From the NCBI GenBank assembly GCA_035627655.1, contig DASPLI010000001.1:323355-387354 (forward strand): a stretch of 64,000 nt of DNA, read 5' to 3'. Below the pieces are notes generated by a model that searched no databases, had not been told where the DNA came from, and saw nothing but the letters and a program-made list of their open reading frames with translations. The first letter of the stretch is position 1. Every line of letters starts with the position of its first letter. A program made the translations under genes and the position numbers. Below are positions 1 to 64,000 of this stretch, one piece after another. This DNA comes from Minisyncoccota bacterium (GTDB taxonomy: Bacteria; Patescibacteriota; Minisyncoccia; Phycocordibacterales; Phycocordibacteraceae).

Positions 1-1231
1 GATTTTTGAAGACAACGCTCTTTTGGATGAGTGCATGCGTACCGATGATGAGCGGGATCTCGCCGCCAGCGACCCACTTGGCAAGCTGGGTACGCGAGAT
101 TCTCGTTGCTTCTTCGCTGCGCACTTTGGAGGGAAACTTGTAACACTCCTTGCCGGTAATGAGTGCGATTTGCATCTGGTGTTTCTTGAAGTACTGAATG
201 AAGGAGGCGAAATGCTGTTTGGCAAGAATTTCGGTCGGCACCATGTAGGCCACCTGCAGGTGGCGATTTCCCTCGCCGCGTGCGTTTGCAACCGCGTATG
301 CGGCTGTGGCGGCAACGGCAGTCTTGCCGCTGCCGACATCTCCTTCAAGAAGCCGGAGCATGGGGTGTGGGCGCTCGAAGTCGCCGAGAATTGCTGCGAC
401 CGCATTTTTCTGCGCGTTGGTCGGCGCAAACGGGAAGTCGCTCATAAAGGAGTCGATATCATCCCGATCGACGGTAAACGCCGGCGCGTCCGCATGCTCA
501 GCAAGTGCGCGCGACTGCTGTACCGCAAGCTGCATCACGAAAACCTCCTCAAACGCAAATCGCTTCTTTGCCGCCTGCGCGTCCGCATCTTTCTTGGGCG
601 CGTGTATCCAAACGAGCGCGGTTGCCACTCCGGGCAGGGAATAGCGCGTCCGCAGTTCTTCCGGCAGCACGTCTTCAAACGACTCATGCGCGCGTTCCTT
701 GAGGAGTCTGCCAACCGCATGCCGGAGCCAAAGCGAGGTCACTCCTTTTGTTTCCGGATAGACGGGGAACAAGTCAGGACTCTCTCCGCCAAACAGAGAT
801 TCGTGCGACACCTGCGGCAGCGCTTCCGCCTTCTCGACGGCAGGGTTCGTGAGATAGAGCTTGCCGGGTGTGCCGGCAATCTTTCCCGTGAGCTTTACGA
901 GTCCCTCGCGCTCGGCGACCTTTGCCATATACGGCTGCCGGAACCACATCACCTTGAGGCGTCCGCTCCCATCTTCCAGATACGCTTCGGCAGATGGCGT
1001 GCGCGTCTTCCAGGTCTTGCGGGCTTTCGCGCCCTTGAGAACACCATAGAGGGTGACCGTTTCCCCGGGAACTAGACCGGCGATCGACTTTATCCCGCCC
1101 GAGGATTCGTACCGGTTCGGGAAATGGTAGAGGAGGTCGCGCACGGTGCGAATGCCGAGCCGCGTCAGTGCCGCCTTCTGTTCAGGGCGCAGGCGGGGGA
1201 AGTAGGTAGCCAGGGAATCTCGGGGAGACAT
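1..1231 (-). CDS. recG: ATP-dependent DNA helicase RecG, N-terminal ~410 aa; C-terminus lies beyond the window start
   Basis: Minus-strand translation from ATG at 1231 gives a wedge domain, then Walker A 'GDVGSGKTAVA' and 'YMVPTEILAKQH' (RecG helicase motif I/Ia). The + strand ORF 23..1075 is its antisense. Confidence 0.8.
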   Translation of the reverse strand, partial: MSPRDSLATYFPRLRPEQKAALTRLGIRTVRDLLYHFPNRYESSGGIKSIAGLVPGETVTLYGVLKGAKARKTWKTRTPSAEAYLEDGSGRLKVMWFRQPYMAKVAEREGLVKLTGKIAGTPGKLYLTNPAVEKAEALPQVSHESLFGGESPDLFPVYPETKGVTSLWLRHAVGRLLKERAHESFEDVLPEELRTRYSLPGVATALVWIHAPKKDADAQAAKKRFAFEEVFVMQLAVQQSRALAEHADAPAFTVDRDDIDSFMSDFPFAPTNAQKNAVAAILGDFERPHPMLRLLEGDVGSGKTAVAATAAYAVANARGEGNRHLQVAYMVPTEILAKQHFASFIQYFKKHQMQIALITGKECYKFPSKVRSEEATRISRTQLAKWVAGGEIPLIIGTHALIQKSVVFKN

Positions 1232-1289
1232 TGCGTCCACAGTATACGCTTCTTAGGTTCTTCACTTACATACGTCATACTACGAGTAC

Positions 1290-2441
1290 ATGTCGCGTCT
1301 TTATAGTATGCGTATCGCCTTGCTCGTCGTGTTCGTCGCGCTTCTGGCTGCCGTTGCCGGTAGCGCGCTTGCCGCTTTCCCGGAAACAACCTCTCCTGAG
1401 GATCTGCGCGCAAAGTATCAAAACGGGACCGTGCGAATACTTATTATGCCCGGGCACGAGCCGACGTATGGTGGCGCGGAGCAGAACGGTCTTCGGGAGC
1501 GGGATATTGCCGTACAGATTTCAAACAAGCTTGCCGAGCTCCTGCGTACCAACCCGCGGTATGAAGTGACGGTTGCTCGCGATACCGCGTCTTGGCACCC
1601 TGACCTTGATACGTACTTTGAGGAAGAATGGAAAGATATTCAGACGTTTGTAAAAACAAAGAAGCGCGCGATGGAACGTATGGTCCGGCGCGGAGATGTA
1701 GAGGACCGCTCGTTTGAAGTCGCGCACAATACGGCGGCGACGGATGTTGCGTACCGCCTCTACGGCATCAACAAGTGGGCGAACGAGGAGGGATACGATC
1801 TTGCAATTCACGTACATCTCAACGATAACGTTGGCGCTGAGTTTCAATCAGGATTCGCGGTGTACGTACCGGACCAGCAGTATGGCAACGCCCGAGCATC
1901 GCGGGCAGTGGGCGAGGCAATCGCGTTTGAGTTGAACGATTTCAACGCCACCTCAACGCTGCCGATTGAAAACCATGGCATCGTCGAAGATCAAGACCTG
2001 ATCGCGCTCGGCGCTTTCAATACGGCTGACTTCGCGAGCTTATTGGTTGAGTACGGGTATATCTATGAGTCGAAGATCGCACATCCAGAGGCGCGCTCAG
2101 TAGTGTTTGATGACATGGCCTACCAAACCTATCGTGGTCTGCAGGACTTCTTTGGCGATCCGGTCTCCGGCGACAACACGCTTGCGCTCCCGTTTGCATG
2201 GACCGTGGATTCGCTTGTGGTTGGGTCATCGAGTCCGCAGGCGTATGCCCTTCAGGCAGCACTCCATCGTCTGGGCTTCTATCCACCTCAGGGACAACTT
2301 CTGATCGGCTGTCCTATTTCCGGCTATGTAGGCGAGTGCACCATACAGGCTTTGAAAGCATTCCAAGCAGCAAAAGGTCTTGAGCAGACCGGATCGATCG
2401 GTCCGCGTACGAAAGCAGCGCTCCAAGCAGCAGGGTTCTAG
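1290..2441 (+). CDS. N-acetylmuramoyl-L-alanine amidase (Amidase_3-like) with a C-terminal peptidoglycan-binding domain; secreted
   Basis: N-terminal signal peptide (LLVVFVALLAAVAGSALA). 'ILIMPGHEPTYGG' zinc-amidase motif. C-terminal 'ALQAALHRLGFY...GSIGPRTKAALQAA' resembles PG_binding_1. Confidence 0.65.
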   Translation: MSRLYSMRIALLVVFVALLAAVAGSALAAFPETTSPEDLRAKYQNGTVRILIMPGHEPTYGGAEQNGLRERDIAVQISNKLAELLRTNPRYEVTVARDTASWHPDLDTYFEEEWKDIQTFVKTKKRAMERMVRRGDVEDRSFEVAHNTAATDVAYRLYGINKWANEEGYDLAIHVHLNDNVGAEFQSGFAVYVPDQQYGNARASRAVGEAIAFELNDFNATSTLPIENHGIVEDQDLIALGAFNTADFASLLVEYGYIYESKIAHPEARSVVFDDMAYQTYRGLQDFFGDPVSGDNTLALPFAWTVDSLVVGSSSPQAYALQAALHRLGFYPPQGQLLIGCPISGYVGECTIQALKAFQAAKGLEQTGSIGPRTKAALQAAGF

Positions 2442-2899
2442 CGCGTGTAGCGATTTGCGAGAACGTAGGCGCCTGCCCAAAAGAGGCCAAGCAAGAAACC
2501 AGCGAGGACCTGGAGCGGCGTGTGTACGCCAAGGTCGACGCGGCTGAGCCCGATTGCAAGCGCGCCAAGCACGCAGGAAACGTATATGAGGTAACGGATC
2601 GGCGCTCTGAAATCTTTGGCCAGGTAGCAGCCGATAAGCGCGAGGAAGGCTGCGCCGGTCGCATGCCCACTCGGGAACGCGTAGCCCGTCACTTCTACAA
2701 GCATTTGTTCAGGGCGCTCAACTTTAAAGAGCTCCTTGAGACCGTTGACTGATAAAAGGAGTCCGAGCGTGGCAGTAGAAAGTAGAAACGCCTGCCGAAG
2801 GCGATGCTTCAGGACTTGGTAAATCAAGAGCGCACACACGATCGCGAAGAAGCCTTCCGTGCTTGCGATGATCGTGAAAACAAAGACGTAGAGATCCAC
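2438..2899 (-). CDS. PAP2-family membrane phosphatase (undecaprenyl-diphosphatase-like)
   Basis: 'PSGHA' and 'SRVDLGVHTP' PAP2 motifs; multiple TM helices. Confidence 0.6.
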   Translation of the reverse strand: MDLYVFVFTIIASTEGFFAIVCALLIYQVLKHRLRQAFLLSTATLGLLLSVNGLKELFKVERPEQMLVEVTGYAFPSGHATGAAFLALIGCYLAKDFRAPIRYLIYVSCVLGALAIGLSRVDLGVHTPLQVLAGFLLGLFWAGAYVLANRYTR

Positions 2900-2962
2900 A
2901 GGGAAGAGTATAGCAATAGATGCAAAAGCGCCCCGGAACGAGTCCGGGGCACTTCAAGGTAC

Positions 2963-3889
2963 TTACTGCGGCGGCTGAGGAAGGTGCGGCACTTGCACCA
3001 ACATCGTCGCAATCAGAAACAGGGCGAGCCCTGCATACATGCCGAACCAGGCCCAACGCTGTGAAGGCGTTAGATCCGGACGCGTGTCTGGTTCTTCAAG
3101 CTCGTTTTCCCGGCGTACCGCAGCGACAATTGCCACGATGACGAAGGGGAGTGTGATGACGCAGTCGAAGATATCAAGCCACATGGGCTGGCTGCTGAAG
3201 CCGAGCGCCATCAAGGTTGCCATGGTGAGCCAGCAGCCGGTAATGAGTCCCGCACGCCACCTGAGTGGAATGATGCGGAATTCGAACAGCACCAGGATCC
3301 AGATGTAGAGGATCACTGGCTCTCGAAGCAGTACTGAGAAGACCGCGAGTGCGGTCAACCCGATGTACTTGAACCACTGGCCGACTGCCTGAGTCACCCG
3401 TCCGCCGTCAAGCGGGCTGATGGGCAGCAGGTTGAAGAGGTTCAAGAATGCGCCGAGATAGCTGCCGACCAGCAGAATGTGGGACAGTGGCGTGTCGCGC
3501 GGAAGAACGAACCATGCGCCGAGGACGGCGAGGGTTCCGATCGTTCCGAGCAGCGGTCCGCCAAATCCCACAAAGGCTTCCGTGTCTCGATCCCCGAACT
3601 TCGGCGCAAAGATTGCCGCGCCGAGGAAGGGGATAAAGACGGGCGTGGGAGTGTCATACCCCCGCATCCGCATCGCGACCACGTGCCCCATCTCGTGGAT
3701 GAGGAGCAGTACGACGAAGAGGATGGCCAGCCATGGGCCAAAGAGAAACGCATACGCGATTGCCGAGATCGACATGGTGATGAACATCAACATGGGCTTG
3801 GCAACCTTGAGGAGCTTCAAGAGTTTGGCGGCCTTCGTAAACAGTGCCAGGCCGACAACAAAGAGGCTCCCCTTACTCCGTTCTTGCAT
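2963..3889 (-). CDS. M50 (site-2 protease family) membrane zinc metalloprotease
   Basis: 'HEMGH' zinc motif in a TM helix; 'NLLPISPLDGGRV' M50 signature. Confidence 0.7.
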   Translation of the reverse strand: MQERSKGSLFVVGLALFTKAAKLLKLLKVAKPMLMFITMSISAIAYAFLFGPWLAILFVVLLLIHEMGHVVAMRMRGYDTPTPVFIPFLGAAIFAPKFGDRDTEAFVGFGGPLLGTIGTLAVLGAWFVLPRDTPLSHILLVGSYLGAFLNLFNLLPISPLDGGRVTQAVGQWFKYIGLTALAVFSVLLREPVILYIWILVLFEFRIIPLRWRAGLITGCWLTMATLMALGFSSQPMWLDIFDCVITLPFVIVAIVAAVRRENELEEPDTRPDLTPSQRWAWFGMYAGLALFLIATMLVQVPHLPQPPQ

Positions 3890-4029
3890 TGAGCTCTCCT
3901 GTATTGAAAGAGCGACCCGGTACCGTACCGGGTCGTATTACAATGCCAGGTTTATGGAAAGAGTCAACGCATCGGCGTCCTTGCTACAATCTTCCAATAT
4001 TCCTAAGCAATGCCTGGCATACAGGCACC

Positions 4030-5169
4030 ATGATTTCTATGACCGGTGACGAACTTCTCGCAACGTATCGACAGGTAGGCGGACGCATTGAAACGAAAGG
4101 AAAAGTGGAGCTGGCGTCCCGAGAAGATTTCGCAACGTTCTATACCCCTGGCGTCGGTACCATTTCAACGCATCTCGCTAAGCACCCGGACGAAGCGCGC
4201 GAATTTTCGGTCAAGAAAAACAGCGTCGCGGTTATTTCAGACGGTTCAGCAGTACTCGGGCTTGGAAACATTGGTCCGTATGGTGCGCTTCCGGTGATGG
4301 AAGGGAAGGCACTGATCTTCAAGCAGCTTGCAAACGTTGATGCGTGGCCGATCGTGCTCTCCACGCAGGATACGGAGAAGATTATTGAAACCATTATTGC
4401 GATAGCGCCCTCCTTCGGCGGCATCAACCTGGAAGATATTGCCGCACCGCAATGCTTTGAGATCGAGAAGCGCCTCATCGAAGCGCTCGACATTCCCGTC
4501 ATGCATGACGACCAGCACGGAACGGCAATTGTCGTACTTGCCGGTCTCATCAACGGCGCGAAAGTCGTAGAGAAGGAGCTGACCGAATTGAAGGTGGTCA
4601 TTATTGGCGCAGGCGCTGCAGGTGCTGCAACGGCAAAACTCCTGGTGGCAGCCGGCATCAAGGATGTTGTTCTCGTGGATCGTGCGGGCATCATCGTCAA
4701 AGGTCGGGCTGACTTGAGTGGTGTCAAAGAAGAGCTTGCGCACCTCACCAACCCGCGCGGGGTAACAGGCGCGCTTGAAGACGCGATGATTGGTGCAGAC
4801 GTCGTCATTGGACTATCTGGCGGCGGCAAGCTCTCGCAGGAGCACATCAAGAGCATGAGCGCCCGTTCAATGGTGTTCGCGCTTGCAAATCCGGTCCCAG
4901 AAATCATGCCGGACGATGCAAAGGCTGCAGGAGCTGCGGTGATTGCGACCGGACGTTCCGATTTCCCGAACCAAATCAACAACGCGCTCGTGTTCCCAGG
5001 CGTATTCCGCGGCGTCTTTGATGCTGGCATTCGACGCATTACGGATGATATGAAACTTAAGGCAGCGGCAGCGCTCGCGTCTTTGGTTGAGGCGCCCACC
5101 GCCGACGCGGTCATGCCGTCCATTCTTGATCCGAAGGTTGTACCAACGATCGCAAACGCACTTCGCTAA
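4030..5169 (+). CDS. NAD(P)-dependent malic enzyme (small form)
   Basis: 'LATYRQVGGRIE', 'FYTPGVG', 'VISDGSAVLGLGNIG' and 'VIIGAGAAGAATAKLL' Rossmann motif. The ORF-track start at 3844 is probably an N-terminal over-extension; internal ATG at 4030 used. Confidence 0.75.
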   Translation: MISMTGDELLATYRQVGGRIETKGKVELASREDFATFYTPGVGTISTHLAKHPDEAREFSVKKNSVAVISDGSAVLGLGNIGPYGALPVMEGKALIFKQLANVDAWPIVLSTQDTEKIIETIIAIAPSFGGINLEDIAAPQCFEIEKRLIEALDIPVMHDDQHGTAIVVLAGLINGAKVVEKELTELKVVIIGAGAAGAATAKLLVAAGIKDVVLVDRAGIIVKGRADLSGVKEELAHLTNPRGVTGALEDAMIGADVVIGLSGGGKLSQEHIKSMSARSMVFALANPVPEIMPDDAKAAGAAVIATGRSDFPNQINNALVFPGVFRGVFDAGIRRITDDMKLKAAAALASLVEAPTADAVMPSILDPKVVPTIANALR

Positions 5170-5849
5170 ACGTTTGCTTTGGCGTTGTCGCGCAAGCGGT
5201 AGTCGTTCACAACGTTGTGCGCAAGTCGCGTCGGCTCCGGCAGCCGATGTTTGCGTACACAAGAAAAGACAATCGAAACTGACTCCTCAAGTGTGATTTT
5301 GTGCCCGGGCGAAACAAAGACGGGAAGTACGCCGCGCTTCGTGCGAAGCGCCGCGCCGATGGTCTCGCTGGTTCTCGGATCTCGAAGCGGTGCGGAAGCG
5401 CCCGGTTCGTCTGCAGGATCTTCGTAAATACCGGTCAGTACTTTTTTTGAACAGCCGATAGTTGGTATATCAAGCGTAAGTCCCAAATGCGATGCGATAC
5501 CAAGACGCCGCGGATGCGCGATGCCAACACCGTCGACAATGAGCACATCCGGCTTCTGCGTGAGCAGCTCCCAGGCAGAGAGAAGCATCGGAATCTCACG
5601 AAATGAGAGGAGGCCGGGGATATACGGAAAGGGAATCGTCTCTTTCGTCACCGCGTGGTCGCACAGGTCAAGATCCGGATACCACATGCTCACAAACCCG
5701 GCGAACCCCTCGGTAGAGAACCGATCCATGGAGACGTCGCATCCGCCGATAAGCTTTGGCGGTGTCGGGAGCGGAGTCAGCAAGACTTGCGGCTGGAGCC
5801 GCTTCTGAATCTCGATTGCCTCCGTTGGTGTAACGGTAAGACCGGTCAT
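5166..5849 (-). CDS. nfi: Endonuclease V (deoxyinosine 3' endonuclease)
   Basis: 'GGCDVS', 'PYIPGLLSFRE', 'LIVDGVGIAHPRRLGIASHLGL', 'IGCSK' - canonical Nfi motifs. Confidence 0.8.
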   Translation of the reverse strand: MTGLTVTPTEAIEIQKRLQPQVLLTPLPTPPKLIGGCDVSMDRFSTEGFAGFVSMWYPDLDLCDHAVTKETIPFPYIPGLLSFREIPMLLSAWELLTQKPDVLIVDGVGIAHPRRLGIASHLGLTLDIPTIGCSKKVLTGIYEDPADEPGASAPLRDPRTSETIGAALRTKRGVLPVFVSPGHKITLEESVSIVFSCVRKHRLPEPTRLAHNVVNDYRLRDNAKANV

Positions 5850-5896
5850 ATGCGTGCCACTGTATATGCTCCACTATGGATTTTTTCGTGAAGCGT

Positions 5897-5925
5897 ACGA
5901 AACCTTGACCTGACTATACATTTAT
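5897..5925 (+). promoter_or_regulatory. Candidate sigma70-type promoter upstream of the Ubl-conjugation operon
   Basis: TTGACC, 17-nt spacer, TATAAC about 120 nt upstream of the 6046 start, in the intergenic region after nfi. Confidence 0.25.
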
Positions 5926-6045
5926 TATATAACCCGCCGAGGTATGCGTCCTTTGACACTGCAAAGTACTCATGCTCAAACGCAACTCATCCATATCGGG
6001 CCGGGCGATTGATCCTGTCCCGAGCAACCAGGAGAACGCGTTAGA

Positions 6046-7452
6046 ATGCGTAACTACTTCATCAACCATACGCCAGTCCGCGAAACCGGGCTGCGCGAGG
6101 CTGAAGTGCCATTCGAGCTCTTCACCATTAGCCGGCAGAAAGGCTTCCTTATTTCAGAGGCCGATCTGCAACGAGCGCTTGATGCCATACAGTCCCGGTC
6201 AGAAGGGAGCACTCCTTCGGCCTACGACGGTATCGACGTGCTCAACGTCCGCCGAATCACGGCGGCCGAGGCAGCACCTCCGGAGCTATCTGAAGCTGCG
6301 TCCGACGGGTCGATTCGCATCACTACCGAGACGTGGAAAAAAGGCTACTACGAGGACGAACGCGAGTCCGCAAAGCGCAAGCGCCAGGTCTTCAAGGTCT
6401 TGCGCGAATATGCGCCGAGACTCGGCGTTTCCGACATCGTGGTCGTCGCGCACAACGAGCGCGACTACTATGAGGTGCCACGAACGACACCAAACAAGTT
6501 TTTCGTGTACTTCTGGTGCGCTCCTTCGGGAAGCGCACGTGATCCGATACGTGAATCCGTGTTCTGGGGCCTCTCGGCCGGCAGACCGTGGTCCGCGTGG
6601 CGGCATACCGGTCTTGGCGTGCGCATTGAAGACGATAATGAGCAGGTTGTCGGCGAACTTGTCGGCAACAATCTCTATATCCTCGAGGCGCTGCAATTCG
6701 TCGAATACCAAAACGCAATTCCGATCCTGCGCCATATCCTCGATGAGGTTGTCTTTCAACGGACGGCCACTGAGGAGGAGCGTGCGCAGCGCACGCGAGA
6801 GCGTGCACTTCAGTTACGGCCCAAATTCCGCGAGGCATACGTTGCCGCATGCGGGGGCCGATTCAAGAAGACGATCGATAGCACCAAAGTCGCAATCTCG
6901 ACCGGCAAGCAGAAAGTCGACCAGCTCACCAAAGATCTGGTCACTGCTATTCGGGAGACCGCGGGCGCCGAGCGTAAGCTTGAGCAGCTTGAAGCGGTCG
7001 GACCGTCGACCTTTGAGACCTATGGTCTTGAGTTCGATCGTCTCGTTGAGATTCCGAAGATCCGCGACGTGCGGGTCGATAACGGCGTTATCAAGGTGTT
7101 CACAGACATCTTGTACTGCGTCGATCCGCGCACCAGTATCCGCCACGAAATTGGCGCTTTCCGGATCGACATCTCGATCCATGGGAGCGTTCAGTGGCAC
7201 AACCTGACGCGCAAAGTCGACGGCTATAAGGGGCAAATGAACGCCCCGCATATCTGGAACAACGGAACGGCGTGTCTCGGCAATATGGCCGAGATCATTC
7301 CGGACCTCATTGGCCGATATGAATTCGCGGCGCTGGCGATGGTGTGCATCCAGTTCGTCGAATCGGTGAACGTGGATGATCCTGCCGGCAAAATGATCAG
7401 CAACTGGCCGGTCGCTCAAAGCGCGGGTACGCCCGTGCAAGAAGCGGCCTAA
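6046..7452 (+). CDS. E2 (UBC)-like ubiquitin-conjugating enzyme homolog; catalytic domain at the C-terminus after a ~330-aa N-terminal region with coiled-coil
   Basis: C-terminal 'NAPHIWNNGTACLGNM' matches the eukaryotic/bacterial E2 'HPN..(N)G.ICL' active-site motif including the catalytic Cys. First gene of a tightly spaced four-gene operon with JAB, E1 and Ubl. Confidence 0.55.
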   Translation: MRNYFINHTPVRETGLREAEVPFELFTISRQKGFLISEADLQRALDAIQSRSEGSTPSAYDGIDVLNVRRITAAEAAPPELSEAASDGSIRITTETWKKGYYEDERESAKRKRQVFKVLREYAPRLGVSDIVVVAHNERDYYEVPRTTPNKFFVYFWCAPSGSARDPIRESVFWGLSAGRPWSAWRHTGLGVRIEDDNEQVVGELVGNNLYILEALQFVEYQNAIPILRHILDEVVFQRTATEEERAQRTRERALQLRPKFREAYVAACGGRFKKTIDSTKVAISTGKQKVDQLTKDLVTAIRETAGAERKLEQLEAVGPSTFETYGLEFDRLVEIPKIRDVRVDNGVIKVFTDILYCVDPRTSIRHEIGAFRIDISIHGSVQWHNLTRKVDGYKGQMNAPHIWNNGTACLGNMAEIIPDLIGRYEFAALAMVCIQFVESVNVDDPAGKMISNWPVAQSAGTPVQEAA

Positions 7453-7463
7453 GGAGCAGGCGC

Positions 7464-8222
7464 ATGAAAAAGAAGAGAACAAAGAAGCGCGCAGTGGCAA
7501 ACGCTGCGCGCCCATTCGCCGCGCATGCATTCGAGCAGCGTGTCGAATTTCTCGGGCGACAACCCACGATCTTCGTGGAGCGGGAGGCATACGACCGCAT
7601 GTACCATATCGTGGACATCGCCGACGAAGAAGTCGGCTGGCTGGGGACCGTTGAACGGCTCCCGGAGGGCGACTTCCTTATTAAGGAGGTGTTCCTCCTC
7701 AAGCAGGAGGTGTCGCCTTCGCAGACCGAGCTCTCGGAAGAGGGCATCGCGCTCTTGTATCAGGAGCTCATCAGCACGCACCCCGACGGGGTGGATGCTG
7801 CAAACGAGCTTCGGTTCTGGGGCCACTCCCACGTTCGGATGGGGACCTCTCCATCCGGGCAGGACAACTCCCAAATGGGACAGTTCCAGGAAAACGGCTG
7901 TCCGTGGTTTATCCGCGGGATTCTCAACAAGCTCGGCCGCATGGAGTTCACGATCTATCTCTGGGAAGCCGGAGTGGTGATCGTGGATGCCGCGTGGTCG
8001 GTTTGTCTCGCGGTGGATGACAGTGTCCGCAGCGAGCTCGAAGAAGAATTCAAAGAGAAGGTCTCCAGTCGCCGGTACGTGGCCCCCTATAAGGGTCCCG
8101 AACGGGCGCACGTGCACATTCTGCCCGGTATGGGCATGAATGATGCGCACCTTATCGATGATGACTTCGACGGGATGGACGGCATGGGGTTTGGCGTCCC
8201 GCACAATTGGCGGGGTACCTAA
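7464..8222 (+). CDS. JAB/MPN+ (JAMM) metalloprotease, likely Ubl-processing/deconjugating isopeptidase
   Basis: 'FWGHSHVRMGTSPSGQD' is an exact H-x-H-x7-S-x2-D JAMM motif, with upstream acidic 'DIADEEVGW'. RBS-like AGGAG 8 nt upstream. Confidence 0.75.
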   Translation: MKKKRTKKRAVANAARPFAAHAFEQRVEFLGRQPTIFVEREAYDRMYHIVDIADEEVGWLGTVERLPEGDFLIKEVFLLKQEVSPSQTELSEEGIALLYQELISTHPDGVDAANELRFWGHSHVRMGTSPSGQDNSQMGQFQENGCPWFIRGILNKLGRMEFTIYLWEAGVVIVDAAWSVCLAVDDSVRSELEEEFKEKVSSRRYVAPYKGPERAHVHILPGMGMNDAHLIDDDFDGMDGMGFGVPHNWRGT

Positions 8223-8223
8223 C

Positions 8224-8913
8224 ATGCCCCTTGATCCATTGCGTCATCTCGATGTCTTCAAGCCGCACGCCTTTGGCGGTCGGCGGGTAGACGTTATCGG
8301 ATGCGGAGCTACCGGCTCGCGCATCGCGTTGTCCTTGGCGAAGCTTGGCGTGGAAGTCATCCACGTCTGGGACTTCGACAAGGTGGAAGAGCACAACCTC
8401 GCTAATCAAGGCTTCGGCCTTGAGGACGTGGGGGAGCTGAAGACCACGGCGCTTGCGCGCCTGGTTAAACGAGACGCTGGCGTGCGTATCGAAACGCACG
8501 CTGAGCGCGTCGACGGCTCGCAGCCGCTTGGAGACGTGGTGTTCCTGCTTACGGACACCATGGCTTCGCGCAAGGAGATTTGGGACCGTGGCTTGAAATT
8601 CAAGCTGCGTACCAAGCTCCTGGTGGAAACGCGTATGGGAGCCGATAGCGGCCGTGTGTACGCGTTGAATCCCAACACCCCGTTGCATACACGGGAGTGG
8701 GAGAAGACGCTCTACACGGATGAAGAGGCAGAAGTTTCCGCTTGCGGGACCTCTGTTTCGGTCGGACCAACCGCCGAAATCATCTCTGGACTCGCTGTCT
8801 GGCAGATGCTACGGTGGTTCGCCGTCGAGCAAGGAGGGGAGGATGAACTCGACAACGAGATCATCTTTTCCTTGCGGGCCATGACGATGCTGAATCGTCG
8901 ATTCAAGGCCTAA
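8224..8913 (+). CDS. Minimal E1-like adenylyltransferase (ThiF/MoeB/HesA superfamily)
   Basis: 'VDVIGCGATGSRIALSLAKLGV' glycine-rich Rossmann loop; 'DFDKVEEHNLANQ' (E1 Mg/ATP motif); downstream 'SACGTSVSVGPTAEIISGLAVWQML' crossover-loop Cys region. Start 1 nt after the JAB stop; an in-frame upstream ATG at 8140 also exists. Confidence 0.7.
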   Translation: MPLDPLRHLDVFKPHAFGGRRVDVIGCGATGSRIALSLAKLGVEVIHVWDFDKVEEHNLANQGFGLEDVGELKTTALARLVKRDAGVRIETHAERVDGSQPLGDVVFLLTDTMASRKEIWDRGLKFKLRTKLLVETRMGADSGRVYALNPNTPLHTREWEKTLYTDEEAEVSACGTSVSVGPTAEIISGLAVWQMLRWFAVEQGGEDELDNEIIFSLRAMTMLNRRFKA

Positions 8914-9012
8914 GTACTTTGCAAGCAACCTGCCTGAGCAATCAGGCACGACGGACTGCCAAGTCGAAAAACCGAGCCTTCCAACCAATCTGCTCACACA
9001 AGGGAGTATCCG

Positions 9013-9276
9013 ATGAGCAATAAGGAAAAAACTGGAACCGAAGAAACGGAAGCCGCCGGCCCGTTCGAGACGATCACCGTTCGCGTCGGGCGCGTGCCCG
9101 GCCCGATCAATCCGATTATCTTGAATGGTCGCCGCACGGTCGCTGACGCCCTCTCGGGCGCCGGCATCTCCGCAAGCGAAGGCGAAATCCGCGTCAACGG
9201 CGATCTGTCGAAGGTCGACGCCGCGCTCAACAACGGCGATACCGTTCTCTTGGTTCGGAAGATTCGCGGCAACTAA
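9013..9276 (+). CDS. Small beta-grasp ubiquitin-like protein (ThiS/MoaD-like), C-terminus ...VRKIRGN
   Basis: 87 aa; C-terminal half 'ILNGRRTV...GEIRVNGDLS...LNNGDTVLLVRKIRGN' follows the ThiS/MoaD 'NG..V......L.DGD.V' pattern. Penultimate Gly is followed by one Asn. Last gene of the operon with E2, JAB and E1. Confidence 0.55.
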   Translation: MSNKEKTGTEETEAAGPFETITVRVGRVPGPINPIILNGRRTVADALSGAGISASEGEIRVNGDLSKVDAALNNGDTVLLVRKIRGN

Positions 9277-9414
9277 CGGCGCCGCGATCATCCACTTTTG
9301 TCCAACCGTGCATAGGCTGCCGAATTAGCTTAGATCCTCGTTATGGGCGATTGATTCCTACACGAGTTCTTCACGAGCTACGAGAAGTCGAACACCCGCG
9401 GGCAGAGTGGGAAA

Positions 9415-9447
9415 GGGCCGAGCATAATGCTCGGCCCTTTTTGTTTT
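9415..9447 (+). terminator. Rho-independent terminator closing the E2-JAB-E1-Ubl operon
   Basis: GC-rich hairpin GGGCCGAGCAtaatGCTCGGCCC followed by TTTTTGTTTT. Confidence 0.5.
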
Positions 9448-9483
9448 GCGAACAGTCGGCTTTTTGTTATTGTCGCTGTATAC

Positions 9484-9570
9484 GGAGACGTGGCTGAGTG
9501 GTCGAAAGCGCCTCACTGCTAACGAGGTAGGGTGTAAAAGCTCTCCAGGGTTCGAATCCCTGCGTCTCCG
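9484..9570 (+). tRNA. tRNA-Ser (anticodon GCT), type II with a long variable arm
   Basis: Acceptor GGAGACG/CGTCTCC, anticodon loop CTGCTAA, T-arm CAGGG-TTCGAAT-CCCTG; no encoded CCA. Confidence 0.8.
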
Positions 9571-9576
9571 CCCGCT

Positions 9577-10089
9577 GTGACAAAGATACTCTTTATTCAA
9601 GGTATCCATAATTACCTCCTTGGCGATCGCTGGGTAGCGGACGTTTCGGAAGCAACCGGCATGGAAGTCGTGCGCTTTCCGATGCTCTATGGTCTTTTGG
9701 AAAGCGAAAAACAGCTTGAGCTCATAGCGCAGATAAATGCGCTTCTTGAAGGCAGCAATGACCGGTTCATTGTGGTGGCGCATTCCCTCGGCGGCATTCT
9801 TGCCCGGTCGCTGTCTGATACGGCATATACAAAAATAGATAAAATCATCATGCTCGCTGCTCCACACCAGGTGCCGTTCCCGTGGTTTCTTGAGGTTGTG
9901 GAGAAGCTCTCATACCGCACGCATGTGCCCGTGCCGGTCGAGTCGTGCGGTTTTTACTTGGACCCGATTGTTCCGTTCCGCTATACGCGAGATCCGGAAG
10001 CTGTGTTGCATCGGAATTACCTCGGGACGCACACGCAAGTCTTTGATCGGAAGCGCTTCTTTCGTCAACTCATAACACGCTCCGCCTAG
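9577..10089 (+). CDS. Alpha/beta hydrolase (esterase/lipase-like)
   Basis: 'VVAHSLGGIL' GxSxG nucleophile elbow. Confidence 0.55.
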   Translation: MTKILFIQGIHNYLLGDRWVADVSEATGMEVVRFPMLYGLLESEKQLELIAQINALLEGSNDRFIVVAHSLGGILARSLSDTAYTKIDKIIMLAAPHQVPFPWFLEVVEKLSYRTHVPVPVESCGFYLDPIVPFRYTRDPEAVLHRNYLGTHTQVFDRKRFFRQLITRSA

Positions 10090-10143
10090 GCGAGGTGGTG
10101 GTACCATGCAGGTACAACCCCTCTACTTATATTTCTCAACGCC

Positions 10144-10746
10144 ATGTTTTGTCCAAACTGCGGAGCGCGCGTGACGGAAGGAGCAAAATTCTGCCAACAG
10201 TGCGGGCGGGCGACCACGCTCTCGGGAGAGACACCGGTACCAGAATACTTTGTCGTGTCGCCCGGGAAGCTGGCATTCTTTTCCATTCTCACGCTCGGGC
10301 TGTATGAGCTTTACTGGTTCTATAGGAATTGGCAGGCCGTGAAGAAAGCGGAAGGGACAGACATTTCTCCGCTGTGGCGCACGCTGCTCTCCATCTTTTA
10401 CTGCCATCCGCTCTTCAAGCGTGTGGCGGCAGCTGCGCGCGAGCATGACTACCCAAACCTCTTTTCAGCAAAGTGGGTTGCCGCTGCCTACATCCTGATA
10501 CTGCTTGCTGCAAACGCGCTCGGGAACGTAGATACCGATGAGGTTGGCTTCAATCTCTTGTGGCTTGCGGTGACGCTTTCTTCTTTCATCCCGCTTTTGA
10601 CAGTACAGGGAGCGATCAACTTCCTGCGAAAGAAGATGCAGGGGCCGTCGGTCCTTAAAAGCGGTTTCTCGACGGGCGAAGTCGTGCTGGTTGTGCTTGG
10701 CGTCCTGTGGTTCTGCCTGATACTGATCGGTATCTTCTCCGCTTAG
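10144..10746 (+). CDS. Zinc-ribbon membrane protein
   Basis: N-terminal 'CPNCGARV...CQQCG' zinc ribbon followed by about four TM segments; paralogous N-terminus to the next gene. Confidence 0.45.
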   Translation: MFCPNCGARVTEGAKFCQQCGRATTLSGETPVPEYFVVSPGKLAFFSILTLGLYELYWFYRNWQAVKKAEGTDISPLWRTLLSIFYCHPLFKRVAAAAREHDYPNLFSAKWVAAAYILILLAANALGNVDTDEVGFNLLWLAVTLSSFIPLLTVQGAINFLRKKMQGPSVLKSGFSTGEVVLVVLGVLWFCLILIGIFSA

Positions 10747-10749
10747 CCT

Positions 10750-11835
10750 ATGTTTTGCACGCACTGCGGCACGAAGCTTGAGGAAGGAACGAAGTTCTGC
10801 ACCAACTGCGGCTCGCCAACGAAGCAGGAGCGCAAGCGATTCCCCTGGGGTGCGATCGCGCTGGTCCTTGTCGTGCTTGCCGGTATTGGAGCTGCCGCCT
10901 ACTACACGAGCACCTCGGAAGAAGAGCAGGGGGATATCGGATCCGCCACCTCGCTTCTGGCGGAAATGGAGCCCTCCTTGGAACCGGTTGGCCGCTTCAC
11001 GCAACCGCTCCTCTTTGATTCTGACGAGTTGAGCGATGAGGAATGGCTTTCCTATATTGCGTACACGCAACCGGCTTTCCTGTACGTTCCCGAGCCATCA
11101 CATCCACAGTTTCCCGGCCAGATCCAGGCATACAGCGCCGTTGTAAAGATCGTCTGTGAGGACGAAGACTACTTCTATTATGGAAGCGGTACCAATATGG
11201 ATGCTGCGGGATACGTACTCACCAACCTGCACGTCATAGAAGGAGATGCAGAGCTTGAGTGCATGGTCGGATTCCCAGATCCACAGTCAGGCTTGATACG
11301 CGAAGTGTATTGGGCGACACCCATCGTTGACGCGGAAAACGTTACGGGGCATGACCTTGCCGTGCTTTCGGTCGAGGAGCCGGTGTTCGACGAGGAGCAT
11401 AATATCTACGGGTTTTACGAGAAATACGCCAACGGCACATTCCAGTATTACTTTGAAACGGATGCATGCCTTGAGGTTGCTCCGGAGCTCGGTGATCAAA
11501 TTTTCGCACTCGGTTACCCGGCGCTCACGGGCGGCGCACTGACGATTACCGACGGTCTCATCAGCAGTCTCTATTCCGCAGACGACTACCTGATTACGTC
11601 GGCAAAAATCAGCAGCGGCAACTCCGGCGGTCTTGCGCTTGATACCAACGGTTGCTTTGTCGGCGTTCCGACCGCTGTCTATCTTGAAGAGGAAAACGAG
11701 CAGTACGGTGAAATCATTGACGCCTACTTCGTCTACGAATTCTTTGATGCCGTTCTCGATGATATCGAGGAGTATCGCGTGTCGAACGGATGGACGAGCG
11801 AATCTAAAGAAGAACTCCCGACACCTTCGTTTTAG
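10750..11835 (+). CDS. Zinc-ribbon / TM-anchored trypsin-like serine protease
   Basis: N-terminal 'CTHCGTKL...CTNCG', one TM, then chymotrypsin-fold triad elements 'VLTNLHV' (His), 'HDLAVLSV' (Asp), 'GNSGGLALD' (Ser). Confidence 0.6.
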   Translation: MFCTHCGTKLEEGTKFCTNCGSPTKQERKRFPWGAIALVLVVLAGIGAAAYYTSTSEEEQGDIGSATSLLAEMEPSLEPVGRFTQPLLFDSDELSDEEWLSYIAYTQPAFLYVPEPSHPQFPGQIQAYSAVVKIVCEDEDYFYYGSGTNMDAAGYVLTNLHVIEGDAELECMVGFPDPQSGLIREVYWATPIVDAENVTGHDLAVLSVEEPVFDEEHNIYGFYEKYANGTFQYYFETDACLEVAPELGDQIFALGYPALTGGALTITDGLISSLYSADDYLITSAKISSGNSGGLALDTNGCFVGVPTAVYLEEENEQYGEIIDAYFVYEFFDAVLDDIEEYRVSNGWTSESKEELPTPSF

Positions 11836-12449
11836 TAGGCAAGGGCGATAGGAAGGACGCGGGCGCCGACAAGGGTGCTCGCTCCTTCCTGTAAGGTCGC
11901 TCCGGTGGTGACCACGTCATCAATAAGAAGGTAGGTGGTCTCGTCCGCTGTTTTTATTTGTGTGAAGGCACCGCGTACGTTTTGCAGACGCCGTCTCCGG
12001 GAGAGGGAGGTTTGCGAAGCGGTGTCTCGTGTCCGTACCAGCACTGCTTCATCAAGCGGGAGCGGGAGGAGTCGTCGTGTGTTCTCTAGTATGCGCGCCA
12101 CTTGGTTATAGCCCCGCTCTCGGTAGCGCATTTCTGAGAGGGGAATAGGCACCAGCGTGTGCGATGTGTGTCCGACAAGCGCTTCCTCTGCCAGAAATTC
12201 CTGCAGATATTCAGCAAGTACGCGGCCGAGTAGCTCCTGGGCTCGCTCGTTCCCCTTATATTTCGCTTCCTTTATAAGTGCATGTACCAGCGGGTTGCGG
12301 TACGGAAGCAGCGCGGTGACCGTGCCGATCGTTCGAGGAGCAACGAGCTTTGCCACCGCGTCATAGGAAGAATCGAGCACCAGTCGCTCGGTATCTCGGG
12401 GTGGAAACAAAACGGCAAGCAGGAGCCGCAACATGCCTGCATGATACAA
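11832..12449 (-). CDS. comFC: ComF-family phosphoribosyltransferase-like competence protein
   Basis: C-terminal PRTase motif 'YLLIDDVVTTGATL'; located next to the T4P/competence cluster. Confidence 0.6.
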   Translation of the reverse strand: MYHAGMLRLLLAVLFPPRDTERLVLDSSYDAVAKLVAPRTIGTVTALLPYRNPLVHALIKEAKYKGNERAQELLGRVLAEYLQEFLAEEALVGHTSHTLVPIPLSEMRYRERGYNQVARILENTRRLLPLPLDEAVLVRTRDTASQTSLSRRRRLQNVRGAFTQIKTADETTYLLIDDVVTTGATLQEGASTLVGARVLPIALAY

Positions 12450-12457
12450 TCACGACA

Positions 12458-13543
12458 ATGGCATTTCTTGCAGATCTCTTTGGCAAGAAGAAAGGTGGAA
12501 GCGTGGTCGGCATTGATGTCGGCTCTTCCTCGTTGAAGGTAGTGCAGTTGCGTCGCGAAGGGGGGACGGCCGTACTTGAGACGTATGGTGAGATCGCGCT
12601 TGGTCCGTACGCAGGCGCGGAAATCGGGCAGGCGACGAACCTCCCGGCAGAAAAAGTCGCCGAAACGCTCAAGGATCTCCTGCGTGAATCAAACGTCACG
12701 ACCAAGGACGCCGGCATTTCTATTCCGTTCTCCCGCTCGCTCCTTACTATGGTGGAGCTGCCGCGCCGCGATAATCCGGAAGAACAAAAGACGATCATCT
12801 CGCTTGAGGCGCGAAAATACATCCCGATCCCGGTTTCCGAAGTACAGCTCGATTGGTTCGTCGTTCCAGAAGCACTTTCGCAGGGGCAGCAGCCTCCAGC
12901 AAAGGTGAAGGTACTCCTGGTGGCGGTCAACAACGACGAGCTTGCGCGCCTCTCGAAGATCGTCGAGCTCTCCGGGCTTTCCGCAACGTTCTACGAAATT
13001 GAGATTTTCAGCACTATCCGCTCGGTGGTCGACGAGCCAGTGAAGCCCGTGATGGTCCTCGATATTGGCGCATCAGCAACGAAGGTGTATGTCGTCGAGC
13101 GCGGCATTGTGGCTGTTTCCCACAATATTCGCCAGGGCGGGCAAGACGTAACCCGTACGATCGCAACCTCCCATGGCCTTGATGTATCGAAGGCGGAGCT
13201 TCTCAAGAAGGAGCATGGGTTTGGTAATGGGAGCGCGCCGTATGAGCGTCAGACCATCGAGCTGGTGTTCTCCCGCATCTTTGAAGAGGCGAAGCGCGCA
13301 CTCACGCGCTATGAGACAGCGAATCAGAAGTCGGTGTCCGCAATCGTGCTTACTGGCGGTGGGGGAGTAACCAAAGAGCTTGCTGCCTACGCAAAATCTT
13401 TCTTCTCCATTGATGTGCGCATCGCCGATCCGTTTGGAAAGACGGCGGCGCCAGCGTTCATGCGCCCCGTGCTTCAGGAGATTGGACCGGAGTTTGCGGT
13501 TGCCGCAGGACTCGCGCTCCGGAAGCTTGAGGAGCAAGGGTAG
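12458..13543 (+). CDS. pilM: Type IV pilus assembly protein PilM (actin-like ATPase fold)
   Basis: 'VVGIDVGSSSLKVVQL' and the overall PilM/FtsA-like pattern. ORF-track start 12350 over-extended; ATG 12458 used. Confidence 0.8.
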   Translation: MAFLADLFGKKKGGSVVGIDVGSSSLKVVQLRREGGTAVLETYGEIALGPYAGAEIGQATNLPAEKVAETLKDLLRESNVTTKDAGISIPFSRSLLTMVELPRRDNPEEQKTIISLEARKYIPIPVSEVQLDWFVVPEALSQGQQPPAKVKVLLVAVNNDELARLSKIVELSGLSATFYEIEIFSTIRSVVDEPVKPVMVLDIGASATKVYVVERGIVAVSHNIRQGGQDVTRTIATSHGLDVSKAELLKKEHGFGNGSAPYERQTIELVFSRIFEEAKRALTRYETANQKSVSAIVLTGGGGVTKELAAYAKSFFSIDVRIADPFGKTAAPAFMRPVLQEIGPEFAVAAGLALRKLEEQG

Positions 13544-13599
13544 TCTTCTGTGTATAAAGACTGCCGTTGTGGGGCATTTGCGCCTATACTAGAAACATA

Positions 13600-14289
13600 A
13601 TGGCTCCTTCTCCGACCATTCCGACCTCATTCGTCCCGAAGCAGCCGGTGCAGACCGGTCAGCGCTACGTAAAGAATCAGGGCGTGAACCTCTTTCTCGT
13701 GTTCGCGAGTCTGTTGTTGGTCGTATCAGTACTTGCTGCAGGCGGTGTCTTTGCGTACCAGAACTTCCTCGAAGGGGTGCGCGATCGCAAGCAGGCGCAG
13801 GTAGACGAAGTGCGGCAGAGCATCAACTCGATGGTTGTCGAAGACTTCATCCGCACCCGCGATCGGTTTGTCGCGGCGGAGTCGCTCCTTGATAACCATG
13901 TCGCCGCCTCGCAGTTCTTCGATCTTCTTGAGTCACTGACGCTCCAGAGCGTTCGCTTCAACTCCCTCAACTTCACGCTCTCGGAGGACCGCTCCGCTAA
14001 GATCCAGATGGACGGTGTTGCGCGCAGCTTCAACGCGCTTGCGGCTGAGTCCTCGGCGTTCGCGTCTGAAAAGCGGATCAAGCGAGCCATCTTCTCCGAT
14101 ATCGCGGTTGATCCGCAGACGCGCAACGTGAGCTTCTCGCTTGATGCGGAGCTCTCGCCAGCGCTTCTCACCATTAGCGAAGCGTCGATCCCGAGCCTGC
14201 CAGTGGTGCCAAGCGCTCCGGCAACGACGAGTGCCGCAACGACAACGCCTGCAGCGACTACCACGCCGGTAAACCCACTTTCCCTATGA
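13600..14289 (+). CDS. pilN: PilN-like bitopic inner-membrane pilus assembly protein
   Basis: Single N-terminal TM (LFLVFASLLLVVSVLAAGGVFAY) then coiled-coil/periplasmic domain; position after pilM. Confidence 0.5.
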   Translation: MAPSPTIPTSFVPKQPVQTGQRYVKNQGVNLFLVFASLLLVVSVLAAGGVFAYQNFLEGVRDRKQAQVDEVRQSINSMVVEDFIRTRDRFVAAESLLDNHVAASQFFDLLESLTLQSVRFNSLNFTLSEDRSAKIQMDGVARSFNALAAESSAFASEKRIKRAIFSDIAVDPQTRNVSFSLDAELSPALLTISEASIPSLPVVPSAPATTSAATTTPAATTTPVNPLSL

Positions 14290-14840
14290 CCTCTCGCGTC
14301 CTTCCCGTCATTCTCATACTCGCCGCACTCGGCATCTTCTTCGGCTACGTAAACCCAACCTACAGCGGGGAAGTAAAGACTTTGCAGAGCGAGATCCGGA
14401 GCTATGACGCAGCGCTTCGTGCCGCAAGCGAGTTCCGCGAAAAAGAAGCGCAGCTGACGCTCGAGCGAAACGGTATTTCAAACGAGGGACTGCGTCGGGT
14501 CGAGGCCTTCCTCCCAGACGGCGTCGACAACGTGCAGCTGATCCTCGACCTTAACTCGCTTGCGTCGCGCTCGGGCATGGTGCTCTCCGATTTCGACATC
14601 GTCGATCGTGCAGAGCAGGAAGATTCGGAAGGCACTGCGCTCACGCTTGAATCAGATGACGCCACCGATTCAATCGATCTAACGGTCAACGCAACCGGCT
14701 CATACGAGAACTTCAAGAAGTTTCTGAAGGGCGCTGAATGGAGTCTTCGTCCGCTCGACCTGGTCTCCCTTGAGATTAAGGACTCGGCAACGGGCATTTA
14801 TACGTACACTATGACTTTCCGCCTCTACTGGCTCCGCTAA
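14286..14840 (+). CDS. pilO: PilO-like pilus assembly protein
   Basis: N-terminal TM, coiled-coil; synteny pilM-pilN-pilO; overlaps the pilN stop. Confidence 0.5.
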   Translation: MTSRVLPVILILAALGIFFGYVNPTYSGEVKTLQSEIRSYDAALRAASEFREKEAQLTLERNGISNEGLRRVEAFLPDGVDNVQLILDLNSLASRSGMVLSDFDIVDRAEQEDSEGTALTLESDDATDSIDLTVNATGSYENFKKFLKGAEWSLRPLDLVSLEIKDSATGIYTYTMTFRLYWLR

Positions 14841-14844
14841 GCTT

Positions 14845-15135
14845 ATGCCTACTTCACGCACATCCGTCATCTTGCTCATCCTCGGCCTTCTGGTACTTGG
14901 CGCAGCAGCATACCTTCTCTTTGGCACGAACAACGATGCGGCCGTTTCTCCAAACGGAGCACCGGGCAGCGAAGCTGAGATGGCCTTCCTTTCGCTGACC
15001 GCACAGATCGATCCGGTCGAATTTGATACTGGCATTTTGGACGATCCTCGCTTCAATGCGCTTCAGGATATTCAGACAGCGATTGTTCCTGAGTCATCCG
15101 GTCGTGCTGACCCGTTTGCGCCGCTGGGGCGCTAG
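14845..15135 (+). CDS. Small TM protein (possible PilP-like accessory)
   Basis: 96 aa with one TM helix, located between pilO and pilB. Confidence 0.3.
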   Translation: MPTSRTSVILLILGLLVLGAAAYLLFGTNNDAAVSPNGAPGSEAEMAFLSLTAQIDPVEFDTGILDDPRFNALQDIQTAIVPESSGRADPFAPLGR

Positions 15136-15141
15136 AACACC

Positions 15142-16884
15142 GTGAACGTCCTTCCACTCCTTGTTGAGAAGGGACTACTCAAAACCGGCGATATCTCGGC
15201 GGTCGAGGCGGAGGCGCGCCAAGAAGGTTCGCTTGAGAAGGCGCTTGAAAACCGGGGAATCGCGCCCGTCGACGTGCTTCAGATCACAAGCGAGCACTAC
15301 AACATTCCAGCGCGAACGATCCCGGACGGCCCAATTGATCACACAAGCCTCGGGTACATTCCGGAAGAATCCGCCCGCCACTACCGTTTTGTACCGATCG
15401 GCGTTGTCGACGGTGCGCTTGAAGTGGGCATTACCGATCCTGACAACATCCAGGCGCTTGATGCACTCCAGTTCATTTCGACCGACATTGGAATGCCGTA
15501 CAAGCTCTACTTGATTACGGAAACCGACTTCGACCGCGTCATCAATGAGTACCAGAACCTGACCGGGGAAGTGGGTGCGGCACTCTCCGAGCTTGAGACG
15601 GGCGTCGATCTTGATGTCGACAAGGAGAAGAAAAATGCGCCGCAAACAGAAGAAAGCATCAAGGCGGACGCACCAGTCACGAAGATTGTTGCAACCATCC
15701 TTCGCTACGCAGTGGAAGGCGCTGCCTCCGATATTCATATTGAACCGACGCCTGAGAAGACGCGTGTGCGTTTCCGGATGGATGGCGATTTGCATACCTC
15801 TCTTGAACTTCCGCGCAAAGTGCATGAGTCAGTTGTTGCGCGCGTGAAAATTCTCTGTCAGATGCGTCTTGATGAGAAGCGTAAGCCGCAGGACGGTCGC
15901 TTCTCGGCAACGATCGAAGCAAAGCGCATCGACTTCCGCGTTTCAACATTCCCGACCGAGCACGGCGAGAAGGTGGTGATGCGTATTCTGGACCGCTCGA
16001 AGACGATTGCCACGCTTGAATCAATCGGGCTTGCGCCCGACGATCTGGCGACTGTGCGCGATCTACTGCGTTCTCCCTACGGCATCATCCTGATTTCCGG
16101 TCCGACCGGTTCAGGTAAGTCGACAACGCTCTTCTCCATGCTTTCGGAAGTCGATCGCGAAACGCAGAACGTCGTGTCGGTTGAAGATCCGGTTGAGTAC
16201 GAGATTCCGGAAGTTGCACAGTCCCAGGTACGTCCGGAAATCGGTTACACGTTCGCTTCCGGTCTCCGCTCCATTCTCCGTCAGGACCCAGACGTCATCA
16301 TGGTGGGCGAAATCCGCGACAAGGAGACCGCACAGCTCGCCATCCAGGCGGCGCTTACGGGTCACCTCGTGTTCTCGACCATTCACACCAACACTGCCGC
16401 AGGCGTGATTCCGCGCTTGGTCGACATGGGGGTCGACCCGTACCTCATCGCGCCGACGTTGATTGCGGCGATCGGGCAGCGGCTCGTGCGAAAGTTGTGC
16501 CCGGGGGCAGGGGAGAAAGTGCCGGTAACGGAAAGCATCAAGGGCTTCCTTGAGAAGGAGTTTGAGGACCTACCGGCAGACCACCGCAAGAATCTGCCGC
16601 CATTTGACTATGTTTATAAGGCGCAGCCCACTCCAGACTGTCCGAACGGAACGCGCGGCCGCGTGGGCGTGTTTGAAATCTTGCGCATGACTAAGGAGCT
16701 TGAGCATGTGGTGCTCACCAACCCGGTTGCAGAATCGGTATATGCAGCTGCGCGCGCAAACGGCATGCGCACCATGCGCGAGGATGCTATCATGAAGGCG
16801 CTTGCCGGAGAGATTCCGTTCGAAGAAGTTGGCACGCTTGGCGGCGCACTTCTCTCGGATGATTCAGAACCACAAGCGTCCTAA
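15142..16884 (+). CDS. pilB: Type IV pilus assembly ATPase PilB (GspE family)
   Basis: N-terminal GspII_E domain; Walker A 'GPTGSGKSTT', Asp box, Walker B 'DPDVIMVGEIRD', His box 'TGHLVFSTIHTN'. Confidence 0.9.
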   Translation: MNVLPLLVEKGLLKTGDISAVEAEARQEGSLEKALENRGIAPVDVLQITSEHYNIPARTIPDGPIDHTSLGYIPEESARHYRFVPIGVVDGALEVGITDPDNIQALDALQFISTDIGMPYKLYLITETDFDRVINEYQNLTGEVGAALSELETGVDLDVDKEKKNAPQTEESIKADAPVTKIVATILRYAVEGAASDIHIEPTPEKTRVRFRMDGDLHTSLELPRKVHESVVARVKILCQMRLDEKRKPQDGRFSATIEAKRIDFRVSTFPTEHGEKVVMRILDRSKTIATLESIGLAPDDLATVRDLLRSPYGIILISGPTGSGKSTTLFSMLSEVDRETQNVVSVEDPVEYEIPEVAQSQVRPEIGYTFASGLRSILRQDPDVIMVGEIRDKETAQLAIQAALTGHLVFSTIHTNTAAGVIPRLVDMGVDPYLIAPTLIAAIGQRLVRKLCPGAGEKVPVTESIKGFLEKEFEDLPADHRKNLPPFDYVYKAQPTPDCPNGTRGRVGVFEILRMTKELEHVVLTNPVAESVYAAARANGMRTMREDAIMKALAGEIPFEEVGTLGGALLSDDSEPQAS

Positions 16885-16889
16885 TACCT

Positions 16890-17270
16890 ATGGCAAATCA
16901 CCGCATTTATTTGGTAGATGACGATCGCTTCCTGCTCGACATGTATGCGATCAAGTTTAAGAATGCCGGTCACGAGGTGACTGCTTTCCAGGGTCCGGAA
17001 GACGCACTCGCTGCGCTTCGCAAGGATCCGGCGCCGGACGCAATGCTTCTCGACGTGGTTATGCCGGTGATGACCGGATTTGAAATGCTTGAGACGATTC
17101 GCAAGGAGAATCTTGCACCAACGACGAAATTTATTGTGCTTTCCAACCAGGGACAGGATACGGACATCGAGAAATCAAAGGAGCTCAAGGCTGCCGGCTA
17201 CATCATTAAGGCATCGGCGATTCCGTCTGAGGTGTACGCAGAAACGATTCGCATCATTGAACAAGCATGA
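16890..17270 (+). CDS. Stand-alone CheY-like response regulator receiver (PilH/PilG-like)
   Basis: 'YLVDDDRFLLDMY', phospho-acceptor 'LLDVVMPVMTG', 'KFIVLSNQ', 'AGYIIK'. Confidence 0.8.
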   Translation: MANHRIYLVDDDRFLLDMYAIKFKNAGHEVTAFQGPEDALAALRKDPAPDAMLLDVVMPVMTGFEMLETIRKENLAPTTKFIVLSNQGQDTDIEKSKELKAAGYIIKASAIPSEVYAETIRIIEQA

Positions 17271-18331
17271 GCGCTCCCGCTGAACGAATCGGTGCACTCC
17301 TGTCTTCTGTCATTGCCGAGAACGGTTCGGACCTTCATCTTTCTGCCGGTTCGCACCCGATCATTCGCATTTCTGGCGCGCTCGTGCCGCTGGTAAAGGA
17401 GGACAAGCTGACGCCTGCCGACACCGAAGCCATGCTCAAGGCTATTTTGCCTGCCGAGCGTTTTGACGAATTTATAAAGGCGCAATCGATCGACTTTTCG
17501 TACGCGCACAAGGACGGCTCGCGCTTCCGCGTCAACGGCTATATTGCCGGGGGCATGATCGCTATTGCGATGCGCCTCATCCCGAAGCAGATCCGCACGT
17601 TCACGGAACTCAACCTTCCGTCCGTACTTGAAGTATTCTCCCAGCGCCAGCAAGGCTTCTTCCTGTGCGTCGGACCGGTGGGGCAGGGAAAATCAACGAC
17701 CCTCGCCGCGCTCATTGATCGCATCAATGAAACGCGTGCTGAGCATATCGTGACCATTGAGGATCCGATCGAATATCTTTTTGAAAACAAGAAGTCGCTC
17801 ATTCACCAGCGCGAAGTCCGCATCGATACGCCAGACTTCCATGACGCGCTGACTGCCGCTTTCCGCGAAGACGTAGACGTGATCATGGTGGGCGAGATGC
17901 GCAACTACGAGACCATCTCCGCCGCCGTGACCGCTGCAGAAACCGGCCATCTCGTCATTTCAACGCTCCACACGAATAACGCATCGCAGACCATCGACCG
18001 CATCATCGACATGTTCCCGCCCAATCAGCAAGGGCAGGTGCGCGTCCAGCTTGCCGGTTCGCTCGCAGGTATCTTCTCGCAGCGCCTCGTACCCCGTATT
18101 TCCGGCGGCCTCATTCCGGCGTACGAGCTTCTCATCAACAACAGCGCGATTGCAAACCTCATCCGCGAAGGTCGCACGCATGAAATCTCTACCGTCGTGC
18201 AGACCTCAAGCCAGGAAGGCATGATCGATATGGACCGCTCGCTTGCAGAACTTGTGCGCCGCGGCGAAGTAACGGTTGAGGACGCTTTCGAACGCGCAAG
18301 CGACCAGAAGACCTTCGAGCGCTACCTCTAA
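17267..18331 (+). CDS. pilT: Twitching-motility retraction ATPase PilT
   Basis: Walker A 'GPVGQGKSTT', 'DVDVIMVGEMRN', 'TGHLVISTLHTN'; about 350 aa, typical of PilT. Confidence 0.9.
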   Translation: MSAPAERIGALLSSVIAENGSDLHLSAGSHPIIRISGALVPLVKEDKLTPADTEAMLKAILPAERFDEFIKAQSIDFSYAHKDGSRFRVNGYIAGGMIAIAMRLIPKQIRTFTELNLPSVLEVFSQRQQGFFLCVGPVGQGKSTTLAALIDRINETRAEHIVTIEDPIEYLFENKKSLIHQREVRIDTPDFHDALTAAFREDVDVIMVGEMRNYETISAAVTAAETGHLVISTLHTNNASQTIDRIIDMFPPNQQGQVRVQLAGSLAGIFSQRLVPRISGGLIPAYELLINNSAIANLIREGRTHEISTVVQTSSQEGMIDMDRSLAELVRRGEVTVEDAFERASDQKTFERYL

Positions 18332-18335
18332 CCAC

Positions 18336-18746
18336 ATGAACGCACTCCTCAAAAACAGCTACTTCCTCGGCTTTGCAATGCTCGTGATCGAGCTTGTCGT
18401 CAACTCGGTATTTGGGTCCACGGTCATTTCCGGCATCGTGCTCTCCTTTATTGTTGGTATGGTCTATGCAGTTGTGCATAAGACGAAAATGCCGGCAATC
18501 GAGCGCTTGAAGGTGCTTTCCGTTTATATCGGCATCATCGCGCTCATTGTTGTATTCCTTGCGTTTGCGCAGTACCCAGCAATGCTCGGCATTGCGCTTG
18601 GGCTTGGTGCGCTTTTCCTCGGAGCGTATGCGCTCTTTATGTACTTCGGCATGTGGTTTGGCAGCTGGACGCAGGTAAAGGCGCAAGAGAAACGGGCAAA
18701 GAAGCTTGCCGAGAAAGCAGTAGCGCCGACACCTCCGGCCGTTTAG
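18336..18746 (+). CDS. Small polytopic membrane protein (paralog of the N-terminal domain of 29312..30784)
   Basis: 'MNALLKNSYFLGFAMLVIELVVN...HKTKMPAIERLK...FMYFGMW'; four predicted TM helices. Confidence 0.45.
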   Translation: MNALLKNSYFLGFAMLVIELVVNSVFGSTVISGIVLSFIVGMVYAVVHKTKMPAIERLKVLSVYIGIIALIVVFLAFAQYPAMLGIALGLGALFLGAYALFMYFGMWFGSWTQVKAQEKRAKKLAEKAVAPTPPAV

Positions 18747-19873
18747 TGTTTGTGCCCGTGATGCTCTGACGTTCTGTGCGGCACTTTGCCGTAGAGAAGG
18801 TATGTTGCAAGAACGGTCGTGATCGGCACGGCAAGCACGAGCCCGATACTACCCATGAGAATACGAATGATTTCGGTTGCAAACAGCTCGCTATTGATGA
18901 TGTAAGCGACGCCGGCTCCCGAGTGCTGGAAGAGGAGGAGCAGGGGAAGAGAGGCACCGACATACGCGATGGCAAGTGTGTTTACGAGTGCGCCAATATG
19001 TTCGCGTCCAACGCGCATGCCGCGCGCAAGTACCTGCTTCTTGCTGTAGTGCACGCCTGCCGCTGCCAGTTCTTCAACGGTAATCGCCTGGCCAATAGCG
19101 ATGTCGTAGAGTACTCCGAGGAGACCGATCATAATACCGCCAAAGAGCAGGCCAATCATATCGATACGGCCCTGTGTGCCGAAGTTGAGGTACGCATTCT
19201 CTTCGGTCGTGAAGCCGGTTAGTTGCGCCGCATCTATTACAAAGTACGTGGCAATGCCGGTAATGAGCACGGTTGCGAGCATGCCGAACATGGCGATCGT
19301 CGTTGTTCGGTTGAAGCCATGCGTGATGTAGGAGCCAATAACAATAATGAGAGAGGAAACGCCAATAGAAACAAGTACGGGCGAGTGTCCGAGGAAGATA
19401 TTTGGAATAAGCAAATAAAAGATGAGTACGAGGCTTCCAAGGAGGCTTGCAAGTCCTCGGATGCCCTGGATTCCTCCAAAGGCAAACAAGAGGAGCACAA
19501 ATGCGACTGCAACGCCGATCAGCACGTCCAGCCGATAGGGGTCAGCAACAGACCAGGTTTCTGCGTCAAACCCGCCAAACGCGTGACGGACATAGAACGT
19601 CTGACCTTCTTTAAGTTGTGTGTAGTCGTTTTCGATAGTGACCACCTGGCCTTTTTCCGCGCCTTCGAGCACTTCGATGCGTATCGTCTGCGTAGGAGAG
19701 GTGAGTCCGCTCCACGGTTCGACTACCTCGTCTTCGGCAAGCACTTCAAGCACCTTGGCCTTTAGGAGATGTACTTGCTCGGTAACGACTTCCTGCGCCT
19801 GGAGCGTAGACGGTGCGCATAGTGCGGCCAGGCAGCTAAGCACTATGAGCGGTTGAGCAAGCCAGCGTGCCAT
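18743..19873 (-). CDS. YibE/F-family polytopic membrane protein
   Basis: Signal/TM, extracytoplasmic domain, then about eight TM helices ending in a His-rich tail (EHHGHKH); architecture of YibE/F. Confidence 0.55.
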   Translation of the reverse strand: MARWLAQPLIVLSCLAALCAPSTLQAQEVVTEQVHLLKAKVLEVLAEDEVVEPWSGLTSPTQTIRIEVLEGAEKGQVVTIENDYTQLKEGQTFYVRHAFGGFDAETWSVADPYRLDVLIGVAVAFVLLLFAFGGIQGIRGLASLLGSLVLIFYLLIPNIFLGHSPVLVSIGVSSLIIVIGSYITHGFNRTTTIAMFGMLATVLITGIATYFVIDAAQLTGFTTEENAYLNFGTQGRIDMIGLLFGGIMIGLLGVLYDIAIGQAITVEELAAAGVHYSKKQVLARGMRVGREHIGALVNTLAIAYVGASLPLLLLFQHSGAGVAYIINSELFATEIIRILMGSIGLVLAVPITTVLATYLLYGKVPHRTSEHHGHKH

Positions 19874-19953
19874 TGGGTAGAAAGTATAGCTTAAGGGGTC
19901 GCTAATCCCCGTTTGAAGTACCATCACATGCTCGCGTGCGTTACACTAAAGGC

Positions 19954-21162
19954 ATGCTGTTCTCCTATAAGGCACTTGATACTGACGGACACGAGCGGGA
20001 AGGCACCGTAGAGGCGCTTTCCATGGATATTGCCGTTACGACGCTGCAGCGCCGCGGCCTCGTCGTGTCGTCGATCGAGCCAAGCAATAAGAAGTCCATC
20101 TTGCAGATGGAGCTTGGTGTCTTTAAGTCGGTCTCAAACAAAGAGATCGTGATCGTGTCGCGCCAGATTGCGACCTTGTTTGAGGCACAGGTTTCCGCAC
20201 TGCGCGTCTTCCGCTTGCTTGCCGCAGAAGTCGACAACAAATACTTGGCAGACGTGATGACGCAGATTGCTGACGATTTGCAGGGCGGTAGTCCCATCTC
20301 CAAAGCGCTCGCGCGCCATCCAAAGGTGTTCAGCACGTTCTACGTGAACATGGTGAAGAGCGGGGAAGAGGCAGGTAAGCTCTCGGAGACGTTTGGGTAT
20401 CTCGCCGATTATCTCGATCGTACCTATGAAGTGATGAGTAAGGCACAAAACGCGCTTATCTATCCGGCGTTCGTTGTCGTCACGTTCATCGTGGTGATGA
20501 TTCTCATGCTCACGCTCGTGATTCCGAACGTCTCAAAGATTCTCGTTGAATCCGGACAGGAAATCCCGCTCTACACCAAGATCGTTATTGGGCTTTCGGA
20601 TCTGATCATCAACTTCGGTCCGTTCCTCCTCATTCTGATGGTGATCGGCGGATTCTTCGGTTATCGCACCCTCAAGACCGAGCATGGTCGCTATCTCTTT
20701 GATTCCGTGAAGCTGCAGGTTCCGTACATCGGTGATCTGTATGAAAAGCTCTACCTCTCGCGCATCGCGGACAACTTCTCGACCATGCTCGCTTCCGGCG
20801 TTCCTGTCGTTGAAGCGGTTGATATTACCGCATCAGTGGTCGGCAGCGCCGTCTACGAAGAGATTCTCAAGCAGGTCGGTGAGGACGTGAAGGGCGGCCT
20901 TTCCATCTCAGACGCGTTTCAAAAGCATGAGCAGGTGCCAGGCATCATGACGGCTATGATGAAGGTGGGCGAAGAAACGGGAGAGCTCGGTAATATTTTG
21001 AATACGCTTGCGAAATTCTATCGCCGCGAAGTAACAACTGCCGTCGACACGCTCGTTGATCTCATCGAGCCGCTCATGATTGTGTTCTTGGGTCTTGGCG
21101 TCGGTATTCTTCTCTCTGCAGTGCTTATTCCGATCTACAATCTTGCCGGTTCCATCTCGTAG
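19954..21162 (+). CDS. pilC: Type IV pilus inner-membrane platform protein PilC (GspF family)
   Basis: Two T2SSF repeats, e.g. 'FSTFYVNMVKSGEEAGKL' and 'MMKVGEETGELGNIL'. Confidence 0.85.
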   Translation: MLFSYKALDTDGHEREGTVEALSMDIAVTTLQRRGLVVSSIEPSNKKSILQMELGVFKSVSNKEIVIVSRQIATLFEAQVSALRVFRLLAAEVDNKYLADVMTQIADDLQGGSPISKALARHPKVFSTFYVNMVKSGEEAGKLSETFGYLADYLDRTYEVMSKAQNALIYPAFVVVTFIVVMILMLTLVIPNVSKILVESGQEIPLYTKIVIGLSDLIINFGPFLLILMVIGGFFGYRTLKTEHGRYLFDSVKLQVPYIGDLYEKLYLSRIADNFSTMLASGVPVVEAVDITASVVGSAVYEEILKQVGEDVKGGLSISDAFQKHEQVPGIMTAMMKVGEETGELGNILNTLAKFYRREVTTAVDTLVDLIEPLMIVFLGLGVGILLSAVLIPIYNLAGSIS

Positions 21163-21254
21163 TTATCCACACACAACAAGGCATCTCAAGCAGTGTCTCG
21201 TACAATAAGGAAAGCGGATTTAATTACTAACCCGCGCTCATCTACATAACCATT

Positions 21255-21710
21255 ATGAAATTTGCATCTTCAGCAGTCGCGAAGCGGGGCTTCACCCTCA
21301 TCGAGCTCCTCGTCGTGATCGCCATTATCGGTATTCTCTCGTCTGTCGTGCTCGCATCTCTCAACACGGCACGTTCCAAGGGTACGGACGCTAAGATCCA
21401 GAGCGAAATCCGCTCGATCGCAGTGAACGCCGAGCTCTTCTACGACAGCAACAACAACAGCTACGGCACTGCCGCAACGGCATGTACCGCAACTTCAGGC
21501 ACCCTGTGGGGCAATGCAAACGTTGCACAGATCGTGACTGACCTCACGAACGCAACGTCAGCTTCAAACCCGGTCTGTAACTCTTCTGCGACCGCGTTCG
21601 CAATCTCGCACCAGATGACCGCTTCGACCACGCAGTACTTCTGCGCCGACTCAACGGGTAAAGCGGGTCTCTCTTCAACTGCGCTTGGCACCAACACGGT
21701 CTGCCCGTAA
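21255..21710 (+). CDS. pilA: Type IV major pilin (prepilin with class III signal)
   Basis: 'KRGFTLIELLVVIAIIGIL' prepilin leader and hydrophobic N-terminal helix; Cys pair near the C-terminus; followed by a strong terminator. Confidence 0.8.
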   Translation: MKFASSAVAKRGFTLIELLVVIAIIGILSSVVLASLNTARSKGTDAKIQSEIRSIAVNAELFYDSNNNSYGTAATACTATSGTLWGNANVAQIVTDLTNATSASNPVCNSSATAFAISHQMTASTTQYFCADSTGKAGLSSTALGTNTVCP

Positions 21711-21730
21711 CGCAGCTCTCCTAGCGAAAA

Positions 21731-21763
21731 ACGGCACGCAACAGCGCGTGCCGTTTTTCTTTT
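21731..21763 (+). terminator. Rho-independent terminator after the pilin gene
   Basis: ACGGCACGCaacagGCGTGCCGT + TTTTCTTTTC. Confidence 0.5.
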
Positions 21764-21780
21764 CACGGTATGATAGATGC

Positions 21781-22518
21781 ATGTTGGTTATCGTCGCTGC
21801 GTTTGGTGCGGTTGCTGGAAGCTTCGCTGGCGTTGTTGCTGAGCGGCTGTATACCGGACAGTCATGGGGCAGGGGACGCTCTCGCTGCAACTCCTGCGCA
21901 CGCATACTCTCGCCAAGCGATCTTGTGCCAGTCGTTTCCTGGCTGGTGCACGGCGGACGGTGCCGAACGTGCGGCTCGGGCGTCCCGGTGCGCTATCTCC
22001 TTCTAGAAGGTGCGCTTGCGCTGACGTTTGCGCTTTCGTACCTGAAGCTCGGACTGTCTCTCCCGTTCTTGGTACTTGCTGTAGCGCTGTTTGTGCTTGC
22101 GGTGATCATTCTCTACGATCTGCGGCATACCGTGATACCGCAAGAAGCATCGATGCTCTTGGTTGCGCTCTCGCTCCTCTTTGCGCTCCTGACATCGGGA
22201 AGTATGCATGCGTTTGGCGGTGCACTCTTTAGCGCAGGGGTGATTGGCGGCGCGTTTGTGCTTGCGCACGTGCTCTCGCGTGGCCGCGCGATGGGGCTTG
22301 GGGACGCACCGCTCGCGTTCTCCCTTTCTCTGATTGCTGCGCCACTTGCGGTGACCGGCCTCATTTTCTCGTTCTGGATCGGTGCGCTATGCGGAATCAT
22401 CATATTGGTGAAGCGGCAGGGAGGGCCTAAAATGGGTATTGAGGTGCCTTTTGCGCCCTACCTTGCATGCGGATACTTGCTCGCTTTTTTCACCGGATGG
22501 AACCTGTTTCCGCTCTAA
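21781..22518 (+). CDS. pilD: Prepilin peptidase PilD (A24 family)
   Basis: N-terminal Cys-rich 'CNSCARIL...CRTCGSG' zinc-binding motif typical of PilD, then polytopic TM with the Asp-containing core. Start after the terminator. Confidence 0.8.
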   Translation: MLVIVAAFGAVAGSFAGVVAERLYTGQSWGRGRSRCNSCARILSPSDLVPVVSWLVHGGRCRTCGSGVPVRYLLLEGALALTFALSYLKLGLSLPFLVLAVALFVLAVIILYDLRHTVIPQEASMLLVALSLLFALLTSGSMHAFGGALFSAGVIGGAFVLAHVLSRGRAMGLGDAPLAFSLSLIAAPLAVTGLIFSFWIGALCGIIILVKRQGGPKMGIEVPFAPYLACGYLLAFFTGWNLFPL

Positions 22519-23171
22519 GGCGGGGTTTTACCCTAGTCGAGATGCTCGTGGTGCTCGCGATCATCACGGTCGTAACCACGATTACGCTTACCGGGCAGTC
22601 CGAGTTCAACCGGTCGCTTCTCCTTACCGACACTACCTATACGGTTGCACTCTCGCTTCGTGAGATGCAGACCTTAGGACTCTCCAGCCGCATTACCGGC
22701 GGCGGCGTGCAAAACGCCGGATACGGCGCTCATTTCACCACTTCGCCGGGCACGAGCTACATTTTGTTTGCTGATACGAACAAAGCGTCCCCCTCACCGC
22801 TCGCTACCTGTCCGACGGGGGGAAGTGGCACGCCGGACGCAAAGCCTGGCAACTGCGTGTACACCTCAAGCGACGAGCTCTTCCAGACCTACAACTTCAG
22901 TCGTGGATTCTACGTTTCGCGCATCTGTGGCAAGACGACTGGTTCAAGTCCCCAAACCTATTGCTCGGATGACTCTCCCGCGCTCTCTTCGCTTGATATT
23001 GTATTTGTACGGTCGAACACGACCGATGCAGTGATCACCGGCCAGCGCTCGGGATCGGTCGCGCTCAGTAGTGCACAGATCTATATCTCGTCCGCGGATA
23101 ACAGCGCACGCCGCGCCATTTGTGTCTCGCAGCTTGGTCAGGTATCGATCGCCTTTAATACATGCCCATGA
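22497..23171 (+). CDS. Minor (pseudo)pilin, prepilin-type N-terminal cleavage/methylation domain
   Basis: 'RRGFTLVEMLVVLAIITVV'. Confidence 0.65.
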   Translation: MEPVSALRRGFTLVEMLVVLAIITVVTTITLTGQSEFNRSLLLTDTTYTVALSLREMQTLGLSSRITGGGVQNAGYGAHFTTSPGTSYILFADTNKASPSPLATCPTGGSGTPDAKPGNCVYTSSDELFQTYNFSRGFYVSRICGKTTGSSPQTYCSDDSPALSSLDIVFVRSNTTDAVITGQRSGSVALSSAQIYISSADNSARRAICVSQLGQVSIAFNTCP

Positions 23172-23710
23172 GTACTTCGCATCGCGGTTATACCTTGCTC
23201 GAGCTCATCGTTGCGGTGGGCATCTTCAGCATTGTGATGCTTGCGGCAACCGGCGCTTATCTTTCTCTTATCCGTCTTGACCGGGAAGCGCGCGCGACCA
23301 ATGACGTGGTCAACAACCTCAGTTTCGCCGTGGATAGCATGGCGCGCGCCATTCGCACCGGAACGCAGTACAAGTGCAACAACAGCGTTGCAAGCCCCAA
23401 CTGCACGGATATTCCGGGCGGGGGCTCGCTTGGGTTTCAAGACAGCAGCGGACGCGCGATTGTGTATTCGCTTTCCAACAATCAGCTGATGGCGAGCGTC
23501 AACGGCGTATCGTTTCCGATGACCGATCCGCGCGTTTCGATCGACACGCTCTCGTTCTATGTGCGTGGGGTGGGGACGTCGACTGCAGCCCTCAAGGCGC
23601 TCGAACCGACCGTCACGTTCGTCATGAAGGGCTCTATGACGACCACATCCGGCACGACGCGCACCTTTACGCTTCAGAGCGGCGCAACCCAACGCTATCT
23701 TGAACTATGA
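23162..23710 (+). CDS. Minor pilin
   Basis: 'RGYTLLELIVAVGIFSIVML'. Confidence 0.65.
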   Translation: MPMSTSHRGYTLLELIVAVGIFSIVMLAATGAYLSLIRLDREARATNDVVNNLSFAVDSMARAIRTGTQYKCNNSVASPNCTDIPGGGSLGFQDSSGRAIVYSLSNNQLMASVNGVSFPMTDPRVSIDTLSFYVRGVGTSTAALKALEPTVTFVMKGSMTTTSGTTRTFTLQSGATQRYLEL

Positions 23711-24267
23711 GCACCTCACCTACACGCGGCTTTTCCTTGATCGAGACGTTGGTGGCCATCTCGATTCTTGCTGTTGCGCTGGTTGGTCCGTTTATTGCCG
23801 TTCGAAACGCGCTTGTCGGCTCCTATGCTGCGCGCGACCAGCTGGTTGCTGCCGCGCTTGCGCAGGAGGGAATGGAATATATTCGCAGCATTCGAGATAA
23901 CAACTATCTTGCAACGCCGCAGCGCGATTGGCTCGACGGATTTTCGGCAGCGGTGCGCGACGGCTGCTTCGGCGCTTCGCCTGAGATGGTGTGCGTTGTG
24001 GATCCGACACGTGGGGACTTCCATAGCGACTCCAACGGCATGGTCGAGCATGATTCGGTGGATGATGCGCCGTACCTTTACCTCAGCACGACCAATCTCT
24101 ATAACCAGCAGGATTCTGGAACGCGCACGCCCTTCAAGCGCACGGTACAGATGCGTACGATCGGTTCAAATAACACCGAAGTAGAAGTAACCGTCACAGT
24201 CACCTGGACGAGCGGCGGCGTTACGCGCACTTCGATCGTGACCGACACGCTCCGCGATTGGCTATGA
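23707..24267 (+). CDS. Minor pilin
   Basis: 'RGFSLIETLVAISILAVALVG'. Confidence 0.65.
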   Translation: MSTSPTRGFSLIETLVAISILAVALVGPFIAVRNALVGSYAARDQLVAAALAQEGMEYIRSIRDNNYLATPQRDWLDGFSAAVRDGCFGASPEMVCVVDPTRGDFHSDSNGMVEHDSVDDAPYLYLSTTNLYNQQDSGTRTPFKRTVQMRTIGSNNTEVEVTVTVTWTSGGVTRTSIVTDTLRDWL

Positions 24268-24725
24268 TGACGCATTCTCCACAACGCGGGTTCACCCTCT
24301 TAGTGGCGGTTATTCTCGCCTCGGTTGCGCTCTCAATCGGCCTTGCGCTGCTTGATATCGCGTACAAACAGGTCGTGCTCGCCTCAAGTGCGCGTCAGTC
24401 GCAAAACGCGTTTTACAACGCAGACGCGGTTCTCGAGTGCGCATTATATTGGGATCAGACGCAGAATTCGTTCCGATACACGGACACCTCTTCTTCCATA
24501 TCCATCACCTGCGGCGGACAGCCTATTACGGTGACTTTTACCAACCCTCCAAGCGGTACACGCACCCGCACCTTTACCATGCCCTGCAGCGGGGGAGGAA
24601 CTTCAGGGTCGGCAACCATCACCAAGCAGAGCGACGCGACGACTAATATCTTTGCAAGCGGCTATAACACCTGCGACGACTCCCATACGCGCCGCATCGA
24701 GCGCGGTCTCAAAGTCATCTACTAG
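24258..24725 (+). CDS. Minor pilin
   Basis: 'QRGFTLLVAVILASVALSIGLALL'. Confidence 0.6.
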   Translation: MAMMTHSPQRGFTLLVAVILASVALSIGLALLDIAYKQVVLASSARQSQNAFYNADAVLECALYWDQTQNSFRYTDTSSSISITCGGQPITVTFTNPPSGTRTRTFTMPCSGGGTSGSATITKQSDATTNIFASGYNTCDDSHTRRIERGLKVIY

Positions 24726-24735
24726 GGTATAGTAA

Positions 24736-26763
<2,028 letters not shown>

Positions 26764-26767
26764 TACA

Positions 26768-27067
26768 GTGCCAGCTATGGCATCCCTCGACGAGGTACGA
26801 AAGCTCGCAGAGCTCGCCCGCATCCGCATACCGGAAGACCGACTCCCGAAGCTCGCAGCTGAATTCGAGAGTATTTTGGCGTACGTAAACCAGATTGAAG
26901 AGCTTTCCGTGTCTGGCAGCACGAAGGAACTTCCAGTCGTTCGAAACGTATTTCGCGAGGACGGCGAGCCGCATGAGAAGGGAGTGCATACCGAGAAGCT
27001 TGCGGCACAGTTCCCGGAGCGCGAGGACAACTACCTTGCCGTACGGCAGATCATTTCCCATGACTAA
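26768..27067 (+). CDS. gatC: Glu/Asp-tRNA amidotransferase subunit C
   Basis: About 95 aa, 'LAELARIRIPED...AYVNQIEEL' GatC pattern; immediately precedes gatA with an overlapping stop/start. Confidence 0.8.
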   Translation: MPAMASLDEVRKLAELARIRIPEDRLPKLAAEFESILAYVNQIEELSVSGSTKELPVVRNVFREDGEPHEKGVHTEKLAAQFPEREDNYLAVRQIISHD

Positions 27068-28487
27068 ACCGTTGAACGAACTGACCATCGTGGAAGCAGG
27101 GCGCATGCTTCGAGCGAAAGAGTGCACGGTTCGCGAGCTGTGGGACGCGTGTGCGTCTGCGGCAGCCGCAAAGAACGACGAACTCAATGTCTACCTTGAG
27201 CTCTTTCCTGCGGACGAGGAAGCAATTGCGCGCGCGCAGGAACGAATCGATAGCGGAGACACATCTGCACTCTGCGGCATCCCGCTTGCGCTCAAAGACA
27301 ACATTCTTCTTGAAGGGAAGATCGCGAGTGCTGCTTCGAAGATTCTCGCCACGCATCGCGCCGTTTACGACGCGACGGTGACGAAGAAATTGAAGGAAGC
27401 AGGCGCGCTCTTTGTCGGACGAACCAATATGGACGAGTTTGCGATGGGCAGCTCGACCGAGAATTCGGCATATGGTCCCGTAAAGAATCCGCTGGATGTT
27501 ACGCGCGTTCCGGGCGGTTCCTCAGGCGGCTCGGCTGCTGCGGTTGCGGCACATATGGCACTTGGCGCGCTTGGGACTGATACAGGCGGCTCCATCAGGC
27601 AGCCGGCTGCCCACTGCGGGCTCGTGGGCCTCAAGCCGACCTATGGCGCAGTTTCTCGTTATGGACTCATTGCGCTCGGGTCCTCGCTTGACCAGGCTGG
27701 CCCGCTTGCAAAAACCGTTGAGGACGCTCGCATTATTTTTGAGACGATTCGTGGGCAAGATGCGCACGATGCAACCAGTATTAGCGAGACGACCTACCGC
27801 GTACCGGAAACGTCTGGCAAGTTGCGGATCGGCGTGCCGCGCCACTTGCTTCAAGAAGGAGTGGATGCGGATTTGCTTGCGGCGTTTGATGCGACGATTG
27901 ATACGCTCAAGGCAAACGATCACGAGATTGTTGAGATCGAGCTGCCAACCAGTCCGTATGCGCTTGCTGCCTACTATGTCATTCAACCAGCAGAAGCTTC
28001 TACGAACCTGGCCCGCTTTGATGGTATTCGCTATGGACTCAGTAAGCGCGGCGCGACGCTCACGGACGACTATGTCGCGTCTCGCACTGAAGGCTTCGGT
28101 CCGGAACCGACACGCCGCATTCTCCTTGGTACTTTCGTACTTTCTTCCGGCTACATTGACGCGTACTATCGCAAGGCAGACGCCGCACGCGACGTGCTTC
28201 GTGCTGAATACGATAAGGCGTTTGGGCGCTGCGACGTCGTTGCGTTCCCAACGACGCCGTCTCCGGCATTCCGGTTTGGCGAAAAGAGTGATCCGGTATC
28301 CATGTATCTTGAAGACGTCTTTACGGTTACTGCCGACCTTACGGGCATGCCGGCACTGTCTGTTCCTATGGGGCAGGTGACACGCGAGGGAAGCGCGCTG
28401 CCGGTTGGCATACACTTCACCGCGCCGCTTGGCGCAGATGACCGTTTGTTTGTTATTGCAAAAGAGGTGAGTGGCGAGGCGGTATAA
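27060..28487 (+). CDS. gatA: Glu/Asp-tRNA amidotransferase subunit A (amidase signature family)
   Basis: 'GGSSGGSAAAVAAHMALGALGTDTGGSIRQPAAHCGLVGLKPTYG' amidase signature. ORF-track start 26895 is an over-extension; ATG 27060 overlaps the gatC stop. Confidence 0.9.
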   Translation: MTKPLNELTIVEAGRMLRAKECTVRELWDACASAAAAKNDELNVYLELFPADEEAIARAQERIDSGDTSALCGIPLALKDNILLEGKIASAASKILATHRAVYDATVTKKLKEAGALFVGRTNMDEFAMGSSTENSAYGPVKNPLDVTRVPGGSSGGSAAAVAAHMALGALGTDTGGSIRQPAAHCGLVGLKPTYGAVSRYGLIALGSSLDQAGPLAKTVEDARIIFETIRGQDAHDATSISETTYRVPETSGKLRIGVPRHLLQEGVDADLLAAFDATIDTLKANDHEIVEIELPTSPYALAAYYVIQPAEASTNLARFDGIRYGLSKRGATLTDDYVASRTEGFGPEPTRRILLGTFVLSSGYIDAYYRKADAARDVLRAEYDKAFGRCDVVAFPTTPSPAFRFGEKSDPVSMYLEDVFTVTADLTGMPALSVPMGQVTREGSALPVGIHFTAPLGADDRLFVIAKEVSGEAV

Positions 28488-28495
28488 TCTAGGGA

Positions 28496-29077
28496 ATGCA
28501 GGAGAACCCGGTTCCGTTTTTGAACATTGAGTATTTCTTCCGCCTCCTCTACGAGAGTCGCCTTCAGTTTGCTGAAGACGGAGATGTTATTGGCGCGTTT
28601 AACGCATGGGTGGCGCACGCATGGGGCGTGTTGGGTGTCGTATCATTTCTCTTCGTCGTTGCTGCCTTTTTTGTGCTTGCGTATGCAAGCATGCGGCTCT
28701 ATCAAATTAAGAAGTTTGAAGGAGAAACGAAGTATTCGACCATCAAGCCAGAGGCAGAAGAGAAGCGTAAAGATCATTCGCGCTGGGCGCATATTCAAAC
28801 GCTGATTGAGAGCGCAACGCCAAGCGATTGGCGCCAGGCAATCATTGAAGCGGACATCATGCTTGAAGAGGTACTCATGCAGGCGGGATATCCGGGCGAG
28901 TCGGTCGGAGACCGTCTCAAGATGGCGCGTTTCCAAACGCTTGATGATGCATGGGAGGCGCATAAAGTGCGAAATGAAATTGCGCACCAGGGCTCGACGT
29001 ATCACTTGGATGATAAGACGGCGTTTCGCGCCATCAAGCGATACGAGGCCGTCTTCAAAGAATTCGGAGAAATTTAG
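28496..29077 (+). CDS. Hypothetical membrane-anchored protein
   Basis: One or two TM segments then a soluble domain; no recognised motif. Confidence 0.35.
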   Translation: MQENPVPFLNIEYFFRLLYESRLQFAEDGDVIGAFNAWVAHAWGVLGVVSFLFVVAAFFVLAYASMRLYQIKKFEGETKYSTIKPEAEEKRKDHSRWAHIQTLIESATPSDWRQAIIEADIMLEEVLMQAGYPGESVGDRLKMARFQTLDDAWEAHKVRNEIAHQGSTYHLDDKTAFRAIKRYEAVFKEFGEI

Positions 29078-29116
29078 GCTTGCGAGAGCCTAAAAAAAGC
29101 GTATAATCCAGCTAAT

Positions 29117-29187
29117 AGCGGGGTGGAGGAGAGGTACCTCGGGAGGCTCATAACCTCCAGACGCCGGTTCGATTCCGGCCCCCGCAA
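29117..29187 (+). tRNA. Initiator tRNA-fMet (CAT) with an unpaired 1:72 position
   Basis: AGCGGGGTGGAGGAGAGGTACCTCGGGAGGCTCATAACCTCCAGACGCCGGTTCGATTCCGGCCCCCGCAA closely follows the bacterial tRNAfMet consensus, with A1xA72 mismatch and discriminator A. Lies inside the over-extended N-terminus of ORF 29123..30784. Confidence 0.8.
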
Positions 29188-29230
29188 CACGATTGTGATA
29201 GTGGAACTTAGACCAGTGCGCCTCAAAAGG

Positions 29231-29256
29231 CAGTTCAGTACCGGTTCGGGTCAAGT
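29231..29256. repeat. Degenerate copy of the tRNA-fMet T-arm/acceptor 3' segment
   Basis: 'cagttcagtaccggttcgggtc' versus tRNA 3' 'ggttcgattccggcccccgc'. Confidence 0.35.
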
Positions 29257-29311
29257 CTACAAAAGCCGCGTCTCGCGGCTTTTGTGGTATAAGGCAAGCT
29301 ATACTTATTTC

Positions 29312-30784
29312 ATGAATCTCCTTAAAAACAGCTACGCGCTCGGTGTCCTGATGGTGATCGCAGAACTCCTCATCAACAACATTCTTCTCGCGGCGAGGCT
29401 CCCGCACATTTCCGGCATCATACTCGCGATTTTTGCTGGTTCTATATATTCCGCTTATCACAAGGAGAAAATGCCTTTCAAGGAGCGGGTAAAGACGCTT
29501 GCGACCTATCTTGTTCTGGCCGGAGTCGCGGGAATCTTTGCTGTGTTTACCGGCGTAGGCGCGTCTGCTCCGGGGCTAGCAATAGCAATCATGCTCGGTA
29601 TGTTGGTTCTCTACGCGATATTTATGTATTTCATGCTCGGCGTAGGTAGTTCCGGATACATGACTGCGTATGAGAAGCAGCAGGCCGCTATAGCCGCACA
29701 ACAGCCAGTTTCGGAACAGAACCCATTGACACCTATTCCAAACGCCAAGGAGTTTCAAAATAAGCATCCAAAAATTGCAATAATTCTTGCGCTTATAGGA
29801 TGTACGGCTTTGTTTGTTGGAGGTGTCTTTATCGTCATGGACCCGCTCTTTGAAGCCAACATAAGGTTTGTTATGGGTGGTTTATCAGCACTTATAGCGC
29901 TTACGATTGTCGGCGCTCTTTGGAGAGTTTTTGGAAAAAAGATTTGGACTGCTGTTGTAGGTACCGTTGTGCTAGCGCTCATTGTCTTAGGTGTGCATAT
30001 GCATATAGCGAACCTGCCCGCGCCCGCCGCCGGAGTAGATAAAATGATGATTGCATATCAAGAAGTAGCGTTGAGGTGTGTCGAAAAAGGAGCAGATTTG
30101 CGAGGAAAGCTTTCAGGCTGGAATCGAGGAATGCCACAAGTTGAGAGCGCAATTTGTTCCCAAGAGTCTAGCTGGAAAATGCTGCCTGCTGGTTGGAAAT
30201 ACATCAAAATCCTTGATGCAGACGTAAGCGACGGAACTTTCACTTTTGGAGCGCACAGCAGAGCAGGCGACTTTATTATCTGTGGCGAAAAATGGTGCGT
30301 ACACAGGGACGCAAAAGGAGAGGACACTATCCTCTCAACAGTACCCAGCCCTCTTTCTGCAACCATTACGCTTCCTGAAAGTAAAAGCGTGCATCAGGGT
30401 GAAGAAGTTGAAGTCGCACAGATGACCCTGATCAACTCTACCGACAAACCAGTTGACCTGCGCGCGTTCTGGTACAAGAAGAGCGGCACGGCATCTAACA
30501 GCGCGATAGAAATGGTGCATATCGTCGAAGGCGACAACACACGCGGCATGAACTTCATGCATTATCTCGGTCGCTCCACTAGCGACATGGTTTATTTCGA
30601 CGAGCCGGGCATGTTCAAGCTCGAACCCGGACAGAGCCGTACTTATAGCGTGCAGATTGAGCTGAATAGCAATATGCCTCTCGAAATCGGAAAGACTATC
30701 GGACTTGATTTTGTCGGCTTCTCGCATGACCCGCAAGTGGAGGGTATGCCTGCGTCGGGAGCGATTCATACTATTCAGCAATAA
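29312..30784 (+). CDS. Membrane protein: N-terminal polytopic domain paralogous to 18336..18746 plus a C-terminal extracytoplasmic domain
   Basis: 'MNLLKNSYALGVLMVIAELLINN...HKEKMPFKERVK...FMYFMLG', more TM helices, then about 230 aa soluble. Confidence 0.5.
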   Translation: MNLLKNSYALGVLMVIAELLINNILLAARLPHISGIILAIFAGSIYSAYHKEKMPFKERVKTLATYLVLAGVAGIFAVFTGVGASAPGLAIAIMLGMLVLYAIFMYFMLGVGSSGYMTAYEKQQAAIAAQQPVSEQNPLTPIPNAKEFQNKHPKIAIILALIGCTALFVGGVFIVMDPLFEANIRFVMGGLSALIALTIVGALWRVFGKKIWTAVVGTVVLALIVLGVHMHIANLPAPAAGVDKMMIAYQEVALRCVEKGADLRGKLSGWNRGMPQVESAICSQESSWKMLPAGWKYIKILDADVSDGTFTFGAHSRAGDFIICGEKWCVHRDAKGEDTILSTVPSPLSATITLPESKSVHQGEEVEVAQMTLINSTDKPVDLRAFWYKKSGTASNSAIEMVHIVEGDNTRGMNFMHYLGRSTSDMVYFDEPGMFKLEPGQSRTYSVQIELNSNMPLEIGKTIGLDFVGFSHDPQVEGMPASGAIHTIQQ

Positions 30785-30785
30785 C

Positions 30786-30807
30786 TGGTTCTATACCGGC
30801 CCGCCCC
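30786..30807. repeat. Degenerate copy of the tRNA-fMet 3' segment
   Basis: 'ggttctataccggcccgcccc'. Confidence 0.35.
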
Positions 30808-30916
30808 TAAATCGCCCGAAAGCTGATAAATCTCTTCAAAAGCTATCCAGACCGGTCCCCGTCGCCCGAACCCTTAAAGTCGTCTCTAAAGAACCCTTAG
30901 AACCTCTCGATTTCCA

Positions 30917-30950
30917 GGTTCAGTACCGGTGCGGGCAACACGATTGTGAT
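30917..30950. repeat. Degenerate copy of the tRNA-fMet 3' segment plus 14 nt of its downstream flank
   Basis: 'aggttcagtaccggtgcgggcaacacgattgtgat' versus 29166..29199 'ggttcgattccggcccccgcaacacgattgtgat'. Confidence 0.4.
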
Positions 30951-30953
30951 CCG

Positions 30954-31421
30954 ATGAAAGACTTCCTTGCTTTAGTTATCTTTGTCTTGATTTCGCAAGG
31001 AGCTGGTCTACTTGGTTCGTTTTTCACCGCCTCTGCTATTGATAGCTGGTACGCTTCGCTTGTGTTGCCAGCAGTTGCGCCACCCAATTGGGTATTTGGG
31101 CCAGTCTGGACCCTACTTTACCTATTTATGGGTATCGCTCTGTGGCTTGTCTGGCGCAAGCGCGCTGAGAAGAAAACCTACCTGGCATATAGCCTGTTTG
31201 GAATACAGCTTATTTTGAATACTCTGTGGTCTTATATATTCTTCGGTCTGCAGAACCCCGCTGCAGCGTTTATCGAGATTATCATTCTGTGGATAGCAAT
31301 CCTCGGTACCGTAGTCGTTTTTACAAAGGCTTCTCGCACAGCAGGAATACTCCTCGCCCCTTATTTGCTTTGGGTAACGTTTGCAGCCTATTTAAACTTG
31401 CAAATCTGGCAGCTTAACTAG
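30954..31421 (+). CDS. tspO: TspO/MBR family tryptophan-rich sensory protein
   Basis: 'WYASLVLPAVAPPNWVFGPVWTLLYLFMGIALW...LWSYIFFG...LAPYLLWVTFAAYLN' - five-TM TspO signature. Confidence 0.7.
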   Translation: MKDFLALVIFVLISQGAGLLGSFFTASAIDSWYASLVLPAVAPPNWVFGPVWTLLYLFMGIALWLVWRKRAEKKTYLAYSLFGIQLILNTLWSYIFFGLQNPAAAFIEIIILWIAILGTVVVFTKASRTAGILLAPYLLWVTFAAYLNLQIWQLN

Positions 31422-31529
31422 ATCTTTACAGGAGTAGTTTCTGCTTCATCTGTTCTTTCATTCTGTTTCGTTATTGTGTGTACGCACCGTCGGCAGTGCA
31501 CATTACCAGGTTCTAAGTCACACACCACC

Positions 31530-31700
31530 ATGGCGAACAAGAACAGGCGAGGCAACCAAAACGAAGGGGAAGATCGCAATGACCGTCGCGGACAAAACGA
31601 AGATGAAAACCGCGTAGACCGCGGTGGTCAGGGCGGCTCTGAGAATCGTGGAGGGGGTCAAGGCCGCAATACGCAAGGGATGAATGACGACACGTACTAA
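31530..31700 (+). CDS. Small hydrophilic Arg/Gly/Asn/Glu-rich low-complexity protein (56 aa)
   Basis: 'MANKNRRGNQNEGEDRNDRRGQNEDENRVDRGGQGGSENRGGGQGRN'. Convergent with a second 'MAN...' R/S/G-rich ORF across a shared terminator. Confidence 0.3.
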   Translation: MANKNRRGNQNEGEDRNDRRGQNEDENRVDRGGQGGSENRGGGQGRNTQGMNDDTY

Positions 31701-31762
31701 GGTACGAAGGCAGAGGACGGTTGTGTCTACGGACACAGCCGTTTTCTGTTAAGAGGATCGAT

Positions 31763-31787
31763 AAAAGCCCGCATTTGCGGGCTTTTA
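31763..31787. terminator. Bidirectional intrinsic terminator between convergent small ORFs
   Basis: AAAAGCCCGCatttGCGGGCTTTT, with A-tract on one side and T-tract on the other. Confidence 0.45.
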
Positions 31788-31799
31788 TCGATTCATGCG

Positions 31800-31925
31800 T
31801 TATCTGCTGCGTGAACCGCCGCGACCAGAGGATGAGCGTCCAGAGTTTGAGCGACTATTGCCACCCCCGCGTCGCGAGCGGCTGCGACCACCAGATGAGC
31901 GACCGCGGTTACCAGTGTTAGCCAT
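31800..31925 (-). CDS. Small Arg/Ser/Gly-rich peptide (41 aa; not in the ORF track, which is limited to ORFs of 60 aa or more)
   Basis: Minus-strand ATG at 31925: 'MANTGNRGRSSGGRSRSRRGGGNSRSNSGRSSSGRGGSRSR*'. Confidence 0.25.
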   Translation of the reverse strand: MANTGNRGRSSGGRSRSRRGGGNSRSNSGRSSSGRGGSRSR

Positions 31926-32021
31926 AGCGGAAATTACGGTTACCGTTGTTTGATAAGGACCCGCGCTGTGTAGTAGCGCACACTAACAATAGCGATATGC
32001 GTGAAAAGATTGGATGAAGGT

Positions 32022-32588
32022 TCAGCTCGTCTTTCTCTTTTGCTGGACTGGATCGGCAAGCGTTCGCTCCGAAAGAACAGAGTGAGTATCGCGCGTGGGA
32101 TCAACTGCTGATGCATATTTATCGACGCGTTTTCGAAGCAGCCACTGCCGCGTGCCGCGAAAGCGGAAGAGAGAAAATCCGCCGCGCAACTTCTTTCCGC
32201 GAAGAATAAAGGTGAGTCGCCCGTTCTTGAGACCTTTGCGCATTGCAGCCTCTCCGCCGCCTGTTTCATACGGACCCGTGTCCCAGACGATAACCTCTCC
32301 CGCTCCGTATTCTCCGTCGGGGATGCTGCCCTCAAAGTCCTTATAGGCAAAAGGGTGATCCTCTACCTGTACGGCAAGACGCTTTACTTCCGGGTCGAGC
32401 GAAGGACCCTTCGGAAGCGCCCAGCTCTTGAGCACACCGTCTATTTCCAGACGCAGGTCATAGTGCAGCTTTGAAGCAACATGCTTCTGCACAACGAAGG
32501 TGGGCGATGAATGTCGCTTTGGCGTACCTGCCTTCGGTTCTGGTGTTACTGCAAAATCCCGCTTCTTCTCATAGAGGGTCAGCGTCAT
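32022..32588 (-). CDS. Stand-alone DNA ligase D 3'-phosphoesterase (LigD-PE) domain protein
   Basis: '[33 protein letters not shown]...[31 protein letters not shown]' matches the LigD PE-domain core. Confidence 0.6.
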
Positions 32589-32590
32589 GG

Positions 32591-33049
32591 TTATTCTGTT
32601 GCGCCGCGAGACGCTTTGAATTCCATCATCTGCTCAGCCATTTCCTCGAGTGTGTCGTCTTCGAGTTTCTTCTTTGCTTTCGGCAGGAGGTCATGCTCCT
32701 CCTCTTTGACGTGGTGCTCAATATTCTCTTTGAGTACTTTTACTTTCGCATCAAACTGCGGGTCTTCTGGCTCGAGCGTTTTTAGCTCTGCGATGATGGA
32801 CTTTGCAACATCGTGTTCGGCGGTTGCCTCCTCAACGAGAGATTCGTCTTCGTCCGCAAGCGCCTCTTTGAAGCGTGGATAGCAGTAGAGCTCCTCCATC
32901 TCTGCATGCGTTTCAAGCTCGCTAATAATGGTATCTGCGATCATGCGTTTCTGGGTGTGCGCTGTCTCCCCAAGCTCTTCGTACTCCTTGAAGAGCTCCT
33001 CAACCTTACGGTGATCGTGCTTGATGATATCGATAGCGTCTTTTGCCAT
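32591..33049 (-). CDS. Hemerythrin-like (HHE cation-binding) domain protein
   Basis: '[12 protein letters not shown]', 'HAEMEE', '[13 protein letters not shown]' His/Glu ligand pattern. Confidence 0.6.
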
Positions 33050-33167
33050 AGGGCTAATGCTTAACGAGTAAGCTAGATAGGCACAATGCCAGCTGCGCAG
33101 TGAACGAGCGGTGAATGAAGTACTCTATGAAGTAATGAAGTTTCTTCATCCTCGTCGTAGGGGATAT

Positions 33168-33887
33168 ATGTCTCACACATTCTTCACGCGCGGTGCAGTG
33201 CTCATGATGTTGGTTAGCTGCATGGCAACATCGCTTCCGATAGCTGCTCAGGCGCAGTCTCGCTTCGACTGGGAGCACTATATAGAAATGTATGCAGCAC
33301 GGGATACGGATGATGAGGACGAGGATGATGATCGTTCCAGTCGCCGTCGCGGCATCTCTTCTTCTGTGCAGCGAAAGATAAATCAGCTCGGTGATGACGC
33401 GGTTGAGAATCTGCCAATCCCAATTCTCTTGGGAGTCACGCGAAATTCGCTCACACGAAACTTCGGTGATCCGCGAGATGGCGGTTCGCGCTCTCACGAG
33501 GGACTCGACATTATGGCCTCTCGAGGCGCCTATATCGTCTCTCCAACGGACGCAGTCGTCATTCGAACAGGGAAGAGTTCTTCTGCGGGAACCTACGTCT
33601 ATACAGCAAACCCGGGAGACGAGACCTTCGTCTACATGCACCTTGATGATATTGCCGACGGGATCAAGGTGGGTACCGTCCTCAAGCCGGGCGATCTAAT
33701 TGGCTATGTGGGCAATACTGGAAATGCAGCGGGCGGACCGCCGCATCTCCACTTTGAGATCCGCGACGGCAGGCGCGCCGAGGATCCGTACCCGCGCCTT
33801 ACCGGATCTTTCGCGAACAAAGACCTCATCCGTTCGCTAACAGCAATCGTCAAACTCCTGCAGGAGGAGCTTAAGGATGCGCGCTAA
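33168..33887 (+). CDS. Secreted M23 (LytM-type) peptidoglycan endopeptidase
   Basis: Signal peptide; 'HEGLDI', 'GYVGNTGNAAGGPPHLHFEI' M23 zinc ligands. Confidence 0.75.
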   Translation: MSHTFFTRGAVLMMLVSCMATSLPIAAQAQSRFDWEHYIEMYAARDTDDEDEDDDRSSRRRGISSSVQRKINQLGDDAVENLPIPILLGVTRNSLTRNFGDPRDGGSRSHEGLDIMASRGAYIVSPTDAVVIRTGKSSSAGTYVYTANPGDETFVYMHLDDIADGIKVGTVLKPGDLIGYVGNTGNAAGGPPHLHFEIRDGRRAEDPYPRLTGSFANKDLIRSLTAIVKLLQEELKDAR

Positions 33888-34602
33888 ACCACTTCCGGGC
33901 GCTCTCAATCTCTCGGATTGAGCGGTTGCGGTGAATCAATTCGTCATTGCGGACAGATTCAAAAAACTCGTACTGGCTGCGCACGTCACGGCCGTAAAAC
34001 GAAAGGAAGTCTGATACACAGGGCTTTCGCTTGAGTGCCTCCTCGTTTTCTTTGAGAAAGCGTTCATATTGCGCATAGGCATGCTTTTCAAAGACGTAGT
34101 TGAGCTCAAGGGAGGCTCGGTGCGAGACGATGTAGAGGAGGTAGATGAGCCAGAAGTACACCAAGGCAAAAAGAAGCGGGATAAGCGTATGGCGGAAGAA
34201 CCCCGTTTGCTTTTCCTGCTTGGCAAGATGCGAGATGACCACCACATGCATTGTTTCGTTGTCTTGCGCGGCGCGGCTAAAAGCGGCCATGCGGGTGAGT
34301 TTCATGGCGTGCGCCTCGTTTCCATGGAAGGCGGAGAGGAGGGTGTATGCGGCCACCTCCCACGACTGATACGGAATGCGCGCGATGACTTCAATCGCTT
34401 TAAACTTGCCGTAGCTCGGGCGGAACCCGTATACGAGGTTGCCGAAGGTAACTAAAACGTAGCCAAGAATGAGCGGAACGATGCCGGGGCGGTAGTTATC
34501 GTACGGACGGGCGTAATCGTGACGGAGAAGGGGGTCATTGAGTTCCCGAACCAGGTCCTCATGGCTCGCAAAATCCTCGTTCATTAGCACCAACTGTAAC
34601 AC
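33871..34602 (-). CDS. Alternative-oxidase (AOX/PTOX)-like di-iron carboxylate protein
   Basis: Four E..(H) motifs in the AOX order: 'KAIEVIARIP' (LETVA), 'HGNEAHAMKL' (NERMHL), 'VFEKHAYAQYE' (LEEEA), 'RNDELIHRN' (RADE.HH). Confidence 0.5.
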   Translation of the reverse strand: MLQLVLMNEDFASHEDLVRELNDPLLRHDYARPYDNYRPGIVPLILGYVLVTFGNLVYGFRPSYGKFKAIEVIARIPYQSWEVAAYTLLSAFHGNEAHAMKLTRMAAFSRAAQDNETMHVVVISHLAKQEKQTGFFRHTLIPLLFALVYFWLIYLLYIVSHRASLELNYVFEKHAYAQYERFLKENEEALKRKPCVSDFLSFYGRDVRSQYEFFESVRNDELIHRNRSIREIESARKWFSAHP

Positions 34603-34649
34603 GCTATACGTTGAAGGAATGGGCCGGAAATAGTAAGGTGCAAGGTACT

Positions 34650-34723
34650 GCTGGTGTAGCTCAGGTAGTTAGAGCATGGGACTCATAAACCCAAGGTCGG
34701 AGGTGCAAGTCCTCCCACCAGCA
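34650..34723 (+). tRNA. tRNA-Met (CAT; elongator or tRNA-Ile2 precursor)
   Basis: Acceptor GCTGGTG/CACCAGC, anticodon loop CTCATAA. Confidence 0.8.
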
Positions 34724-34768
34724 CTAAGGCTTGCCGGGGAGGGCAAAAACCGCTAGAGTCTCAAGGTT

Positions 34769-34842
34769 GCGGTCGTAGCTCAACTGGTTAGAGCACCCGC
34801 CTGTCACGCGGGAGGTTGCGGGTTCAAGTCCCGTCGACCGCG
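34769..34842 (+). tRNA. tRNA-Asp (GTC)
   Basis: Acceptor GCGGTCG/CGACCGC, anticodon loop CTGTCAC, T-loop TTCAAGT. Confidence 0.8.
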
Positions 34843-36465
34843 CATCAAGACGGAAGGACGCCGAAAGGCGTCTTTCGTCGTTTGGGTACGCGGTGTTTCT
34901 GGTTCAAGTGCCTCAAAAACGGGCGATGTAGGAATCTTCAGTTCTTGGATAGGAAGAAACCAAGGCATGGCTTGAATGCTGAATTCTTTGCCGATCATCG
35001 TGCAGTTCAAGTCAGCAAGGCCGAGAAGGATCTCGCGCCGTGTTTTTGCATCTCCGCGCATGAAGGCTGCCCGGGCGTAGGTAGCAAACTCGAAGGTCTT
35101 GCGGGTCAGCTCCAGCCACTCAGGGTTCTCCTCACGATGCTTGGCGATGCGCTCGCTTAGGCGACCCATCTCGCCCTTGATGCGGTTCTTCTGCTGCAGG
35201 AAGTCATTGTCGTCTATGACACCGCGGCTGTAGCCTTCAAGCAGGCGGTCCAGCTTGTCTTGGTTCGCGTCGTAGGCCTTCTGCAGGCTCTCTATCGCGC
35301 GCTTCTTATCCAGGTTCGCTTCGTCAGCTTTTTCCTCGATGATGTCGAGAGCCCAGTCCAAGAACTCGGGCGGAATCGTTAGGCGTTCAAGCTCCTTGTC
35401 GATAGCTTCCTCAATAAGGTCCACGTTCAAGGCACGAGTAACCGAACCCTTCTCCTTAGCCTTGCGGCAGTGCTCGCAGAAGTAGAGAACGTAGCGGCGT
35501 ATACTCCCGTCCTTGAGCTTCTTTTTTTGGTTCGTAGCTATGACACCGTGTCCACGCTCGCACTTGATGACCCCAGTGTAGGCATATTGGTTTATTTGTA
35601 CGCGAGGCTTGCCACGCTTTCCGAGAATGACTTGTGCGCGGTCAAACTCCTCGAGGGTGATCATGGGTACATGCTTGCCCTGATATAGCTCTCCACCGTA
35701 CTCGAACCATCCTGCATAGAAGATATTCGTGAAGATGCGGTAGATGCTGCTGCGGGTAAGGGGCTTGCCACCCGTGAGAGCGGTCTTTCGTGTGAGAAAG
35801 CCGCGTTCGTGTGTCAGCCAGTTAAGGATCTGGATGGGCGTAAGATTCCCGGTCAAGAGCTTGTTCCAAGCCTCCTTGATGTCATCAAAGCGTTCCGGGT
35901 CCTGCTCATTCGTATTCTCGCCACGGTTCCGGGTTTTCGTGTTGATGTAGCCATGAGGGCAGCTGCCAGGACGCCATCCTTTCTCAAGCTTGCTCTTGAG
36001 CCCGCGTTTTACGTTCGGCCCAAGGTCTCGGCTCGACTGATTTGCTATACCGAACTCAAGGAAGGATATGAGCGCGTTGTCTTCTGGAAGAAACTCACGC
36101 TCGAAGGTGCGGATGTGTTTGATTTCTCCGCGTTGTAGCATTCCAAGAATCATCCCTGCTTCGTCTGGGTTGCGAGCGAGACGGTCTAGCTTCCAGGTGA
36201 TGATGCCTTGAGCTTCACCCTTCTTGATGCGGCGGATCATATCGTTGAAGGCTTCGCGCTTAAAGGGAACAAATGCTGAGCGCGATTCGGTAATGATTTC
36301 TTTCATGCGGAGGCCGTACTGCTTGGCCATGCCTTCAAGCACCGTCGTCTGGTCCTCTATTGACTGAACCTGACGCTCCTTAGATTCAGAGGATTTGCGG
36401 GCATAGCCGAAGTAAACGATGTCTTGCTTTGATGTCATGTTGGTGAGTAAGTGAATAAAGTGCAC
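34804..36465 (-). CDS. Large serine recombinase (phage-integrase type); 3' end overlaps tRNA-Asp
   Basis: N-terminal resolvase domain 'VYFGYARKSSESKERQVQSIEDQ' (catalytic Ser) and 'ITWKLDRLARNPDEAG'; recombinase domain and coiled-coil/zinc-ribbon C-terminus. Confidence 0.85.
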   Translation of the reverse strand: MHFIHLLTNMTSKQDIVYFGYARKSSESKERQVQSIEDQTTVLEGMAKQYGLRMKEIITESRSAFVPFKREAFNDMIRRIKKGEAQGIITWKLDRLARNPDEAGMILGMLQRGEIKHIRTFEREFLPEDNALISFLEFGIANQSSRDLGPNVKRGLKSKLEKGWRPGSCPHGYINTKTRNRGENTNEQDPERFDDIKEAWNKLLTGNLTPIQILNWLTHERGFLTRKTALTGGKPLTRSSIYRIFTNIFYAGWFEYGGELYQGKHVPMITLEEFDRAQVILGKRGKPRVQINQYAYTGVIKCERGHGVIATNQKKKLKDGSIRRYVLYFCEHCRKAKEKGSVTRALNVDLIEEAIDKELERLTIPPEFLDWALDIIEEKADEANLDKKRAIESLQKAYDANQDKLDRLLEGYSRGVIDDNDFLQQKNRIKGEMGRLSERIAKHREENPEWLELTRKTFEFATYARAAFMRGDAKTRREILLGLADLNCTMIGKEFSIQAMPWFLPIQELKIPTSPVFEALEPETPRTQTTKDAFRRPSVLMRGRRDLNPQPPA

Positions 36466-36672
36466 TTATCCCTGGGTCGAGTTGTCGCGTAGCGAAGCGG
36501 AGCGTGCGCGTAGTCGCGCCAAATCTTCCTTGCAAAGAGGTTGGTAGACCAACTCCATAAGGCGATGGAACCGATGAGCGTGTTGCGTTGCCTGTTCGTC
36601 GTTGAGCGTGTGTCCGAAGCGTTGTTCGTAGATGCGCTGAAATGCACTAACGCGCTCCTCCGACAGCCGCAT
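36466..36672 (-). CDS. Small protein translationally coupled upstream of the recombinase (possible recombination directionality/regulatory factor)
   Basis: 68 aa; its stop abuts the recombinase ATG; no recognised motif. Confidence 0.3.
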   Translation of the reverse strand: MRLSEERVSAFQRIYEQRFGHTLNDEQATQHAHRFHRLMELVYQPLCKEDLARLRARSASLRDNSTQG

Positions 36673-37756
36673 GACGGGTGTGGCGGTGCGTCGTGGCGTG
36701 GCAGGTGGTCATAGTCATGGCCAAAGGGAGAAATGAATAAAGCCGCTACGTTTCCAGCGGCTCGTCGGGGCGGAATGGGGCGAAGTTGCGCGTTTCGGTG
36801 CCGATACCATAGCATGCAGGCTCGAAAAGCAAAAGAACGGCCCGAGCGTATCGACGCTTACCGTTCTTACGATCACGTTCTGTATTCGTTATCTGTTATT
36901 CGTATTCGATATGACTTGTTCTTAAGTATGTGTTTGTGTTCTGTTTTTTGCACACGTGTACTCAGCCCGCTAGGCGGGCTGAGGCTGCATAAGGATTTTC
37001 TTGCTGAGTTCTCCAGGGCTTAATACTTGGCCAAGAAAGATATGGCCGAGAAGGTATTGCCGCGCCCAACGCTCAGGTTCCGGAAAGCCATTACTTAGGC
37101 GGCTGTCCTTTGTCTCACGGAGGTGGGTTGTTTCCAACCCATGTATCCCGCTCGCTTTGGCAATGTGTCAGCACGGTGAGCCGGTTATGCTTGACTGCGA
37201 GGGGCTCTTTTTGCGCAGATGGCCTGAGTTAGCCTGCCATCTGAACCTACGTCCTTATGCACACTAGGGCTGGCGGACCTGTAGGGGGAACCGTGAGTCC
37301 AGCTGATGTGCCGTTCGGCGAACCGAACTAGGGATACCTTACCTGAGTCCCCCCATGCAGCGTTCGAGATCGCCGTGCGGATATGCGTGAGAAGTAAGTT
37401 CGTTCCGCTTAGGCGAGGCCTAGCCTCTAAGTGAAAGAGACACATTGTCCCCCTCTACTAGCGCCGGTAGGGGTAGTCTACATTTTTGACCGACCTCTCC
37501 CGCAGGTTTTGTCCTGAGAGAACTTCAGGCCTATACTTATCCTGTTCGACAACTGAATAGATGGCCCGTAAGGGCCAGGACCTAACCCGCCGGTCTCGGC
37601 CGTCGGTATGGTTCGAAAAGTCTCGCAAAAGCACAGCAGGCCCGTCATGCGGTTGTCTTTTGCGAGCCATGTCCGAAAGGGCATGTCGGCTTTGCCGAGA
37701 CCCGTGGCGGGCCTTCTGTGCGCTCGTCATGGGAATTACTCGCTCACGAGAATCCT

Positions 37757-38023
37757 ATGGCCACGACACTTCGCAAGTCACTTCTAGTTGGTGCTGCTCT
37801 CATTTTCTTACTCGGTGCTGTTTCGACCTGGGCCTACATGAGTGCGCCGGTGTTCGTTCAATTTGGCGAGGCACACTTTTTAGCTGGCGGGCAATGGTAT
37901 ACGCGCACTCAGGGCGAGGGCTATGCCGACTATGCCGCAACCAAGCAAAGTCTCTGGGAAGCCGTGGCTGGCGATCCGAACCCCTTGCACTGGATCCCTA
38001 TTAGCTTCGATTCGGTCGAGTAG
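37757..38023 (+). CDS. Small secreted/TM protein
   Basis: 'MATTLRKSLLVGAALIFLLGAVSTWAYM' signal/anchor. Confidence 0.3.
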   Translation: MATTLRKSLLVGAALIFLLGAVSTWAYMSAPVFVQFGEAHFLAGGQWYTRTQGEGYADYAATKQSLWEAVAGDPNPLHWIPISFDSVE

Positions 38024-38026
38024 CGT

Positions 38027-38521
38027 ATGGGACTGCTCATTGTTATCGGTCTCGTAGTGGCCGTGTTCGCGTGGATCGCGTTCGTAAAGACTGAACCGGC
38101 GCGCGCGGCGGCACGGGCGCGTCGGGATGCAGGACAGCAGCGCCAAGACGAGCTCCTTTCTCAAGCGGAGTATTTGATAGCTAGAGGGAAGGAACGGGCA
38201 ATGGAAGCATACGAGCAGCTGGCGCGGGATATACGAGCCATGCCCAAGTACGCCGTATGGAGGGAGGACGTTCTGCTCAAGCACGGCAGACGCTGCTCGA
38301 TATGCGGCTCCACTGAAAACATCGAGGTAGACCACAGGCACTCCCTGTACTCTCTCGTGCGGATCTATGGCATCACCAACCTTGACGAAGCGTATGCTTG
38401 CGACGCTCTCTGGGAGGTGGGGAATGGCAACCCGCTGTGCAGGCCCTGCCACGACAAGACGGCGCCAAGCGCATACCGCAGGAAGAAAGCCGCGCAAGGC
38501 GCGGCTGTTCCTCAAGCATGA
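38027..38521 (+). CDS. Membrane-anchored HNH endonuclease domain protein
   Basis: N-terminal TM, then 'CSICGSTENIEVDHRHSL...NGNPLCRPCHDKT' HNH/zinc-finger motif. Confidence 0.55.
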   Translation: MGLLIVIGLVVAVFAWIAFVKTEPARAAARARRDAGQQRQDELLSQAEYLIARGKERAMEAYEQLARDIRAMPKYAVWREDVLLKHGRRCSICGSTENIEVDHRHSLYSLVRIYGITNLDEAYACDALWEVGNGNPLCRPCHDKTAPSAYRRKKAAQGAAVPQA

Positions 38522-38712
38522 CGAGGGAGTCTGCAGGTCGGCAGGAGCACAGCTTCCTGTGCTGCGGCTAGCGCGGCCTCGCGCGTCTCGCCGCTGCCGA
38601 GAACGGCACCGCGCTCGTCGCGCACCTGGTAGCCGAACACCTCGCAGGTATCCTGGAAATCCTCGTCCTCGTCGCTCCAGGAGTAGCGGGTAAGCGGTTC
38701 AATGTAGAGCAT
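38512..38712 (-). CDS. HicB-like (UPF0150) small protein, possible antitoxin
   Basis: 'MLYIEPLTRYSWSDEDEDFQDTCEVFGYQVRDERGAVLGSGETREAALAAAQEAV' aligns with the HicB N-terminal domain pattern (M.Y......y.v.fPdlpGc...GeT.eEAl.na.EA). The ORF-track N-terminal extension is probably spurious. Confidence 0.4.
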   Translation of the reverse strand: MLYIEPLTRYSWSDEDEDFQDTCEVFGYQVRDERGAVLGSGETREAALAAAQEAVLLPTCRLPRHA

Positions 38713-38926
38713 GCGTTGGTAGTTATGGATAACGCATGCCGCGAGTCGTCCACCCCGGCAGGGGTGGTAGTGCGGGGTGGTTCCCTTACCTCCCCTAGAT
38801 AGGGGAATGGGTGTCAGGTAGAGGATTCCGCGGGCAGTCGCGCGCGTTCGGGGGCTTTCCACAGGTTATGCAGCAAAGCGCCGCAGAGGGCTGCACAACG
38901 CCGCACTTGGCTGCTATACTCAGGGA

Positions 38927-39994
38927 ATGCGAACGCCGTATACCACCATCGACCTGTTTGCTGGCATCGGCGGAATCCGAAAGGGCTTCGAGGCTGCCGG
39001 CTTTTCTACTCTCTATGCAGCTGACAATGACGCTTACTGCAAAGCGACTTACGACCTGAACTTCGCCAAGAAAGGAGCGCCGCTCGCTCTCCAGGATGTG
39101 GCTGCCATAGACCGTGCATCTCTCCCTGACTTCGATGCGCTTCTTGCCGGGTTTCCGTGCCAATCGTTTTCTGTTGCCGGCAATAAAAAGGGATTCGAGG
39201 ATACCGGACGCGGAGACTTGTTCTTCGAGCTTATGAAGATCGTCGAAGAGCGCGAGGAAGAGAAAAAGCCGCGCGTGGTATTCCTCGAAAACGTAAAGAA
39301 CCTCCTTACGCACGACCACGGAAGGACCTTCGTAATCATCAACGAGAGGCTGGCTAATGCCGGATACCATGTCCGCTTCAGCCCGCTCAGTAGCGCAGAC
39401 TACGGAGACGTTCCGCAGGCGCGCGAGCGGGTCTACATCGTGGGCTTCAAAGACAAGGCCGCGCATGACGCATTCGAGTTTCCTGAGAAGCTGCCGCGCA
39501 AGAAAACCATCCTTGACGTACTTGAAGACGGGGTGGATGAGAAGTACTACTACCGCGAAGGGTGGCTGTATGACCGCATCAAGAACCAGGGGATGAAGCC
39601 TGGCCGCGTATACCAGTGGCGCCGCGTGCACCTTCGGGAAATCAAGAGCGGGATCTGCTGCACCCTCACGGCCAACATGGGCATGGGCGGGCACAACGTG
39701 CCGCTCGTGTGCGATAGCAAGGGGCTCCGCAGGCTTACGCCTCGAGAATGCCTGCGCTTGCAGGGCTTCCCTGACACCTTCAAGATTCCAGAGACCATTC
39801 CGGAGTCCCGGCTATACAAGCAGGTCGGCAATTCGGTGACCGTCAGCGTCATCGAGCGCATCGCGAAGAACATAAAGAAGGCTCTCGATGCTGCAGAGAA
39901 AGCGGCAGAAGTAGAAACTTATGGCAGACGTATTCACAAAGGAAAAGCGGAGCGAGATCATGTCGCGCATAAGGTCGCGGCACACGTCGCCTGA
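38927..39994 (+). CDS. dcm: DNA (cytosine-5)-methyltransferase
   Basis: Motif I 'DLFAGIGG', motif IV 'GFPCQSFSVAGN', motif VI 'ENVKNL', C-terminal TRD. Confidence 0.9.
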   Translation: MRTPYTTIDLFAGIGGIRKGFEAAGFSTLYAADNDAYCKATYDLNFAKKGAPLALQDVAAIDRASLPDFDALLAGFPCQSFSVAGNKKGFEDTGRGDLFFELMKIVEEREEEKKPRVVFLENVKNLLTHDHGRTFVIINERLANAGYHVRFSPLSSADYGDVPQARERVYIVGFKDKAAHDAFEFPEKLPRKKTILDVLEDGVDEKYYYREGWLYDRIKNQGMKPGRVYQWRRVHLREIKSGICCTLTANMGMGGHNVPLVCDSKGLRRLTPRECLRLQGFPDTFKIPETIPESRLYKQVGNSVTVSVIERIAKNIKKALDAAEKAAEVETYGRRIHKGKAERDHVAHKVAAHVA

Positions 39995-40328
39995 GCTGCT
40001 GGTATACCGCTACTTGCGCAGGGAAGGAGTCTACTTCCAGAAGCACTACAAGAAAGCGCCAGGCTCGCCGGACATAGCGCTACCGAAAAAGAAGATTGCC
40101 GTATTCATTGACGGCGACTTCTGGCATGGGTGGAAATTCGCTGAGCGCAGAGAGAAGCTGCCCGAAATCTACTGGCGGGAGAAGATTGAGAAGAACATTA
40201 AGAGGGACAAGGCGAGGAGGGCGAAGCTCAAGCGGATGGGATGGAAAGTTCTTCGCGTGTGGGAGCACGACTTGAAGAAGCGTCCAGAGGCTACTCTCGA
40301 GAAGATCCGGCTGTTCCTAGTCTCGTAG
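39921..40328 (+). CDS. vsr: Very-short-patch-repair endonuclease
   Basis: 'TKEKRSEIMSRIRSRHTSPE', 'DIALPKKKIAVFIDGDFWHG', 'RDKARRAKLKRMGWKVLRVWEHD'. Overlaps the dcm 3' end, as classic dcm-vsr pairs do. Confidence 0.85.
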   Translation: MADVFTKEKRSEIMSRIRSRHTSPELLVYRYLRREGVYFQKHYKKAPGSPDIALPKKKIAVFIDGDFWHGWKFAERREKLPEIYWREKIEKNIKRDKARRAKLKRMGWKVLRVWEHDLKKRPEATLEKIRLFLVS

Positions 40329-40395
40329 CGGCTGTCCACAGGAGTATTGACAAAGCGTACATAGGGTATACCCTGCATAAATACGACCTATCCTT

Positions 40396-40638
40396 ATGCA
40401 GGATTCACCTAAAAGGGGAAAAAAGAGCGAAAAGAGGGAGCGCTTTGAGCGTTTGGCCGAGTACCGCACGAACGAGGTGTTGCGGAAGTTGAAGACTCTG
40501 GGGAACTGCGGGAACCGCAGCGCCTACGAGTACACTGAAGACGAGGTGGGCAAGATATTCTCCGAGATCGAGCGGCAGGTAAAGGAGGCGCGCGCCAAAT
40601 TTACCTTCCCTAAGCGCTCGGGCAAGTTCACGCTCTAA
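40396..40638 (+). CDS. Small basic protein, first gene of the GHKL-ATPase operon
   Basis: 80 aa, Lys/Arg/Glu-rich; 16 nt upstream of the GHKL gene. Confidence 0.3.
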   Translation: MQDSPKRGKKSEKRERFERLAEYRTNEVLRKLKTLGNCGNRSAYEYTEDEVGKIFSEIERQVKEARAKFTFPKRSGKFTL

Positions 40639-40654
40639 AATTAAATACCCCGAC

Positions 40655-42529
40655 ATGAAAAAAGATGGCCTCGAATGGCACTTCCCAGACCTGCAGCACG
40701 CCGACTCCGAAGGCCTTAACGATCCATTGCTCCAGTATTTCGGGGGCAACCACAACCGCTACATAGCCCGCGAGGTCATACAGAACTCGATAGACGCCCG
40801 CAAGGACGATACGCAGCCAGTAGTGGTGAAGTTCACGCGCCTCGAGCTGCCTACTGCCGAGGTGCCGGGAGTCGCTGAGCTGAAGAAGCATTTGGAAGTC
40901 TGCTTGGAGCAGGCTAGGAGCGAGCAGAACGAAAAGGCGGAACGCTACTACGAGGACGCGGTGCGCGCTGCAGGCGAGCCGAAGACCATCGTGCTCCGCG
41001 CGTCGGACTTCAATACCTCCGGCCTTACGGGAGAGGACAAGGACAAGCGGGGCAAGTGGCACCGCCTCGTGCGCGCCGTAGGCGAGAACCAAATGTCAGG
41101 CGTGGGCGGAGGCTCATACGGCATCGGTAAGGGAGCGCCCTTCGTCGCTTCGCGCATGCGCACCGTCTACTACTCCACGAAGAATGAGGACGGCGACGTT
41201 ATCTTCCAGGGCAAGGCGCGGCTCATGAGCCACGAATTGAAAGGCAAGGAGTACCGAGGCGTAGGCTCTTTCGGCGTCGAGGGCTATAAGTCGGTAAGGG
41301 ATCCGAAGGCAATCCCGCCTGCTTTCTTGAGGCAGGAGCAGGGCACGGACATCAGCATCATAGGCTACATGCCTAACCTTGCATGGGCCGACGAGCTTGC
41401 GGCATCGGTGCTCGACAACTTCTGGATGGCGATCTACTCGGGCACTCTTGAAGTCGTCATAGGGAACAGCAGCGGCATAGGCGAGCTTCGCATCGACCGC
41501 TCGACTCTCCGCGAGCTCTTGGAGAAGCACTGCAAGGACAGCGGATTTATCTACTACAAGTGCGTCATTGACTCGAGCCGCACGTTCGAGAAGCAGCTCC
41601 CGCTTCTGGGGCTTTGCCGCTTGCACGTGCGCATCGAAGAGAAGTTTCCGCGCCATATCGCCGTCATGCGCAGGCCGAAGATGGTGGTCGACACCATGCG
41701 CTTCCCGAAGACGCTTCAGCAGCCGTTCGCAGGCGTCTTTATCTGCGACGATCCTGAAGGAAACAAGATACTCCGCGGCATGGAGCCGCCGGAGCACGAC
41801 AAGTGGGACCCGGATCTCGACCCCGTTAACGGCAGGGCTGCGCTCAGCGAGATACGCGAGTGGATGAAGCACAACCTTCTCGAGCTCGCCGAAGAAGAAA
41901 GCGGCGATCCTGAAGAGATTCCAGAGCTCGAGAAGTTCCTGCCGTATGACGAGGATTCGGAGCGCGCGTCGGAATCGAGCAAGAGCCGGACTCAGGCGAC
42001 GGGTACTGCCGGCCGCGATGAGAGCGCTATGGAAGTAGGCGCAGAGCGCGATGAGGAGGCGCGCGAGATCGAAGCTTTCGTGCACAAGCCGTCCTCGGTA
42101 AGGGATAACGACAAGGGCGGCATGGCCCCTGATTTCGACGACGACGGCAAGGGCGGAAGCGACGGGGGCAGCGGCGGAACTGGCGACGAATCCGGCGGCA
42201 AGGGAGCAGAGCGCATCAACACTTCGCAGGCGCGTTTCCGCATCATCTATACGGGCAAGAAGAAGGATCGTGCCGAGTACTGCCTCGTGATTACGCCGAT
42301 GATGGACCAGGAGGGAGGCGTGAACATCGTCGCTCTCGGAGAAGACTCGACCGTCTACCCGGTTTCCGTAGCCGAGGCCGAGGAGTGGGGAAAGAAGGCA
42401 AAGACGTACAAGCACAGTGGCTCGTTCATCGCAGGCCTGAAGCTCAAGAAGAACAAGCCTGTCCGCATCCGCATCGAAACTAAGTCCGCTTCGCGCTACG
42501 CGCTAGGCATCGAGAACCATGAAGGCTAA
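40655..42529 (+). CDS. MORC/MutL-like GHKL (Bergerat-fold) ATPase with a long acidic disordered linker and a C-terminal domain
   Basis: N-box 'IAREVIQNSIDA', G1-like 'SDFNTSGLTG', G2 'GGGSYGIGKGAPF'; acidic Gly/Asp/Ser-rich segment around residues 420-520. Confidence 0.6.
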   Translation: MKKDGLEWHFPDLQHADSEGLNDPLLQYFGGNHNRYIAREVIQNSIDARKDDTQPVVVKFTRLELPTAEVPGVAELKKHLEVCLEQARSEQNEKAERYYEDAVRAAGEPKTIVLRASDFNTSGLTGEDKDKRGKWHRLVRAVGENQMSGVGGGSYGIGKGAPFVASRMRTVYYSTKNEDGDVIFQGKARLMSHELKGKEYRGVGSFGVEGYKSVRDPKAIPPAFLRQEQGTDISIIGYMPNLAWADELAASVLDNFWMAIYSGTLEVVIGNSSGIGELRIDRSTLRELLEKHCKDSGFIYYKCVIDSSRTFEKQLPLLGLCRLHVRIEEKFPRHIAVMRRPKMVVDTMRFPKTLQQPFAGVFICDDPEGNKILRGMEPPEHDKWDPDLDPVNGRAALSEIREWMKHNLLELAEEESGDPEEIPELEKFLPYDEDSERASESSKSRTQATGTAGRDESAMEVGAERDEEAREIEAFVHKPSSVRDNDKGGMAPDFDDDGKGGSDGGSGGTGDESGGKGAERINTSQARFRIIYTGKKKDRAEYCLVITPMMDQEGGVNIVALGEDSTVYPVSVAEAEEWGKKAKTYKHSGSFIAGLKLKKNKPVRIRIETKSASRYALGIENHEG

Positions 42530-43343
42530 AAACATATCGTATCCATATCCGGTTCTCGGGAACGAGGACGACGTAAAGGGAACTTTCGACGTCTCCTTCA
42601 AGCACGCGCTTCGCCGGGAGGAAGTAGCGCTCATGGTCGGCTTCAAGCTCAAGAACAAGTCGCTTGAAAAGCTAGTAAAGGAGAAGAAGGCAGCATTCAC
42701 CGTCGAGGTGGAGTGTCCTGGCACCTTCTTCCGAAAGAGCTTCTCGACCTTCGAGCACGACGCCCGGTTTGTGATCGGCTCAGGTCTGGTGCGGGAGCAC
42801 GTGTCGGCAGCCTTCTATGTCCGCGCCGTCGAGCCGCTGCCTAAGTACAAGATCGACGGAAGCCACCCTGACTACGAGGGGTTCCCGTTCGACATAGGAG
42901 CGGGAGACGTGCTCGCGCTCGGAGGACACACCTCGTTCATCGCGGAGAAGGACTTCGACCCGATGCGCCCTGCGGTCTCGTCCTTGATAGCTATCAAGCC
43001 CGGCACGCATGCGGTCGGACCGATGCAGATCGACTACAGCCAGGACAAGATTCTCATTAAGCTCTCCGAGCGCGACTACAAGAACTACGGAATCGTAAAG
43101 GGCAGGGTGGGCATTGCAGGCGTGCTGCACGCATCCATCGTCCTTCCCGTACTGGCAGAAGCCATCAAGCTCGTACACGAGAAGGACCATGAGACGCAGG
43201 GAACGCACTGGCACAAGCGGCTTGAAATCATCCTGCGCCAGCAGGAGCTGCCGGCCGACGACGGGCTGCTCGCTGCGCAGAAGCTCTTGCGCAGCCCGCT
43301 CGAGCGGTGCTTATCAGGCCTCGCGGAGGATAGCGACGATTAA
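42519..43343 (+). CDS. Hypothetical protein, translationally coupled to the GHKL ATPase
   Basis: ATG overlaps the GHKL stop (ATGAAGGCTAA); no recognised motif. Confidence 0.4.
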   Translation: MKAKNISYPYPVLGNEDDVKGTFDVSFKHALRREEVALMVGFKLKNKSLEKLVKEKKAAFTVEVECPGTFFRKSFSTFEHDARFVIGSGLVREHVSAAFYVRAVEPLPKYKIDGSHPDYEGFPFDIGAGDVLALGGHTSFIAEKDFDPMRPAVSSLIAIKPGTHAVGPMQIDYSQDKILIKLSERDYKNYGIVKGRVGIAGVLHASIVLPVLAEAIKLVHEKDHETQGTHWHKRLEIILRQQELPADDGLLAAQKLLRSPLERCLSGLAEDSDD

Positions 43344-43344
43344 T

Positions 43345-44136
43345 ATGCCAAACCAAAATATCTTCAAAGGAATGTTCGTGTCAGAGCTCCGCGACAAGGT
43401 GCGCAACGGGGAATCGCTTTGCGACTACTTCAAGGCGGAGCTCGACTATCCTGCAGACGCGGTGATGGAGTCTCCTATAAAGGTAGTGCCCGAAAGCCTC
43501 GAACTGAAGTACAAAGGTCCGGGCGAGACGGTCAGCAACGATCTTGAGAATGCCATTGCGCTTTACGAAGCGTTTCCGGACTTAAACGAAACCCAAGCGT
43601 CGGACATCCGCCTGTGGACCTACCTGACGCACGTGTCCCTTCGCGACTACGTGCGCAAGCGCTGGCCTCTGGCAGGAACCTGCGAGCAGGCTATGAAGGA
43701 CAAGAAGACGAAGGAAGCCGCAATCAGCTACGTCCTAAGCCACTGGTTTGCATCGGGAGGCAACGACCGTTCGCTCCGCCGCAATGCTGCTGCCAGGCTT
43801 TGGTGGGCTGTGCGTCTGACCCGGGCGCCGTGGGAGCGCGACGAATTCTTCAAGGATCTTGGAGGTAAGGATGCGGACCCCTACCGATTCACGCGCACCC
43901 TGTTCTCGACGCAGGACGTCTATCAGCAGGTGCTTGAGCGAGGCCTGGGTCGCGACAACCGCATACTCATAACCGTTCTCGAGTTCATAGACGGACAGGA
44001 AGGCATCAAGCGCGAACAGATCCGCGACTTTATGAAGGAGCTAAACCTTGCGCTCTCTGTCCGCAACTTCTCGCTCCTCAGCAGGGAGGAAATGAAAGCG
44101 GCGATCTTCGAGCTCGGCAATGCAGCAGTTAAGTAG
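43345..44136 (+). CDS. Hypothetical protein of the same operon
   Basis: Starts 1 nt after the previous stop; conserved-looking 'WTYLTHVSLRDYVRKRW', 'LSHWFASGG'. Confidence 0.4.
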   Translation: MPNQNIFKGMFVSELRDKVRNGESLCDYFKAELDYPADAVMESPIKVVPESLELKYKGPGETVSNDLENAIALYEAFPDLNETQASDIRLWTYLTHVSLRDYVRKRWPLAGTCEQAMKDKKTKEAAISYVLSHWFASGGNDRSLRRNAAARLWWAVRLTRAPWERDEFFKDLGGKDADPYRFTRTLFSTQDVYQQVLERGLGRDNRILITVLEFIDGQEGIKREQIRDFMKELNLALSVRNFSLLSREEMKAAIFELGNAAVK

Positions 44137-44141
44137 CGATC

Positions 44142-44519
44142 ATGGAAGCAAGGCTGCCCGATCCTAAGGACTCGCTATACATTCGCACCTTGCTCTGGGC
44201 TTTTGAGCGTAAGAATACAGGGTTCACTATGGACGAGCTGAAAGCCGCGATGAATGTAGACGGCAGCGAATGGGAATGGCTTAAGTGGATGTTTACGGAA
44301 GGCTTGAACGGTGAAGCGCCTCTCATCCACTACAGGCATATGCCGAGCCAGAAATACACGTACTTCCTTACAGCATCAGGAACAGCTGCAACAATCGACT
44401 ACCTCGAGCTTAAGGAGGCGCAGCGAAGCGGAAGCCGAGCAACGCTCATCGCATTCATAGCCATCGCCATCTCCATTATAGTAGGAGCAGCCCAGATATA
44501 CTTCGACGCCTTTTACTAG
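44142..44519 (+). CDS. Small protein with a C-terminal TM anchor, last gene of the operon
   Basis: 'ATLIAFIAIAISIIVGAAQIYF' TM; 5-nt spacing from the previous gene. Confidence 0.35.
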   Translation: MEARLPDPKDSLYIRTLLWAFERKNTGFTMDELKAAMNVDGSEWEWLKWMFTEGLNGEAPLIHYRHMPSQKYTYFLTASGTAATIDYLELKEAQRSGSRATLIAFIAIAISIIVGAAQIYFDAFY

Positions 44520-44855
44520 AAGCCGCCAAGAGAACCCGTCCGCAGCACGGAGATCAGCAGGTAGCCTTAGAAGGCAATCGTCAGCTCCTCTGCAAGAGCG
44601 AGCCCACACAGAATACAGGTTGCATCCATTCCATTCGGGAGGGCCGCATCGCATACACAGACTTGTTCGTAGGTCATGCGACAAGACTAGCTGAGTCCCT
44701 ATTTATGCTTCGAGCTACCTAGAAAGGACTCTGTGGCTCAACTGCGGGATGTGAATGTGGCCTTGATGCTGCCGGATTTTAGTTCCAACAGCCTTCACGA
44801 TGTTGCGCAAGATAACAAAGCAAGAAGCCGCCTCTTGGCAGCTTCTTGCTTTGGG

Positions 44856-45146
44856 TTAAAGATACTCCTTTTCGTAGCGGCGCATGGCGTTCTCGATGAG
44901 CTTCAGGCCTTGGCCGCGCCTGGTAGTGATATATAGCCCGTCCTGCCCCTTCTCTGCGAGCCCGTCATCTATGAGCTTCTTGAGCTTGAGCGTTAGTGTG
45001 CGGGTCGAGATGCCTTCGAGCGAACGTTCTAGGTCGCAAAAGCGGCTTACTCCATGGTTGAGCTGGTACAGGATAAGCATCGTCCATTTATCCGAAAGCA
45101 GCTGGGCTACTTTGGTGATGGGGCAGGTCACTTCGGCTTTCTTCAT
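44856..45146 (-). CDS. HxlR-family (DUF24) winged-helix transcriptional regulator
   Basis: 'CPITKVAQLLSDKWTMLILYQL...RFCDLERSLEGISTRTLTLKLKKLIDDGL'. Confidence 0.75.
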   Translation of the reverse strand: MKKAEVTCPITKVAQLLSDKWTMLILYQLNHGVSRFCDLERSLEGISTRTLTLKLKKLIDDGLAEKGQDGLYITTRRGQGLKLIENAMRRYEKEYL

Positions 45147-45229
45147 GATTCCTGCACTATAGCAAGTGTATAGATACTTTACAATGTAAAGTAATACCGC
45201 TATACTCTCAGAACATAACGCATTTCTAT

Positions 45230-45841
45230 ATGAACACGCTCGCTAACGCAGAATCTATAAAGAAGACAGAAGAGGCTCTCAAGGCAAATGGCTTCGAACC
45301 GATACACGTAAAATCGAAGGAAGCGGCGCTCGAGAAGGTGAAGGAGCTTATCCCTGCGGGCGCATCGGTCATGAACGGCGCATCCAAGACGCTTCAAGAG
45401 ATCGGCCTCATCGAATACCTCAAGAGCGGGGAACATCCTTGGAACAACCTGCAGGACCCCATCCTTGCAGAGCCGGACCAGGCAAGGCAAGCCCAGATGC
45501 GCCGTGAAGCCGTAGTCTCTGATTTCTATCTCGGCAGCGTTCACGCTCTCACCGAGACAGGAGAGCTGACCGTCGCTTCGAATACGGGCAGCCAGCTTCC
45601 GCACCTCGTGTTCACGTCCCCGAACCTAGTCCTTGTAGTGGGAGCTAACAAGATAGTTCCGACGCTCAAGGATGCGTTCGTTCGACTCGACAAGCAGGTA
45701 CTGCCTCTTGAGAATGAGCGGATCCAAGGCCTATACGGGATTGATACCACATGGGCGAAGACCGTCATCCTCCACAAGGAAAACACCATGCTCGGACGCA
45801 AGGTCTACGTAGTCATCGTAGACGAGCAGCTTGGGTTCTAG
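45230..45841 (+). CDS. LUD-domain protein (LutC/YkgG-like)
   Basis: 'AASTGSV' variant 'ASNTGSQL...LVLVVGANKIVPTLKDA...RIQGLYGID'. Confidence 0.5.
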   Translation: MNTLANAESIKKTEEALKANGFEPIHVKSKEAALEKVKELIPAGASVMNGASKTLQEIGLIEYLKSGEHPWNNLQDPILAEPDQARQAQMRREAVVSDFYLGSVHALTETGELTVASNTGSQLPHLVFTSPNLVLVVGANKIVPTLKDAFVRLDKQVLPLENERIQGLYGIDTTWAKTVILHKENTMLGRKVYVVIVDEQLGF

Positions 45842-45850
45842 AGGTCGCAT

Positions 45851-45950
45851 CGACTAGTGAGGGAATATGGATGTGCCGCCCTGCGGCCAATGCCTCCCTG
45901 ATTCTGGTTCTAGTTATGTCGACGAGGTCGCGCAAAGCAAGAAGGCCGCC
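45851..45950. repeat. Intergenic ~100-nt element, copy 1 (about 70% identical to 46431..46545)
   Basis: Shared blocks 'ggg.atatggat.tgc', 'gcctccc.gattctggttc.a', 'gt.cag.agttcgcg', and a terminal hairpin/terminator-like 'aaggccgcctatgggcggtcttct'. Confidence 0.4.
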
Positions 45951-46381
45951 TATGGGCGGTCTTCTGCGTTAGCGTGATGGCTTCGTAGTGCAAGTGCGCG
46001 CACAAGACGCGGAGTCACGAATATGCCGAGAAGGAACAATCCCCACACACGCCCGGCAAACAGGTTATAGTCGGCGATAAGTTCACTCCAGGGTGCACCA
46101 TCGATGTAATGGCCAAACCCAAACTCGAATGCGACAGTCATGACTACCCAGAGTGCACCGATGAGCCACAGGACTTTCATTGGTACGTCGACCACCTTCT
46201 TGTGCAGCATCGCATATGCAAGCGCAACGTATGCTCCAATTGCGATGATCGTGCTTATCTGATGCGCAGCGAGGTCGCCAACATATGAAGCGTAGAAGCT
46301 CTCGCGGACTATACCGTTCGCAATAGCGATTGGGATGAAAAGAACCCAAGTAAGGATGGCTCGCAGAAGTAGTGTGTTCAT
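45950..46381 (-). CDS. Polytopic membrane protein
   Basis: Four or five TM helices. Confidence 0.4.
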   Translation of the reverse strand: MNTLLLRAILTWVLFIPIAIANGIVRESFYASYVGDLAAHQISTIIAIGAYVALAYAMLHKKVVDVPMKVLWLIGALWVVMTVAFEFGFGHYIDGAPWSELIADYNLFAGRVWGLFLLGIFVTPRLVRALALRSHHANAEDRP

Positions 46382-46430
46382 ACTCTATGCTCCTTTCTAC
46401 CCAATTCTACGCCGCTAGGAAGTTAAGGTT

Positions 46431-46545
46431 CGCTTAAGATGGGGGTATGGATATGCTCATTTTCAGCTAACGCCTCCCGTATTCTGGTTCCAACCGTGTT
46501 CAGTAGTTCGCGTACCGAAACGCAAAGAGGCTAAAGGCCTCTTCC
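46431..46545. repeat. Intergenic ~100-nt element, copy 2
   Basis: See copy 1; ends in hairpin 'gaggctaaaggcctc'. Confidence 0.4.
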
Positions 46546-46557
46546 GCCAGGTTATTA

Positions 46558-46929
46558 TTGACAATAATGGCCACCGTCCCTCAGTTCTTCAAAGGGTTTC
46601 CTGAGTCCAGAAAATTATTTCGCGTCGTTCGTGACTATATTGAGTCTTTGGGTGGGGTGAAAATAGAAGTGATGAGGACTCAGATTTCTTTCGGTACTCG
46701 AAGAAAATTTGCATGGGCATGGCTGCCTCAGAAATGGGCCACGGGTCGCCCAAAGAAAAGTCTTGTTGTAAGTTTCGTATCAACCGAACGTTTGCAGGAC
46801 AGGAGAATTGCTGAGGCTACCAAGGTTGGGGAACGAAGGTGGACACACCACGTCGTTCTCGAAGAAAGCGCAGATTTTGACGCAAGGGTAAAGAGTTGGA
46901 TACGTGATGCCTATAAAAGAGCGCTGTAG
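46558..46929 (+). CDS. Hypothetical protein
   Basis: ORF with plausible codon usage; no motif recognised. Confidence 0.3.
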   Translation: MTIMATVPQFFKGFPESRKLFRVVRDYIESLGGVKIEVMRTQISFGTRRKFAWAWLPQKWATGRPKKSLVVSFVSTERLQDRRIAEATKVGERRWTHHVVLEESADFDARVKSWIRDAYKRAL

Positions 46930-47031
46930 ATTCCGACGCTGTTCCAAACCAATTCTTCTTTAGATGGACTCCTTTACGCGAAAGTAATTTCGTAGTATTT
47001 TCTCATTCTCGTCAACCTACAGGAGAGACGA

Positions 47032-47541
47032 ATGAACCTTTTTGGTTTAGGTCGAGCACGGCCCAAAGCCAATGCTCTGGAAGTCGATTTTGACCAACAG
47101 GTCGCACTACCTCGCGGTGCCGAACGGGTGCTCTGGCACCAGCCGGCTGGGAAGGGGAAGATGCAGCTACTGCCAGAACATCTGGAAGTGCATCCCATGC
47201 CGCCCGGCGTTACGTACCGCGGGTATCGAGAAGCGAATCCGACGGCTACGTTTGGTGACGCACTCATTCTCGACTCGTTCATCGCGGCCGTCGTCAAAAA
47301 CGGCCGGATCGACAAGGCTGCCGTGCGGCGGGTGCTCGGGGATTTCAGTGGACAGATTTTCTTTCTCGGCACCGCATTTGAAGCGATGCATATGGGGAGC
47401 AAGCCTATGTGCTTTGCCTATCTCAACTGGCAAACGCACTATCCGGCGCTCCGCTACCTCTGTCCGGCCGACCATCCTATCAACCACGACGTGAACTGCT
47501 GCGCGCTGCACGTTACGCTTCCGGCAGCAATAGCTGCCTGA
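47032..47541 (+). CDS. Hypothetical protein
   Basis: ORF only. Confidence 0.3.
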   Translation: MNLFGLGRARPKANALEVDFDQQVALPRGAERVLWHQPAGKGKMQLLPEHLEVHPMPPGVTYRGYREANPTATFGDALILDSFIAAVVKNGRIDKAAVRRVLGDFSGQIFFLGTAFEAMHMGSKPMCFAYLNWQTHYPALRYLCPADHPINHDVNCCALHVTLPAAIAA

Positions 47542-47594
47542 TAGCGACAGACGGTAAAGGCCGCTCCTTCAGTGGAGCGGCCTTTGTGTTTTTC

Positions 47595-48104
47595 TTACGC
47601 GATCTCGTAGGATTTTATCTGCACCGGTTTTGCCTGGGATGCTGCCTTATCGATAGTGTCCTGCGTGCCTCCGCTCCCGTTCACGATGAACGCATACAGC
47701 TCATCGGAGGCATTCACGACCTCGGTGTTACGTTCGAAGTAGGTGGTTGGGTTGCACTCCGTATTCACTTGGTTCTCGATAAGTGCTTCCGGGTTTGCCG
47801 TTTTCACTTGTGTGAGCTGGGCGATGAGTGTTTCCGCTTGGTCGGTAGTAATGACGCCTTCTTGGGCGCGCTTGCGGTAATGAGCCGCGTAGCGCTCGAA
47901 GGTCACCGGAAGAAAGATTTTGATGTGACTTGCGTCCGGATTCAGCTTTAAAGCTTCGTCCGTCGCGAAGTAGTCCACATTCAAAGCTCCACCAGAAACG
48001 ATGCCGTCGCCGCGCGCCATGATGTCGCGGACGGCCGCGCGTACGTCCTGCTCGACTTCGGCGCTTGTCGCTCGCCAGCTTCCGCTAATGCCTATCCATT
48101 TCAT
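47595..48104 (-). CDS. SLOG/DprA-LOG-like Rossmann-fold protein
   Basis: 'MKWIGISGSW...GDGIVSGGALNVD' resembles the GGARGID-type motif of the DprA/LOG/YpsA superfamily. Confidence 0.3.
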   Translation of the reverse strand: MKWIGISGSWRATSAEVEQDVRAAVRDIMARGDGIVSGGALNVDYFATDEALKLNPDASHIKIFLPVTFERYAAHYRKRAQEGVITTDQAETLIAQLTQVKTANPEALIENQVNTECNPTTYFERNTEVVNASDELYAFIVNGSGGTQDTIDKAASQAKPVQIKSYEIA

Positions 48105-48154
48105 ACGATAGCTCCGTGCTTCTTGCCACTATATAGCACAGCACTCCAAGAACA

Positions 48155-48874
48155 TCACTCATTATCCTTTTCCGATCCGATAAGTACTTTTCGCATAAGC
48201 GTTCCCGTCAGGCTTACGATGAGACCGAGGAAGACGAGGCCCAAGAAGCGGCAGGCGATCAAAAGGGTGACGCCGATCGTCGAAGTGGGGCGCTCATACG
48301 AGAGGCCGCCTAAAATCACCGAGAGCGTCCAGTACATGGCGCTTGGCAGATCCTTTGCATATGCATGATGACCTTCGGTGAGGTAGAGCAGGCTGCCCAT
48401 AATAAGGATGGCGGTCAGGAGCGCAGTGAAATAAATCTGTATGTTGAGCACATAGATGGAGCTATTGCTTGGATGCTTCTTGCCTTTACGTGCAAGCTTT
48501 GCGAGCCGGAGTATGCGAAGAAAGCGAAGGATGCGGAGCGAACGACTCGTCTTAAGGAAGGTGAGGTTTGCCATGCCAATGAAGCTTGGCAGGATCGCCA
48601 GGAGGTCAATAATGCCGAAGAAGCTAAACGCATATTTGAATCTCGATTTCGCTACATACAGGCGTCCCAGGTACTCCGCAGTAAACAGTGCTACGGTCGC
48701 GTATTCAATTACATTGAATATCGGTTGGTACGAAGCAAATGCCGCAACCGTTTCAAGCACAAGCGCAAGAACGGACACGAGGGTCGCAAGAGCAAGTATG
48801 TCGTTGGTGATAACGAACGCAGGGGATTTCTGATTTTCAAAGGTATTCCGAAGAGTGGTGCGCAGACTCGCCAT
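48155..48874 (-). CDS. Ion-transport family membrane protein with a voltage-sensor-like S4 helix
   Basis: 'SRSLRILRFLRILRLAKLARKGKK' Arg-every-third S4 pattern; six TM segments; no canonical GYG filter seen. Confidence 0.5.
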   Translation of the reverse strand: MASLRTTLRNTFENQKSPAFVITNDILALATLVSVLALVLETVAAFASYQPIFNVIEYATVALFTAEYLGRLYVAKSRFKYAFSFFGIIDLLAILPSFIGMANLTFLKTSRSLRILRFLRILRLAKLARKGKKHPSNSSIYVLNIQIYFTALLTAILIMGSLLYLTEGHHAYAKDLPSAMYWTLSVILGGLSYERPTSTIGVTLLIACRFLGLVFLGLIVSLTGTLMRKVLIGSEKDNE

Positions 48875-48970
48875 GGATTTTAGGATAGCATCTCTTTAAC
48901 CTGCCCTTCACGTTCAAATTTGCATAGTGGCGTTCTGATTAGCAGAACGTGCGTAACGCTTCAAACCAGC

Positions 48971-49510
48971 ATGAAGAAACTGACCATAGGAGTTTTTGCT
49001 GCGCGTGATGCCGCTGAGAAGGCAATCAACGAGCTGCATAACAAAGAAAAAATCCCGACGGAAGATATTTCCTATATCTACCGAAATACGAGTGGCGAAG
49101 TGAAAGAGCGTGATGCAGATGATATCGCTCGCGACACGATGGGGGAGAGTATTGGTAAGGGTGCGACGGTCGGCGGTACCTTGGGCGCGCTTGCCGGTAT
49201 TGCAACGTTTGCCGGCATACTCCCAGTCATCGGTCCACTCTTCGTAGCCGGCCCCCTTGCTGCAGCACTCGGATTTAGCGGTGCTGCCGGAGCGGCGGTT
49301 GCTGGTGGTGCTGCCGGAGCGGCAGTCGGCAGTATTGTCGCGGCCCTTGGCCGGCTCGGACTCTCTTCCGAACACGCGCAGCGCTACGAAGATCATGTGA
49401 GTGCGGGCAACATTCTCGTTACCGTCCACACGGATGAACAGGCGGATGTGATAGGCGTGCTTACTGCTGCCGGTGCTGTTGATGTCGAGAGCTACGCAGT
49501 TTCCGTCTAA
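48971..49510 (+). CDS. Glycine-zipper stress/membrane protein
   Basis: Long 'GGTLGALAGIATFAG...GAAGAAVAGGAAGAAVGS' glycine-zipper segment. Confidence 0.35.
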   Translation: MKKLTIGVFAARDAAEKAINELHNKEKIPTEDISYIYRNTSGEVKERDADDIARDTMGESIGKGATVGGTLGALAGIATFAGILPVIGPLFVAGPLAAALGFSGAAGAAVAGGAAGAAVGSIVAALGRLGLSSEHAQRYEDHVSAGNILVTVHTDEQADVIGVLTAAGAVDVESYAVSV

Positions 49511-49561
49511 GACTCCTTAACGAGTTGAAGGCCTCACCGAAATGGTGGGGCCTTCATTCGT

Positions 49562-50056
49562 TTACGCGACGCGCTTATGCTCCACAGCGCCGATAATGGA
49601 CAGGTTGTTGTATCTGGATCCGATGGAGGTCCAGAGGTCCGGCGTTGCGAAGATATCGTAGATCCGCGCGAAAAGTGCTTCGTCGACGCATTGGCCGTAA
49701 AAGTACAGGCTCTTGCGAACGGGACGCTGACTGCACGAGACGCAGATCATGAACGGCTGTTTGTCGGCCGGATCCTTGATCGTGATCTGTGCGTCATATG
49801 CGCGGCGCCAGATGTCCTCATTGAACGACTCAAGCGGATAGGCGAGAAACTCATGGCGCTCCATAGTGCTATCGCCACTGAAAACCGCGTTGCGATATTT
49901 CCGGTCGAGACCGGTTTCTTCGAAGGTGAGGATCTCGATAGTTGCACTTGGGCGCCGAGTGCGCATCATGGCCGCAAGCGCGGTCGCGGTGCTCATAAAC
50001 TCGGCGAACGTGACTTGCGAGAAGAGTCGCTTGTCGCGGCTGAATCTGAATGACAT
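49562..50056 (-). CDS. Hypothetical protein
   Basis: ORF only. Confidence 0.3.
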   Translation of the reverse strand: MSFRFSRDKRLFSQVTFAEFMSTATALAAMMRTRRPSATIEILTFEETGLDRKYRNAVFSGDSTMERHEFLAYPLESFNEDIWRRAYDAQITIKDPADKQPFMICVSCSQRPVRKSLYFYGQCVDEALFARIYDIFATPDLWTSIGSRYNNLSIIGAVEHKRVA

Positions 50057-50144
50057 CGTCTACTCCTTTCAATCAGCCTCTGTTTTTCACCCTAACCCCC
50101 GCTCTACGGGGTGTCAAACCACGCCGTCATATATACTTGGCCGT

Positions 50145-52724
50145 ATGTCTTCACCATCTCCTGGCGACTACCATATTCGCCTTAAGCACTTCACCACCCA
50201 CTTCTTCAACGCAGAGAATCAGGAGGTGCCAAGCGATACACCGGTCTTTTCCGTCGAGTTTCCGCAGTACCAGGACGTCATCGATCTTGTGCCGTATGTA
50301 CAGGATGGACAGGGACTTCGCATGGCGCTGGTTCGCTCATTCCGTCCCATCGTTGCGGAACGGACCAAGCAAGGCGTTGGCGAGCGGTTGCGTGCCCCTG
50401 AGGACACTGAGCGCATGTGGGAAGTGTTTGGCGGCTATATCCGTCAGGAAGAAGGGGAAGCGGGCATGGACCGGAGCGTGGTGCGCATTCTCGAGCGCAA
50501 GTTCCCGAACGCCCGCATACAGGGCACGCTTGAGATTCTTGGCGGGTGCTACTTCCCATCGGTTGGTACCGCAACCGAGCTTGTATACCCGCGTGCCGTG
50601 CAGATAGAAGTGGACGGAGAGTTGCCAGACGACATTGCGCTTCGCACGCCGCAGGAAATAGTGGATGGCTATCTTTCCGGACGGTACTTCTCCATGCGGT
50701 TGGTAGAGCTCGCATTTCGGTTCGCGCGCGCAAAGCGCATCCCGCTCTTCTATAACGGCGCGCCGCTTCAGCAGCTGCCGGTAACGCTCGATTCGATCGC
50801 CGACAAGCGCGTCACACTTTCTGAAGCTCGTTCACTCGTTTCAACGCTTGATGCGCGCGGTGCGACGATCGTGCATGTCGACGTGGCGGAAGTGGCGCCG
50901 CCGGAGAAGATGTTCCTCAATAGCATCTCCTCTCCGGTAACGCTTCCAAACGGCACGGAAGAAACGTTTGAGTTCGTTGTCCGCAAAGGCATCGATTCGG
51001 TCGACGTCGGCTGTTACGTGTCGACCGACGAGGGTATATTCATGCCGATCAAGGTGGGCGTACGTCCGACGCTTGCCGTGCGCAACCTCGCGCCGCACCC
51101 GATCCATACCGATACCAGTCCGCTTTTTGTTGAGGGTGTAGCAGGCTCCCTGCAAGGAACTGAAACAGCGCTTGCGGAAGTGGAAGCCGCTGCCGCAAAA
51201 GAGATTCGAGAAGAAATCAGTGTCGAGCCGTCTGAACTCATCTATATCGGTTACGACTATCCATCGCCCGGGCACAACCTTGAGCGTACCTATCGCTACC
51301 TCGCTCCTATCGATCCGGCACGCATCGGACACGGAGTACAGACGGTGGATGAGACGGTCGGCGTCTGGTATCTCGAACTCAACGATCTTCTCGCGCTCGT
51401 GGATGAGGGTGTGATCCGTGATCCACGCCTTGCGCTCAATGCCCGGTTGATCGCGCATCGCACTGGGTATCCGCTTCGCATGCTGCCAAAGGAAGACGAG
51501 GCGGCAGGCGCTCACTATGACGCGATCATCAATCATGGTTCAGATATTCAGGCGTGGCTTTCTGATACGGCGCGCGAAATCGATAACCGGCTTTCGCGCA
51601 GCGTGTACTACCGCCGCCTCAAGTCGTATTGCGAGAACGAGCTTGGGATTGTTGCGCTCACCTTTACGCATCCGGAAGAAGCGGGATTCTTCTCCGCAAT
51701 GGTGCCGGTGTTTGCGATTCCCGAGCACACAGAAGCAAAGAAAGTGCCGTTCAACTTCTTGCACGACCTATTTCATTACGCTACGTGGGGGTTTGTTCCT
51801 TTGAAGCGGGTACGGGAAGACGGTACACCCGAACTCCACTCGTTTGAAGATTACTTTGAAGCGATCGGCGGGAACGAGTGTCACGCAGTGTGGTATTCGG
51901 ACGTAATCATGCCAAATGAGTTCGGCGTCAAAGAAGCGGAAGCTATTTTCGGCGGACACTCGGTTGCTGGAGCGTTTGCCGCGCTCGGGTTTACTGACGA
52001 AGAGGCGCGGGAGACCATTCGTTCCATTGAGCTCAAAGGCGTTGTGCCGAAACGCCTCCTTGAGCATCCCGAGTTCGAGACGTTCCGTGGCGTCTTTATC
52101 AGTAGGCTCTTGAAGTATTACGTCTTGGACTACGCAAACACCGCCGGCGTGTACGAGTATTGGGAGAAGCATCCATTCGTACTCATGACTGCCGCACGAT
52201 TTTGTAACGCGTTTACGGATCTCAAGGAATATGAGCAGCACTACCTCTCGACGCTCGATGCGATCCGAGACTATACCGAAGGCCTCAATCCGCTTCGCGC
52301 GCATCTTGCTCGCGTTTCAAACCTCCGCATTCGCTTGAGCGCCATGCGTCTTGCGGTTCTCTATGAGCATCTTGGGAGTCGAGCGCCGAGCGATTCGCGT
52401 TTGCAGGAGATTGTGACTCTACTGGATCAGCTTGAAGCGGCATATAAGGAACTCACCGCACTTCGCGAAACAGTGGCGGATGTGGACCGTTCGCCCAAGC
52501 ACCTGGCGATGCTGACGCGCCTCAGTGAGCTTGAGTCAGGACTCTTCACAAAAGCCGGTACTCTTGCGCAGGGAATCATTACGGACGAGCGCGTCTTCTC
52601 ACGCGAAGAGTCGGCAACGCTTGGCGAGCGCGTCCTGCCGTTTTTTGAACCATTCCAGGTGCCGGACGATAAGGAGATCGAACAGCGAGTGGTAGAGCTT
52701 GAGGCTGCAAGCCGCGCGGCGTAG
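50145..52724 (+). CDS. Large (about 859 aa) hypothetical protein; possible N-terminal tandem Nudix-like region
   Basis: Start taken at ATG 50145 (the ORF track extends to 49866). 'GVAGSLQGTETALAEVEAAAAKEIREEISVE' weakly resembles a Nudix box; the rest is unrecognised. Confidence 0.4.
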   Translation: MSSPSPGDYHIRLKHFTTHFFNAENQEVPSDTPVFSVEFPQYQDVIDLVPYVQDGQGLRMALVRSFRPIVAERTKQGVGERLRAPEDTERMWEVFGGYIRQEEGEAGMDRSVVRILERKFPNARIQGTLEILGGCYFPSVGTATELVYPRAVQIEVDGELPDDIALRTPQEIVDGYLSGRYFSMRLVELAFRFARAKRIPLFYNGAPLQQLPVTLDSIADKRVTLSEARSLVSTLDARGATIVHVDVAEVAPPEKMFLNSISSPVTLPNGTEETFEFVVRKGIDSVDVGCYVSTDEGIFMPIKVGVRPTLAVRNLAPHPIHTDTSPLFVEGVAGSLQGTETALAEVEAAAAKEIREEISVEPSELIYIGYDYPSPGHNLERTYRYLAPIDPARIGHGVQTVDETVGVWYLELNDLLALVDEGVIRDPRLALNARLIAHRTGYPLRMLPKEDEAAGAHYDAIINHGSDIQAWLSDTAREIDNRLSRSVYYRRLKSYCENELGIVALTFTHPEEAGFFSAMVPVFAIPEHTEAKKVPFNFLHDLFHYATWGFVPLKRVREDGTPELHSFEDYFEAIGGNECHAVWYSDVIMPNEFGVKEAEAIFGGHSVAGAFAALGFTDEEARETIRSIELKGVVPKRLLEHPEFETFRGVFISRLLKYYVLDYANTAGVYEYWEKHPFVLMTAARFCNAFTDLKEYEQHYLSTLDAIRDYTEGLNPLRAHLARVSNLRIRLSAMRLAVLYEHLGSRAPSDSRLQEIVTLLDQLEAAYKELTALRETVADVDRSPKHLAMLTRLSELESGLFTKAGTLAQGIITDERVFSREESATLGERVLPFFEPFQVPDDKEIEQRVVELEAASRAA

Positions 52725-52788
52725 ACTTCACAGATTTTGATATTCGTGGCATAGTCCTCCACGGACCGCCTACAGAAAGGAGTTCTCA

Positions 52789-53856
52789 ATGGACATCACA
52801 TTTGGCACGTTCCAGATGCACGTGAGTGCCTGGTTCATCATCTTCTTGGTCCTGTTTCTTCCGCTCGTCCTTCGACTGCTGAAGAAGCTCAAAAAGGGCC
52901 CGGAGCATCACGACTCGCGTGGCCATAAGCTCGTACCGCATACGCTCGGCAGCTCGTTCGACCTTCCGGAACAGACGATCGCTATCGTCGACGTTCGGGG
53001 ACCAATCCTCACGAGCGCTATGGGCGTGCCGCCCTTCGTGGCGCGCAATGCAACCTTTGGCATCGAGACCGGGACGCTGATTCGCGAACTTGCGGACAAC
53101 GACCAGGTCGCGGCTATCATGGTGCGCATCAATACGCCCGGCGGCACCGTCGCCGGCTCGGAAGAGATTGGCGACGCAATCGCGGAAGCGAGCGGCAAAA
53201 AACCGGTCGTGGCATTCATCGAAGACCTGTCGGCGTCCGGCGGCGTACTTGCGATGGTGGGTGCAAAAGCAATCGTTGCGCATCCATCGGCTCTGATCGG
53301 CAGCATCGGCGTGCTTGGGCCAACGCTCAAGCATTACGAAGACGTGACGGCGCTCGGCTACGGACTGCTCGGCGAAAGCGTGACCGGCAAGGTCACCGCT
53401 GAAGTCATGTATGCCGGCGCAGGGAAGGCCCTCGGCTCTCCCTTCGTTGAGCGAGATGAGAAGTCCATCGAATACTTCCAAGCACTGCTCAACGACTCCT
53501 ATGATCGCTTCCGGACGCGTGTCAGCAAGGCTCGGCATATTGCCGACGCAACACTGCGCGATCTTGGTGCTCGTGTCGTCTCAGCGGCGCACGCCAAGGT
53601 GCTCGGACTCATCGATATGCTCGGTACCGAACAATCGGTACTGGAGACGATTTGCGAAGGGCTTGGCGTCGAGCTTGAAGACGCGAACATTATCGCGGTC
53701 AAGCCGAAACCGACCTCACGCACGTCGCCTCTAAGCGCGTTCTTCGAGACCACGCCGCCGACCTCCGCTCGCATGGAGGTTGGCCACCTGCTCCGTGGCG
53801 AAACCCTCTTGCTGTGCGCGCCTCATGCGCTTCGCAGCTACGGTTTTGTTCTCTAA
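52789..53856 (+). CDS. sppA: Signal peptide peptidase SppA (S49, 36K type)
   Basis: N-terminal TM, 'MVRINTPGGTVAGSEEI', 'LSASGGVLAM', 'IGSIGV' S49 motifs. Confidence 0.75.
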   Translation: MDITFGTFQMHVSAWFIIFLVLFLPLVLRLLKKLKKGPEHHDSRGHKLVPHTLGSSFDLPEQTIAIVDVRGPILTSAMGVPPFVARNATFGIETGTLIRELADNDQVAAIMVRINTPGGTVAGSEEIGDAIAEASGKKPVVAFIEDLSASGGVLAMVGAKAIVAHPSALIGSIGVLGPTLKHYEDVTALGYGLLGESVTGKVTAEVMYAGAGKALGSPFVERDEKSIEYFQALLNDSYDRFRTRVSKARHIADATLRDLGARVVSAAHAKVLGLIDMLGTEQSVLETICEGLGVELEDANIIAVKPKPTSRTSPLSAFFETTPPTSARMEVGHLLRGETLLLCAPHALRSYGFVL

Positions 53857-53961
53857 CCACTACGCAACCCCCGCCACTGGCGGGGGTTGTTTTCATCTTG
53901 CGGTACCTAAAGAAAGGGCGTAGGGTGCATCCCAGGCTGTTCTAAAAAAGGAGACATCCTG

Positions 53962-54903
53962 ATGCAGAAAACCTATGATCTGGCGATCGTGGGTGCCGGA
54001 CCTGCCGGCCTTGCGCTCGCGCAGTACGCAGCTACTCGTGGATTCGACTCGATCGTTCTTGAACAGAGCAATCGGCCGGGAGGACGAGCAGCGACGAGTC
54101 CGTTGCTTGAAAACGTTCCGGGATTCCCGGAAGGCGTTCAAGGGCGAATGCTCGCTGAGTACTTGTTGTCACAGACGCTTCGACTTGGTGCTGACATTCG
54201 CTTCCAGCGGCATGTCGTCCTAGTGCAACGCAAAGACGACTTCGTACGCCTCACCTGTTCTGACGGGGAAGGATTCCACGCAACGTCTGTCGTACTTGCC
54301 TGCGGGCTCTCGCCTCGGACTGGTTCGTTCAAGCGTCCGCCGCATCTGCGCGGCATTCTCTACGAACCGCCAGCGTACTACGAAACGTATCGCAACAAGA
54401 CCGTATGTGTCTTTGGCGGCGGCAACGCTGCTGGGCAGACGGCGCTTGCGTTCTCGCGGCAGGAAGGTGCCCAGGTCGAGCTGGTGGTCCCGGATTCTAG
54501 TCTTGGACGTACGATGGCTGCGTATCTGGTACACCGAATCCGCAAAACCCAGAACATACGCGTCCATGCAAATGCGCGTGTTGTGTCAGTGGGTGCTGCC
54601 AAGGCCGCACCAAGCGACCGAGGACATATCTCATCCGTCGACATTGAAGAGTCTGGAAGCGTCGTTACGTACGACGGCATCGACGCGCTCGTTGCTCTTT
54701 TAGGCGGCGAACCGTCTGTTGCCTGGCTTCCGCCGGAAATCGAGCGGGATGCAAACGGCTACATCCGTTCGTCGCCGCCCGACTACAAGACCACGATGGA
54801 CGGTGTCTATGCGATCGGTGACGTGTGCTCCGGCCGCGGCCATACAGTTATGGCCGCCTACGGAGACGCCGCCCGCGTGCTCGCCACCATTCAGGCAAAA
54901 TAA
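53962..54903 (+). CDS. Thioredoxin-reductase-like FAD/NAD(P)-binding oxidoreductase lacking the CxxC motif (FNR-type)
   Basis: 'YDLAIVGAGPAGLALA', second Rossmann 'VCVFGGGNAAGQTA', 'YAIGDV'; no CxxC redox pair. Confidence 0.65.
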   Translation: MQKTYDLAIVGAGPAGLALAQYAATRGFDSIVLEQSNRPGGRAATSPLLENVPGFPEGVQGRMLAEYLLSQTLRLGADIRFQRHVVLVQRKDDFVRLTCSDGEGFHATSVVLACGLSPRTGSFKRPPHLRGILYEPPAYYETYRNKTVCVFGGGNAAGQTALAFSRQEGAQVELVVPDSSLGRTMAAYLVHRIRKTQNIRVHANARVVSVGAAKAAPSDRGHISSVDIEESGSVVTYDGIDALVALLGGEPSVAWLPPEIERDANGYIRSSPPDYKTTMDGVYAIGDVCSGRGHTVMAAYGDAARVLATIQAK

Positions 54904-54935
54904 CTGGAACTCCCCGCGAAGGCGGGGAGTTTTGT

Positions 54936-55586
54936 TTAGAGCTCGGGACCGCGAAGCGGCAGATGTTTCTTGAACTCGTTTTTGGTGTAGAGACTCTCCA
55001 GGTATTCGCGCTGCTCTGGATCAAGTGCAGCAGTACCCTGTGGCACTAGCCCAAGCTTTTCTTGTGCAAAGGTGTCTGCAGCGGTAAACGAAATGCGTGC
55101 AAGTTCCTCGGGCCGTCCGCATTCCGGATCCGCTTCTTTACTTGAGGCAATGATTTCTTCCGGCACGCCAATATGCTCGCACAGTGCGATGACGTCTGCT
55201 TTAAAGAGGCCGATAAGCGGCTGGTGTACGGCAAGTCGGCTTGCCGCGCTGTAGATGCCAAGCGCGTCCTCAGTCCGGTTTCTGGTGCCGATCAAGACGC
55301 GGTGCTCCTTGAGGGAGCGCTCCAGAAGGGTCGTCCAGCGTGCAATCTCAACATTATCTGCAGTCGGACGCTCAAGAATTTCGAACGTGCCGATGCTCTG
55401 GAACCACTCCTTCTGGCGAAGATCGTTACCGAAGTACACGCCAAGCGTGCGTTCAGGGACGGTTGTCGCGTAGAGCCAGAAGGCGAGCGAGCTATCGGTG
55501 CCGCCGCTCACCGGAATCAGGGCGCCCCGGCCTTCCGGGAGGGTGGCGCGGATCCATTCCCGGAGGCGTTGGATTTTCTCTTCCAT
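54936..55586 (-). CDS. nadE: PP-loop ATP pyrophosphatase, probably NH3-dependent NAD+ synthetase
   Basis: 'ALIPVSGGTDSS' PP-loop; 'LIGTRNRTEDALGIYSAAS...PLIGLFKADVIALCEHIGVPEEI' resembles NadE. Confidence 0.5.
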   Translation of the reverse strand: MEEKIQRLREWIRATLPEGRGALIPVSGGTDSSLAFWLYATTVPERTLGVYFGNDLRQKEWFQSIGTFEILERPTADNVEIARWTTLLERSLKEHRVLIGTRNRTEDALGIYSAASRLAVHQPLIGLFKADVIALCEHIGVPEEIIASSKEADPECGRPEELARISFTAADTFAQEKLGLVPQGTAALDPEQREYLESLYTKNEFKKHLPLRGPEL

Positions 55587-55605
55587 GCGCGTATCGTACT
55601 ACTAC

Positions 55606-56142
55606 ATGCGTCCGGAAGATATACTCTCGTTTTGGTTCGTCGAGCATGGGCCCGACGACTGGTTTTCAAAGAATGATGCGTTTGATGCCTTGATACGGGA
55701 GCGCTTTGGCGCGCATCATGCATTTATTGTGCGTGGCGAATCGGTAGCATGGCGGCAGACCGCAGACGGTCGGCTTGCGGAGATCATTGTGCTCGACCAA
55801 TTCTCTCGAAACATGTTTCGCGGGATGCCGGAAGCATTTGCATACGACGAGCTCGCGCTTTCGCGCGCCCGCGAGGCGGTTGCAGTTGGCGCAGACAAGG
55901 AGGTAGATCCGGTGCGGCGCCACTTCTTCTATATGCCGTACATGCATAGCGAGTCGCTTGCTGCGCATGAAGAAGCGCTCCCGTTATTTGAGGCGCTTGG
56001 AAACGAAAGCGCGCTTCGCTATGAGCGGCTGCATAAAGAGCAGATTGAGCGGTTCGGACGCTATCCGCACAGAAATGCCGTGCTTGGTAGGGAATCGACC
56101 CCCGAGGAGCTGGCGTTTCTGGAAGCGACTCCGGGATTCTAG
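55606..56142 (+). CDS. DUF924-family protein
   Basis: 'ILSFWFVEHGPDDWFSKNDAFDALIRERFG' typical DUF924 N-terminus. Confidence 0.45.
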   Translation: MRPEDILSFWFVEHGPDDWFSKNDAFDALIRERFGAHHAFIVRGESVAWRQTADGRLAEIIVLDQFSRNMFRGMPEAFAYDELALSRAREAVAVGADKEVDPVRRHFFYMPYMHSESLAAHEEALPLFEALGNESALRYERLHKEQIERFGRYPHRNAVLGRESTPEELAFLEATPGF

Positions 56143-57011
56143 AACGAGAGTCCGACAGAGAGCGTGGTCGGGTTATCCCCGATCGGTGCAAGGCGGGAGT
56201 GATCGAGCGTTGGTGCCAGGCGAAGTGCGAGCGCTTTTGCTTTAGCATATCGCTCCTCAAGTTGTGCGAGCGTACCGATGAGTCCCTGTGTGAATACCAA
56301 GAGGCGTCCATCAATCAGCTCAAGGTCGTGAATCCACGATTCGTTTGTGAGGAATTCGAGCAAGCTCGGGTCAACGATCGCTAGCGCTTCAATCTCGTAC
56401 TGCTCCGGCGCATAGAAGCGGAAGTGCTCCTTATACGGTTCGGGAAGCATGAGCTCTCCTTTGGGGCGCACCGAGAAGAAATCTTTCTTGCAATCGAGAT
56501 AGAGATGCGGGAAGGCACCGGCAAACGAAAACTCAAAGACGGTATACGCATAAGAGGTGGAATGCTTCCCGTGTCCGATAGAAAAGGTGTATTCGTAGAT
56601 GCGTGCGCTCCGTCCTTCGTCCGTGCCGGAAACAACGTTTACGATGCGCTTGCTGTGTATGCCGCGTCCGCTTGCAAACATGACGCCGGTAAACGGCTTG
56701 GCGTTGAGCGACGCTTCGTACGTCCAGTTTCGATATGCGGCAAACTCCTGCCAGAACTTCGTGCGAGCTTTCGCAAGTTGATAGGCAAGGAAAAAGATGG
56801 TGCCAAAGATGGCGACGATGCCCATGAAGACGGCGATCTGGAAGAGTTTCGGGTTGTAGTCTGGATCTCCAAGCGAGAGATAGTGCCAGAGGGAAATACC
56901 AGCAACGAAGATTGCATCAACTATGAGCAGAAAGCGAATCAAACGCCCATGAGGACGCTGGATAAAGGTGTTCGTTGCTTCTGTTACGTGCGCCATCACG
57001 CTCTCCTTCAT
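56139..57011 (-). CDS. Membrane protein, hypothetical
   Basis: Two N-terminal TM helices plus a soluble domain. Confidence 0.35.
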   Translation of the reverse strand: MKESVMAHVTEATNTFIQRPHGRLIRFLLIVDAIFVAGISLWHYLSLGDPDYNPKLFQIAVFMGIVAIFGTIFFLAYQLAKARTKFWQEFAAYRNWTYEASLNAKPFTGVMFASGRGIHSKRIVNVVSGTDEGRSARIYEYTFSIGHGKHSTSYAYTVFEFSFAGAFPHLYLDCKKDFFSVRPKGELMLPEPYKEHFRFYAPEQYEIEALAIVDPSLLEFLTNESWIHDLELIDGRLLVFTQGLIGTLAQLEERYAKAKALALRLAPTLDHSRLAPIGDNPTTLSVGLSF

Positions 57012-57037
57012 ACGAGGAAGCGTAGCACACTAAGCAT

Positions 57038-57421
57038 TTAGCCTCGCTGCTCTTGTTCCTGTTCTCGTCGCACGTCGCGCAGTTTCCTGAATTCGTCCCC
57101 GTACGCCTCGAGCACCTTGTCTTCTAGGTCCTCAGCATCGATAAGTTCGTTACGAGCGGAATCGATCGAGCGAATAATCTCGTCGAGTTTGAGGTGTACC
57201 GCGTGTGCATCGCGGTTTTGAGTGTTTTGAATAAGGAACACCATGAGGAAGGTGAGAATGGTGGTGCCTGTGTTCACCATGAGCTGCCAGGTGGTAGAGA
57301 AATGAAAGAGGGGACCGGTTACTGCCCAGACGAGAATGAGGAAGGCGGCGACGACGAAGGCGCCTGGAGTACCAGCGACGTGGCTCGTCCACTGTGCGAA
57401 TTTTCGAAAGAAGTTGTTCAT
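57038..57421 (-). CDS. Low-affinity iron permease-family (PF04120-like) small membrane protein
   Basis: 'GPLFHFSTTWQLMVNTGTTILTFLMVFLIQNTQNRD'. Confidence 0.45.
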   Translation of the reverse strand: MNNFFRKFAQWTSHVAGTPGAFVVAAFLILVWAVTGPLFHFSTTWQLMVNTGTTILTFLMVFLIQNTQNRDAHAVHLKLDEIIRSIDSARNELIDAEDLEDKVLEAYGDEFRKLRDVRREQEQEQRG

Positions 57422-57728
57422 GCTCGTTTTGCGCAGCAGCGGCAGTCATGGCCCGCAAGCTTTACCAGGCCGGCGATAACCAGGAGGGCTGGCCAGGAGA
57501 GGGAGAGGAAGGTGTCGGAGATAAGTCCGGCAGCGTGACCGAGGAAATCAAGACCGATAAGTACGATGGCGACGGGAGCAATGGCGTGGTGCGTGCACTT
57601 GCAGGTGGGGTCAACTTTATCCATTACCCCAAGGGTAGCACCCGAGACTCCTCATGGCCACGAATTTAGTGGATAACAGATTCCTGATTGAAATAGCTGG
57701 CTTAATCGGCTAGGATGCGAAGGTTATC

Positions 57729-57804
57729 GCCGATGTAGCTCAGTTGGTAGAGCACGTCCATGGTAAGGACGAGGTCACCGGTTCAATCCCGGTCATCGGC
57801 TCCA
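57729..57804 (+). tRNA. tRNA-Thr (GGT)
   Basis: Acceptor GCCGATG/CATCGGC, anticodon loop ATGGTAA, T-loop TTCAATC, encoded CCA. Confidence 0.85.
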
Positions 57805-57834
57805 AATGATTCGAGAGGGTGCTATGGTTACTTC

Positions 57835-58869
57835 ATGAACACTTCTCGAGGATTCTCACTTCTTATCGTCGTGCTCGTCGTAGCAGGGCTTGGTCTCCTG
57901 CTCCTTGGAAACCACGGTTTCAAGCCCATTCTTCAAGAGGCAGTCACTGCGCTCCCAAGCGAGCAGACTATTTTCACGTTCGAGGCGGAGCTTACGCCAA
58001 GTACCGAGATGATGTTCCGCTCTCCTCAGCCGACCAGTAGCGCCAACCCGCCCCCTGCGGAGATCGTCTCGCGCTCGACCGGCGTCGTCCTCAAGACCCT
58101 TCCAGAAGCGAGGGGCTTTGGCGGTGACATCTACAGTGGAAGCAGTCGACCAACCGTATCGCCGAAAGGGAACTACCTGGCCTACCTTTCAGGAAATGCA
58201 GTTATGATCGCTGATACGAAGGAGCATCGCGTGGCGATCACCGATCCTTCGTATGCGCAGTATCCGGAGATAAACACACGCTTGCATACCTGGAGTCCTG
58301 ACGAACGCAAGCTTCTCTTCACGCTCTCCGTTACCACTGGCTGTGGAATGACGGCCGATCCGTGCCCGGAGGTAGAAGTTCCGGAAGGATTGCCGGAAGG
58401 ATTCCTTCTTGCTGACCTTGATGCGGGCACAGTGCAACACCTAGCGAGCCTCAGCACCAAAACGCACTACTACTTTGAAGGCTGGCTCGATAACGACACG
58501 CTCGTGTTCGAACGCGACAACGTCGTATATGAATATACGCTTGGGGATCTGGCCATCACTCCTTCCTCGCGCTTCGGGACTCCGTTTGCAAAGATCAACT
58601 TCTTCTCGTTCATTGGTACAGCGGTCGATGGCACCTACCTCTATGTTCGCGGACAGGGACAGAATTCTGGCACGCCGCTCGAGCTCGTTGCTCGCAAGGA
58701 CGGCCGCGATCAGGTGATTGTGTCCTACCCATGGGCGAAGGTGCAGAGCAGGGATATCTCGATCTCTGACGATGGCCGCTTCGTGTCTTGGACCTATCAG
58801 GATACTGGGGTCACCCGGACGTACGATCTTCTTGAGCAAAAAGAGGTGAGTGAGGGCTTGGGCACGTAA
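57835..58869 (+). CDS. Membrane-anchored beta-propeller (TolB/WD40-like) protein
   Basis: N-terminal TM; repeated 'SP.G..LAY', 'WSPDERKLLF' beta-propeller-like repeats. Confidence 0.45.
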   Translation: MNTSRGFSLLIVVLVVAGLGLLLLGNHGFKPILQEAVTALPSEQTIFTFEAELTPSTEMMFRSPQPTSSANPPPAEIVSRSTGVVLKTLPEARGFGGDIYSGSSRPTVSPKGNYLAYLSGNAVMIADTKEHRVAITDPSYAQYPEINTRLHTWSPDERKLLFTLSVTTGCGMTADPCPEVEVPEGLPEGFLLADLDAGTVQHLASLSTKTHYYFEGWLDNDTLVFERDNVVYEYTLGDLAITPSSRFGTPFAKINFFSFIGTAVDGTYLYVRGQGQNSGTPLELVARKDGRDQVIVSYPWAKVQSRDISISDDGRFVSWTYQDTGVTRTYDLLEQKEVSEGLGT

Positions 58870-58906
58870 TTGTTTAAGCCATCGAAATACGCTATATAAG
58901 ACGTAC

Positions 58907-58982
58907 GCCACCGTAGCTCAGTTGGTAGAGCATTGCATTCGTAACGCAAAGGTCGCCGGTTCAATCCCGGCCGGTGGCTCCA
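58907..58982 (+). tRNA. tRNA-Thr (CGT)
   Basis: Acceptor GCCACCG/CGGTGGC, anticodon loop TTCGTAA, encoded CCA. Confidence 0.85.
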
Positions 58983-59007
58983 AGAAAGAGGGGTATACTA
59001 AAGGTAT

Positions 59008-59385
59008 ATGCCACGACGCAACGAACCCTCGGAAGCTGCTCTCTACGCGCATAAGGAGGCTAAAGCCGCAGTCGAGCTGCTTGAGTTGGAAGGCCGCAAG
59101 GATATTGCTACCGCTATGGATTTTACGGATCTCAACTTGCGTCCGGAGATTGAAGCGGCTGTGCTTGATTTTGCTGCTAAGCGCTATGCGCTTGAAGCGG
59201 AGAAACCGAAAGGCTGGGAGCCGACCGCACAGGAGCGTGCAGATATGCGCGAACATATGACGGCGTACCGGAATCTCACGACTGAAGGCGGCTACGTTAT
59301 TGAGCTTCCGGTCGAACTGGAAGACGGCACGTTCCGTACTGCAACCTTCGTTCTCGGCGTCGACGGGCGCGATATGCTCCACTAA
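59008..59385 (+). CDS. Hypothetical protein
   Basis: ORF only. Confidence 0.3.
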   Translation: MPRRNEPSEAALYAHKEAKAAVELLELEGRKDIATAMDFTDLNLRPEIEAAVLDFAAKRYALEAEKPKGWEPTAQERADMREHMTAYRNLTTEGGYVIELPVELEDGTFRTATFVLGVDGRDMLH

Positions 59386-59408
59386 GGAGTATTGCTATAC
59401 TCGCTCGC

Positions 59409-60278
59409 ATGGAAGACAACCCGCGTCTTGCGGAAATAGAGGCGCTCATGGCCTCGCCGGATTTCTGGGCAGATAAAGACAACGCACAGAAGATTGTGCG
59501 GGAGTATCAAGCGCTCAAGGAGGGTGGCAGCGGAGATCCGCTTGATGACGGAGACGCAACGCTTGCGGTGCTTGCGGGTGCTGGCGGAGACGATGCGGAA
59601 GATTTCGCCGGCATGCTGCTTCGCATGTATGAAGGCTATGCAAAAGCCAAAGGCTGGCAGACCGTTCTCCTTCATGACCATGAGAACGATCACGGCGGAT
59701 ATCGAAACGTGTTGATTGAGGTGCGCGGTGTTGGCGCGTACGGGCGCCTCAAGCACGAATCAGGTGTTCATCGCCTCGTGCGCATCTCTCCTTTTAATGC
59801 AAACGATAAACGGCAAACCTCCTTCGCGATGGTAGAAGTGCTACCGAAGCAGGCGCCAAGCGATGCGATTGAGCTTCGTCCCGAAGATCTGGATATTCAG
59901 TTTGCTCGCTCCGGCGGGGCAGGAGGCCAGAACGTGAATAAGCGCGAGACGGCAGTACGCATCGTACACACGCCCTCTGGTGTTTCCGCGCATGTTTCAA
60001 GCGAGCGTAGCCAGCAGGCCAACCGCGAACGGGCGCTTGAGATTGTGAAGGCAAAACTCTTTGCGATGGAAGAGGCAAAGCGCGAAGCAGAAGCAAAAGG
60101 CCGCTCCATTGCGACCTCTACCGCTAACGAATGGGGAAGTCAGCGCCGCTCGTATGTGCTGCATCCCTACAAAATGGTGAAAGATCATGAAAGCGGGCAT
60201 GAATCCGGCAATCCAGACGGGGTGTTATCAGGAGATTTGGATGATTTTATAGACGCATCGATTGCTTCTGGGGTATAA
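59409..60278 (+). CDS. prfB: Peptide chain release factor 2 (short form, apparently without the programmed frameshift site)
   Basis: 'SPF' tripeptide ('RISPFNAND'), 'GGQ' ('SGGAGGQNVNKRETAVRIVH'); N-terminus aligns from about residue 30 of E. coli RF2. Confidence 0.85.
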   Translation: MEDNPRLAEIEALMASPDFWADKDNAQKIVREYQALKEGGSGDPLDDGDATLAVLAGAGGDDAEDFAGMLLRMYEGYAKAKGWQTVLLHDHENDHGGYRNVLIEVRGVGAYGRLKHESGVHRLVRISPFNANDKRQTSFAMVEVLPKQAPSDAIELRPEDLDIQFARSGGAGGQNVNKRETAVRIVHTPSGVSAHVSSERSQQANRERALEIVKAKLFAMEEAKREAEAKGRSIATSTANEWGSQRRSYVLHPYKMVKDHESGHESGNPDGVLSGDLDDFIDASIASGV

Positions 60279-60288
60279 TGCCCCGGTT

Positions 60289-60969
60289 ATGATTCAGTTC
60301 GATCGCGTCACCAAGCATTACCGAGACGGCACACCCGCTCTTGAAGGTGTAACTCTCTCGATTGAACCGAAGGAGTTCATCTCCATCGTCGGCCACTCCG
60401 GTGCCGGCAAAACAACCCTCCTCAAGATGCTGCTTGCAGAAGAGCGTCCGACGGAGGGTACCGTCTTTTATGAAGAGGTAGATATTCATGATCTCCCTCG
60501 TAGCGCGCTGCATCACTACCGCCGGCGCATTGGTACCGTCTTCCAGGACTTCCGCTTGATCCCAAACCGTACTGCCTACGAAAACATCGCCTTTGCCATG
60601 GAGGCGGTCGGCAAGAGCGACGAGGATATCGCCTCAGACGTCCCGTACATCCTTGATCTTGTGGACCTTGGGGACAAGGCAAACCACTTCCCGCACCAGC
60701 TCTCCGGCGGCGAGCAGCAGCGCGTCGCCATTGGCCGCGCAATCATCAATCAGCCGGACCTGATCGTTGCTGACGAGCCGACCGGCAACTTGGATCCGGT
60801 GAACACCTATGACGTCATTGAGATTCTGAAGAAGATCAATGAGCTTGGAACCACCGTGCTCCTGACGACACACAACAAGGGCGTTGTCGATGCGATGGGT
60901 CGCCGCGTTATCACCATGGACAAGGGGAAGGTGATACGCGACGATAAGCACGGCCACTACATCCTATGA
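60289..60969 (+). CDS. ftsE: Cell-division ABC ATPase FtsE
   Basis: Walker A 'GHSGAGKTT', signature '[14 protein letters not shown]', Walker B '[12 protein letters not shown]'. Confidence 0.85.
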
Positions 60970-61889
60970 TGACCTCCTTCAAGCGCATTTTCATAAACGG
61001 TGCCAAATCTTTTGCGCGAAGCGGTTCGGTCTCTTTTGCGACCGTCCTCATCATGACGGTCACGCTGCTCATTATCGGTCTCCTGATGTTCCTCTCGGCA
61101 GTCCTTGATCACACGCTCTCCGCCATCCGCGACAAGGTGGACGTGAACGTGTACTTCGTCACGACCGCCGCGGAGACGGACATTGTCGCCTTCCAGCGCC
61201 AGCTTGCAGAGATTCCAGAAGTAGAGCGTGTTACCTACACCTCTCGCGACGAAGCACTCCAGGCATTCCGCGAACGACATGCGGGCGACGAGCTCACGCT
61301 CCAGGCCCTTGAAGAGCTTGGCGAGAACCCGCTTGGCGCCTCGCTTGCTATCAAGGCGAACGATCCGAGCCAGTACGCAGCCATCGTTAATTTCATCAGC
61401 AATAATCCGGCAACTGGCCCCGATGGCGCTTCGCTCATTGAGCGCGTGAACTACTTCCAGAACAAGGACGTGATTGACCGGCTTACCGCTGCCATGAACG
61501 CTACCGAGCAAGCAGGGCTCGTGATCGTGCTTCTGTTTGCGCTTGCATCTGCGACGATTGCGTATGCAACGGTACGTCTTGCCATCTATACCTCTCGTGA
61601 TGAGATCGGCGTCATGCGCCTCATGGGTGCTTCCAACATGTTCATTCGCGGTCCGTTTGTGGTCGCCGGCGTTCTCTCGGGAGCGCTTGCGGGCCTTATC
61701 GTGCTGCTGCTTTTCTATCCGTTTGCCTTTACGGTCGGCGGCGCGCTTCGCACATGGCTTGGCGGATTCGATATCTTCGCCTACTACACCGGCAACTTCG
61801 CCCTGTTCTTTATCGTTCTTCTTGGTACCGGCATTGTGCTTGGCGGGCTTGCCAGCTGGTTTGCGGTTCGTAAGTATCTAAAGGTCTAG
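60966..61889 (+). CDS. ftsX: Cell-division permease FtsX
   Basis: N-terminal TM, periplasmic domain, three C-terminal TM (FtsX fold); overlaps the ftsE stop. Confidence 0.8.
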   Translation: MMTSFKRIFINGAKSFARSGSVSFATVLIMTVTLLIIGLLMFLSAVLDHTLSAIRDKVDVNVYFVTTAAETDIVAFQRQLAEIPEVERVTYTSRDEALQAFRERHAGDELTLQALEELGENPLGASLAIKANDPSQYAAIVNFISNNPATGPDGASLIERVNYFQNKDVIDRLTAAMNATEQAGLVIVLLFALASATIAYATVRLAIYTSRDEIGVMRLMGASNMFIRGPFVVAGVLSGALAGLIVLLLFYPFAFTVGGALRTWLGGFDIFAYYTGNFALFFIVLLGTGIVLGGLASWFAVRKYLKV

Positions 61890-61893
61890 CGGT

Positions 61894-63540
61894 ATGGCAA
61901 AAGAAGGACACAAGTACATCTTCGTCATAGGCGGGGTAATGAGCGGCGTCGGTAAGGGAATCGCCGTTTCGTCTATTGGGCTTATTCTCAAGCAGCGCGG
62001 GTATCCGGTGAATCTCGTAAAGATCGATCCGTATCTGAACGTAGACGCTGGCACTATGAATCCAACCGAGCACGGGGAAGTATTCGTGCTCCGTTCCGGT
62101 CTGGAGACGGACCAGGACATGGGCAACTACGAGCGCTTCCTTGGACGCGACCTGACGGCCGAGGACTATATGACCGGCGGCATGGTGTACCAGTCCGTGA
62201 TTGCCGCCGAGCGAGCGCTCAAGTACGGCGGCAAATGCGTGGAAGCTATCCCGCACGTGCGCGACGAGATTCTGAGGCGTATTGAAGCGGCTGCCGAGCA
62301 TAACGGCAGCCGTATTTCCGTTATTGAAATAGGCGGCACAGTGGGCGACTTCCAGAACGCGCTTTTTATCGAAGCCGCACGCGTCCTCAAGATGCAGCAT
62401 CCAGACGATGTAATCTTTGGTCTCGTGTCCTATCTGCCGGTGCCGTCCACCTTGGGTGAGATGAAGACGAAGCCGACGCAGAACGCGGTTCGCGAGCTCA
62501 ACTCTTATGGTGTGCAGCCGGATTTCTTGATTGCGCGCGCCAACTATCCGATTGACGAGAAGCGCAAGGAGAAGATGGCGGTCGCAGTCTCCGTGCGTGC
62601 TGATCGCATTATTTCTGCGCCGGATGTGCATTCTATCTACGACGTACCGCTCAACTTCGAGAAGGATAATATCGGCGACATTCTCCTTGATGCCCTCAAG
62701 CTTCCCAAAGATACGCCAGCAGACCTCTCCGAGTGGGAGCAGTTTGTGAAGAATACGAAGATCGAGTCGCCGGAGGTGAAGATCGGCATTGTCGGAAAGT
62801 ACTTTGATACGGGTGACTACATTCTCTCCGATGCCTATCTTTCCGTGATTGAGGCACTGAAGTTCTCTGCAGCGAAAGTCGGCGTCAAAGCAAAGATTGA
62901 CTGGGTGAACGCCAAAGAGTTCCAGGAAGGGGAGAATCTCGAGAAGCTTGCCGCCTATGACGGCATTCTGGTGCCGGGCGGGTTCGGACAAACAGGTATT
63001 GAAGGAAAGATTCATGCCATTCGCTATGCGCGCGAGAATAAGATTCCGTACTTTGGCCTCTGTTACGGCATGCAGCTTGCGGTGATTGAGTTTGCACGAA
63101 ACGTGCTTGGCATTGCGGACGCGCACACGGTTGAGATTGATCCCAACACCAAAAATCCGATCGTTGACGTCATGCCTGAGCAGATCGACCTGATTGCTTC
63201 CGGCAATTATGGCGGCACCATGCGCCTTGGCGTCTACACCGAAGTCATTACTCCAGGCACGATCGCGCATGAGGCGTATGGCAAGGACGAAGTGGAAGAA
63301 CGTCATCGCCACCGTTATGAGATCAATCCATCGTACGTGAAGCAGCTAGAGGAGGGCGGCATCGTCTTCTCTGGCAAGAGCCCCAATGGCGTGCTGATGG
63401 AAATCGCAGAGCTCCCGAAGGAAGTGCACCCGTTCTTCCTGGGTACGCAGGCGCATCCGGAACTCCAAGCTCGTCCGCTCTCGCCGCACCCGCTCTTTAC
63501 GAAGTTTATCGAGGCAGCAAAAGCGCGAGGAGGAAAGTAA
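61894..63540 (+). CDS. pyrG: CTP synthase
   Basis: 'KYIFVIGGVMSGVGKGI', glutamine amidotransferase 'GLCYGMQLAVIEFARN', 'HRHRYE'. Confidence 0.95.
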   Translation: MAKEGHKYIFVIGGVMSGVGKGIAVSSIGLILKQRGYPVNLVKIDPYLNVDAGTMNPTEHGEVFVLRSGLETDQDMGNYERFLGRDLTAEDYMTGGMVYQSVIAAERALKYGGKCVEAIPHVRDEILRRIEAAAEHNGSRISVIEIGGTVGDFQNALFIEAARVLKMQHPDDVIFGLVSYLPVPSTLGEMKTKPTQNAVRELNSYGVQPDFLIARANYPIDEKRKEKMAVAVSVRADRIISAPDVHSIYDVPLNFEKDNIGDILLDALKLPKDTPADLSEWEQFVKNTKIESPEVKIGIVGKYFDTGDYILSDAYLSVIEALKFSAAKVGVKAKIDWVNAKEFQEGENLEKLAAYDGILVPGGFGQTGIEGKIHAIRYARENKIPYFGLCYGMQLAVIEFARNVLGIADAHTVEIDPNTKNPIVDVMPEQIDLIASGNYGGTMRLGVYTEVITPGTIAHEAYGKDEVEERHRHRYEINPSYVKQLEEGGIVFSGKSPNGVLMEIAELPKEVHPFFLGTQAHPELQARPLSPHPLFTKFIEAAKARGGK

Positions 63541-63706
63541 TTTAAAGGCGCACGGCCGGTCAAAGACCGGCCGTGCGCTAAGAGTTAAGCCATAGGCTTT
63601 AGAGCGCCCTAGGTTGCGCTCGTTGAAAGAACAGACGCTGTGCCCTGAAATGCGCGTATAGCGCGTAGCGCTATTTTCTCAAATCAACCATGAAAGGAGC
63701 ATGAAG

Positions 63707-64000
63707 TTAGGTGAAATCCATCGTCACTTCGTGAACGCCTTCATGTTTCGGTTTGTTGAACGCTTCGAGATCTCGTCCGGCAGGAAGCGTAATAGTGACG
63801 GTTGTTCCGCGATGCTGCGCGCTCTGTATAGCCACTGAGCCTTTATGGAGCTTCACGAGCTCTGACACGATCGCAAGTCCAAGGCCCGAGCCACCACCAC
63901 TCATGCGGTTACGAGAGGCATCGCCTCGGTAGAAGGGCTCGAAGATACGGTCCAGATCCTTCTCGGGAATACCCATTCCGTCATCCTGAACCCTGATCTC
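63707..64000 (-). CDS. Sensor histidine kinase, C-terminal HATPase_c domain only; N-terminus lies beyond the window end
   Basis: 'LDRIFEPFYRGDASRNRMSGGGSGLGLAIVSELVKLHKGSV' G1/G2 boxes. Confidence 0.6.
   Translation of the reverse strand, partial: EIRVQDDGMGIPEKDLDRIFEPFYRGDASRNRMSGGGSGLGLAIVSELVKLHKGSVAIQSAQHRGTTVTITLPAGRDLEAFNKPKHEGVHEVTMDFT

Follow-up and report, generated by a model that had tools for sequence, protein, structure and literature searches.

A probable self-contained ubiquitin-like conjugation module, with a UBC-fold E2-like protein and a minimal E1, in a tiny-genome bacterium

Does a tiny-genome (Paceibacterota) bacterium carry a complete kit for conjugating a ubiquitin-like protein (Ubl), and how does that kit relate to known bacterial systems? 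The locus that raises this question is composed of four co-directional open reading frames, genes A–D, at 6046–9276 on the plus strand of the window (the whole 64-kb stretch of DNA analysed here) (Table 1). The initial annotation, made from the sequence alone, described a four-gene E2–JAB–E1–Ubl operon; the open reading frames and the motifs that it quoted are present, and the module recurs in relatives. The genes are separated by 11, 1 and 99 nt, so that the first two spacings given earlier are correct and the last, given as 100 nt, is not. On one side the operon is bordered by nfi and on the other by a strong terminator with tRNA-Ser beyond it, in agreement with the flanks originally named. 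The terminator has a folding energy of -32.5 kcal/mol (z -5.14), and none of 200 shuffled sequences folds equally well. At the other end, an AGGAG lies 14 nt 5' of the gene A ATG; the possible promoter further upstream was missed by a consensus scan because its last base is C and not T.

Table 1 Features of the operon and its flanks (positions in the window)
Feature	Positions	Strand	Basis or remark
Endonuclease V (nfi)	5166-5849	-	Pfam 2.5e-67
Possible promoter, TTGACC, 17 nt, TATAAC	5905..5933	+	Between nfi and operon; sequence reading, tentative
Gene A, 468 aa, E2-like conjugating enzyme (predicted) with long N-terminal extension	6046..7452	+	
Gene A N-terminal region	6046..6765	+	Two domains and linker; presumed target-binding or oligomerisation module
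Gene A single ~93-residue helix (243-335)	6772..7050	+	
Gene A UBC/E2-fold domain (339-460)	7060..7425	+	
Gene A His402 codon	7249-7251	+	Within APHIWNNGTACLGN
Gene A predicted catalytic Cys410 codon	7273-7275	+	Within APHIWNNGTACLGN
Gene B, 252 aa, putative JAMM/MPN+ metallopeptidase	7464..8222	+	JAMM motif and weak profile matches
Gene B Glu56 codon	7629-7631	+	
Gene B H121-S-H123...S131..D134	7824-7865	+	
Gene C, 229 aa, minimal ThiF/MoeB-type E1 (predicted), single adenylation domain	8224..8913	+	Pfam ThiF
Gene C GCGATGS	8299-8319	+	
Gene C DFDKVEEHNLANQ	8371-8409	+	
Gene C SACG with invariant Cys174	8737-8748	+	
Gene D, 87 aa, ThiS/SAMP-like Ubl (predicted) ending ...RKIRG86-N87	9013..9276	+	Family profiles
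Gene D Gly codon	9268-9270	+	
Gene D Asn codon	9271-9273	+	
Gene D stop	9274-9276	+	
Intrinsic terminator ending operon	9410..9447 (about)	+	15-bp GC-rich hairpin, then UUUUUGUUUU
tRNA-Ser(GCU)	9483-9573		

We conclude that the locus probably encodes a self-contained Ubl-conjugation module, from a family not annotated as such by Pfam, NCBIfam, PADLOC or PHROGs. These libraries leave the E2 and JAB parts unrecognised. The module recurs in nearly all of the more than 30 independent loci examined, found in CPR bacteria, Melainabacteria and five large IMG/VR contigs filed as viral, and its four genes stand together in nearly every locus of sufficient length. Such an arrangement is far beyond chance. 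Homologues of each of the four genes are numerous: searches gave 65, 228 and 12 hits, and the E2-like domain alone falls into ~3,000 sequence clusters (2,962 representatives). That the four parts form an enzyme cascade is well supported by sequence and predicted structure.

The E2-like assignment of gene A is carried by its C-terminal domain. A high-confidence model of this region has a UBC fold, with an N-terminal helix, a four-stranded antiparallel meander, an active-site loop and C-terminal helices, and its top structural matches are all E2s; the fold check proposed for it at the outset thus came out in favour of an E2-like domain. Residues 400-413, APHIWNNGTACLGN, hold His402 and Cys410 within an APH402-x7-C410-LGN motif conserved in the family, and hhalign aligns Cys410 with Cys85 of UbcH5b, at a probability of only 4.7%. 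Both residues are kept in all primary copies, whether from CPR, Melainabacteria or viral contigs. Relatives also carry a second, inactive partner paralogue beside the primary E2, and these partners lack exactly His402 and Cys410, like UEV proteins. The restriction of the loss to partner copies suggests that both residues are under selection for catalysis. We therefore regard a UBC-fold, E2-like C terminus as well supported by the model, and its catalysis as predicted. Profile libraries are silent on this protein: none of 46 domain sequences matches an E2 or RWD Pfam family (UQ_con, Prok-E2_A-E), even at E<=5, and the full-length protein draws two sub-threshold NCBIfam families, both spurious, and nothing from Pfam, PADLOC or PHROGs. 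The long extension of about 330 residues was initially described as including a predicted coiled coil. It is predicted to have three parts: residues 1-70 make up a small alpha/beta domain, residues 91-240, beyond a linker of low confidence (78-86), a domain of GATase-like fold, and the third part is one long helix, in which the near-invariant Cys269 and Arg303 are located.

Gene B is a putative JAMM/MPN+ peptidase by its motif and weak profile matches. The JAMM motif reported earlier, H-x-H-x7-S-x2-D at residues 121-134 (HSHVRMGTSPSGQD), is complete, and E56, H121, S122, H123, S131 and D134 are invariant among 26 diverse homologues. Pfam Prok-JAB matches are weak and sub-threshold (0.14 for gene B itself; 10 of the 26 homologues, best E 0.002). 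None of 228 homologues has a precomputed Pfam domain, and a gene B profile search found no match among PDB sequences.

Gene C is, by sequence, a ThiF-type E1 (Pfam ThiF 4.1e-21; its 75.6 bits well exceed the threshold of 28.1). Its start was set at 8224, where homologues begin with an MPLDPLRH-type Met; the mechanical open reading frame runs from 8140. The reading of this protein as an adenylation core alone holds: across 24 homologues the adenylation domain is single, the motifs and the loop Cys, which aligns with ThiF Cys184, are invariant, and CxxC zinc motifs are absent. Among PDB sequences it matches ThiF (5.6e-7), MccB (7e-6) and Cap2 (3e-3).

The Ubl ending in RKIRGN, with a single Asn after the C-terminal Gly, was correctly read from the start. 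Its beta-grasp, ThiS/SAMP-like fold is supported by family profiles: the gene D protein itself is sub-threshold in Pfam, and among 14 homologues, 7 hit Pfam ThiS (best 8.8e-10) and others hit TGS, ThiS-like, SAMP2 or ubiquitin profiles. Against the PDB, the best matches of the gene D profile are PF1061 (0.029), SAMP2 (0.043) and MoaD. Relatives encode poly-Ubl precursors of two to three units as well as Ubl fusions, and these would need an endopeptidase acting at the Gly-Asn junction.

From these parts we infer a cycle, including its chemical steps, cleavage position, target and biological role. The Ubl would be produced with a C-terminal Gly86-Asn87, and the JAMM peptidase would trim the Asn to expose Gly86; in relatives, precursors that are Ubl fusions or contain several Ubl units would be cut by it at this Gly-Asn junction. 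The E1, probably a homodimer, would then adenylate the Gly86 carboxylate, and its loop Cys174 may hold the Ubl before transfer as a thioester to Cys410 in the UBC-fold domain of gene A. The N-terminal domains and long helix of gene A may choose the target, as a built-in E3, so that the Ubl ends on a target lysine, a modification that the JAMM peptidase may be able to undo. There is precedent in Bil, in which the JAB strips a single residue after the Ubl glycine (Gly97-Ala98 in E. aridi BilA; PMC10557695) and the E2s have been proposed to select targets directly, without an E3 (PMC10557695; PMC11601596).

Bil and Bub were cited initially as systems of this kind. The single-domain E1, unfused genes, conserved Cys residues and lack of DUF6527 of the operon speak against membership of either, and we reject membership of Bil, Bub, Cap2/Cap3 and PRTRC on E1 architecture, gene fusion, conserved Cys, profile scores and missing partners. 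Bil (BilABCD; Iyer 2006 class 6C/CEHH) likewise has Ubl, E2, JAB and E1 as separate genes, a JAB that pre-processes a Ubl with a residue after its Gly, and no E3 (PMC10557695; PMC11601596). However, the Bil E1 is multidomain and joins an inactive adenylation domain to an active one and to a mobile Cys domain (IAD-AAD-CYS; PMC11601596), whereas here there is one 229-aa domain, an E2 with a 335-residue N-terminal extension and a ThiS-like Ubl with an invariant Gly-Asn end, and the hosts are CPR, Melainabacteria and IMG/VR contigs. In Bub (6E/DUF6527), Ubl is fused to E2 and JAB to E1, the intermediates are oxyesters (serine), and the protease is a DUF6527 serine protease (PMC11601596); E2-E1 fusions and Ser at the position of the catalytic Cys are further Bub traits. 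By contrast, no gene here is fused to another, E1 and E2 both keep their Cys, and Pfam gives no DUF6527 match. Class 6d of Iyer, Burroughs and Aravind (2006) is similar in its Ubl, JAB, E1-like and E2-like content, predicted logic and mobile, sporadic distribution (PMC1779556). Its E2-like proteins carry their conserved His downstream of the Cys and none ahead of it, and its operons add a separate alpha-helical protein (PMC1779556), whereas here the His comes ahead of the Cys, the classical E2 order (APH...C), and a fifth gene is absent; the Pfam families from the 2006 work (Prok-E2_A-E, Prok_Ub, Multiubiquitin) have no match. Type II CBASS shares ThiF-type adenylation, E2-fold and JAB activities, here predicted from sequence or model, and Cap2 turns up as a weak neighbour in both sequence and structure comparisons. 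Cap2, however, has E1 and E2 fused in one protein, and what it conjugates is a CD-NTase instead of a Ubl; neither a CD-NTase nor an effector was found near the operon, and gene C scores 42 bits against the 320 needed for NCBIfam cap2_3. It likewise scores 35.5 against 144.75 bits for the PRTRC_ThiF equivalog, and PRTRC partner genes are absent. Finally, ThiF-ThiS, MoeB-MoaD and archaeal SAMP-UbaA-JAMM are the closest E1 and Ubl sequence relatives, and SAMP systems also pair with a JAMM peptidase; unlike the present module, they have no E2, end in Gly-Gly and keep zinc CxxC pairs, and their main or dual role is sulfur transfer.

If the cascade is real, an accessory conflict or defence function is the role that we tentatively favour, at a little under even confidence; the next, less probable role is to mark proteins of the cell itself that are to be regulated or unfolded. 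The sporadic spread over distant phyla and IMG/VR contigs fits a horizontally moving accessory system. The initial description of the position as a typical accessory/defence one is not supported as regards defence: the genes next to the module, here as in related CPR loci, have housekeeping functions, and PADLOC E1-E2 models touch only ~65-85 residues of the gene C Rossmann region. A rather unlikely alternative to phage defence is that the module tags own proteins for an AAA+ unfoldase or protease, as a counterpart of Pup-Mpa or ubiquitin-proteasome logic. All seven Melainabacteria/Obscuribacterales loci of sufficient length have, directly 3' of the E1 gene and on the same strand, a double-AAA+ gene of Clp/Hsp100 type (AAA, AAA_lid_9, AAA_2 and ClpB_D2-small, with an N-terminal region mostly free of assigned domains), a tie that points to proteostasis and against a defence role. 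ClpB is located just upstream of the module in one CPR locus; the housekeeping neighbours suit this reading too, and the poly-Ubl genes and E2/UEV-like pairs are reminiscent of chain-building machinery. However, no comparable AAA+ gene is present in the operon or elsewhere in the 64-kb window, common descent may explain the gene order shared by the Melainabacteria loci, and the patchy distribution and viral contigs suit an accessory system better.

The Gly-Asn terminus raises a second alternative, which we consider unlikely: the same machinery, but with an E1 that activates Asn87 via a succinimide, a JAB that cuts after the Asn, and an Asn or isoAsn linkage to the target. The model for this is the ThiF-like enzyme MccB, which activates the MccA peptide at its C-terminal Asn, through a succinimide; MccB is the second-best solved relative of this E1 by sequence. 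Every Ubl unit, be it from CPR, Melainabacteria or a viral contig, has the invariant G86 and N87; of 35 free-standing Ubls, 28 terminate right at the Asn, and every internal repeat junction is GN|X. This strictness exceeds what a disposable cap would lead one to expect, and the Asn may therefore be the reactive end; a peptidase that also cut Ubl-lysine isopeptides should, we reason, tolerate varied residues after the cut. Against this, characterised Ubl/E1 pairs all activate a C-terminal Gly, JAB-removed single-residue caps are directly precedented (PMC10557695), the likeness to MccB is confined to the common Rossmann core (the peptide-clamp domain is absent from the 229-aa E1), and the conserved cap could merely mirror the preference of this JAB family. 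Activation of Gly86 after trimming is our preferred reading. It is doubtful that the family has chemistry or logic without parallel among known ubiquitin-like systems, as either Asn-activating E1/E2 chemistry (an Asn-adenylate or succinimide, with Asn/isoAsn-linked conjugates) or a Pup-independent bacterial ubiquitin-unfoldase tagging pathway; in the latter case E2/UEV-like pairs, poly-Ubl genes and Clp-type AAA+ proteins may form a pathway separate from the eukaryotic and archaeal systems, also acquired by large phages.

It is very unlikely that the 468-aa protein is a non-catalytic RWD/UEV-like adaptor and that the E1 conjugates the Ubl alone, as archaeal SAMP/UbaA does without an E2, given that all primary copies keep His402 and Cys410 and that it is specifically the second, partner copies that lack them. 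Least credible is a sulfur-carrier pathway (ThiS/MoaD/CysO/QbsE type), with the JAB as the trimming peptidase of the carrier and a thiocarboxylate as the product of the E1: ThiF is the closest E1 relative, the Ubl family matches ThiS, and known JAB, E1 and carrier triads trim residues past a carrier Gly-Gly (Iyer et al. 2006, PMC1779556), but gene C falls far below all NCBIfam ThiF/MoeB equivalog cut-offs (best 62.7 against 159 bits), the tail is Gly-Asn, poly-Ubl precursors would be senseless in a cofactor pathway, an E2-like gene always adjoins, and rhodanese, thi, moa, cys and sulfur-assimilation genes are absent from the flanks here and in more than 30 related loci.

The locus thus represents a further large family, of ~3,000 E2-like clusters, whose E2 and JAB are unseen by the four libraries. 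To our knowledge, complete bacterial E1-E2-peptidase-Ubl systems have been proven experimentally only recently (CBASS type II, Bil, Bub), all in conventional bacteria. The present family is concentrated in CPR, whose genomes are the smallest known, in the sister lineage of cyanobacteria that lacks photosynthesis, and on large contigs that are classed as viral. It combines traits associated with eukaryotes, namely a classical His...Cys E2 loop, inactive E2-variant partners, polyubiquitin-like precursor genes and a predicted processing and deconjugating JAMM peptidase, with the simplest possible E1. The family is therefore a minimal set of four proteins with which Ubl conjugation could be reconstituted. 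It also provides a testable case of an E2 extension that would choose targets without an E3, and it presents an invariant Gly-Asn terminus. In Melainabacteria, it may provide a direct link between Ubl tagging and a Clp-type unfoldase.

The four genes A–D belong to a new family of complete ubiquitin-like protein (Ubl) conjugation modules, with several unusual features. They encode an E2-like protein (A), a predicted JAMM peptidase of the JAB type (B), an E1 (C) and a predicted Ubl (D). The initial annotation had described such an E2–JAB–E1–Ubl operon; the observation is confirmed and its interpretation supported, and the four co-directional reading frames and all the motifs it quoted were found where it had placed them. 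The first two intergenic gaps are 11 and 1 nt, as it had stated, and the last measures 99 nt rather than 100. The mechanical reading frame of gene C opens at 8140, and an MPLDPLRH-type Met is the start in all homologues. The candidate promoter was not called by a promoter scan.

Features of the operon in the window and of related loci (L handles, each with its own coordinates)
Feature	Locus	Position	Strand	Basis or detail
Endonuclease V gene (nfi), upstream of operon	window	5166–5849	opposite to operon	Pfam 2.5e-67
Candidate promoter, intergenic	window	5905–5933		near-consensus TTGACC-17-TATAAC, read by eye
Gene A, 468 aa	window	6046–7452	+	ORF call
Gene B, 252 aa	window	7464–8222	+	ORF call
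Gene C, 229 aa	window	8224–8913	+	ORF call, start set by homologues
Gene D, 87 aa	window	9013–9276	+	ORF call
Terminator, downstream	window	~9410–9447		15-bp hairpin and U-run, -32.5 kcal/mol, z -5.1
tRNA-Ser(GCU), beyond hairpin	window	9483–9573
Three-unit Ubl gene	L017	4464–5348
Three-unit Ubl gene	L018	1861–2610
Three-unit Ubl gene	L020	4551–5351
Three-unit Ubl gene	L030	4601–5350
Three-unit Ubl gene	L031	4446–5351
Two-unit Ubl gene	L005	11210–11758
Two-unit Ubl gene	L021, L022
Two-unit Ubl gene	L034	9276–9689
Ubl fusion gene	L006	5953–6981
Ubl fusion gene	L010	9338–10171
Ubl fusion gene	L013	8814–9509
Ubl fusion gene	L019	3594–4688
Short E2-like partner	L003	7609–8967
Short E2-like partner	L005	7857–8828
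Short E2-like partner	L016	3001–3996
Short E2-like partners	L017	2880–3773; 7366–8301
Short E2-like partners	L020, L023–L032
Clp/Hsp100-type gene after E1	L017	11004–13475	+
Clp/Hsp100-type gene after E1	L020	11043–13520	+
Clp/Hsp100-type gene after E1	L024	10698–13070	+
Clp/Hsp100-type gene after E1	L026	4225–6675	+
Clp/Hsp100-type gene after E1	L028	10061–12322	+
Clp/Hsp100-type gene after E1	L032	10454–12973	+
Clp/Hsp100-type gene after E1	L040	19926 to locus end	+

Protein A has a 100% identical counterpart, annotated as hypothetical, in a Candidatus Paceibacterota MAG, which makes the host a member of the CPR with a very small genome. An integrated phage or island at the tRNA-Ser gene was rejected, there being no integrase and no break in composition (GC 0.56–0.61 vs 0.53–0.59). 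Two adjacent genes on the tRNA side both begin with a zinc ribbon, followed by a membrane (DUF4234-like) protein in one (10144–10746) and by a trypsin-like serine peptidase in the other (10750–11835). On the nfi side, the mechanical reading frame of a malic enzyme (3844–5169; alternative 3982–5169) opens with the GTG at 3844, so that it overlaps an opposite-strand M50 peptidase gene (2963–3889); its real start is probably downstream of that GTG.

Protein C, the E1, matches Pfam ThiF (4.1e-21, 75.6 bits; cut-off 28.1), and its nearest solved relatives in a sequence search are ThiF (5.6e-7), MccB (7e-6) and Cap2 (3e-3); against the NCBIfam ThiF, MoeB, PRTRC and Cap2 equivalogs it falls far under every cut-off. 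Among 24 homologues from related loci, the motifs GxGATGS, DxDxVExHNxxNQ, FLLTDTM..SR, ETRMG..GR and S-x-C-G are invariant, and the zinc CxxC pairs seen in ThiF/MoeB are missing. The loop Cys aligns with ThiF Cys184. As first proposed, this E1 consists of one adenylation domain, of 229 residues, unlike the multidomain Bil E1.

None of the 228 homologues of protein B has a Pfam domain on record. Matches to Pfam Prok-JAB, all sub-threshold, were obtained for 10 of 26 family members, and an alignment profile of the JAB found no relatives among PDB sequences. Glu56, His121, Ser122, His123, Ser131 and Asp134 are invariant in 26 homologues, and this complete JAMM signature predicts a JAMM peptidase.

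Protein D alone scores below the Pfam thresholds, and its predicted identity as a Ubl comes from its family. Seven of 14 family members match Pfam ThiS (best 8.8e-10), the remaining matches being to TGS, ThiS-like, SAMP2, Ub-Mut7C, RnfH and ubiquitin; the top matches of the family profile among PDB sequences are PF1061, SAMP2, ubiquitin variants and MoaD. The single Asn noted after the C-terminal Gly proved to be a family hallmark: every Ubl unit, in the window (9268–9273) and in all Ubl genes of the related loci L001–L037, carries a [K/P/R]-[I/V]-x-Gly-Asn end. The stop codon follows this Asn exactly in 28 of 35 free-standing Ubls, the other seven having 1–5 extra residues. Melainabacteria and some loci filed as viral have tandem genes in which two or three units follow one another with a short linker between them (such as GN|VDLGKPADGST), with GN|X at all internal junctions; the metagenome proteins P0067 and P0068 are likewise di-Ubls. 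In Saccharibacteria and Doudnabacteria, the reading frame of the Ubl, with its GN end, continues into a second, divergent beta-grasp-like domain lacking that end, and the fusions have a long Ala/Glu-rich tail, probably a coiled coil. They may represent Ubl–cargo freed by the JAB.

Sequence searches with protein A (Pfam, PADLOC, NCBIfam, PHROGs and PDB sequences) returned nothing useful: TALE-repeat matches were artefacts, their scores summed over a repetitive target aligned with the long helix, and Rad50 and Tgl matches were coiled-coil noise. An alignment profile of the E2 domain also found no relatives among PDB sequences. An AlphaFold model built on an alignment of 65 homologues (pLDDT 90) comprises a small alpha/beta domain (1–70), a second domain (91–240), a single helix of ~93 residues (243–335) and a C-terminal domain (339–460). 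No E2 was among the Foldseek matches of the whole model. The modelled C-terminal domain has the UBC fold, and its top structural matches are all E2s, with the bacterial CdnG-E2, BubB and Cap2 further down the ranking. With hhalign, the conserved segment APH402-IWNNGTA-C410-LGN aligns with UbcH5b YHPNINSNGSICLD, placing Cys410 on the catalytic Cys85, a match that is weak alone. At least 90% of the 65 homologues keep two residues of the long helix, Cys269 (6850–6852) and Arg303 (6952–6954), which might serve as a second relay or redox site or touch the E1 or the Ubl.

The best evolutionary argument for the active site comes from a second, shorter E2-like gene adjoining the primary copy in Melainabacteria and some viral-filed loci; several Melainabacteria have two such long–short pairs within one locus. 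All primary copies keep APH...G.AC[LFM]G, whereas in the partners the Cys, the His or both are gone from the active-site loop (APTVFSDGRAGAAE, APQVLNSGRAFLSE, APRVYPDGTACIDE). Eukaryotic E2s are similarly paired with UEVs, variants lacking active-site residues. Because the partners lose just these residues, His402 and Cys410 are predicted to be catalytic.

In its predicted mode of working the operon resembles Bil and the class 6d operons (Iyer et al. 2006, PMC1779556). The Bil or Bub membership raised in the initial annotation did not hold: Bil requires a multidomain E1, and Bub requires fusions, serine chemistry and DUF6527. The operon also falls outside Cap2/Cap3 (which requires an E1–E2 fusion and a CD-NTase), PRTRC (a PRTRC_ThiF equivalog and partner genes) and ThiF/MoeB proper (equivalog-level scores, zinc motifs and sulfur-pathway neighbours). 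Class 6d E2-like proteins lack a His before the Cys and are accompanied by a fifth, helical protein (PMC1779556); the operon here differs in having that His, as in classical E2s.

A classical cascade is the best-supported model; we observe the identities of the parts and the conservation of their residues, and infer every chemical step. The JAMM peptidase would mature the Ubl at the Gly-Asn site, the E1 would adenylate the exposed carboxylate, and Cys410 in the E2 domain would then receive the Ubl. Target choice would fall to the long helix and N-terminal domains of protein A, and the JAMM peptidase would undo the modification. Bil offers a direct precedent: its JAB trims the one residue that follows the Ubl glycine (Gly97-Ala98 in E. 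aridi BilA; PMC10557695), and its E2 is proposed to choose targets with no E3 involved (PMC10557695; PMC11601596).

A simple cap leaves the strict invariance of the Asn unexplained. We therefore retain the alternative that the Asn itself is the activated residue, by analogy with the MccB/MccA pair, in which Asn is activated, though we consider it unlikely.

Proteins with the E2-like domain form a large family without annotation in profile libraries (2,962 cluster representatives at E ≤ 1e-3; 512 at ≤ 1e-30). When one genome per species was scanned for the sequence pattern, 27 loci emerged, from Saccharibacteria, Parcubacteria and Doudnabacteria (all CPR), many Melainabacteria/Obscuribacterales, one Thermoanaerobaculia and a MAG labelled Flavobacteriaceae, the last with a sequence identical to that from an unclassified MAG. 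HMMs for five parts, run against six-frame reading frames of all loci, detected the E2-like protein, JAB, E1 and Ubl together in nearly all loci of sufficient length, usually in the order A–JAB–E1–Ubl in CPR. In one Melainabacteria-type locus (L005, 8953–10446), a TerD + vWA-TerF-like gene separates the E2-like pair from the poly-Ubl gene. A non-exhaustive literature search found no description of such a system in CPR/Patescibacteria/Saccharibacteria, Melainabacteria or huge phages.

Five IMG/VR contigs (26–207 kb) also carry the module. One, IMGVR_UViG_3300028883_000032 (206,856 bp; loci L003, L004 and L033), has the full module with an E2 and an inactive E2-like partner, near Thg1, an Apyc1-like MBL, RlaP and ThyX. 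Because PHROGs matched helicases and a methyltransferase among the neighbours of the IMG/VR loci and no capsid or terminase, the viral status of these contigs derives solely from their IMG/VR filing. Deposited phage genomes yielded no E2-domain relative and one weak JAB match.

The argument is weakest on the biological role. If the cascade is real, an accessory role in defence or conflict has close to an even chance, endogenous tagging is somewhat unlikely, and other roles make up the remainder. A conflict role fits the patchy spread over distant phyla, the IMG/VR contigs and the antiphage function of every characterised bacterial E1/E2/JAB system (PMC10557695; PMC11601596). However, the suggested defence-island setting is not evident: both this operon and the other CPR loci are flanked by housekeeping genes (nfi, tRNA-Ser, UDG, IMP cyclohydrolase, tRNA methyltransferase, RlmN and L33), and PADLOC matches are limited to the Rossmann part of the E1. 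The 64-kb window holds no Clp/Hsp100-type AAA+ gene. A role in proteostasis is favoured by ClpB just upstream of the operon in one CPR locus (L001, 2744–5419) and by a Clp/Hsp100-type double-AAA+ gene directly after the E1 in all seven Melainabacteria/Obscuribacterales loci that are long enough. The products of the latter (~790–830 aa) contain AAA, AAA_lid_9, AAA_2 and ClpB_D2-small domains, without long M-domain spacing, and their N-terminal region is mostly without an assigned domain. This AAA+ linkage suggests that some members of the family, at the least, use Ubl tagging to feed an unfoldase.

Follow-up and report, generated by a model that had tools for sequence, protein, structure and literature searches.

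A probable defence island at the extreme 3' end of tRNA-Asp and its family of large serine recombinases in Patescibacteria

An island at the tRNA-Asp locus

In this work, we analyzed a stretch of 64,000 nt (hereafter the window) and found that positions 34,845-44,809 are most likely a 9,965-bp integrative defence island at the extreme 3' end of tRNA-Asp(GTC), inserted by a large serine recombinase (LSR) and belonging to a family that occurs across Patescibacteria. A preliminary description of this DNA had proposed an LSR-borne element at tRNA-Asp with a methylation/defence cargo; its absence in 80 relatives and the presence of the same cargo in two related loci (L207 and L208) support that proposal. 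The integration target, tRNA-Asp(gtc) (34769-34843, + strand; ARAGORN; Rfam 72.9 bits), follows tRNA-Met (34650-34724, + strand; tRNA calls). The genome that hosts the island is assigned to Candidatus Paceibacterota, ultra-small bacteria of the Patescibacteria.

Among the 80 related genomes, the locus has the order AOX, tRNA-Met, tRNA-Asp, a short variable gap, two copies of tRNA-Thr, and prfB-ftsEX-pyrG. The gap between tRNA-Asp and tRNA-Thr is 22.9 kb in the window versus 1.6-5.6 kb in the relatives, and none of the genes at 36.5-56 kb of the window was found at this locus in the 80 relatives. The conserved synteny that would have marked the segment from the recombinase to the GHKL genes as ancestral was not seen in these relatives. 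An integrative island should be missing at that position in relatives and have defined attL and attR; the first criterion was satisfied over the 80 loci, and the second was satisfied with window junctions assigned via homology and position. This comparison is between different species only. No same-species empty-site genome or excised circle was found, and every contig of the strain has the island. The compositional check suggested earlier gave elevated GC3 and tetranucleotide deviation across the cargo. Most family members carry replication or transfer genes, but the window element has none and may be immobile or dependent on a helper.

The recombinase and its partner gene

The LSR gene (34804-36465, - strand) is intact and encodes 553 aa. 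Its identification from sequence, on the strand opposite to tRNA-Met and tRNA-Asp and directly after them, was borne out by matches to the Pfam Resolvase (PF00239, 1.1e-13) and Recombinase (PF07508, 1.5e-7) domains and to a PHROG integrase (2.4e-61). Y21, R23, and S25 are invariant in an alignment of 29 LSR sequences, and all invariant residues are found in the window protein. The expectation of an N-terminal resolvase domain with a nucleophilic Ser is therefore met, and the enzyme was not inactivated by loss of Ser25. The conserved Cys302 and Cys330 are also present; a precomputed match to PF13408 (Zn_ribbon_recom) is found in most LSR homologs but not in the window protein. The best NCBIfam match is CcrB (4.1e-19), with a score of 68.6 bits that is far below the cut-off of 900, and the LSR is therefore not a Ccr. 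XisF scored 63.3 bits against a cut-off of 375. Assignments to the SCC recombinases CcrA/B/C or to XisF were both rejected because the curated cut-offs were not reached.

The LSR gene overlaps tRNA-Asp at its 3' end, as described previously, although the overlap covers the final 40 nt of the tRNA rather than 39; its TGA stop codon is complementary to the anticodon loop. The same 40-nt overlap with tRNA-Asp occurs in the closest homologs (L086, L087, L088, and L090; 57-65% identity) and in L089, where the tRNA-Asp contains an intron. Among the 85 family loci, the LSR 3' end adjoins a tRNA call in at least 56, representing 14 anticodons, and this arrangement recurs on viral contigs, where the tRNAs are tRNA-Gly and tRNA-Thr.

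The small ORF noted upstream of the recombinase encodes a conserved 68-aa protein (36466-36672, - strand; from translation), and its end coincides with the LSR start. Homologs were found in at least 18 related LSR loci (E down to 1e-12), with no match in Pfam or PHROGs. We infer that it is a candidate directionality factor or regulator.

Attachment sites and the tRNA mimic

At the left junction, the segment of tRNA-Asp from the T-loop to the 3' end, GTTCAAGTCCCGTCGACCGCGCA (34822-34844, + strand; 23 nt), forms the B-type half-site. Its last 5 nt are the attL core GCGCA (34840-34844, + strand), which is common to attR and was placed by the start of conservation and by breakpoints between filled and empty sites. 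The P' end of the element follows (34845-34890, + strand; read from the sequence) and contains a hairpin (34856-34873) and a T-rich run, which we read as a tRNA terminator located inside the C-terminal coding sequence of the LSR. Homologous ends are found in L086, L087, and L090 as well as in elements inserted at other tRNAs.

The attR region (44725-44871, + strand; alignment and nhmmer) is copy A of an intergenic repeat. It carries a P-type half-site, GTTCCAACAGCCTTCACGATGTTGCGCA (44782-44809, + strand), of 28 nt versus 23 nt in the tRNA, and a B' flank (44816-44853, + strand) formed by a hairpin shared with the HxlR end. The attR carries a conserved element terminus, with a motif common to His- and Ser-type elements. 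An HMM of the repeat motif matches tRNA-Asp from position 53 through its terminator, and the terminator hairpin after the window mimic resembles those after tRNA-Asp in empty-site relatives. The tRNA segment GTTC...GCGCA has 23 nt in every genome examined and the mimic has 28 nt in 10 of 10 repeat copies. In serine integrases, the outer motif of an attP half-site is ~5 bp more distant from the centre than that of an attB half-site (PMC11722253). The 5 extra nt of the mimic are this offset between half-sites, and the serine-integrase expectation of a +5-bp attP offset without a long duplication is met. A spacing scan of 46 loci peaked at +5, with three hits, against zero or one at each of the remaining spacings; the opposite strand gave no hit at +5. 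L208, at tRNA-Leu, has a 29-nt versus 24-nt pair.

The comparison with relatives lacking the insertion, as recommended in the preliminary description, was informative: filled/empty pairs place the breakpoint directly after GCGCA. Across elements at different tRNAs, conserved sequence begins 1-3 nt past the tRNA end. The flank after tRNA-Asp in L003 corresponds to the flank after the mimic in L015b (49/55 identical, from the first base), and that of L004 to L003b (38/41 identical). From these patterns we infer a crossover within or adjoining GCGCA at the tRNA extreme 3' end, which explains the lack of a long tRNA repeat. Our search for a direct repeat of the tRNA-Asp 3' end likewise found no long one, in agreement with the earlier inspection by eye, and only GCGCA is common to both junctions. 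Of the "classic" tRNA geometry invoked at first, the insertion at a tRNA holds, whereas the duplicated tRNA 3' end of tyrosine-integrase islands does not. Between the P and P' ends we could detect no inverted symmetry. Among the P arms, that of copy A has diverged furthest, with only 5 of the 8 final nt matching the tRNA, and its position alone links it to the LSR-bearing unit. Recombination between attP and attB by the window LSR is inferred.

Control region and LOOT RNA

A divergent control region without strand assignment or supported gene (36673-37578) separates the LSR module from the cargo and has no homology to the core genes of other elements. An 86-aa ORF called by the pipeline (37185-37445) has no matches. 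The supposed 1.1-kb ORF-free stretch needs correction, since it holds a LOOT RNA (Rfam RF03000; 37579-37698, + strand), a structured RNA read as the leader of the cargo transcription unit, and upstream of it a promoter-like site (37509-37537, + strand; promoter scan).

The window LOOT scored 53.1 bits, above the gathering score of 46.4. Related loci scored 68-96 bits, and all 11 loci rechecked were above the gathering score. A purpose-built model gave 28 matches in 1.13 Mb of LSR loci versus none in 1.42 Mb of controls; by these sequence matches, LOOT is specific to LSR loci. In the alignment, 91% of cells are paired and compensatory changes occur in 32 of 34 pairs, so that both a score over the Rfam threshold and a conserved structure are satisfied. 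LOOT is invariably located between the LSR module and the cargo, with 33-96 nt to the first ATG in most loci. LOOT was reportedly found in metagenomes by Weinberg et al. in 2017 and catalogued as an sRNA of unknown function. Its context is given here: the divergent control region of tRNA-targeting Patescibacteria LSR elements, directly upstream of variable restriction-modification (R-M)/defence cargo. This context agrees better with a cis-acting leader than with a free-standing sRNA; the role is untested.

Cargo genes

The first cargo ORF begins soon after LOOT, like in other loci, and encodes an 88-aa signal/TM protein (37757-38023, + strand; gene call). Next comes a 164-aa TM-anchored HNH endonuclease (38027-38521, + strand), for which the earlier annotation was confirmed by PHROG HNH (1.1e-7), though under the Pfam cut-off. 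The label "HicB-like" given to 38512-38862 was dropped because no match was found in Pfam (E up to 5), PADLOC, NCBIfam, or PHROGs; the gene call here is a 66-aa ORF of unknown function (38512-38712, - strand). The annotation of dcm-vsr was upheld by Pfam and NCBIfam, with dcm (38927-39994, + strand) matching DNA_methylase (2.4e-83) and TIGR00675, and vsr (39960-40328, + strand) matching Vsr (1.6e-25) and TIGR00632; both NCBIfam matches are above cut-off.

The reported five-gene GHKL operon consists of five co-directional genes (40396-44519), all on the + strand: an 80-aa ORF (40396-40638), PDC-M33A (40655-42529; PADLOC 6e-128), PDC-M33B (42519-43343; 2.5e-55), PDC-M33C/DUF6339 (43378-44136; 1e-33), and a 125-aa TM protein (44142-44519). 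The A, B, and C genes are adjacent and co-directional, which fulfils the co-location criterion for the PADLOC candidate system PDC-M33. The A subunit is a MORC/SMCHD1-like GHKL ATPase by fold, with the Bergerat fold, transducer domain, N-box, and G-boxes all present. Neither PDC-M33 nor DUF6339 was mentioned in the literature searched. PDC-M33 is a candidate system, and defence against phage is inferred and untested.

Other family loci carry type III Mod/Res (eight loci), a type I R-M system (L090), or an AAA_15 ATPase (L089). In L207 and L208, which are at other tRNAs, dcm, the 80-aa ORF, and PDC-M33ABC have the same architecture, which demonstrates that PDC-M33 travels on LSR elements.

Extent of the island and alternative explanations

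The ~100-nt intergenic repeat described previously is real, and it has three copies instead of two (44725-44871, 45844-45985, and 46425-46577). These are too diverged for blastn, and alignment and nhmmer were used. Between the copies lie two older units that lack an LSR and have no strand assigned. The first (44810-45934) contains HxlR (44856-45146, - strand) and a LUD-domain gene (45230-45841, + strand), both identified as before and corroborated by precomputed Pfam matches, and ends in copy B with a P-type arm at 45907-45934. The second (45935-46514) contains a 143-aa membrane protein (45950-46381, - strand) and ends in copy C with a P-type arm at 46487-46514. Of the two right boundaries suggested initially, ~44.5 kb is near our placement at 44,805-44,809, while 46.5 kb is the end of these two older units. 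The units at 44.8-46.5 kb are best explained as relics of previous insertions at this tRNA, or as non-autonomous relatives of such insertions. The tandem P-type sites imply repeated insertion beside an occupied site. Canonical serine integrases recombine attP with attB only and should not allow such insertions, and the tandem sites count against insertion by the LSR.

A single element spanning the whole of 34.8-46.5 kb (or extending to ~57 kb), with the repeats as internal features such as small RNA genes, is an unlikely alternative. The tetranucleotide deviation remains elevated until ~46-47 kb, the content of 36.5-56 kb is missing at the locus in relatives, and a Logan contig of the same strain runs exactly from tRNA-Asp to tRNA-Thr. 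However, Logan contigs of the strain end at each tRNA, and the composition of 47-57 kb resembles the backbone. The repeats are also found 3' of tRNA-Asp in L003 and L015, genomes without an LSR at that tRNA, and the repeat flanks are orthologous to those of empty-site tRNA-Asp genes. In L208, the last cargo gene is followed within ~440 nt by the return of housekeeping genes.

It is more doubtful still that the locus is a decayed prophage or was vertically inherited, with a domesticated invertase/resolvase and no remaining integrative capacity. Distant LSR relatives (30-33% identity) at the ends of IMG/VR viral contigs would be compatible with this origin, as would the lack of replication genes and of evidence for excision. 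Yet searches of the ORFs of 34.8-44.5 kb against PHROGs, Pfam, and NCBIfam gave no match to a packaging or virion structural gene, the LSR is a full-length protein that retains its invariant residues, and the architecture and P-type terminus are shared with apparently complete elements of 7-13 kb (L105, L134, L144, and L208). Finally, defence genes generally cluster near integration hot spots and some short contigs stop at or near LOOT (L088, L098, L119, L131, and L146), but the idea that only the LSR, small ORF, and LOOT are mobile beside a chromosomal defence island located there by chance is very improbable given LOOT followed by R-M/defence genes at many different tRNAs and hosts, the dcm-PDC-M33 cargo after LOOT in L207 and L208, and the P-type arm beyond the cargo.

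Proposed mechanism

For the LSR-inserted island that we favour, the integrase would bind the T-loop-to-3'-end segment of the tRNA as the B half-site and the 28-nt mimic, with its 5 extra bp, as the P half-site; both binding events are inferred. Strand exchange would take place inside GCGCA. The tRNA would remain intact and gain a new terminator embedded in the final codons of the integrase, and the integrase ORF therefore extends 40 nt into the tRNA. A promoter divergent from the integrase module may drive the LOOT leader and then the cargo. Dcm is predicted to tag self DNA, Vsr to mend T:G damage from 5mC deamination, and PDC-M33ABC, with its MORC-like ATPase, may attack unmarked invaders together with the HNH protein.

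More tentatively, and with somewhat less than even confidence, Patescibacteria may harbor a large unrecognised clade of serine integrases that diversified over many tRNA 3' ends, with a tRNA-mimic +5 P arm and a LOOT leader driving a swappable R-M/defence slot, in which repeated insertions and integrase-less units, perhaps mobilised in trans, give rise to cassette arrays. If true, this would be a serine-recombinase counterpart of integron- or SCC-like accretion.

Comparison with known systems

Similar to the large serine integrases of phages and ICEs (phiC31, Bxb1, A118/LI, and SPbeta), the window LSR has Resolvase and Recombinase domains with a catalytic Ser, and the element has short att sites, no long target duplication, an integrase gene at its edge, and a P-type half-site 5 bp longer than the B-type (PMC11722253). 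Unlike these systems, the target is a tRNA gene 3' end and the entire clade is on tRNAs (14 anticodons); moreover, the LSR ORF terminates within the tRNA and its C-terminal coding sequence also serves as the terminator of the tRNA. A 2020 paper presented tRNA use by serine integrases as unreported until then, and gave 14 of 297 predicted cases (PMC7192596).

The tRNA islands and prophages of tyrosine integrases (P4-like; Islander/TIGER class) share the tRNA 3' end as landing site, the adjoining integrase, the functional tRNA, and defence cargo. The window island differs in enzyme family and lacks a duplicated 15-50 nt tRNA 3' segment, having a 5-nt common core and a diverged +5 mimic instead.

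In SCCmec/SCC elements, the CcrAB/CcrC LSRs insert at the 3' end of rlmH/orfX, a conserved housekeeping gene, and composite arrays with recombinase-less pseudo-SCC units build up at one site. The window island is comparable in that an LSR inserts where a conserved housekeeping gene ends, in the accumulation of recombinase-less units, and in having CcrB as the best NCBIfam match; it differs in the RNA gene target, the Patescibacteria host, the presence of LOOT, and a cargo for defence rather than resistance.

Consistent with the PADLOC entry for PDC-M33, all three window components match nearly full length in the same order, and Dcm and Vsr are canonical; the MORC/SMCHD1-like fold of the A subunit and the travel on LSR elements go beyond this entry. 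Similarly, the window LOOT agrees with RF03000 in its score above gathering and strong covariation, and the genomic context in tRNA-targeting LSR elements extends that entry.

Element at tRNA-Asp and its chromosomal context

The preliminary description proposed an integrative element at tRNA-Asp that carries a large serine recombinase (LSR), with the classic geometry of integration into a tRNA 3' end. The element is real and was correctly read, but the classic tyrosine-integrase picture does not apply: it is a serine-integrase variant with its own attachment-site logic, which is common to a large Patescibacteria family. Both tRNAs, the opposite-strand 553-aa recombinase gene (34804-36465, minus strand), and the abutting 68-aa ORF are present, and the recombinase gene overlaps tRNA-Asp(GTC) (34769-34843, plus strand) by 40 nt. 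We place attL at 34840-34844 and the first attR at 44782-44809, which gives an island at 34,845-44,809 (9,965 bp).

For comparison, we collected 80 related Patescibacteria loci with the AOX-like gene as anchor. The backbone common to these relatives consists of ligA-gatCA, a 193-aa gene, and tRNA-Met; AOX, tRNA-Met, and tRNA-Asp; a gap; two tRNA-Thr genes; and prfB-ftsE-ftsX-pyrG. The gap between tRNA-Asp and tRNA-Thr spans 22.9 kb in the window, compared to 1.6-5.6 kb in the relatives, and no homologs of the genes at 36.5-56 kb were found in any of the 80 loci. Consistent with the cargo belonging to the element, GC3 is 0.72-0.78 from vsr through PDC-M33C versus approximately 0.63 in backbone genes, and tetranucleotide distance is elevated across 37-46 kb. 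No empty site was found in the same strain; exact-protein look-ups returned only contigs with the island. Likewise, neither a same-species empty site nor a circular form was found.

Two further features of this neighborhood were observed. The 3' end of the second tRNA-Met (29117-29188) plus 11 nt (29166-29199) recurs at 30917-30950 with 79% identity and equal length. These repeats flank a 1.75-kb low-GC segment that contains one 522-aa ORF and shows the strongest tetranucleotide deviation of the window. The equivalent tRNA-Met directly adjoins AOX in two relatives (L006 and L007), which indicates that a separate variable island occupies 29.19-33.87 kb; it lacks an integrase. In two other loci (L008 and L015), a distant LSR (31% identity) abuts tRNA-Thr(CGT), and the same tRNA in the window (58907-58982) is unoccupied. 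The neighborhood (window 57729-58982 region) thus holds two alternative LSR landing sites.

Attachment sites

We aligned all LSR junctions on the tRNA 3' end. Conservation across elements at different tRNAs starts 1-3 nt past the tRNA; the conserved sequence comprises the LSR C-terminal codons and, on the tRNA strand, also a hairpin plus a T-run. This pattern implies that the element contributes no more than the last few bases of the tRNA, which accounts for the lack of a long repeat. Matching the earlier by-eye result, the tRNA-Asp 3' end has no long direct repeat in the window, and none of the tRNA 3' end was found up to 10 kb away in 51 loci of the family. For the attL region, no terminal repeats in either orientation rose above background, no further copy of the hairpin in P' (P and P' denote element-side half-sites; B and B' denote chromosome-side half-sites) was found, and P/P' symmetry was not detectable.

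The far junction lies in the ~100-nt intergenic repeat, which is real, but occurs in three copies (A, 44725-44871; B, 45844-45985; and C, 46425-46577) rather than the two first reported. The repeats have no Rfam match. Each copy consists of a ~55-nt conserved stretch, a GTTC...GCGCA segment, and a terminator hairpin. The GTTC...GCGCA segment resembles tRNA-Asp from the T-loop to the 3' end; its length is 23 nt in the tRNA of every genome versus 28 nt in 10/10 repeat copies (five genomes). A profile of the repeat matched 13 of 30 tRNA-Asp genes, in alignments that start at position 53, extend across the native terminator, and contain a 5-nt gap (E down to 1.5e-5), and tRNAs other than tRNA-Asp matched at the hairpin only. 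As is known for large serine integrases, a characteristic 5-bp offset distinguishes their attP-type half-sites from the attB-type ones (PMC11722253).

The decisive evidence, albeit derived from sequence alone, comes from comparisons of putative filled and empty flanks among relatives. The flank directly after the tRNA-Asp GCGCA in locus L003 corresponds to the L015 flank after the 28-nt arm (49/55 identical from the first base), and the tRNA flank of L004 corresponds to that of the second L003 copy (38/41). These matches indicate that the repeat is attR (P-O-B', with O being the shared core GCGCA) and that the breakpoint is at GCGCA. The repeat was also considered as a tRNA 3' end displaced by a crossover in the T-loop, or as a remnant of the LSR 3' end; a P arm plus B' is favored over both by the invariant +5 length and by the orthology of the flanks. 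Under the preferred P-O-B' reading, copy A has the most diverged P arm, and its B' hairpin (44816-44853) doubles as the HxlR terminator.

A pattern scan of 46 loci found matches with the +5 spacing at tRNA-Ser (L105) and tRNA-His (L134 and L144), which imply elements of 7-9 kb. Other spacings gave essentially no matches, and the wrong strand had none at +5. In the tRNA-Leu element of L208, the corresponding pair measures 29 nt versus 24 nt. His- and Ser-type elements share the conserved stretch that precedes the arm on its 5' side. Based on the proposed boundaries, the circle junction is predicted to read ...CACGATGTTGCGCA joined to TCAAGACGGAAGGACGCC..., and the empty site would read ...GTCGACCGCGCA joined to AGATAACAAAGCAAGAAGCC....

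Separately, the attR motif of locus L207 is directly followed by a 16-mer (GTCGACGGGACTTGAA; 11747-11762) that perfectly matches, in inverted orientation, the T-loop-to-acceptor segment of tRNA-Asp; nothing comparable was present in 742 kb of other loci. This could be a B'-type half-site or the trace of an inversion.

Copies B and C close two short LSR-less units, one containing HxlR plus LUD and the other a 143-aa membrane protein. Such units (window 44810-46514; L003 1-1290; L015 7314-9547) carry one or two small genes, often for membrane proteins, share the same P-type terminus, and in several genomes are stacked on the downstream side of tRNA-Asp. They may represent either remnants or cassettes that are non-autonomous and mobilized in trans. 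Strict attP x attB chemistry does not readily account for attR-like sites in tandem.

Recombinase family and target tRNAs

Among 8,000 candidates scored, at least 4,796 LSR relatives were found at E <= 1e-20, and Y21, R23, and S25 are invariant in a 29-sequence alignment. The closest homologs (57-65% identical, from other metagenomes) likewise adjoin tRNA-Asp. The 40-nt overlap is identical in four loci (L086, L087, L088, and L090), with the stop codon TGA located in the anticodon-loop complement. For loci at 40-65% identity, an opposite-strand tRNA is present at the 3' end of the LSR ORF in 56 of 85, representing 14 anticodons; in several of the remaining loci, the tRNA contains an intron or the contig is truncated. 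Among IMG/VR viral contigs, more remote relatives located at contig ends adjoin tRNA-Gly or tRNA-Thr. No viral relatives were found by single-protein search, and a profile search found those with 23-38% identity only.

Three loci that appeared to have only a tRNA 3' half (L089, L010, and L011) were considered as free attP; this was ruled out for L089, the locus of another of the closest homologs, in which the tRNA-Asp beside the LSR is split by a group I intron. Targeted tRNAs sometimes carry such an intron in the anticodon loop (L089 11655-11846; L207 ~1190-1455; L157 7431-7692) and are then missed by ARAGORN. These interrupted targets agree with the group I introns recently reported for Patescibacteria tRNA-Asp and tRNA-Asn (PMC13011429).

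LOOT RNA and cargo

The stretch initially described as ORF-free contains an Rfam LOOT RNA (RF03000; 37579-37698), with a promoter-like site just upstream. A covariance model made from four LOOT copies had 28 matches in 1.13 Mb of LSR loci versus 0 in 1.42 Mb of control loci, and Rfam confirmed 11/11 rechecked matches (68-96 bits). Structurally, 91% of cells are paired, and compensatory changes occur in 32/34 pairs. Except in L094 and L146, LOOT is located in the divergent region between the LSR-side operon and the cargo. In the family, this operon encodes a 400-580-aa protein, a ~740-aa Toprim primase-like protein, a DUF5659 protein, a member of the family of the small 68-aa ORF, and the LSR; the cargo is on the opposite strand, with its first ATG 33-96 nt past LOOT in most loci. 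The window element is a minimal member without replication genes, and its 0.9-kb spacer has no trace of them; a decayed replication gene at 36.7-37.6 kb was considered, and no similarity was found. In L152 (2701-3023), two tRNA genes directly adjoin LOOT within expected element DNA.

For the cargo, the earlier description of dcm, vsr, and the five-gene operon holds, and three operon genes correspond to the PADLOC candidate system PDC-M33A/B/C. The HNH nuclease was also confirmed (a 164-aa HNH endonuclease by PHROGs), but the HicB-like label is unsupported. The set of dcm, an 80-aa ORF, and PDC-M33ABC is also found in L207 (intron-containing tRNA-Asp; A subunit 83% identical) and L208 (tRNA-Leu; 68% identical), and housekeeping genes in L208 resume ~440 nt past the cargo. 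These observations indicate that the cargo is part of the element. Other loci carry type III Mod/Res (eight loci), type I restriction-modification (L090), or AAA_15 ATPase (L089) genes. An apparent LSR-less variant, L210, has DNA identical to L208 and lacks only the gene call. After the PDC-M33 operon, L208 also encodes ThsB-like TIR and 8xMP proteins (13522-14482), which suggests that this cargo slot holds additional, stacked defense modules. Functional roles for LOOT, the 68-aa ORF, and PDC-M33 are inferred.

Implications and comparison with known integrases

The ultra-small Patescibacteria mostly lack CRISPR. Here PDC-M33, an untested candidate defense system with a MORC-like ATPase, is mobile cargo alongside restriction-modification systems. 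The orphan LOOT RNA can now be assigned to Patescibacteria as its host and to a precise genetic setting, such that its function becomes testable. Because tRNA 3' ends are conserved, the LSRs of this family are candidates for orthogonal integration tools whose landing pads occur naturally.

Targeting of tRNA genes has been regarded as characteristic of tyrosine integrases. A 2020 survey noted that tRNA use by serine integrases had been unreported until then and predicted it for only 14 of 297 (PMC7192596); no later description was found in the literature searched. The family described here provides a clear, testable case of tRNA genes being used by serine integrases. Its attP and attB sequences are predicted, and it shows how the serine-integrase half-site rule can be satisfied by mimicry of the tRNA end.
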